Shown: positions 1 through 25,878 of the stretch, piece by piece
Numbering within the stretch: position 1 is the stretch's first letter
Layout: each line of letters opens with the position of its first letter
Origin: Candidatus Aenigmatarchaeota archaeon
Lineage (GTDB): Archaea > EX4484-52
Reading direction: 5' to 3'
NCBI GenBank assembly: GCA_023137195.1
Contig: JAGLPV010000040.1
Coordinates: 1-25,878, forward strand
DNA length: 25,878 nt
The notes under the pieces: generated by a model
The model's input: only the letters and a program-made list of their open reading frames with translations
What the model was told of the DNA's origin: nothing
The model's database searches: none
Made by a program: the position numbers and the translations under genes

Positions 1-70
1 CAGCTTGCTGCGGGGTTGTTCATTGGTTTTAGTTCTGTTGAAAATACTGTGTTTTTCTATGGTTTTGAGT

Positions 71-241
71 GGTTCGCTGTGAAATTTGCTCTTATGGAGT
101 ACAATGGATTCTTTTTCTTACGCTTACGACTATTTTCTGCAGTCTTACAAAAATTACGTGCAGAAAATAACCATGAAAATCGCTGGGCTTACAAGTTATA
201 CCGCGCTTTTCAAGGTTAAAGGTCGGTTCGCTGTGAAATTT
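71..241. repeat. 17-bp perfect direct repeat GGTTCGCTGTGAAATTT (71-87 and 225-241) in the region downstream of tRNA-Gly
   Basis: Both copies read directly from the sequence, 154 bp apart; the short ORFs overlapping this region show no recognisable motifs. Confidence 0.7.
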
Positions 242-290
242 CCACTTTTTACGAGGTTTACGGGAAATTCCTTTGCTCACTCGCCTTTAA

Positions 291-361
291 TGCGAATACC
301 GGGAATTGAACCCGGGCCCTTGGCTTGGAAGGCCAAAGTCATACCACTAGACCATATTCGC
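291..361 (-). tRNA. tRNA-Gly (anticodon TCC), no intron, CCA not encoded
   Basis: Reverse complement folds as a cloverleaf: GCGAATA acceptor / TATTCGC-A, D arm GTCTAGTGGTATGAC, anticodon arm TTGGC-CTTCCAA-GCCAA, T arm CCGGG-TTCAATT-CCCGG. Confidence 0.96.
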
Positions 362-381
362 TTAAATTAACAATAAATAGA

Positions 382-573
382 TTATTTTCTCTTTTTTGTT
401 GTTATCTTTGCTTTTGTCTGCCAATTGTATTTCCTTAATTTAGCCGTATCTCCAAATCCACATGCAGCGCATATTTTTCTCGTCTTGTGCATTGTCACTC
501 TGCCACATCTTCTGCAAATTATATGTGTCTTTTTGTTTTTCTTTCCAAATGATGGTTTTCCGTCTGTAGCCAT
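382..573 (-). CDS. rpl37e: 50S ribosomal protein L37e
   Basis: GKPSFGKKNKKTHIICRRCG...CAACGFG...LRKYNW is the L37e zinc-finger signature. Confidence 0.95.
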   Translation of the reverse strand: MATDGKPSFGKKNKKTHIICRRCGRVTMHKTRKICAACGFGDTAKLRKYNWQTKAKITTKKRK

Positions 574-593
574 AAAATTTTATTGCTAATATC

Positions 594-601
594 TTTATAA
601 A
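594..601. promoter_or_regulatory. Palindromic TATA box TTTATAAA, possibly shared by the divergent rpl37e and pilus ATPase genes
   Basis: Lies about 20-22 nt from both start codons (573 and 624) in a 50-bp intergenic gap; fits archaeal short-leader or leaderless promoters. Confidence 0.5.
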
Positions 602-623
602 TATTTACTTGCCTTAGTATTGT

Positions 624-2153
624 ATGAAAAAGGATATAGAAAAATACAAAATTTATTCTAATGAGGTTGAAGCAGAGATTACAATAGCTGAAACAGATAC
701 AGAATATATCCCTTTATATGAGTTAAAGAAAAGAAAAATTTCCCTGGGAATCCAAGTGGTATTGGATGAAGTGAAAGAGGAGTTAATCAAGGTTGTTCCA
801 TTAAGTACAAAAGAATTCATTGATCCGAAAGTATTTGAAGGAGTGAAAACGAAATTCAGGGAAAAGGCTATAGATCTTCTTGAGAACTATTTTCCCAACC
901 TGGCTGAAAAGGAAAAAAGATTCCTCGCGTGCGGTCTGGTCAATGACATGCTTGGGCTAGGTGATATTGAACTGATATTAAGCGACCCAAATCTCGAGGA
1001 AATTGTTGTAAATTGCCATAGGGAGCCAATATGGGTTTATCACAAAAGACACAACTGGTTGAAGACAAATATCTATCTGGATAATGAAGAAGAGATATAC
1101 AACTATTCTTCTGCTATTGGTCGTCGGGTAGGAATGCAGATTTCAAACCTACATCCTCTGATGGATGCGCACCTGACCACAGGAGATAGGGTAAATGCCA
1201 CAATTTTTCCGATTTCAACAAAAGGAAACACAATTACAATCAGAAAATTCTCCAGGTCGCCGTGGACAATAATCCATTTTCTGGAGGCGAAAACCTTTTC
1301 AAAGGATGTTGCCGCGTTTTTGTGGCTTGCAATACAATATGAGTTAAATATCATGGTATCCGGGGGAACTGCATCCGGGAAAACATCCATGCTTGGTGTG
1401 ATTTTGCCTTTTATCCCTCCAAATCAAAGAATTATTTCTATTGAAGATACCCGTGAGATACAACTGCCTGATTTTCTTCACTGGGTTCCTTTATCTTCAA
1501 GGGGATCTAATCCTGAAGGCAAGGGAGAAATTACAATGCTTGATTTGATGGTAAATGCTCTTCGTATGAGACCGGACAGGTTGATTATTGGAGAAATCCG
1601 AAGGGCAAAAGAAGCAGAGGTTATGTTTGAAGCTATCCGGACAGGTCACAGTGCTTACGCTACTTTTCACGGGGACCGTGCAGATCAGGTATTTAAAAGA
1701 CTGACAAATTCTCCTATAAATTTAGCTGAATCAATGCTTAGTGCTTTGCATCTGATTGTAGTCCAGTACAGGCACAGGAGGAAAGGCATTAGGCGGACAA
1801 CTGAAGTTGCAGAAATAATATCGACTGAAGATAAGTGTCGCGTAAATATAATCTATCGATGGAATGCACAGACAGACCAGATAGAAAAAATAAATGAAGT
1901 ATACCGGATTTACGATGAGATTTCCATGTATTCCGGCATGACAAAAAAAGAAATAGAAACAGACATTGCCAATAAGGTAGTAATTCTGGACTGGATGATG
2001 AAGCATAAGATAAAAACAGTAAATTCTGTGGGAAAAATACTGGCAGAATATTACCAGGATGAAAAAAAGATAATAAAGGCAGCAGTGGGAAATATCTCTC
2101 CGAAGGAAATCCTTGGAGAAAAATTATATGGAGAAATAATAAAAAGTGATTGA
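624..2153 (+). CDS. Type IV pilus/type II-IV secretion ATPase (CpaF/TadA/VirB11 family)
   Basis: Walker A GGTASGKTS, Asp box IEDTREI, ALRMRPDRLIIGEIR (Walker B), His box GHSAYATFHG, TITIRKF. Confidence 0.93.
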   Translation: MKKDIEKYKIYSNEVEAEITIAETDTEYIPLYELKKRKISLGIQVVLDEVKEELIKVVPLSTKEFIDPKVFEGVKTKFREKAIDLLENYFPNLAEKEKRFLACGLVNDMLGLGDIELILSDPNLEEIVVNCHREPIWVYHKRHNWLKTNIYLDNEEEIYNYSSAIGRRVGMQISNLHPLMDAHLTTGDRVNATIFPISTKGNTITIRKFSRSPWTIIHFLEAKTFSKDVAAFLWLAIQYELNIMVSGGTASGKTSMLGVILPFIPPNQRIISIEDTREIQLPDFLHWVPLSSRGSNPEGKGEITMLDLMVNALRMRPDRLIIGEIRRAKEAEVMFEAIRTGHSAYATFHGDRADQVFKRLTNSPINLAESMLSALHLIVVQYRHRRKGIRRTTEVAEIISTEDKCRVNIIYRWNAQTDQIEKINEVYRIYDEISMYSGMTKKEIETDIANKVVILDWMMKHKIKTVNSVGKILAEYYQDEKKIIKAAVGNISPKEILGEKLYGEIIKSD

Positions 2154-3018
2154 TGTGACAAACAAGCTTGAAAAAAAACTAATGAAAAAATCACGTGTTT
2201 TCTACAAGTACGCAAAAAAAATAGCCCCTTATCTCCAGGGACTAAAAGTAGATTTGCTTCAGGCAAGAAAAAAATACTCTCTTGAAGAATACATCGCTTT
2301 TTCTATATATTCTTCATTAAAAACAACCATCATGATGTTTATCACTCTTATTTTTATGTGGATTATCCTGGAAGATGCACTTATACTGAAACTTGCTTTT
2401 GCCAGTGTGCCTCTTTTTTTCATCATGATGATGTACACCATCCTTGCCAAGCCAAAGATAATGGCAAAAAGAATGGCAAGAGATATAGATGGAGAACTTC
2501 CCTATGCGATGAGACATTTGCTGATTGAAATAAGATCAGGCATTCCTATCTATGAAAGCCTGGTGAACATCTCAGAAGGATATGGTTATGTATCGAAGGA
2601 ATTTAAGGAAATTGTATGCAATGTAAACGGGGGAAAATCAGAAATCGAGGCAATCGAAGATAGCATTCTCCAGAGTCCATCTACATCCTATAGAAGAAGT
2701 TTCTGGCAGATATTAAATTCATTGAAAACAGGCACAACACTCGAAGTTGCGCTGAAAAACATAGTGGATAATATGCTGAAAGAACAATTGCTATCCATCA
2801 AAAAATATGGACAGGAACTAAATCCTTTGACACTCATGTATATGCTTTTTGCAGTAATTGTTCCATCTCTGGGCATTACTTTTCTTACCATACTCACAAC
2901 ATTTACAGGAGGTGGAATCGGGGCACCAATGCTTTACTCAATATTGGCGGTATTGATTGTATTCCAGGTGATGTTTTTAAATATGATAAAAAGCAGGCGA
3001 CCTGTACTCCAGGTTTAA
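2146..3018 (+). CDS. Type II secretion system F family (TadB/TadC-like) membrane platform protein
   Basis: Two N-terminal TM segments, IDGELPYAMRHLLIEIRSGIPIYESL...GYGYVSKEF, C-terminal TMs; overlaps the ATPase stop. Confidence 0.88.
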   Translation: MIDVTNKLEKKLMKKSRVFYKYAKKIAPYLQGLKVDLLQARKKYSLEEYIAFSIYSSLKTTIMMFITLIFMWIILEDALILKLAFASVPLFFIMMMYTILAKPKIMAKRMARDIDGELPYAMRHLLIEIRSGIPIYESLVNISEGYGYVSKEFKEIVCNVNGGKSEIEAIEDSILQSPSTSYRRSFWQILNSLKTGTTLEVALKNIVDNMLKEQLLSIKKYGQELNPLTLMYMLFAVIVPSLGITFLTILTTFTGGGIGAPMLYSILAVLIVFQVMFLNMIKSRRPVLQV

Positions 3019-3024
3019 TCAATT

Positions 3025-4032
3025 ATGGATAAAAGAGAGAAACTATACAGCTCATTTCCAAAATCTTTCAAGGATTTGATGGAGAGAGAAGCAAAATATG
3101 CAGGGATACAAAAATTTTCTCCAAAAAGCGTCATAAATATATTTATTTGTTTTTATATAATTTCTTTAATAGTTCTGGTTTATCTGACATGGACAAAAAT
3201 GTTCAGCAATATAGTAATCTGGTCGATTGTTACGGGCATTCTCTGTGCAGGCATTCTAACACCATATTCAAAATACTCTATATTTGCAGACAAGAGAAGC
3301 AAAAAAATTGAGGCGATGCTGCCGGATATATTGATGCTTACTTCTTCAAATATCAAATCCGGTCTTACGATAGATAGGGCGATGCTTTTTTCTGCAAGAC
3401 CAGAATTCGGGGCCATAGGACAAGAATTCAAAAAGGTTGCCCTGGATATATATGGTGGTGTGCCTGTAGAAAAGGCATTTCTCGAGCTTTCATCCAAAAT
3501 AAAATCAAAAATCCTCGGCAATACTGTGAAAATGCTTGTAGAAGGTCTTAGATCGGGCGGAGCTGTTGCAAAATTGCTTGAAGAAACAGCGATTGACATT
3601 CAAAACTCAGAAGTACTACATAAAGAAATTCAGGCTTCGGTTATGATGTATACCATTTTTATTTTTATAGCGGCTGTTTTAGGGGCTCCTTTTTTGTTCG
3701 CCATATCTAATTTCCTGACACAAAGTATGTCTGTAATGTGGAGTTCAACAGGCAGTAGTTCGGGGCAGGACGTTTCTTCTGTCCAGGGTTCACTGTCTAC
3801 TTCAATTAGCGTTAGTGCTCCTGATGTTGACCTTGATGCATTGCATAATTTTTCAGTCTATGCCATAATGATAACAACAATTTGTGGAGGCATTCTAATA
3901 TCCCTTATCCAGAAAGGGAATATAAAAGAAGCATATAAATATGCCCCTCCTTTTGCAATAGTGGCACTTATTATATTTTATGTTGCAAAACAAGGTTTGT
4001 TGGTAGTATTTGGTGGTATGTTGGGAATTTAA
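3025..4032 (+). CDS. Second type II secretion system F family (TadC-like) membrane protein
   Basis: IEAMLPDILMLTSSNIKSGLTIDRAMLFSARPEFG, GLRSGGAVAKLLEE, multiple TM helices; in operon with the ATPase. Confidence 0.88.
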   Translation: MDKREKLYSSFPKSFKDLMEREAKYAGIQKFSPKSVINIFICFYIISLIVLVYLTWTKMFSNIVIWSIVTGILCAGILTPYSKYSIFADKRSKKIEAMLPDILMLTSSNIKSGLTIDRAMLFSARPEFGAIGQEFKKVALDIYGGVPVEKAFLELSSKIKSKILGNTVKMLVEGLRSGGAVAKLLEETAIDIQNSEVLHKEIQASVMMYTIFIFIAAVLGAPFLFAISNFLTQSMSVMWSSTGSSSGQDVSSVQGSLSTSISVSAPDVDLDALHNFSVYAIMITTICGGILISLIQKGNIKEAYKYAPPFAIVALIIFYVAKQGLLVVFGGMLGI

Positions 4033-4090
4033 AAAAAGAAAACAAGCGGCGAGAAAATATATATATAAAATTATTGCATATATTATTCTT

Positions 4091-4792
4091 ATGGAAATGA
4101 TGAGCGAAAACATGGGTTATGACCGGGCGATTACTACATTCAGTCCGGATGGAAGATTATTCCAGGTGGAATATGCAAGGGAAGCAGTGAAAAAAGGAAG
4201 CAGTGTTGTTTCTATTTGCTTAAACAAAAAAGAGAAAATGATTGTTTTTTGCACAAGAAAGAGACAGTCAAATATTGTGCTATCTATTGAGAAAATATTT
4301 AAGATAGATGAACATATTGCTGCTGCAAGCGCAGGGCTTATTGCAGATGCCCGTCTTTTGATAGAAGAAGCAAGGGTAAAATCCCAGCAAAACCAGATTC
4401 TCTATGATGAGCCGATTTCAGTTTTTTCGCTTGCAAAATCAATAGCGGATAAAAAACAGGTCTACACCCAGTATGCTGGAGTAAGACCTTATGGAGTGTC
4501 TCTTTTGATTGGAGGGATAAATCATGAAGCTGTCTTGTACGAAACAGACCCTTCTGGATTTATGATGCAGGCAAAAGCAAGAGCAATTGGGCAGAATGCA
4601 GATAAAGTCAATGAGTTTTTGGAAAAAGAATACAAGGAAGATTTAGATATAAACAGCGCAATAAAACTGGCAGTAAACGCAATGAAAAAATCAGAAGAAA
4701 AAACAAAAATAGAAGAAACAAATGTATGGACATTGACAGAAAAAGGAATAAATGAATACTCAACTGATGAATTGAAAAAAATATTAGATTAA
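4091..4792 (+). CDS. psmA: Proteasome subunit alpha
   Basis: GYDRAITTFSPDGRLFQVEYAREAV, YTQYAGVRPYGVSLL, LYETDPSG. Start placed at ATG 4091 (TATA-like ATATATAAAA at 4061-4070) rather than GTG 4010. Confidence 0.95.
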   Translation: MEMMSENMGYDRAITTFSPDGRLFQVEYAREAVKKGSSVVSICLNKKEKMIVFCTRKRQSNIVLSIEKIFKIDEHIAAASAGLIADARLLIEEARVKSQQNQILYDEPISVFSLAKSIADKKQVYTQYAGVRPYGVSLLIGGINHEAVLYETDPSGFMMQAKARAIGQNADKVNEFLEKEYKEDLDINSAIKLAVNAMKKSEEKTKIEETNVWTLTEKGINEYSTDELKKILD

Positions 4793-4795
4793 TTT

Positions 4796-5962
4796 ATGGA
4801 TTCAAAACCTTTAACCGGAGGAGATGCAGTAGCTGAGGCCATAAGACAGATAAATCCTGCTGTAATGGCGGCGTACCCAATTACTCCACAAACGCCAATC
4901 ATCGAGAAGTTTGCGCAGTTTGTTGCAAACGGTCTGGTTGATACGGAATTCATAAGGGTTGAATCTGAACACAGTGCATTGAGCGCAACAGTTGGCGCAT
5001 CTGCTGCCGGAGTTAGGGCAATGACAGCAACATCATCCCAGGGGCTTGCTCTGATGTGGGAAATACTTGGGGCTGCATCGGGTCTGAGACTTCCGATTGT
5101 AATGCCGACACCAAACAGGGCTCTTTCTGCGCCAATAAATATACATTGCGATCATAGTGATACAATGGGGGCAAGAGACCAGTCCTGGATTCAGATATTC
5201 AGCGAAACTGCACAGGAGGCATACGAACACACCCTTTTGGCAGTAAGAATCAGTGAAAACAAAAAGGTGATGCTTCCTTCAATGATAATGCAGGATGGGT
5301 TCAATACAACTCATAATGTAGAGAATGTCATAATCCATGATGACAGGAAGGTAAGAAAATTTCTCGGCGATTACAAACCGCAAAATCCTTTGCTTGATAC
5401 CAATAAACCAATGACGCACGGACCATTTGCACTGCAAAACTATTATTTTGAAATGAAAAAAGAGCAGGAAGATGCAATTTTAAGGGCAAAAGATGTTTAT
5501 CTCAAGATGGGGTTGGAGTTGTCTAAAATTACAGGGAATAGTTATGAACTCTTTGAGGAATACAAAACGAAAGATGCTGACACTATATTTATTGTGTTGA
5601 ACTCAACCGCGGGAACAGTGAAAGCAAAAATTGATGATTTAAGAGATAGAGGAGAAAAAGTTGGAGTAATCAAAATAAAATTATATCGTCCTTTTCCTTA
5701 TATGGAGATGGCGGATGCCCTGAAGAGTGCGAAAAAGGTAATTGTTTTGGATAGGTCCCTGTCCTTTGGAGCAGTTCCTCCAGTGTGTTCTGATATAAAA
5801 AATGCGCTTCATGGTTCAAAAAACAGACCGGAAATTATAAGTTATGTGTTTGGGCTGGGTGGGAAAAATATATATGAAAAAGACATAGAAGAAGCATATT
5901 TTTCTGTTAAAAATAATAAGTACGATGCTCATATAAATTATATTGGTCTTGGAAGGAGATAG
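4796..5962 (+). CDS. porA: Pyruvate:ferredoxin oxidoreductase subunit alpha
   Basis: AAYPITPQT, VESEHSA, TATSSQGL, NRALSAPINIHCDHSD, DGF, RPFP, GLGG motifs. Confidence 0.93.
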   Translation: MDSKPLTGGDAVAEAIRQINPAVMAAYPITPQTPIIEKFAQFVANGLVDTEFIRVESEHSALSATVGASAAGVRAMTATSSQGLALMWEILGAASGLRLPIVMPTPNRALSAPINIHCDHSDTMGARDQSWIQIFSETAQEAYEHTLLAVRISENKKVMLPSMIMQDGFNTTHNVENVIIHDDRKVRKFLGDYKPQNPLLDTNKPMTHGPFALQNYYFEMKKEQEDAILRAKDVYLKMGLELSKITGNSYELFEEYKTKDADTIFIVLNSTAGTVKAKIDDLRDRGEKVGVIKIKLYRPFPYMEMADALKSAKKVIVLDRSLSFGAVPPVCSDIKNALHGSKNRPEIISYVFGLGGKNIYEKDIEEAYFSVKNNKYDAHINYIGLGRR

Positions 5963-5972
5963 ATTTATTGTT

Positions 5973-8711
5973 TTAAGTTAGCTGTAATGCGGCTAATTCT
6001 TCATTTTCCTGGTTTATTTTCTTAATTAATATATCTCTTTCTTTTAGCAATTCTTCCAGCTTTTCTATTATTTCCTTTGTTTCGCCCCTTTTCTCATGTC
6101 CTTCGATTTCATACTTTAATCGGCTTATCTTAGAGCTCCTGAAGAAATTATTCAGCCAGCTTCCCTGTTTTTTCGCCTTTTTCTCCTCTTGTTCAACATA
6201 TTTTCCCGTCTTTAATTTATTGATTTTATCATTGATTTCCAGGAGACGTTCATGCTTGGACTCTTCGCCAGACCCGCTAAATACGGGGACTTTCTTTAAG
6301 TTGTTGTATTCTTCTTCCAGAGATGCAATCTTTGGAGCATTGAGATTTTCTTTTTTTATTTTTATTTTCTTTAAATCAATATTAATATTCTGCTCTACTT
6401 TTTCCTCGAACTTCTCAAAAATACCAGTTATGCCTACATCATCCTCGCGATATTTATACACCTGTTTTCTTATCTGCTCCATTAAATTCAGGAGATTCTT
6501 TCTTGTCTCTCCTGTTGGTTTTTTTATCTTTCCCACTATAAACCATATTAGCTCAAAAAAAGCAGTTATAGTTTTCTTATCCTTTTTCCGCAGTATGTAA
6601 GGAGCTATTTCCATGAAGTTCCTGTTGACTAAGTAACTTTCATAAAAAATACTATTGGTATTATCATCATAGCAATTGCAGAAAATAATATCCGTCCCAA
6701 ATGCATCAAACTCTTTTTTTTGATCCTGCAATACTTCTAAGTCTATAGCTTCTATTGTGTCATCGTAATAGAAACTCTCCCCAAAATCAATCAATTTCCA
6801 TATGCCTTTTTTATCCAATATAATATTTCTTGGAAGTAAATCCCAGTGAATAAAATTATGGTTGTGCATGACTGCAATGATTCTTCCCAATTCAGTAAAA
6901 TGCTTTGGATCTTTAAAGAATTTATTGGAAAGTTCCTCTATTTTTTTACCATCAATATAATCCATTATTAATGTTTGGCTCTTTTTATCAAATTTACGTG
7001 GTTCTGGGGCATTATGTGGAAGAAACTTTCTGAAAACATCAATATTTGTAAATTCCTCTTCCTTAATTTCCTCACCATATCGCGGCATCTTTATAGATAA
7101 TTCATGCTTCTCTTTTTCACTATCTACAGCAGAAATGTTAAACACCTGCCCATGGTTTCCCGGCTCTGATTCAACAGGAGGTTCAATATCATACTCCTCT
7201 AGTTTGATTTTTTTATTACCATAGAGGGGTATTCTTTTTTTTGTTATAAGACCAACCACTTCTTCAATCTTTGATGTTTTTATGAAACGATTCCACAAAT
7301 CACTATTCTTATTTTGAACCCCGAATTTTTGTTTTTTAGTAATGTTTCCAAGATACAAATCAACATTCTTTATTTTTTTTCCTCTTTTTATTTCATCATA
7401 AATTAGTTCTCTTTTTCCCTTGCTTAGGGATTTCCAGTGATCTTCTTTCTCCGGAGGAATACGTCTCATTATATCTTTATCCGCATTAATCCACTTCTTC
7501 CTCGTCTGTTTTGCTTCGCGGTCTTTTATCTTCTTTAAATCCCTAGCTGGGGTTTTTATTATCTTTTCCTTAAAACTCTCAAAAATTCCGGTCATGATTG
7601 CATCATCCTTGTGATGTCGGTACACATGTTCTTTTATTTTCTCCATGAGACGCACAAGATACTTTCCTGTCTTCGTTGTTGGCTCTCTTATCTTTTCCAC
7701 TGCAAACAAAATAAGCTCAAACAAAGCATTTATGGCTTCCTTGTCTTCTTTTCCCTGCTTTTGTATTATTACTTCGGATATTTTCATGAAGTTCCTGTTA
7801 ATTAAATAACTCTCGAAAAAGATATTGTTTATGTCCTTGTCACTAAACAAATCACGCGGAATATGGTCTTCTCCGGTTATCACAAACTCTGCTTTCTGTC
7901 TGTTTAATAATTCGTAGTCTATGTTCTTTGCACCTTCATCCCCGCGAAATGATGCATAAAGACCAACCAACTTCAAAATCCCTTTTTTATCCAAAAGAAT
8001 ATTATCTATATTTAACGTTCCGTGAACAAAATTATAATTATGTACCTGGGCGATTATCTTTCCCAGGGCAGTTATAATATGGGGCTTGGCTTTCAACTTT
8101 TCCTCTGTGATTTCCCTCAGGGTGATGCCGTTTATGTACTCTGTTGTCAATCTTTTGGCTTTTTTGTCGTAACTGTAAATTCCCGGGACATTATTGGGGA
8201 AATGCTTTTTTAAGAGACGTATATTTTCATGCCCTTCCTCGCTACACCATTCTGATTTTACTGCAACCTCTTGTTTCTTCTTCTCGGGAATAATTTGATT
8301 CGTACTAGGGGTTATAACTTCTTCCGTCCTGCTTTCTCTAATTACATTGACCAGATTCTTTTTGTTTTGTTTTGCTTCTTTTATCATTTCTCTTTTTCTA
8401 TTCTCGGGGAGAGAGTCCCAATATTTTCCGTCTCTTCCATTTAGAGATTCCTTTATCTTCTCGTCCGCACTGACCCTCTTTTCTTTTGCGTATTCTGATT
8501 TTATTTGACTAACAACGTCCTTAATATTTCCAGAAACATCATCCAGCATCTTCCCTCCTAATGCTTCTGTTTCAACGATTTTTGCACTTTTTATTACAGA
8601 ATCAATCCGCAATTTCAGGGAAGAATTGACAGGCAATTCATCTCTTAGACTTTCAAGAACTCTCACTTGCTCCTTTAGTTCTTTTTCAAGAGTAATTATT
8701 TTTTTATTCAT
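5973..8711 (-). CDS. 912-aa protein with two tandem atypical (Bud32/RIO/APH-like) kinase folds; the first is degenerate
   Basis: Domain 2: LSIKMP, LIMDYIDG, HWDLLPRNIIL, LIDFG. Domain 1: VAVKS, LTTEYING, HGTLNIDNILL, LVGLY. Coiled-coil termini. ATGA overlap with the upstream giant gene at 8708-8711. Confidence 0.8.
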   Translation of the reverse strand: MNKKIITLEKELKEQVRVLESLRDELPVNSSLKLRIDSVIKSAKIVETEALGGKMLDDVSGNIKDVVSQIKSEYAKEKRVSADEKIKESLNGRDGKYWDSLPENRKREMIKEAKQNKKNLVNVIRESRTEEVITPSTNQIIPEKKKQEVAVKSEWCSEEGHENIRLLKKHFPNNVPGIYSYDKKAKRLTTEYINGITLREITEEKLKAKPHIITALGKIIAQVHNYNFVHGTLNIDNILLDKKGILKLVGLYASFRGDEGAKNIDYELLNRQKAEFVITGEDHIPRDLFSDKDINNIFFESYLINRNFMKISEVIIQKQGKEDKEAINALFELILFAVEKIREPTTKTGKYLVRLMEKIKEHVYRHHKDDAIMTGIFESFKEKIIKTPARDLKKIKDREAKQTRKKWINADKDIMRRIPPEKEDHWKSLSKGKRELIYDEIKRGKKIKNVDLYLGNITKKQKFGVQNKNSDLWNRFIKTSKIEEVVGLITKKRIPLYGNKKIKLEEYDIEPPVESEPGNHGQVFNISAVDSEKEKHELSIKMPRYGEEIKEEEFTNIDVFRKFLPHNAPEPRKFDKKSQTLIMDYIDGKKIEELSNKFFKDPKHFTELGRIIAVMHNHNFIHWDLLPRNIILDKKGIWKLIDFGESFYYDDTIEAIDLEVLQDQKKEFDAFGTDIIFCNCYDDNTNSIFYESYLVNRNFMEIAPYILRKKDKKTITAFFELIWFIVGKIKKPTGETRKNLLNLMEQIRKQVYKYREDDVGITGIFEKFEEKVEQNINIDLKKIKIKKENLNAPKIASLEEEYNNLKKVPVFSGSGEESKHERLLEINDKINKLKTGKYVEQEEKKAKKQGSWLNNFFRSSKISRLKYEIEGHEKRGETKEIIEKLEELLKERDILIKKINQENEELAALQLT

Positions 8712-11700
8712 GATGCTCCTCTTCCCTCCTCTTTAATTGCTTTTTTCAATTTTTCTATAGTCCAACTTGTTTTCTCTATATTTTCCAAAATAAATTTTAA
8801 TTTAGCTCCAGTAACTTCTGCTTCTTTTGGAGGTGCTATGTTGTTGTTGCTATATGGTATTTTTTGTTGACTACTGTAGTTTTTGACTCCTGCTTTTTCT
8901 TCTCTTATTTGCTCCAGTATTATTTTTTTTACATGGCTTCTTGTTTCATCTATGAAATCTTTGCAACTCTGCTGGATGTTTGTCGTCTTTCTTAAATTAA
9001 GTAATTCTTTCCTGTTTTTATCTTGATCCGAGAATTCAATTCCGGTAAATATTTTTTTTATTTCAGGGACATAAACATCATCAAAATATTTTTTTAGAGT
9101 GATGGAAATAGAATCTGTATTTTTATTATACTTCGCCTTTAGCATTGCTCCAAGCCATTCAAAATCTCTCATAAGATGGATAAAATTGGTTTCTCCATCT
9201 GGTTCAATTGTGCCGGTATTATCCAGTGCATTAGTAATATCAAATAATCTAAATTCTATCCTATTTTTCCCATTACATATTGCTACCTTTTTCGTGCCAG
9301 AAATAATTCCTCTATCCAACCGGTCATTTGAGGTATAAAGTATCTGCATAGGATATGCGAGGAATAATGCATCATATTCTTTTTTTGAAAAATCTTTATC
9401 GGTTATGCCTAAATTGACATGCAACGGATAATATTCCTGGGACGGAATCAAACCATATTGTTTTAGTTTCCTGACAATTATTACCTGATTCACAAAATTC
9501 TCGCTTGGATCAGGGGAATATTCTATCAACTTGTCTGGTTGATCAACGATACCAAATAAATTACAAACTTTCTTTGCCAATAGTTTATCTAATTTGTCTT
9601 CCAGATGTTCCCATATCTCTATTTCAACGCCCATGGAAGGAAGGTATTTATAGTAAGAACGTATCAAAGCAGAATATTCTGTTAATTTCATTATTATAAT
9701 TTCCTTTGCTATTCTCTGCTTTAGCTGATTTATTGCCCTAAAACGAAGGGCGGCAAAATCTCCTTTTAAAAATCTCCTGCCTCTCTTTATTTTCTCAACT
9801 TCCTTTACAAGTGATGTTGCTTCTTCTACAAAAGCAAGGTCTTCTTTTAATTCAACAGTTATCTCATTTTCATAAACCGTATTAATAAGATTGGACTTGT
9901 CTGTGTTGATTGATTTTATTGTCTCAATCAGCCTTTTTTTTATATCAGGTTTTGTCTCTTTTTTTGCAATTTCCATCAATTCCTGTATTTGCTGAGCATC
10001 AAACAAACTATAATTGTATATATTCATACGCCTTGATATGTTTGAAATAGTACAGCAAATATCCCTGCGATTTATTTCATCTTTTTCTTCTCCAAACAAC
10101 TCAATTAAAGGATTAATCATGGGTCTAATTTTATCTAACTGATTTGTAGGAACACGATACACTAATGGGACTATTGAACTGATTGTTGCAGAAACAATAT
10201 CTTTATCTTTCTCATTTCGAATTGCATATACTAGATAGGGCATATCCTCTTCTGTGAACTCATTTAACTTGCCTTTTTTTAACATAGCTAATATCTTGGC
10301 ATATTTACTTTTCTGGTTATTTGGTATGAAAGGGATATGTACGGATGCTTTTCTGGTATTATTTGCACGCTCTTTTATTTTTGTCCACAGATTTTCTTTT
10401 TGAACCGGTTTGTTTAATTCTACTTTCTTTTCATCTGGTTTTTTGTAACTACTCTTTGGATTTATGAAACTGTTAAGACTTTCTATATCCTCATTCTTAT
10501 TTGTATTCTCAAATATGTCTGGAAGTTCTGCACTTTTATTTTTTTCTAGTACTCCACTAACATCCGATGAAGTTTCTTTCCTCGGCAGTTCCCTCTCATT
10601 TTGATGAAGCAACAAATATCGAACCTGCTCTGTATCATATCCAGACACATCCCGTCTGAGTATTTTTCCTGCAACTTCCAGAAATTTTTTAGGGTTGGTT
10701 ATTGAAAGAGATATGTTACCTATTATTTTTACAAGCAATTGTTCTGGTTTGTCTAAACTACTCCTAAACATACATCTTATCGAAAAATAAGAATCATCAT
10801 TAAACTCTATTCCACAATCTACTCTTATTTTTTTTTTCAACTTAACAATCTTATCTATCTCATTACGATAGTTAGTATGTGTGCCTAAATTGATACGTAT
10901 TGTCTCTGATAATTCCAGATTATTGTCTTCAGCATATTCTTTCGCTTTAAGGCAACGGTCTATTGCTTCTTTATACTTATTGGGCTTTTTAATTATGAAA
11001 AGAATATTTTTATCAGATAAGTTCACTCCTTTATGCCAGGCATATGCTTTTATCTTAACATAGAGTTCGGACTTCCCTGGATTTTCAAATTCTGTTTCTG
11101 CTAAATCATATTCATTTACAGAATTACTATCTGGCGTGTTTTTATCCAAAGGCATATGTGTGTCTGCTATCCAGTCATATTTACTTTCTTCTCTTAATTT
11201 TGCTACAATATTCTTGTAAGTCGGGCTTATTTTGTTGCGTTCTAATAACTGCATCACTATTTTTACATCAAATTCAGAGACTTTTTGTCCTAACAGAAAC
11301 ACAGAGGCATTCGAGAATTGTCTGGCATCTACTATAATTGCTCTAAGATTTAGCACTACTTTTTTAGCCAGCCATTCGTCTTGGGCTTCTTTCCACTTGG
11401 TATTTGTCTCTGTAATTCTGAAGCAAGCATCGTCATTGATTAGAATGCCGAATTTTTCTCTTATTTTGGTTCTTAAGTCTACAATAGAATCTATTTTTTC
11501 CATGTATCTTCTTGTATAACGAACGAGCATAATATAAACATTACTCTCGGTCAATTCTACTTTCTTTTTGTGTGCATATTTTTTTATTATGATATACAAG
11601 TCAATAATGTATTGGTAATTATCATGACTCCGTGCTATAAGAAAAATATAGATTTGTGGCAATGCCAACCCCTTAGTTTTAGCATATTTTTCTACAAGAG

Positions 11701-14700
11701 GACAACGTTTAATTATATTTTCATATTTATCCGGGTATTTTTTAACCAACTCTTCAATTTGACTATCTGTTAAACTCCAATATTTTAGCGAACAGTATTT
11801 TATCTTATCAAATAGTTTTTTTTGATTTGAATATTCCAGATCATCAAATTCATCATGTTGATTTTTCATTTGTGATATAGACTGACCTTTCATCATTTTG
11901 TCTTCTATTATAGTAAGATTTGATGAATAATAAGGATTAGTATTACTCCAATCTGGAGTTGGATTATGTAAACGATATCTTTTACGCAATTCCCCTGTTG
12001 CTACACCCATATCCTCTTCAGATATTGTTCTTCCCAATATTTTTCCTAAAGCCACAGAATATGATTTCTCATCGACTACCCGACAATTTCTTGAATTCAT
12101 CGCCGCCACAAATAAATCTTCATCTGAAATTTTATCGTACACGAGATATTTTATCAGAGAACAACACTTATCATCATCCATCTTCATCCCAAAATCATTT
12201 CTTATGTGCTTTCTTAATTCTGTAATCGATTTTATTGTTTTTTCACAATCGCGATATGAAACCATCCAACGAATGTTCTTTGGAGATAAATTTAATTTGG
12301 CATTCTTCAGGTAAGATGTTATTTTACTCATGAATTCATGATTGGACAACCTACCAGAAAGACTTTTTTCTAATTCTTTATATGCTTCTTTCTGGAATTT
12401 AAGTATATTTTCTTTTAGCACCCCTTTATCAATGGTTTTACAGCGTTCGATATCTTCTTCCGAGAGTTTTTCTTTTATGGTGTTGATTGCCCTGCTAATA
12501 CTCATACCTCCTGCAACTAATTCAGCTATATTATATATATTGGCTGCGACTACAGGATCTTTGTGCGCCTTATGCGCAAGCCATCTTATATCATTAGACG
12601 AAAGTGCTTCTCCAATAAGCTTCTCCGGACGAATTAATTCTCCTTCTTTGCCCTTGCTGACAGGAGTATTGAATTGATTGGGTTCCTCCATCCGTTCAAT
12701 AGTCAAACCGCATTTATTGCATGTGAACTCACTATGCCCTTTAGTGATACTCTTACTTCCGCATTCCGGGCATACACCAACATTAAATAAAGATGTTTGG
12801 TCCAATGAATCATATTTCTTTAACTCTTCGGTCAATTCTATTATCTGCTGGTTTGAGAGATTAAGTTCGTCGAGTTCTAAACCAAACTTGTCTCTTAATT
12901 CATTAGAAAGTAGAGTGTTATTTGTTTTTTTACTCACGGGCAAACCGACCATCGCTTTACGTGAGCCAGAAAAAACTGCTCCTATTCTACTAAAAATACC
13001 TTTCCTTTCAACTTCCTTCTGAAACTTATCTATTTCCCTGCTACTGTAGCCCATCTTGTCCAATAAAGACAATACATCACTCATTTCAACCTTCTTCTTC
13101 CTTAATAAATTCTTTATCTCTTTCATCCCTCTTTTACCGGTTTTTTTAATTAGGTAAACAGCGAGCTTGCTTATTTTATCATTCTTATCTTTTGATGCTT
13201 CGATTAATGATGGAATAGTACGGCATATTCCATAAGGATTTATCTTTGCCATTAATTCTAATGTTACAAAACAATTCCTACGCAAAAGTGGGTTCGGATC
13301 ATGTTTCCATGCATGAATCAACTGATCACTCACACGCTCGCCCATACTGGCAAGCACCCGAAAAGCTCCCGGGTGTAGTTTGATCTTTTCTCTACGTCCA
13401 AGTGTATCAAATAAAGGACCAATCACTTCTTCTGTATTTTTACTCCTAAGAATTTCCGAATCATGGTTTGCGAGATACTCATCATCAGGGAGCTTATCAA
13501 TTGTATCATAAACATTTTTTGTTCCTCTCGTTATTGGAATATTGGCAATATCTTTAATTATTTTGAAAGGATTTTTGTACTTGGGTTTTTCACTAATTGC
13601 ATTGGATTTTTCAGTTGCTATTCTCGGCTTTTCGTGGATTGTTGAATCTTTGTTTCTTCCAAACCCAAACAGAGCTTTTCTTGTATTAAATAATGGTGAC
13701 TTTTTCTCCCCCAAATCATCTCCATAATATCTCATCGATTCTTTTTCGTGTAGAGGAATTTTGCTCTGCAAATCATCAAAAGCTTTTTTATACCGCCAAG
13801 GGTTTTTCTCGTAAACTTCCTTTAGCTTCCCTGTTGCCACAACTCCTAATCTTTCATTAAATAAATAGATTAAAGGCTCAATTGCAGGAGCAAATGCATT
13901 GAATTTATCTTCCGGAATATTTTTTGCTATAATTCTGAGCGAGACATCAGCCTCCCCAAAATAATCTTGATCTTGCCGTGTACTAATCAAAGGCTTGATT
14001 GCAGGAATAATTTTATCATATTTATCTTTCTGGATTTTTTTTGCTAACAACCCTATAATTCTTGCAACATCACTTTTTCTAATAGAATTTTGACTTTTGA
14101 GTAATTCAATTAACGGCTCAATTATATGAAGTATTTTGTATATTTTATCTTTCGGAATTTTTTGGGAGATATAGTTGATTGTACCCAGGCAATAAACAGT
14201 TATCGTTAAATTTGATTTATTTGAATCTATGCACTCCAATAATGGGTCAATTGCCGGGATTATTTTGCCATATTCTTCTTCAGAAATATCTATTGCTATA
14301 CTGTTAAGCATTGATGCCACTCTCCCAACTACCTGCTCATCTTTATGCTTGAGTGCTTTAATCAAAAAAGGAATATCTTCTACTTTTCCATGTAAAAAAT
14401 CTACTGCAGGAGACCCTTTTGGTCTTCCTATCAGTTCTTTAAATTCTCTGGATTTAGCCAATTCCATTTTATATTTTTTTGGAAGATTATTTTCTGAAAA
14501 TCCATTATTTCGAAATCGCTCTATAATTTCTGACTTAATAGATTTATTTGAAAAAGGGTTCAATAAGCTAAAAAAAGACTTATTGAATATTTTATCCTGG
14601 TAATATTTAATCCATTGTGTCTTTGTCTCATCATCAAGATTTAATTTTTCTAAATTTTCTTCTAAAGAAGTGCATATTTTTCCATGCGCTCTTATCCTAT

Positions 14701-17700
14701 CTTCTTTATGATATCTATCTATTATTCCCTCTTCATCTCCACTAAGAAGTACGCCCTTCTCCTGAAAAATATCTCCTCCTCGATACGCATCTATCAACTC
14801 AGTTGCACCTACTCGTTCTAAGGTCTCAAGATATGCTTCGCTTGCCATAGGAATGTATTTTTGTTCAATCTCTTCTTTTGGAATGTTCAAATACCGGATA
14901 ACAGCACATAATCCCTCGCCCCTATAAAAAGGAAGATAAATCTTTCTTCGTCCAATCAGGTAGTTAATATCCTGCTTCATGTAGTATTTTATTTTACGAC
15001 TATTGTTGCTGTGATATTCGTGCCCAAAATCAGACACTGAATATATCTCTCCATTTGTAGATAAAAAGAAATTACCATAATGTGCATCTGTGCCGCTACT
15101 GTCACTGAAGCAAAATCCACTTGCGTGACAACGCGCCAAAAATATAAATGGTTCTTTCACTATTCGTTCAACTATTGCATCAAAACCTATTTTTGTTTCC
15201 CTTGAGATTCGATTTATATCTTCTACCCTTATATGGTTCAGCACTCTGCCTTTTGTGGTGATATCCAGTACTCTTTTCCCGTCTGGCATGAAAAAAAAGA
15301 TAAAACTAGGATTACCTTTCGAATAGCCATCATATTTCTCTTTTTTGCCATAAAAAGTATATTCTCCCTGCGGTAAGTCTACAATCATTATTGGCGGGAA
15401 AAATCTTCCATTATGCTTTTCTATTTGTTCAATGCCTTTGTAGAAATCAGTTTCATACACTTTTTTTTTATATGATAATTGCCCTGGGAACTTAATATTG
15501 GGACAATATTTTCTCCCGTTTATCTCCACAGGATGCATGAAAGTAAGACGTCTGAATCCACCAGTTACCGGATTTATTTTTATTGGTATTGGTAGTGATT
15601 TTGCACGGATATCTTTGCCAAGCCACTCGCATATCATTGACTTGGTTGTTTTTCCTGCAAAACGAGGATTTTTATATCTTATATCACACATTTCTTCTAG
15701 GAATTCCTTTCCTCTCTCGCCCACAAAATTATAAGGGGAGTATCCGAAATATTTTAAATATGGCTTGTACGCAACAATCTTTCCTGCAAATTTTCCGTTG
15801 TCTGCATAAGTAAAATCAAACTGGATGCAATTATTTTCTATTGTTTTATAACTGTATTTTAATTTCCTATGCCCTTCTTGGTGGATTGTGTCTTCAGATA
15901 CCTCTTTCCTGTGAGCAATATTGTTAAGTACATTTAATGCATCTGTTTTTCTTTCATTATCGATGTTATTGTATAATAATTCTTTTGTGGCTTTTTGTTT
16001 CGTATCATTGGTAATTAATTTTTCCGGGGTTGTTGAATCTCCACCAGAGAAAGCAATATTTCCATGGGTATTCAAATCTTCTGTCAAGGCTTTCTGACGC
16101 TTTTTTTCATCAGGCGAAGTAATGTTTTCCAACCTTTCCAGTTCTTCAGGGCTGTATTGTTCTTCTTTTTCCGACTTATTTTTCCTTCCTGACCCAAACA
16201 GGGCTTTTCTTTTTTTAAATAATCTCTTAAGTAGAGATGGCTTTTCCTCTCCTAAATTCTCCCCAATCGCATTATCTACTTCTTCCAGACTCGTCCTTTT
16301 ATTCACCGCCTTAAGCGTTTTATTAACCTGTGCACTCAATTTTTTATTCCCCGACCCACGCAACCCAATCAAAGGTCTGATTGCAGGAGCCAAATGACCG
16401 GCATATTTATCAGGAACACCTTTTGCGATATACTCCAGCAAACTCAAAGAATCCAAATACATATACTCCTGTCCTGAACTAATCATGTCAATCAAAGGCT
16501 CAATTGCATGAACCAATAAATGATATCTATCTTTCTGAAGTCTTGGAACCATTGTATTTAATGTCGTTATGGTTAGATAACGTGCATAATTATCTTTTTC
16601 CTCGACCAATGATCCAACTAAAAAAATTAATTCGACTAGAAAAGAAACACGTTCTTCGTTAGACATTGTATATTTGCCGATTTTTTGATTTTTATCTATT
16701 TTTTCATGAGTTTTATTTTCATAAAACTGACCATCTATTCTATTTATTTGCTCAGAAATTTGCCTTGAGAGAGGGTCTGTATCTGCATCTATGTAAGAAG
16801 TATTTTTAGAATAATCATAGTGTTCTAAGTTAGGAAACCAGTCGTCCCATTGTTTCCTGAATGTTTTGAAACTAATCTGTTTTCCTTCTAAAAAAGCCGT
16901 TTCTTTATCGTCCAATGTATTAAAAACAAGGCGTAATTTATCAAAAGAGGATTTATTAGTGGTGTAGAATTTTTTGAATAACCCTATATTTTTTTGGAGT
17001 TTAGTCAGAAAATCAATATCTATATCAACTCCTTCCAAAAAGAGACGATATGCATTTGCTTCTTCTTTTGGGATTTTATGTTTTATTTGTTTTAATTTAT
17101 CCGATACGATTCGCTTTTCTTTAACTAAATCTTCAATTATGTGTTGTAATTTAAACTCCATTGATGATTCGTAAGGGTACCCTATTTCCACTGACTGTCC
17201 AACATGAGAAATTACATATTTTAGCTTTAGTCCATAAAAAATATCTTTAGAAAAAAATAAAATTTCAATATGAGGGTATTTTTGTTTGGTCTTTTTTAAT
17301 ATTTCAATTTTTTCCTTGGGCGTTGCGTATATATATATTTTTAAAATATTTTTTAAATCAATATTTTCATTTACGAGAACATCTATTCCATGATTTTCCG
17401 TCCCATCAAATTTTACCGGAAGATTCTTTAATAAATATAATACTTTGTAAGGCTCAGCTAGGGGAAAATGAATCGCTCTTAAAAAATCATGCGTTACGTA
17501 TATTCTTCTCTTCTCTTCACCATGATTATATGGTGAATCCGGAAGGAATACGCCTCTTTCTAATTCAATAAATGAACTGCCTGTCCATATGCCTCTAATT
17601 TCCCTTGTTGTTTTTGCTTTGGAGATATGCTTCCACATTTCCTCCAACTTATATCTGCCTGCAAAATAGACCATCAAGTCAATATCTGTCTTTGCAATCC

Positions 17701-17740
17701 CTAAAGAATATGCTTTTTTCGGCTTTGCCCGATAAGTCAT
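8708..17740 (-). CDS. Giant multidomain protein (3010 aa as it stands; about 3053 aa before transposon insertion): HEAT/ARM repeats, kinase-like domain, TFIIB-type Zn ribbon, triple repeat, amidoligase-like C-terminus
   Basis: 9-kb uninterrupted ORF. Repeated AIxPLI HEAT motifs; DAHYGNFF...VSDFG; CPECG-x11-CNKCG; GVEIE...EYSP...LHVNLG...IEFR. The first 7 codons (MTYRAKP) come from the transposon left end. Confidence 0.85.
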   Translation of the reverse strand: MTYRAKPKKAYSLGIAKTDIDLMVYFAGRYKLEEMWKHISKAKTTREIRGIWTGSSFIELERGVFLPDSPYNHGEEKRRIYVTHDFLRAIHFPLAEPYKVLYLLKNLPVKFDGTENHGIDVLVNENIDLKNILKIYIYATPKEKIEILKKTKQKYPHIEILFFSKDIFYGLKLKYVISHVGQSVEIGYPYESSMEFKLQHIIEDLVKEKRIVSDKLKQIKHKIPKEEANAYRLFLEGVDIDIDFLTKLQKNIGLFKKFYTTNKSSFDKLRLVFNTLDDKETAFLEGKQISFKTFRKQWDDWFPNLEHYDYSKNTSYIDADTDPLSRQISEQINRIDGQFYENKTHEKIDKNQKIGKYTMSNEERVSFLVELIFLVGSLVEEKDNYARYLTITTLNTMVPRLQKDRYHLLVHAIEPLIDMISSGQEYMYLDSLSLLEYIAKGVPDKYAGHLAPAIRPLIGLRGSGNKKLSAQVNKTLKAVNKRTSLEEVDNAIGENLGEEKPSLLKRLFKKRKALFGSGRKNKSEKEEQYSPEELERLENITSPDEKKRQKALTEDLNTHGNIAFSGGDSTTPEKLITNDTKQKATKELLYNNIDNERKTDALNVLNNIAHRKEVSEDTIHQEGHRKLKYSYKTIENNCIQFDFTYADNGKFAGKIVAYKPYLKYFGYSPYNFVGERGKEFLEEMCDIRYKNPRFAGKTTKSMICEWLGKDIRAKSLPIPIKINPVTGGFRRLTFMHPVEINGRKYCPNIKFPGQLSYKKKVYETDFYKGIEQIEKHNGRFFPPIMIVDLPQGEYTFYGKKEKYDGYSKGNPSFIFFFMPDGKRVLDITTKGRVLNHIRVEDINRISRETKIGFDAIVERIVKEPFIFLARCHASGFCFSDSSGTDAHYGNFFLSTNGEIYSVSDFGHEYHSNNSRKIKYYMKQDINYLIGRRKIYLPFYRGEGLCAVIRYLNIPKEEIEQKYIPMASEAYLETLERVGATELIDAYRGGDIFQEKGVLLSGDEEGIIDRYHKEDRIRAHGKICTSLEENLEKLNLDDETKTQWIKYYQDKIFNKSFFSLLNPFSNKSIKSEIIERFRNNGFSENNLPKKYKMELAKSREFKELIGRPKGSPAVDFLHGKVEDIPFLIKALKHKDEQVVGRVASMLNSIAIDISEEEYGKIIPAIDPLLECIDSNKSNLTITVYCLGTINYISQKIPKDKIYKILHIIEPLIELLKSQNSIRKSDVARIIGLLAKKIQKDKYDKIIPAIKPLISTRQDQDYFGEADVSLRIIAKNIPEDKFNAFAPAIEPLIYLFNERLGVVATGKLKEVYEKNPWRYKKAFDDLQSKIPLHEKESMRYYGDDLGEKKSPLFNTRKALFGFGRNKDSTIHEKPRIATEKSNAISEKPKYKNPFKIIKDIANIPITRGTKNVYDTIDKLPDDEYLANHDSEILRSKNTEEVIGPLFDTLGRREKIKLHPGAFRVLASMGERVSDQLIHAWKHDPNPLLRRNCFVTLELMAKINPYGICRTIPSLIEASKDKNDKISKLAVYLIKKTGKRGMKEIKNLLRKKKVEMSDVLSLLDKMGYSSREIDKFQKEVERKGIFSRIGAVFSGSRKAMVGLPVSKKTNNTLLSNELRDKFGLELDELNLSNQQIIELTEELKKYDSLDQTSLFNVGVCPECGSKSITKGHSEFTCNKCGLTIERMEEPNQFNTPVSKGKEGELIRPEKLIGEALSSNDIRWLAHKAHKDPVVAANIYNIAELVAGGMSISRAINTIKEKLSEEDIERCKTIDKGVLKENILKFQKEAYKELEKSLSGRLSNHEFMSKITSYLKNAKLNLSPKNIRWMVSYRDCEKTIKSITELRKHIRNDFGMKMDDDKCCSLIKYLVYDKISDEDLFVAAMNSRNCRVVDEKSYSVALGKILGRTISEEDMGVATGELRKRYRLHNPTPDWSNTNPYYSSNLTIIEDKMMKGQSISQMKNQHDEFDDLEYSNQKKLFDKIKYCSLKYWSLTDSQIEELVKKYPDKYENIIKRCPLVEKYAKTKGLALPQIYIFLIARSHDNYQYIIDLYIIIKKYAHKKKVELTESNVYIMLVRYTRRYMEKIDSIVDLRTKIREKFGILINDDACFRITETNTKWKEAQDEWLAKKVVLNLRAIIVDARQFSNASVFLLGQKVSEFDVKIVMQLLERNKISPTYKNIVAKLREESKYDWIADTHMPLDKNTPDSNSVNEYDLAETEFENPGKSELYVKIKAYAWHKGVNLSDKNILFIIKKPNKYKEAIDRCLKAKEYAEDNNLELSETIRINLGTHTNYRNEIDKIVKLKKKIRVDCGIEFNDDSYFSIRCMFRSSLDKPEQLLVKIIGNISLSITNPKKFLEVAGKILRRDVSGYDTEQVRYLLLHQNERELPRKETSSDVSGVLEKNKSAELPDIFENTNKNEDIESLNSFINPKSSYKKPDEKKVELNKPVQKENLWTKIKERANNTRKASVHIPFIPNNQKSKYAKILAMLKKGKLNEFTEEDMPYLVYAIRNEKDKDIVSATISSIVPLVYRVPTNQLDKIRPMINPLIELFGEEKDEINRRDICCTISNISRRMNIYNYSLFDAQQIQELMEIAKKETKPDIKKRLIETIKSINTDKSNLINTVYENEITVELKEDLAFVEEATSLVKEVEKIKRGRRFLKGDFAALRFRAINQLKQRIAKEIIIMKLTEYSALIRSYYKYLPSMGVEIEIWEHLEDKLDKLLAKKVCNLFGIVDQPDKLIEYSPDPSENFVNQVIIVRKLKQYGLIPSQEYYPLHVNLGITDKDFSKKEYDALFLAYPMQILYTSNDRLDRGIISGTKKVAICNGKNRIEFRLFDITNALDNTGTIEPDGETNFIHLMRDFEWLGAMLKAKYNKNTDSISITLKKYFDDVYVPEIKKIFTGIEFSDQDKNRKELLNLRKTTNIQQSCKDFIDETRSHVKKIILEQIREEKAGVKNYSSQQKIPYSNNNIAPPKEAEVTGAKLKFILENIEKTSWTIEKLKKAIKEEGRGAS
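17712..17720. repeat. Left copy of the 9-bp target-site duplication GCTTTTTTC
   Basis: Identical 9-mer at 24826-24834; each copy directly abuts a TIR. Confidence 0.88.
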
Positions 17741-17783
17741 AAAAAACCAATACTTTTCGGGCAGGATTAAGACTTTTCGGGCA
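17721..17783. repeat. Left end: 17-bp TIR plus two subterminal ACTTTTCGGGCA copies (17752-17763, 17772-17783)
   Basis: Read directly; the 12-mer matches the inner part of the TIR (ACTTATCGGGCA) at 11 of 12 positions. Confidence 0.9.
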
Positions 17784-17791
17784 GAAAACTA

Positions 17792-18172
17792 TTATATAGA
17801 TGTTAAAGTTGGCTCATAACCATCATTTGTGTCTAATTCGTCTTTTAACTTTTTATTTTCAAGCCTTTTTCTCTCCAATTCCAACTTTTTTTCTTCCAAT
17901 TCCAACTTTCTTTTTTCTTCTTTATCTTTGATTTCTTTATCCTCAATTTTTTTCCATTTTTTAGAACCAAAAACAAATCCAATTATACAAATAAAAAATA
18001 ACACACCTATAAAAATACCATATGTTGTTTTACTTTCTTTCATAGGCAGATATTCATACCAAAACAAATACATAATGCCAAAACAAACAATAACCGAAAT
18101 AATTGTAATAAATGTATGATAATTAGTGGTAGTAGAGATAAATTCCTTAACTTCTTTCATTAATGTAATCAT
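17792..18172 (-). CDS. Hypothetical membrane protein (2 TM helices plus a charged coiled-coil tail)
   Basis: Hydrophobic segments FITIISVIVCFGIMYLFWY and YGIFIGVLFFICIIGFVFG, followed by an E/K-rich tail. Confidence 0.7.
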   Translation of the reverse strand: MITLMKEVKEFISTTTNYHTFITIISVIVCFGIMYLFWYEYLPMKESKTTYGIFIGVLFFICIIGFVFGSKKWKKIEDKEIKDKEEKRKLELEEKKLELERKRLENKKLKDELDTNDGYEPTLTSI

Positions 18173-18336
18173 TTAAACCACTTTATTATAGTTTCTTCAA
18201 CTACCGCCAATAAACCAACAATAATTATAGAAATAATTAAGACATTTGGTTGTTTGGCATATATGCTCCATCCAGCAAATAATGAAAATAGTATAATTAA
18301 ACCATTTATAATAAATCTTGTATTTTTTGCTTTCAT
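18169..18336 (-). CDS. Small 55-aa two-TM membrane protein (not in the ORF track)
   Basis: MKAKNTRFIINGLIILFSLFAGWSIYAKQPNVLIISIIIVGLLAVVEETIIKWFK*; its stop overlaps the next start as ATGA (18172-18169). Confidence 0.6.
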   Translation of the reverse strand: MKAKNTRFIINGLIILFSLFAGWSIYAKQPNVLIISIIIVGLLAVVEETIIKWFK

Positions 18337-18365
18337 GCAAATAATAAATGTTCAATTTTAAATTT

Positions 18366-19592
18366 TTATGCACAAACCCCCCTATCCATACCAAACTCCG
18401 CACTAATCCCCAACCCTTGCATCTCTTGTATAACCACACAGATATTATGACACACAACCTTGCATAATACCTCATTAACCTGTGAAGTCCATTTTTTGCT
18501 TCTTACCTTGTCGCCAAATTTAGATTTTATCATGTGAACAGTAGTTTCTGCGTTGCTTCTCTTATGGTAGTGTTGCATATAACTCTCGTTATTAAGCATA
18601 AAGTAGTGATACATCTTTTTCCATGCTACCGAACCGTTTGGCTTGGCTGTTGCATTTTTTTTGAAGGCAATATACGGTGTTGCACCCACATTTGCAATCA
18701 TATTGTGGTTTTCTCTCGAACTATATGCTTTATCTCCGCTCACCTCATTCATATCAAAATGCTCTGCTGTATTATTCACCAACTTTTTCATCTCTGGACA
18801 GTCATTACTATACTCGGTTGTTATGCTTACGCTTGGTATTATGTTTGTTTTTACGCCCGTTATGAAGTGGCATTTTACCCACTTTTTGGAGCATATTTCC
18901 CTGCCATGCTTAAAAGAGAACCATCTTTGAAAGTTATTTGTGCCAAATCCCGTGCTGTCAACTCCAAAATCATTTTCAACGCTTTTTAATGGCAGACTTG
19001 TTGTAGTTACTATATTAGATAATATTGATGTTAATTCTTTCTTATTAAAATAATCAAACATTGTATTGTAGGGTATTTTTTTACTAACATATCCTTTCTC
19101 TTGGGCTATTTCCATGTCGCTCATAAATCTCCTGCCGGAAAATGTAGAATATGTCTTAAATATCATTGTATAAATCATGTCGCTTATTGGTGTGGTAGGT
19201 CTGCCAAATTTATAATCCTGTTGTGGTATGTTGTTAGTTACATCTCCTAAAAGTTGCATGAGCATCTTTTTTTCTCCCTGCTGTGCTGTATTGTATGCGT
19301 TCCAATCCTGCTTATATGTCTTTCTCACAGTCTGTGTTACTGTTACATTACCCTTATTATCTACTTCTTCGGTTACGATAAATTCAACTGCGAAAATGTG
19401 TTTGCATTTACAGTTTCTCGTTTGGCAGTCGGGACAGTTGCATTTTGCCTCGAAACCGTTGCTTATTACCATATAAAAACCACTTCCGTATTGGCTTGGC
19501 ACTTTCCAGCCCTCTTTTGTCTTTTCTATTCTTGTTGTCTTTGCAATTTGCAATCCTCTTTGTTTTCTTGCTTCTATTTGTTGATTATCCAT
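18366..19592 (-). CDS. DDE transposase (IS5 family, IS903-like core) with an N-terminal SWIM zinc finger
   Basis: SWIM: CNCPD...CKHIFAV. Core: VDSTGF, WVKCH, GDKAYSS, YHKRSNAETTVHMIK, QVNEVLCKVVCHN. Start is ATG 19592 or GTG 19601. Confidence 0.9.
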   Translation of the reverse strand: MDNQQIEARKQRGLQIAKTTRIEKTKEGWKVPSQYGSGFYMVISNGFEAKCNCPDCQTRNCKCKHIFAVEFIVTEEVDNKGNVTVTQTVRKTYKQDWNAYNTAQQGEKKMLMQLLGDVTNNIPQQDYKFGRPTTPISDMIYTMIFKTYSTFSGRRFMSDMEIAQEKGYVSKKIPYNTMFDYFNKKELTSILSNIVTTTSLPLKSVENDFGVDSTGFGTNNFQRWFSFKHGREICSKKWVKCHFITGVKTNIIPSVSITTEYSNDCPEMKKLVNNTAEHFDMNEVSGDKAYSSRENHNMIANVGATPYIAFKKNATAKPNGSVAWKKMYHYFMLNNESYMQHYHKRSNAETTVHMIKSKFGDKVRSKKWTSQVNEVLCKVVCHNICVVIQEMQGLGISAEFGMDRGVCA

Positions 19593-19604
19593 TGTTATCA
19601 CATA

Positions 19605-19681
19605 TTCGTATGATTATATAGTAGTAATCTTTATAAATACACACCATTATCATACGAAAATCTATTAAATACGATAGATTT
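19605..19681. promoter_or_regulatory. Divergent promoter region with inverted repeats TTCGTATGAT/ATCATACGAA (19605-19614, 19649-19658) bracketing TTTATAAA (19630-19637), and AAATCTAT/ATAGATTT (19658-19665, 19674-19681)
   Basis: Read directly between the divergent transposase and AbrB genes; the operator role is inferred. Confidence 0.5.
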
Positions 19682-19716
19682 AAATAATTATTCATACAAT
19701 TATTATATAGATATTT

Positions 19717-19977
19717 ATGAAAAAATCAGATGAACTGCCAAAGGTAGATTACTCAAAGCTTCCAAAAGACATAGAAGATGTTGTAATAAATAGAGAAGAA
19801 TATGTAATAGAAGAAAAGGCAAAGCTTACATGGGACGGCAGACAGTTTCTTGTTCGCATACCATCTGAAATAGCAAAAGAGATGAATTTAAATAAAGAGA
19901 ATGTGGTAAAATTTAGATTAACAAAACCTCTGCCAGATTCAGAGGATAAACTAAAGTTAGATATAGAGATAGTATGA
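19717..19977 (+). CDS. AbrB/MazE/SpoVT-like DNA-binding protein
   Basis: KAKLTWDGRQFLVRIPSEIAKEMNLNKENVVKF fits the swapped-hairpin pattern. Confidence 0.72.
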   Translation: MKKSDELPKVDYSKLPKDIEDVVINREEYVIEEKAKLTWDGRQFLVRIPSEIAKEMNLNKENVVKFRLTKPLPDSEDKLKLDIEIV

Positions 19978-20174
19978 TTAAATTTACGCCAGAAGAAAAG
20001 CGAATAATAAGGACGCTGTATTCGGCAAATAAACCGCTCACTACAAAACGAATTTCAGAAAAGACGGATATGGCGTGGCAGACCGCAAAAAAGTATTTAA
20101 CTCTGTTACATAAAAAGAATGTAGTAGATAAAAAAAAATATGGGAAGTCTATATTTTGGTGGTTGAGAACTTAG
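19974..20174 (+). CDS. Small winged-helix HTH protein
   Basis: PLTTKRISEKTDMAWQTAKKYLTLLHKKNVV plus a beta wing; ATGA-coupled to the AbrB-like gene. Confidence 0.78.
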   Translation: MIKFTPEEKRIIRTLYSANKPLTTKRISEKTDMAWQTAKKYLTLLHKKNVVDKKKYGKSIFWWLRT

Positions 20175-20214
20175 TTAATAAAGTTGAAAAGTAAATAATT
20201 AAAAGGAGATTACT

Positions 20215-22557
20215 ATAGATTATCAAATTATCAAACAATATTTAGACAAACAAAAAATTAAGGTTGTTGAAACTTATGATTTTGAAAATAAAAAAGTAAA
20301 GTATTCTGAAAAAGTAGATGGTTGGAAAATTGATAAATTTAGAGGCGATGAAGAAGTCGTCAGAGCTTTCATTCTTGCAAAACTTGTCAACGAATTAGGA
20401 TATAAGCCAGAAAATATCAAAATTGAAAAAGAATATGATATAGGTAGACCAAAAGTAAATAAGCCGAGAATTGATATTATTGTTAGAGATAAAAAAGGCG
20501 GTTCTTTTCTTTATATTGAACTTAAAAGTCCACAAGATTATGAAAAAGAACAAGACGAAGTAATTGAAAAACAACTTTTCAATCTTGCATCACAAGAAAA
20601 AGGACAAGGAAATAATGTAAAATATCTTGTTCTTTATACTTTTGAAATTATTGATGATGAAATAAAAGATAAGTGCATAATAATTGATTATGAAAAATAT
20701 GCTTCTTTTGAATCTTGGAAGAAAGAAAGAAATTATCTTAATGAATTAAAAGGAAATTATGGTAAATCCAGAAAAATCGTATATAAAAATATTTTAGAAC
20801 ACAAACAAAAATATTTTATTACAACACTTACAGAAAGTCAAACAAATGAGTTGAAAACAAAAATACATAATACTCTTTGGAGTAATGGCGTATCAGATAA
20901 TGAAGCATATTTATTACTTGTAAAATATTTATTAACAAAAATTTATGATGAAAACAATACTATAGAAAATGAAGAATTTAAGTGTCAGGAATTTGAAAAC
21001 AATAATGATGAGGAAATATATGATAGAATAAATAAGAGATACAAAGAGGCATTAAAAAATAGATTAAACTATTCTTCTAAAGAAGTAGAGCAATTAAATA
21101 TTATAGATAAACAAAGAACAACAGAAAAATCATTATCTTTTTTAGTTAAATTAATGGAAAGATATTATTTTACCGATATTTTACGAAATAGTAAAGGTAA
21201 AGATATATTAGGAAAATTCTTTGAAGCAATAAATAGAGATGGTTTTAAGCAATCAAAAGGGCAATTTTTTACATCAAATAATATTGTAAAATTTATTATA
21301 TATGGATTGAAATTAGATGATTTAGCAATTGATTTAATAAATAATAAAAATAGATTGCCCTATGTTATAGACCCATCCGTCGGCAGTGGCACTTATCTCA
21401 TAGAACTTATGAAAATTATTACTAATGAAGTTCCAAATAATAAAAAATTAGCCAATACAAATACAGTAAAAAATTTTTTAATAAAAACATTTCCAAAGGA
21501 ATGTGAAAATATTTGGGCAGAAGATTATCTTTATGGGGTGGATAATTCATATGATTTAGCAATTTCTACAAAAGTAAATATGATTATGCATGGTGATGGA
21601 AGTAGTAGGATATATCATAAAGATGCTTTACTTGACTTTGAAGAATACAAAAATTTAAATGATAAATTATTTAACCAAATAAAAAATTCTCCTTTAATAA
21701 ACAACAAGAATGTTATAGAGCAATTTGATGCTGTTATATCCAATCCGCCTTTTAGTGTAGAACAAAAAGAAGAAAAATCAAGTTTAGATAAAATTTTTAT
21801 TTTTGGAAGTAAAAAGAACTCAGAAAATCTTTTCATTGAAAGATGGTATCAGTTATTAAAGCCAAATGGTCGTTTGGGTGTGGTTTTGCCCGAAAGTGTT
21901 TTTGATACAACAGAAAATAAATATATTAGGTTGTTTTTATACAAATATTTTAAAATAAAAGCAGTTGTGAGTTTACCCCAATTAGCTTTCGAGCCACACA
22001 CTAGCACAAAAACAAGTTTACTTTTTGCTCAAAAGAAAACCAAATCTGAAATTGAAGAGTGGAATAAACTTTGGAAGATATATTCTGAGGAATGGAAATA
22101 TCTAAAAACCAGATGCGAAAATCTTGCAAATATTTATCTTGAAGAAAATGATAGAAAGAAATTACATTCTATCAAAGACTTAACTGAAAAAGAAGAAAAA
22201 GAAATATTAACAAGAATGCTCAAAGATTATATTGAAAATGATGATAAAAAACTTTCTTCTAAAGAAATCGTTAAAAAGTATAAAGATGAACTCAAAGAAC
22301 TTTGCAAATACGATAATGACACGAAAGATGTTTTTAAATTTGTAAACACTTGGTGGGTTTTTGGAGAAGTTGCTAAAGAATTGAATTATAAAATTTTCAT
22401 GGCAGAAGTTGAAAATATCGGATACAAGAGAACTAAAAGAGGAGAAAAACCAATGCCAAATGAGCTTTATCGCATAAATGAAAAAGGAGAGGTTTTAGTA
22501 GATGATAGCGTTAAAGAAACCGCTTTGGATTATTTAAGGGATGTAAAATGGGATTAA
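20215..22557 (+). CDS. Fused restriction endonuclease (HsdR_N-like PD-(D/E)xK) and N6-adenine methyltransferase, about 780 aa, apparent ATA start
   Basis: Frame is open from 20203 and continuous with the 20851 ORF. N-terminal EEVVRAF...LGY...IEKEY...RIDIIV...IELKS; MTase GQFFT, DPSVGSG, NPPF. AAGGAG at 20203-20208 lies 6 nt before ATA 20215. Confidence 0.85.
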   Translation: MDYQIIKQYLDKQKIKVVETYDFENKKVKYSEKVDGWKIDKFRGDEEVVRAFILAKLVNELGYKPENIKIEKEYDIGRPKVNKPRIDIIVRDKKGGSFLYIELKSPQDYEKEQDEVIEKQLFNLASQEKGQGNNVKYLVLYTFEIIDDEIKDKCIIIDYEKYASFESWKKERNYLNELKGNYGKSRKIVYKNILEHKQKYFITTLTESQTNELKTKIHNTLWSNGVSDNEAYLLLVKYLLTKIYDENNTIENEEFKCQEFENNNDEEIYDRINKRYKEALKNRLNYSSKEVEQLNIIDKQRTTEKSLSFLVKLMERYYFTDILRNSKGKDILGKFFEAINRDGFKQSKGQFFTSNNIVKFIIYGLKLDDLAIDLINNKNRLPYVIDPSVGSGTYLIELMKIITNEVPNNKKLANTNTVKNFLIKTFPKECENIWAEDYLYGVDNSYDLAISTKVNMIMHGDGSSRIYHKDALLDFEEYKNLNDKLFNQIKNSPLINNKNVIEQFDAVISNPPFSVEQKEEKSSLDKIFIFGSKKNSENLFIERWYQLLKPNGRLGVVLPESVFDTTENKYIRLFLYKYFKIKAVVSLPQLAFEPHTSTKTSLLFAQKKTKSEIEEWNKLWKIYSEEWKYLKTRCENLANIYLEENDRKKLHSIKDLTEKEEKEILTRMLKDYIENDDKKLSSKEIVKKYKDELKELCKYDNDTKDVFKFVNTWWVFGEVAKELNYKIFMAEVENIGYKRTKRGEKPMPNELYRINEKGEVLVDDSVKETALDYLRDVKWD

Positions 22558-23969
22558 AAACTTTTACGATTGATTTTGCGGAATTATCTATTGATTCAAA
22601 AGTAGGATTAAAAGATTATTCTTGCTTATACAAAACAGGCATTCGTTTAAAGAGTTTTTTGTTAAACCAGAATGTTCAAACAGATATAAAATCAGGCAGA
22701 ACACCATCGAGATTTAATGAAGATTATTGGAATGGTGAAAATGAATTTTTAACAATGTCTGATGTTGATACACTAACTTTTTCAATAAATCCAGAATGTA
22801 CTGATAAAATTACCGATTATGCAGTAGAAGAGGAAAAAACACTTTATCAAGCAAAAGCAAACTCCTTAGTCGTTTCAAATGCAATGACCGTCGGTTTATC
22901 TTTTCTTTTAGATAGACCAGTTTTTATAAACCAAAATGTTTTTGAAGTAAATTTAGACGAGAAAAAAGTTAATAAAAAATTTGTTTTATGGTACTTGAAT
23001 TTAATTGTTAGACCTCTTTTTCAAACGATATACACATCAAAATATTTATCAAAAGATGAATTGGGGAGAATTAAAATCCCTTTAATCCCAAAACCAAAAC
23101 AAGACCAAATCGTTTCCAAAATAGAACCAATTGAAAATAAAATCAAAGAACTTAAAGCCCATATCAAACATCCACAAAAAATTATCAATAAAGTTTTTGC
23201 AAGAGAGTTTAGGTTTGATAAAAATTCATATAATGATTTTGGTAAAGGAAGGACAGCAGGAACACAAATAGCACAAAATAGAATTTTAAGAGTTTTTAAT
23301 ACTGATTTTAATGAACTTTCAAGAAGCAAAATAGCAAGATTTTCTACAAGATTCCATAATCCGCCAACAAAGAAGTTAATGGATTTTTTGGATAATATTG
23401 ATACTTTACAAGTAAAAGATGTTGTTGAAAGTTATGAAAAAGGAATACAACCAAAATATAATCCAGACGGAGATATACCTGTTGTAAAAATTGCAAATCT
23501 TAAAAACGGACATATTGATTTTTCAGGACCTGAATTTATCACACAAGAATATTATAATAAATTGGATGATAAGAAAAAATTAAAACAAAAAAATATAATT
23601 GTCTGTGCAACTGGAAAAATATCTTTGGGTAAGATTGATTTCTATGATTATGAAACAGAATCAATAACAACTGTAGATAATTATATTTTAAGATTGAAAG
23701 AAAATTATAATTCTCTATTTTTCACTTATTTTTTTAGAAGCATTTTGGGATATTTTCAGATTGAAAGAGATTTTACAGGAGCAACAAATCAAATACATCT
23801 TTATTGGGAGCAAATTTCAAATTTCCGAATCCCAAACATTCCTTTAAATGCTCAACAAAAAATCGTTGATGAAATAAAAGCAGAATTAGACAAGCAGGAA
23901 GAAGGTAAAAATAAAATAGAAACTGAAAGAAACAAAATTGATGAAATTATTGAAAAGGCAAGTAAATAA
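22548..23969 (+). CDS. Restriction-modification specificity subunit (HsdS-like, two TRDs)
   Basis: IKSGRTPS, IKIPLIPKPKQDQIV, IPVVKIANLKNG, FRIPNIPLNAQQKIVDEI; overlaps the MTase stop. Confidence 0.88.
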   Translation: MGLKTFTIDFAELSIDSKVGLKDYSCLYKTGIRLKSFLLNQNVQTDIKSGRTPSRFNEDYWNGENEFLTMSDVDTLTFSINPECTDKITDYAVEEEKTLYQAKANSLVVSNAMTVGLSFLLDRPVFINQNVFEVNLDEKKVNKKFVLWYLNLIVRPLFQTIYTSKYLSKDELGRIKIPLIPKPKQDQIVSKIEPIENKIKELKAHIKHPQKIINKVFAREFRFDKNSYNDFGKGRTAGTQIAQNRILRVFNTDFNELSRSKIARFSTRFHNPPTKKLMDFLDNIDTLQVKDVVESYEKGIQPKYNPDGDIPVVKIANLKNGHIDFSGPEFITQEYYNKLDDKKKLKQKNIIVCATGKISLGKIDFYDYETESITTVDNYILRLKENYNSLFFTYFFRSILGYFQIERDFTGATNQIHLYWEQISNFRIPNIPLNAQQKIVDEIKAELDKQEEGKNKIETERNKIDEIIEKASK

Positions 23970-24015
23970 GATTTTTCGATAATATTCTTAAACATCAAAA
24001 TAGTACTTATATTCT

Positions 24016-24394
24016 ATGGACTGGAAAGAAAATACAAAACAGACCTTAAAGACAAACTAAAAGAATCAGACGAGCAATACAAACTATACAAAGCCACAAA
24101 AAAAAAATAAAACACTTAAACAAGGCAGGAAATGCCTTGTTTATTGCAGTAAAAAAACATTTAATGATAAACTACAACCAAAGAATAAGCAAGAATTATT
24201 ATAATTCTCATAATGTAACGGGCGTTTTTCGTAAAATATTAAAATTGAGTGATGATGATAGGTTTTTACTTAGGACCGTCGATTATTCCCGCATAAAGAA
24301 TATCTATTATGGATGGGAACCCGAACCAGTAACAAATATGGATTATAAAGATGCACGGAAGAAAATGAAACGCCTAACTTTAGAAAAAATTTAA
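24016..24394 (+). pseudogene. Frameshifted paralog of the downstream 103-aa gene
   Basis: Three consecutive frames join into MDWKE-KYKTDLKDKLKESDEQYKLYKATKKK-IKHLNKAGNALFIAVKKHL..., which aligns with NLNKADEEYRLYNTTKEAIHLQNAGESLFKAVKKHI; both breaks fall in A runs. Confidence 0.6.
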
Positions 24395-24418
24395 AAATAT
24401 CAAATACCCCTATATGCC

Positions 24419-24730
24419 ATGGAATCAAAAGAAAATAATCTAAATAAAGCAGATGAAGAATACCGCTTGTATAATACAACCAAAGAAGCGATACACCTTC
24501 AAAATGCAGGAGAATCTTTATTCAAGGCAGTAAAAAAGCACATAAACGAAAAATACAATGAAAATGCAAAAAACTATGTGGATTTTTTTGATATAAAGAT
24601 GAATGAAAAAGACAGAAAATTGTTTATATTTACTAATATGTCCCGTTTGGGCGTTATGACTAAAAAAGATGATGAAGCTGTATTTATCGCAGAGCAGATG
24701 TATTTAGATTTAAGAAAAAGGATGAATTAA
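24419..24730 (+). CDS. Hypothetical helical protein, weakly HEPN/PaREP1-like
   Basis: 103-aa ORF; LQNAGESLFKAV resembles the QAxEKxxxA helix of PaREP1/HEPN proteins (tentative). Confidence 0.5.
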   Translation: MESKENNLNKADEEYRLYNTTKEAIHLQNAGESLFKAVKKHINEKYNENAKNYVDFFDIKMNEKDRKLFIFTNMSRLGVMTKKDDEAVFIAEQMYLDLRKRMN

Positions 24731-24745
24731 GTTATTTTTGGGTTT

Positions 24746-24764
24746 AAGCCCATTCATTGGGCTT
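24746..24764. terminator. Short hairpin AAGCCCA-TTCAT-TGGGCTT between the last cargo gene and the right end
   Basis: 7-bp perfect stem; terminator function is unproven. Confidence 0.25.
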
Positions 24765-24770
24765 GTGCTG

Positions 24771-24825
24771 ACTTTTCGGGCAAAAATTGGACTTTTCGGG
24801 CAGAAGCTACTTATCGGGCAAAGCC
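24771..24825. repeat. Right end: two subterminal ACTTTTCGGGCA copies (24771-24782, 24791-24802) plus the 17-bp TIR (24809-24825)
   Basis: Read directly; same 20-bp period as at the left end. Confidence 0.9.
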
Positions 24826-24983
24826 GCTTTTTTCAGAAGCTTTTTATATACCCGATACTGATCTTTTGTATCGAGCAATACTTGTCTTGGCTCTTCAGGT
24901 CGTCCCGTAATTCTTCCAAAAGGAGTTTTTTTAGATTCTAATTTATCTTCTTTTTTGTCATCTGTTTTTTTCAAAAAACCCAT
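24807..24983 (-). pseudogene. Detached native 5' end of the giant gene (now a 58-aa ORF that ends inside the element)
   Basis: MGFLKKTDDKKEDKLESKKTPFGRITGRPEEPRQVLLDTKDQYRVYKKLLKKA crosses the TSD in the same frame as KKAYSLG of the giant ORF; TATA-like TATATAAA at 25013-25006 upstream. Confidence 0.82.
24826..24834. repeat. Right copy of the 9-bp target-site duplication GCTTTTTTC
   Basis: Identical to 17712-17720. Confidence 0.88.
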
Positions 24984-25045
24984 GTAATTATTATATATTC
25001 AATTATTTATATATTTTACAAAATAACCAATAAAATAACAGACAT

Positions 25046-25878
25046 TTATTTCTTCCCGCCTGCATTCAACTTCACAATTGTCTTGCATTTAGGATAGTTT
25101 TTGCACCCGAGGAATTTCCCGTATATGCTTGAACGCTCAACCATTTCTCCCCCGCATTTAGGGCATTTGCCAAACTCCTTTTTTTCACCCGCGATGCCTT
25201 CCTCAACAACATCTACCTGCTTTGACTTGCAGTCTTTGTTTGGACATATCTCCTGTGGCTTCTTTTTTGACTTGATTATGGTTATCATTGGATAATTGCA
25301 TTCGGGGCATAATTTCCCGGAACTTTTTATCATGCCTTTTTGAGGGATTGAAATAATAGTCTTACATTCCGGGTACTTGTCGCACGCAATGAACCTTCCG
25401 TATTTTCCGCGTTTCATAACCAGATTTCCATTATCGCAAGCAGGGCATTTTCCGATATGATTTTCCTGCTTTTGACTCTCGAATACTGCATCAACAAGAG
25501 CCCCTCCTATATTTAACTCATTTGCCTTGAATTCTTTCAATAACTTGGTAAGTTCCTGTTTTGCATCAGCAATAGTCTTTTCTGACTGGGTTGTGTCCTT
25601 TTCTATTTGTTCGAGTGCCTCTTCAAACCTGCGTGTCATGCTCTCTGAAATAATCTCAGGACAGTATTTTTCAAGCGTGTCAATGACTTTCAGTCCCAGC
25701 TTAGTTACTTCAATGCGCTTTTCTTTCAGGTATCCTCTCTTGAAAAGGTTTCCTATGATGTCGGCTCGTGTGGCTTTAGTCCCAAGCATACGACGCTCAA
25801 GTTCCTTTATGATTGATGCCTCATTGTATCTTGCAGGAGGTTGGGTCTCTTTTTGCAGGAGGCTTATTTTTTTAACAT
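25046..25878 (-). CDS. topA: DNA topoisomerase I (type IA), C-terminal part; 5' end lies beyond the window
   Basis: TQPPARYNEASII, LGTKATRADII, TRRFEEAL, and C-terminal zinc ribbons (CPAC...GRFIACDKYPEC; CPKCG...GCKNYPKC). Confidence 0.93.
   Translation of the reverse strand, partial: VKKISLLQKETQPPARYNEASIIKELERRMLGTKATRADIIGNLFKRGYLKEKRIEVTKLGLKVIDTLEKYCPEIISESMTRRFEEALEQIEKDTTQSEKTIADAKQELTKLLKEFKANELNIGGALVDAVFESQKQENHIGKCPACDNGNLVMKRGKYGRFIACDKYPECKTIISIPQKGMIKSSGKLCPECNYPMITIIKSKKKPQEICPNKDCKSKQVDVVEEGIAGEKKEFGKCPKCGGEMVERSSIYGKFLGCKNYPKCKTIVKLNAGGKK

What the first reader, a model, noticed from the sequence alone, without database searches (positions are those of the whole stretch)
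17721..24825. Complete 7.1-kb IS903-like cargo transposon in an archaeon carrying a restriction-modification system
Seen: perfect 17-bp TIRs starting GGCTTTG, a 9-bp TSD, and a single transposase located internally with passenger genes on both sides, so it is not a composite of two IS copies. Known (recalled): IS903 has GGCTTTGTTGAATAAATC ends, 9-bp TSDs and DSTG/WxKxH/D-x-AY/RSxxET motifs, but is about 1 kb with no cargo. Inference: a possibly undescribed family of archaeal defence-cargo transposons built on a SWIM-IS5 transposase with an AbrB-wHTH regulatory core.
Basis: partly seen in the sequence, partly recalled or inferred. Interest (0 to 1): 0.88.

Follow-up and report, generated by a model that had tools for sequence, protein, structure and literature searches.

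The report
IS903-related transposon carrying restriction-modification genes
A 7.1-kb jumping-gene element in an uncultured archaeon carries a DNA restriction-modification system, and it belongs to a large, apparently undescribed transposon family, found in archaea and bacteria, that mostly ferries such DNA-marking and DNA-cutting genes.

Summary
17721-24825 is a 7,105-bp unit transposon with perfect 17-bp inverted ends (GGCTTTG...), a perfect 9-bp target duplication and one 411-aa DDE transposase. It sits inside a giant host gene. Removing it in silico restores a 3,053-aa frame, same-genus orthologues read straight through the site, and one metagenome contig of a sister strain holds the empty site.

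The transposase is a distant IS5-family, IS903-group relative (26% identity, same motifs, termini and 9-bp duplication) with an extra SWIM-like N-terminus.

Thirty-one of 80 related loci were delimited (one a duplicate). With the window that gives 31 elements of 2.7-8.2 kb, none compact, in DPANN archaea and in Chloroflexota and other bacteria. Twenty of 31 carry DNA methyltransferase or R-M genes. A conserved asymmetric three-site end architecture was found.

The cargo here is a nuclease-methylase fusion plus a specificity subunit (type IIG/IIB-like, not type I). Its nuclease part has no canonical start codon.

The proposed AbrB-wHTH "core" occurs in only 3 of 31 elements. The family is not only archaeal or only defence-carrying.

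Verdict: real, a new variant of a known kind. Prior cataloguing (ISfinder) could not be checked.

The parts
17712..17720 (.). Left copy of the 9-bp target-site duplication (GCTTTTTTC)
   Evidence: Identical to 24826-24834. The 9 letters 'fit on either side' of the empty-site joint in run X4.
17721..17783 (.). Transposase-proximal end ('I-end'): the 17-bp terminal inverted repeat 17721-17737, with a 12-bp site at positions 6-17 and two inverted copies of that site at positions 32 and 52 (17752-17763, 17772-17783)
   Evidence: The pattern 6>,32<,52< recurs in full in 10 of 31 elements. The pattern 6>,32< recurs in 17 of 31, always at the end nearer the transposase gene.
17792..18172 (-). 126-aa ORF, predicted membrane plus coiled-coil protein; passenger of unknown function
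   Evidence: Only sub-threshold Pfam hits. No relative in the other 30 elements.
18169..18336 (-). 55-aa hydrophobic ORF; passenger of unknown function
   Evidence: No Pfam or PADLOC hit. No relative in the other elements.
18366..19601 (-). 411-aa transposase: N-terminal SWIM-like CxCx(n)CxH module (C54, C56, C66, H68) plus an IS5-type DDE domain (D215, D290, E352)
   Evidence: Pfam PF01609 E 2.3e-16. NCBIfam transpos_IS5_2 125.2 bits, below the 140 cutoff. Invariant residues. 26% identity to an ISSpu20 (IS903-group) transposase with all motifs aligned. 6,324 homologues at E<=0.001.
19602..19716 (.). 115-bp divergent intergenic region between the transposase and the AbrB-like/wHTH/R-M gene string; presumed shared control region
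   Evidence: Coordinates. The function is inferred only.
19717..19977 (+). 86-aa AbrB/MazE/SpoVT-like small DNA-binding protein
   Evidence: 33 homologues, none with a Pfam family. Conserved Q-F-x-V-R-I-P-x-E-I motif. Model pLDDT 74. The best PDB fold matches are C56/C68 of pSSVi/pSSVx and MazE, but only at E 0.12-0.6.
19974..20174 (+). 66-aa winged-helix protein, overlapping the previous gene by 4 bp
   Evidence: Many sub-threshold wHTH Pfam hits, best DUF7342 E 9.5e-6. Relatives in L011 and L020 only.
20203..22557 (+). Restriction-modification fusion gene. The frame is open for 784 codons, with an HSDR_N_2 PD-(D/E)xK nuclease domain (aa 50-115 of that frame) and an N6-adenine methylase (aa 333-688). 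The first ATG/GTG/TTG is at 20851, after the nuclease domain.
   Evidence: The E-x-K motif is invariant against four relatives' cargo proteins. AAGGAG at 20203-20208. PADLOC MTase_II, MTase_I and REase_MTase_IIG hits.
22548..23969 (+). 473-aa specificity (S) subunit with two target-recognition domains, overlapping the R-M gene by 10 bp
   Evidence: Pfam Methylase_S E 4e-23, 2 stretches. PADLOC Specificity_I E 1.8e-32.
24137..24394 (+). 85-aa ORF, paralogue of the next ORF; function unknown
   Evidence: jackhmmer links it to the 103-aa ORF at E 3.8e-27.
24419..24730 (+). 103-aa ORF; helical. PaREP1/HEPN-like is a lead only.
   Evidence: Atlas feature score 0.89, below the 0.9 bar. No Pfam hit.
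24771..24825 (.). Transposase-distal end ('D-end'): three direct copies of the 12-bp site at positions 6, 24 and 44 from the terminus (24809-24820, 24791-24802, 24771-24782), including the 17-bp terminal inverted repeat 24809-24825
   Evidence: Six of the 7 genome-wide copies of ACTTWTCGGGCA lie in the two ends.
24826..24834 (.). Right copy of the 9-bp target-site duplication
8708..17720 (-). Downstream (3') 3,0xx-codon part of the interrupted giant host gene
   Evidence: Only sub-threshold Pfam hits.
24826..24983 (-). First 52 codons of the interrupted giant host gene
   Evidence: Orthologues in G001 and G003 continue uninterrupted across this point.

Best explanation
17721-24825 is an intact, recently inserted unit transposon (a 'transporter IS'). 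Its single DDE transposase is a distant IS5-family, IS903-group relative that has gained an N-terminal SWIM-like zinc module.

Inferred mechanism. The transposase recognises a 12-bp site that is present three times at each end. The arrangement is fixed and asymmetric: sites at 6>,24>,44> at the distal end and at 6>,32<,52< at the transposase-proximal end. The transposase pairs the ends, cuts at the GGC termini and inserts into a 9-bp staggered target cut, as IS903 does. Here it landed in codon 53 of a 3,053-codon host gene.

Backbone and cargo. The backbone is the roughly 1.6-kb transposase-proximal part: the I-end, the transposase and a small DNA-binding gene. Everything between that and the distal end is exchangeable cargo.

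Cargo in this copy. It consists of (a) a co-directional string: an AbrB-like protein, a wHTH protein, a nuclease-N6-adenine-methylase fusion and a two-domain specificity subunit, which together form a type IIG/IIB (BcgI-like) R-M system whose two small DNA-binding proteins probably act as controllers at the divergent promoter region shared with the transposase; (b) two paralogous small helical ORFs; and (c) two small membrane ORFs. The R-M module would both defend the host and penalise loss of the element.

Shown: the ends, the duplication, the empty site, the family-wide end architecture, the cargo content and cargo exchange. Inferred: transposase binding to the 12-bp sites, cut-and-paste chemistry, the regulatory role of the small proteins, and activity of the R-M enzyme.
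For: Ends and duplication.

Insertion is real and recent. In-silico excision restores a 3,053-aa frame. The orthologues in G001 and G003 read ...KKAYSLGIAK... and ...KKAYNQNIAK... straight across the site. In run X4, one 841-bp contig (depth 6) joins 17711 to 24826, skipping 7,114 = 7,105 + 9, with 58 letters beyond the joint. Occupied junctions are bridged by contigs in X2, X3 and X4.

IS5/IS903 kinship: Pfam; NCBIfam best hit transpos_IS5_2; nearest named relatives at about 23% identity are IS903-group elements. An ISSpu20 copy has GGCTTTG termini, a 9-bp duplication and a length of about 1.06 kb. The motifs align.

Family. 31 of 80 loci have RGCTTTG ends plus a 9/9 duplication, with spans of 2,733-8,209 bp. 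The control gave 0 false hits among 1,403 pairs.

End architecture.

Cargo. Of 94 cargo ORFs of at least 100 aa, 13 match N6_Mtase, 6 N6_N4_Mtase, 2 D12, 1 EcoRI methylase, 1 C5 methylase, 5 Methylase_S, 5 HSDR_N_2, 3 HSDR_N, 2 AlwI, 2 HNH and 1 ResIII. By element, 20 of 31 carry a DNA methylase.

Cargo exchange. The L028 and L029 transposases are 98.3% identical, but only the last 1,644 bp of the two elements are shared. The cargo is an ABC transporter in one and a type III R-M system in the other.

The R-M fusion in the window.
Against: There is no experimental evidence of transposition, DNA binding or restriction.

The element is single-copy in an 85%-complete MAG, so activity in this host is not shown beyond one insertion.

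The empty-site DNA evidence is one Logan contig of a strain about 2% divergent (15 differences in 783 bp), not raw reads.

The R-M frame has no ATG/GTG/TTG for its first 216 codons. The nuclease may therefore be untranslated, which would leave a methylase-only product from the TTG at 20851.

The NCBIfam IS5 score is below the curated cutoff.

The fold search with the transposase model gave only weak RNase-H-type integrase matches, none at E<=0.001.

49 of 80 loci could not be delimited with the first criteria, and 44 with the relaxed ones. Many of these sit on short contigs. The '2/3 carry methylases' figure therefore comes from the delimitable minority.
Confidence: 0.85

Rival explanations
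1. The element type is already catalogued, for example as an ISfinder IS5-family entry flagged with passenger genes or as a TnCentral transposon. In that case this is just another copy of a known element.
For: The transposase family is very abundant (6,324 hits) and occurs in well-studied groups such as Dehalococcoidia, so curators may have met it. ISfinder and TnCentral could not be queried. Supplementary tables of the papers read were closed.
Against: Sources name the homologues only 'transposase', not 'ISxxx family transposase'. The best NCBIfam IS model is below its cutoff. The nearest named IS in 72,556 plasmids are only about 23% identical. [quoted passage not shown] Six literature searches found no description. 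A 2026 survey of archaeal IS has 0 occurrences of 'passenger' or 'SWIM'.
Confidence: 0.3
2. The cargo is not a working restriction system. The nuclease part has lost its start codon, so the element now delivers only an orphan methylase with its specificity subunit (epigenetic or anti-restriction cargo), or a decaying module.
For: There is no ATG/GTG/TTG in the first 216 codons of the open frame, and the first one, a TTG at 20851, lies just after the nuclease domain. An M+S pair can methylate on its own (established knowledge of type I and IIB enzymes).
Against: A 216-codon stop-free stretch in 29% G+C DNA, with a Pfam-significant HSDR_N_2 domain (37.9 bits, cutoff 25) and an intact E-x-K motif that is invariant against relatives, argues that the stretch is still under coding constraint. 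AAGGAG lies at 20203-20208, followed by ATT and ATA codons that could serve as a weak start. In relatives the nuclease domain starts 10-98 aa from the N-terminus, so about 50 aa here is a normal length.
Confidence: 0.35
3. The methylases are not passive cargo. They are part of the transposition control, marking the ends as Dam methylation does for IS903, IS10 and IS50, which would explain why most family members carry one.
For: 20 of 31 elements carry a DNA methylase. Dam control of IS903 is recalled from the literature and was not checked here.
Against: The methylases belong to at least five unrelated classes (gamma N6, beta N6/N4, D12, EcoRI-like, C5). They usually come with a matching nuclease (HSDR_N, AlwI, HNH, Mrr, GmrSD or ResIII domains), which is what R-M cargo looks like. 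11 of 31 elements have none. Near-identical backbones carry an ABC transporter or a type III R-M system.
Confidence: 0.08
4. The structure is a coincidence or an assembly artefact: a simple IS next to an R-M island, with inverted repeats and a 'duplication' arising by chance or by chimeric assembly.
For: The sequence is a metagenome-assembled contig, and the element is single-copy.
Against: The 17-bp ends and the 9-bp duplication are both perfect. The host reading frame is restored exactly by excision and is supported by orthologues. Independent contigs from three other runs bridge the junctions, and one holds the empty site. 30 independent relatives share the same architecture, with 0 control hits.
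Confidence: 0.02

Closest known systems
IS903 and the IS903 group of the IS5 family (tested here against an ISSpu20 copy, L091)
   Same: GGCTTTG termini, a 9-bp target duplication and a DDE_Tnp_1 catalytic domain with aligned DxTG, WxKxH, GDxAY and RSxxET motifs.
   Different: Only 23-26% identity. The transposase is 411 aa against 307 aa, with an added SWIM-like N-terminal ~100 aa. The elements are 2.7-8.2 kb against ~1.06 kb and always carry passenger genes. Each end has three transposase-site copies in an asymmetric layout instead of a single inverted repeat. The score is below the NCBIfam IS5 cutoff.
Transporter IS (tIS), as defined by ISfinder/TnCentral
   Same: IS-like: a single transposase, inverted ends and a short duplication, plus passenger genes inside the ends.
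   Different: [quoted passage not shown] This element belongs to IS5/IS903 stock and its cargo is larger (up to about 6.5 kb).
Transposon-like R-M units of Furuta, Abe and Kobayashi 2010 (PMC2853133; passages read)
   Same: R-M genes bounded by imperfect inverted repeats and a short (8-bp) target duplication, with an empty site in a sister genome. One unit held a type IIG R-M gene plus a type I S homologue.
   Different: Those units had no, or only a degenerate, transposase, and they were isolated cases in Xanthomonas and other bacteria. Here an intact dedicated transposase and a whole family are defined.
Type IIB/IIG R-M enzymes with a separate specificity subunit (BcgI-like; named in PMC2853133, otherwise recalled)
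   Same: A nuclease domain fused N-terminally to a gamma-class N6-adenine methylase, plus a separate two-TRD S subunit.
   Different: No sequence-level membership was shown. The best PADLOC hits are generic MTase_II, MTase_I and REase_MTase_IIG models. The start codon of the nuclease part is missing. The cleavage pattern is unknown.
Tn7-like transposons with defence cargo, and Mu (recalled, no paper read here)
   Same: Several transposase-binding sites per end in a left/right-asymmetric layout, and variable cargo rich in defence genes.
   Different: Those elements have multi-protein machinery (TnsABC+D/E; MuA/MuB), 5-bp duplications and unrelated transposases. Here there is a single DDE protein of IS5 type and a 9-bp duplication.
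Aloposons of Heimdallarchaeia (mentioned in PMC11529989, passages read)
   Same: Archaeal transposons that carry cargo genes.
   Different: As described there, aloposons are associated with ParB-like partition proteins. No IS5-type DDE transposase, TIR or TSD is mentioned in the passages seen.

Membership tests
IS5 family, IS903 group | DDE_Tnp_1 catalytic domain with the D, D, E motifs of the group | tested here: met
   Pfam PF01609 E 2.3e-16. The motifs are invariant in 24 sequences. They align with the ISSpu20 transposase at 26% identity over 182 aa, E 5e-16.
IS5 family, IS903 group | Score over the curated NCBIfam IS5 model cutoff | tested here: not met
   transpos_IS5_2 scores 125.2 bits against a cutoff of 140, and only residues 198-387 match.
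IS5 family, IS903 group | Terminal inverted repeats beginning GGC(TTTG) | tested here: met
   Window ends. All delimited relatives have RGCTTTG ends. The ISSpu20 copy has GGCTTTGTTTCC....
IS5 family, IS903 group | 9-bp target-site duplication | tested here: met
IS5 family, IS903 group | Compact element of about 1 kb encoding only the ~300-aa transposase | tested here: not met
   7,105 bp here. The 31 delimited elements are 2,733-8,209 bp, and the 4 added by the relaxed scan are 2,755-7,174 bp. The transposase is 411 aa.
Transporter IS (tIS) | IS-like ends and a single transposase, with passenger genes between the ends | tested here: met
Transporter IS (tIS) | Belongs to a family in which tIS are recognised (IS1595, IS66) | tested here: not met
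   The transposase is IS5-type. The statement on the recognised families is from the passage.
SWIM zinc finger (PF04434) | CxCx(n)CxH signature, and a match to the Pfam model | tested here: inconclusive
   C54, C56 and C66 are invariant and H68 is at least 90% conserved. PF04434 is precomputed for a minority of the homologues listed, but the window's own protein gave no SWIM hit at E<=0.01.
Type I restriction-modification system | A separate HsdR (helicase-nuclease) subunit alongside HsdM and HsdS | tested here: not met
   No ResIII/helicase ORF in the element. Instead the nuclease domain is fused to the methylase.
Type IIG/IIB (BcgI-like) R-M with a separate S subunit | PD-(D/E)xK nuclease fused to an N6-adenine methylase in one polypeptide, plus a two-TRD S subunit | tested here: inconclusive
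   The domains are present in one open frame (HSDR_N_2 37.9 bits; N6_Mtase 87 bits) and the S subunit has two stretches. There is no canonical start before the nuclease domain, and cleavage is not testable here.
MADS (methylation-associated defence system) | MAD2 and MAD5 over the curated cutoffs, together with the other mad genes | tested here: not met
   MAD2 scores 167 bits against a cutoff of 720, and MAD5 scores 55 against 400. No other mad genes are present in the element.
AbrB/MazE/SpoVT swapped-hairpin DNA-binding proteins (the 86-aa ORF) | Swapped-hairpin beta fold, or a family HMM match | tested here: inconclusive
   No Pfam hit. The top fold matches are all of this superfamily (C56, C68, MazE, VapB, SpoVT, AbrB-N), but at E 0.12 or worse and with TM 0.4-0.7 by target length.

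The most novel reading that the evidence does not exclude
This is the first recognised member of a cross-domain superfamily of IS903-derived 'R-M carrier' transposons. A ~1.6-kb backbone (the asymmetric three-site proximal end, a SWIM-DDE transposase and a small Zn-ribbon or wHTH gene) works with a distant three-site end. Cargo is swapped freely between near-identical backbones and is drawn mostly from restriction-modification and methylase genes. Such elements would be a major, so far uncatalogued vehicle that spreads defence and epigenetic systems within and between DPANN archaea, Chloroflexota and other uncultured lineages. They would also extend the tIS concept to the IS5 family.
Probability: 0.5. 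Interest if true: 0.72.

Novelty: new variant of a known kind. Interest (0 to 1): 0.62.

Why it matters
R-M systems are known to be mobile, but dedicated vehicles for them are poorly defined, especially in archaea and in uncultured lineages. This work defines a vehicle with exact boundaries, an intact single-protein transposase, a conserved and testable end architecture, and direct evidence of cargo replacement on a 98%-identical backbone. It gives a concrete handle on how defence and methylation genes move in DPANN archaea and Chloroflexota, where no genetic tools exist. It suggests a compact one-protein system able to carry at least 6 kb that could be tested as a transposon tool. It also shows that the IS5/IS903 lineage, thought of as minimal 1-kb IS, gave rise to cargo transposons with multi-site ends.

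Tried and rejected

(2) Fold search of the transposase model (pLDDT 71.7) against the PDB gave only weak RNase-H-type hits (retroviral integrases, TnsB, piggyBac) with TM by query of at most 0.36 and none at E<=0.001. This adds nothing beyond Pfam.

(3) Pfam, PADLOC and NCBIfam on the small ORFs (126, 55, 85, 103 and 86 aa) gave no hit over any cutoff. The PADLOC hits to CasR, Csa3 and Csn2 are weak and were treated as generic wHTH or helical matches.

(4) The Atlas lead for the 103-aa ORF (PaREP1/HEPN-like, score 0.89) is below the 0.9 bar and is kept only as a lead.

(5) A search for an HsdR elsewhere in the genome (ResIII) found 9 generic helicase matches. It was dropped once the nuclease domain was found fused to the methylase.

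(6) Other joints (for example 18476>24790, 17753>20646, 18623>21393) have 20-33 letters on the short side, close to or under the 30-31 letters the tool asks for. At 90% likeness they probably come from related elements in other organisms, so they were not used. Parts of the element with low depth in X5 are not interpreted.

(7) The relaxed-scan pair in L089 (12474-18568) does not contain the transposase match and was dropped. L030 duplicates L029 and was dropped before counting.

(8) In L016, L050 and L062 my greedy ORF caller did not call a transposase ORF and instead picked antisense or other ORFs. These three were kept as elements on the strength of the tblastn match, but they were left out of the transposase-identity comparison.

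(9) Other copies or solo ends in the assembly: none found.

(10) The Pfam scan of the giant host protein gave only sub-threshold Zn-ribbon, HEAT and Arm hits.

(11) The supplements of the papers read were closed. The tables of Furuta 2010 and Krupovic 2019 might list related units.

Full report
OBSERVATION

The window is the whole contig C35 of a 1.42-Mb assembly with 57 contigs that is 85% complete. The assembly is archaeal: it encodes a two-repeat TATA-binding protein, a family that hit only the 4 archaea among 14 control genomes.

The sequence GGCTTTGCCCGATAAGT at 17721-17737 is the exact reverse complement of 24809-24825. The match is perfect for 17 bp and then ends. GCTTTTTTC flanks both ends, at 17712-17720 and at 24826-24834. 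The 17-mer occurs only at these two places in the assembly. The element is 7,105 bp and has 28.9% G+C, against 35.0% for the rest of the window. It holds one transposase gene (18366-19601, minus strand) and no second copy exists in the genome.

THE INSERTION IS REAL AND RECENT

The element sits in a giant gene on the minus strand. The first 52 codons are at 24983-24828 and the rest runs from 17719 down to 8708. Removing the element and one duplication copy in silico gives one uninterrupted 3,053-codon frame with the junction ...YRVYKKLLKKAYSLGIAKTDIDL.... Two same-genus genomes have orthologues that read straight through the same point...YKNLIKKAYSLGIAKIDVDF... in G001 and ...YENLLKKAYNQNIAKTDVDL... 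in G003.

Contigs of four other metagenome runs were laid on 16500-25878.
- In X4, one 841-bp contig (depth 6; 15 differences in 783 bp, so a sister strain) joins 17711 directly to 24826. It skips 7,114 = 7,105 + 9 bases, 9 letters fit either side, and 58 letters lie beyond the joint.
- Contigs bridging the occupied junctions are present in X2 (17371-18644), X3 (17302-17917) and X4 (24194-24883).

This is contig-level evidence from one contig, not raw reads. It agrees exactly with the duplication.

WHAT THE TRANSPOSASE IS

- Pfam gives DDE_Tnp_1 (E 2.3e-16, residues 214-387).
- The best NCBIfam model is transpos_IS5_2, at 125 bits. This is under the 140-bit cutoff and covers only residues 198-387.
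- In 72,556 plasmids the nearest annotated relatives, at about 23% identity over residues ~99-386, are IS5-family elements that PGAP names ISSpu20, ISPam2, ISRusp1 and ISGNB1.
- One ISSpu20 copy (L091) has GGCTTTGTTTCC... termini, a 9-bp duplication (GCTCCTATC) and a length of about 1.06 kb.
- Its 307-aa transposase aligns with ours at 26% identity, with DxTG, WxKxH, GDxAY and RSxxET in register.

The first ~100 residues have no counterpart in ISSpu20. They contain C54-x-C56...C66-x-H68, invariant or nearly so in 24 homologues, which is the SWIM signature. PF04434 is precomputed for a minority of the homologues but did not reach E 0.01 on the window's protein. An AlphaFold model (pLDDT 71.7) shows three strands and two helices there. 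The fold search added only weak RNase-H-type integrase matches.

THE FAMILY

- The protein has 6,324 database homologues at E<=0.001. The top 120 are 61-70% identical, and where they carry a label it is Woesearchaeota, Aenigmarchaeota or Nanoarchaeota, always just 'transposase'.
- A scan of one genome per species returned 234 related stretches, of which 80 were kept. About 40% are archaeal by their labels (49-71% identity). The rest (43-49%) are from Dehalococcoidia, Chloroflexia, Eremiobacterota/Vulcanimicrobiota, Pyrinomonadaceae and others.
- Searching each locus for RGCTTTG...CAAAGCY pairs with at least 14 of 20 matching end bases and at least 7 of 9 duplication bases delimited 31 of the 80 loci. 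All 31 have 9/9 duplications and spans of 2,733-8,209 bp.
- As a control, of 1,403 end pairs tested, 29 passed, and 0 passed when the duplication windows were moved out by 40 bp.
- Relaxed criteria added four more loci that contain the transposase (2,755-7,174 bp). Two of these are in one MAG, with the same ends but different lengths.
- Nothing under 2.7 kb was found, although the scan accepted spans down to 1.3 kb.
- 44 loci remain undelimited. Many of them are on short contigs.
- Two of 4 related viral-collection contigs also hold delimited 3.8-kb elements.

Positions 6-17 of the terminal repeat (TGCCCGATAAGT here) recur inside both ends. Six of the 7 genome-wide copies of ACTTWTCGGGCA are in the element's ends.
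- Read from the outside in, the right end of the window has three direct copies at positions 6, 24 and 44.
- The left end has the terminal copy at position 6 and two inverted copies at positions 32 and 52.

The same test was applied to every element with its own 12-mer, allowing up to 2 mismatches. The full 6>,32<,52< pattern appears in 10 of 31 elements, and at least 6>,32< in 17 of 31. In all 17 this end is the one nearer the transposase gene, whichever way the gene points. The opposite end typically shows 6>,24>,44>.

Fixed spacing across elements whose 12-mers differ in sequence argues that these are functional transposase-binding sites. It also argues that the two ends are not equivalent.

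CARGO

I called ORFs in the 30 non-redundant related elements (L030 duplicates L029) and scanned all 94 non-transposase ORFs of at least 100 aa. Numbers of ORFs matching each Pfam family:

| Pfam family | ORFs |
|---|---|
| N6_Mtase | 13 |
| N6_N4_Mtase | 6 |
| MethyltransfD12 | 2 |
| EcoRI_methylase | 1 |
| C-5 DNA_methylase | 1 |
| Methylase_S | 5 |
| HSDR_N_2 | 5 |
| HSDR_N | 3 |
| RE_AlwI | 2 |
| HNH | 2 |
| ResIII | 1 |

Per-protein scans assign these to elements. 20 of 31 elements, counting the window, carry at least one DNA methylase.
- 13 carry a nuclease-N6-methylase of type IIG style, with or without a separate S gene: the window, L011, L016, L020, L023, L027, L032, L050, L055, L060, L062, L086 and L088.
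- The other 7 carry: a C5 methylase (L013); an EcoRI-type methylase plus GmrSD/HNH (L014); two N6/N4 methylases (L021); a D12 methylase plus HNH (L025); type III mod plus res (L029); and N6/N4-methylase-Mrr fusions (L061, L079).
- L028 carries a six-gene branched-chain amino-acid ABC transporter.
- 10 elements have only unannotatable or other genes.

Cargo is exchangeable. The L028 and L029 transposases are 98.3% identical, yet only the last 1,644 bp of the two elements align (94.9%). That stretch covers the Zn-ribbon gene, the transposase and the proximal end. The rest is an ABC transporter in one and a type III R-M system in the other.

THE SMALL GENES BESIDE THE TRANSPOSASE

Profile searches of six-frame translations of all 31 elements gave the following.
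- The AbrB-like 86-aa protein and the 66-aa wHTH protein occur together in the window, L011 and L020 only (3 of 31).
- A Zn-ribbon protein (CxxC...CPxCKSPYW) occurs in 11 of 31, in archaeal and bacterial elements and with any cargo.
- XRE-type and RHH-type proteins occur in others.

The AbrB-wHTH pair is therefore a subgroup feature, not the family core.

The AbrB assignment itself is plausible but weak. There are 33 homologues and none has a Pfam family. The motif QFxVRIPxEI is conserved. The top fold matches (C56 and C68 of Sulfolobus plasmid-viruses, MazE, VapB, SpoVT, AbrB) all belong to that superfamily, but at E 0.12 or worse.

In the window these two genes, the R-M gene and the S gene form one co-directional string (19717-23969) with gaps of no more than 28 bp. 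The string diverges from the transposase across 115 bp. A controller role is inferred from that layout only.

THE R-M MODULE OF THE WINDOW

Standard ORF calling starts the methylase at a TTG at 20851, giving 568 aa. That made the module look like type I M+S with no R. Read from stop to stop, however, the frame is open from 20203, for 784 codons.

The extra 216 codons contain an HSDR_N_2 PD-(D/E)xK nuclease domain (37.9 bits against a cutoff of 25). Its E-x-K motif is invariant against four relatives' cargo proteins. Relatives have the same domain 10-98 aa from their N-termini. Together with the two-domain S subunit, this is a type IIG/IIB, BcgI-like layout.

There is no ATG, GTG or TTG in those 216 codons. 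AAGGAG lies at 20203-20208 and is followed by ATT and ATA codons. Three readings remain open: the nuclease is made from a non-canonical start, it is attenuated, or it is dead and a methylase-only product is made from 20851. The MADS hits are far below their cutoffs.

IS IT KNOWN?

I could not query ISfinder or TnCentral. Six full-text searches found no description of IS5/IS903-type transposons with passenger genes, of SWIM-DDE prokaryotic transposases, or of R-M-carrying transposons in DPANN archaea.

Passages read:
- Furuta et al. 2010 (PMC2853133) describe isolated R-M units with inverted repeats and 8-bp duplications, without a functional transposase.
- Krupovic et al. 2019 (PMC6563490) treat thaumarchaeal IS-like transposons as elements of 1-2 genes.
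- A 2026 archaeal IS survey (PMC13343696) has no occurrence of 'passenger' or 'SWIM'.
- Valentin-Alvarado et al. 2024 (PMC11529989) mention aloposons as the only Asgard cargo transposons.

Sources name the homologues only 'transposase'. Supplements were closed.

I therefore rate the finding as a new variant of a known kind (an IS5/IS903-derived transporter IS family), with about a 30% chance that curators already hold it under some name.

VERDICT

The finding is real and well bounded, and its central interpretation holds. Four corrections apply:
- the family spans both domains;
- the cargo is R-M-rich but not exclusively defence;
- the AbrB-wHTH pair is not a core;
- the R-M system is a nuclease-methylase fusion with an unexplained missing start.

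Three features were added here: the conserved asymmetric three-site ends, the ~1.6-kb backbone with cargo swapping, and DNA-level evidence for the empty site. Interest is 0.62.

Noticed in passing
window 20203-20850: The nuclease-coding first 216 codons of the R-M frame contain no ATG, GTG or TTG. AAGGAG at 20203-20208 is followed by ATT (20209) and ATA (20215). This could be a non-canonical start, an attenuated nuclease or a lost start codon. It remains unresolved.
   Followed up: partly
window 17738-17740 (minus strand): The base triplet just inside the left terminal repeat supplies an ATG in frame with the downstream 3,0xx codons of the interrupted giant gene (ORF 8708-17740, product beginning MTYRAKPKKAYSLG...). 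Outward transcription from the element could therefore still express the truncated host protein. This may be coincidence.
   Followed up: no
window 8708-17720 and 24826-24983 (minus strand): The interrupted host gene encodes a 3,053-aa protein conserved in the genus (48-53% identity in G001 and G003). It has only sub-threshold Pfam hits (TFIIB-type Zn ribbon, HEAT, Arm). It is a giant protein of unknown function.
   Followed up: partly
L028:3866-11266 and L029:3058-11266: Two elements have 98.3%-identical transposases and share only their last 1,644 bp. One carries a six-gene ABC transporter and the other a type III R-M system plus a DUF2779 protein. This is direct evidence of cargo replacement and points to how cargo is captured: the distal end is replaced while the backbone is kept.
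   Followed up: partly
L053:7356-11314 and L057:4153-11326: Two copies in one Chloroflexia MAG have the same end sequences but lengths of 3,959 and 7,174 bp. The family is therefore multi-copy, with different cargo, within a single genome.
   Followed up: no
L055:5743-11297: The type IIG-like R-M gene of this element is split into two N6_Mtase-bearing ORFs (434 and 425 aa) by an intervening 258-aa ORF. That ORF clusters with an L079 ORF, and rve/rve_3/HTH_21 domains were each found in exactly two cargo proteins, so it is probably a nested IS3-type insertion.
   Followed up: partly
Target duplications listed: The bacterial (Chloroflexota) elements have similar duplications: CCCAAGGGG, TCCCTGAGG, CCTCCGAGG, CCCTCGACG, CCTCAAGGG, CCCTTGATG, CCCTTGACG, CCCTCGATG. 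This suggests a preferred, partly palindromic target. The archaeal duplications are A+T-rich and show no obvious consensus.
   Followed up: no
window 24137-24730: Two tandem small ORFs (85 and 103 aa) are paralogues of each other. They have a weak PaREP1/HEPN-like resemblance (Atlas score 0.89, a lead only). No relatives occur in the other 30 elements.
   Followed up: partly
L100:7756-11535 and L101:7717-11549: Two contigs of 118-138 kb from the viral collection hold delimited 3.8-kb family members with perfect 9-bp duplications. The elements may ride on viruses or prophages, or the contigs may be misclassified.
   Followed up: no
window 25046-25876 (minus strand): The window ends in the C-terminal part of a topoisomerase-like protein with several CxxC zinc-ribbon repeats. 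This is ordinary host context and is unrelated to the element.
   Followed up: no
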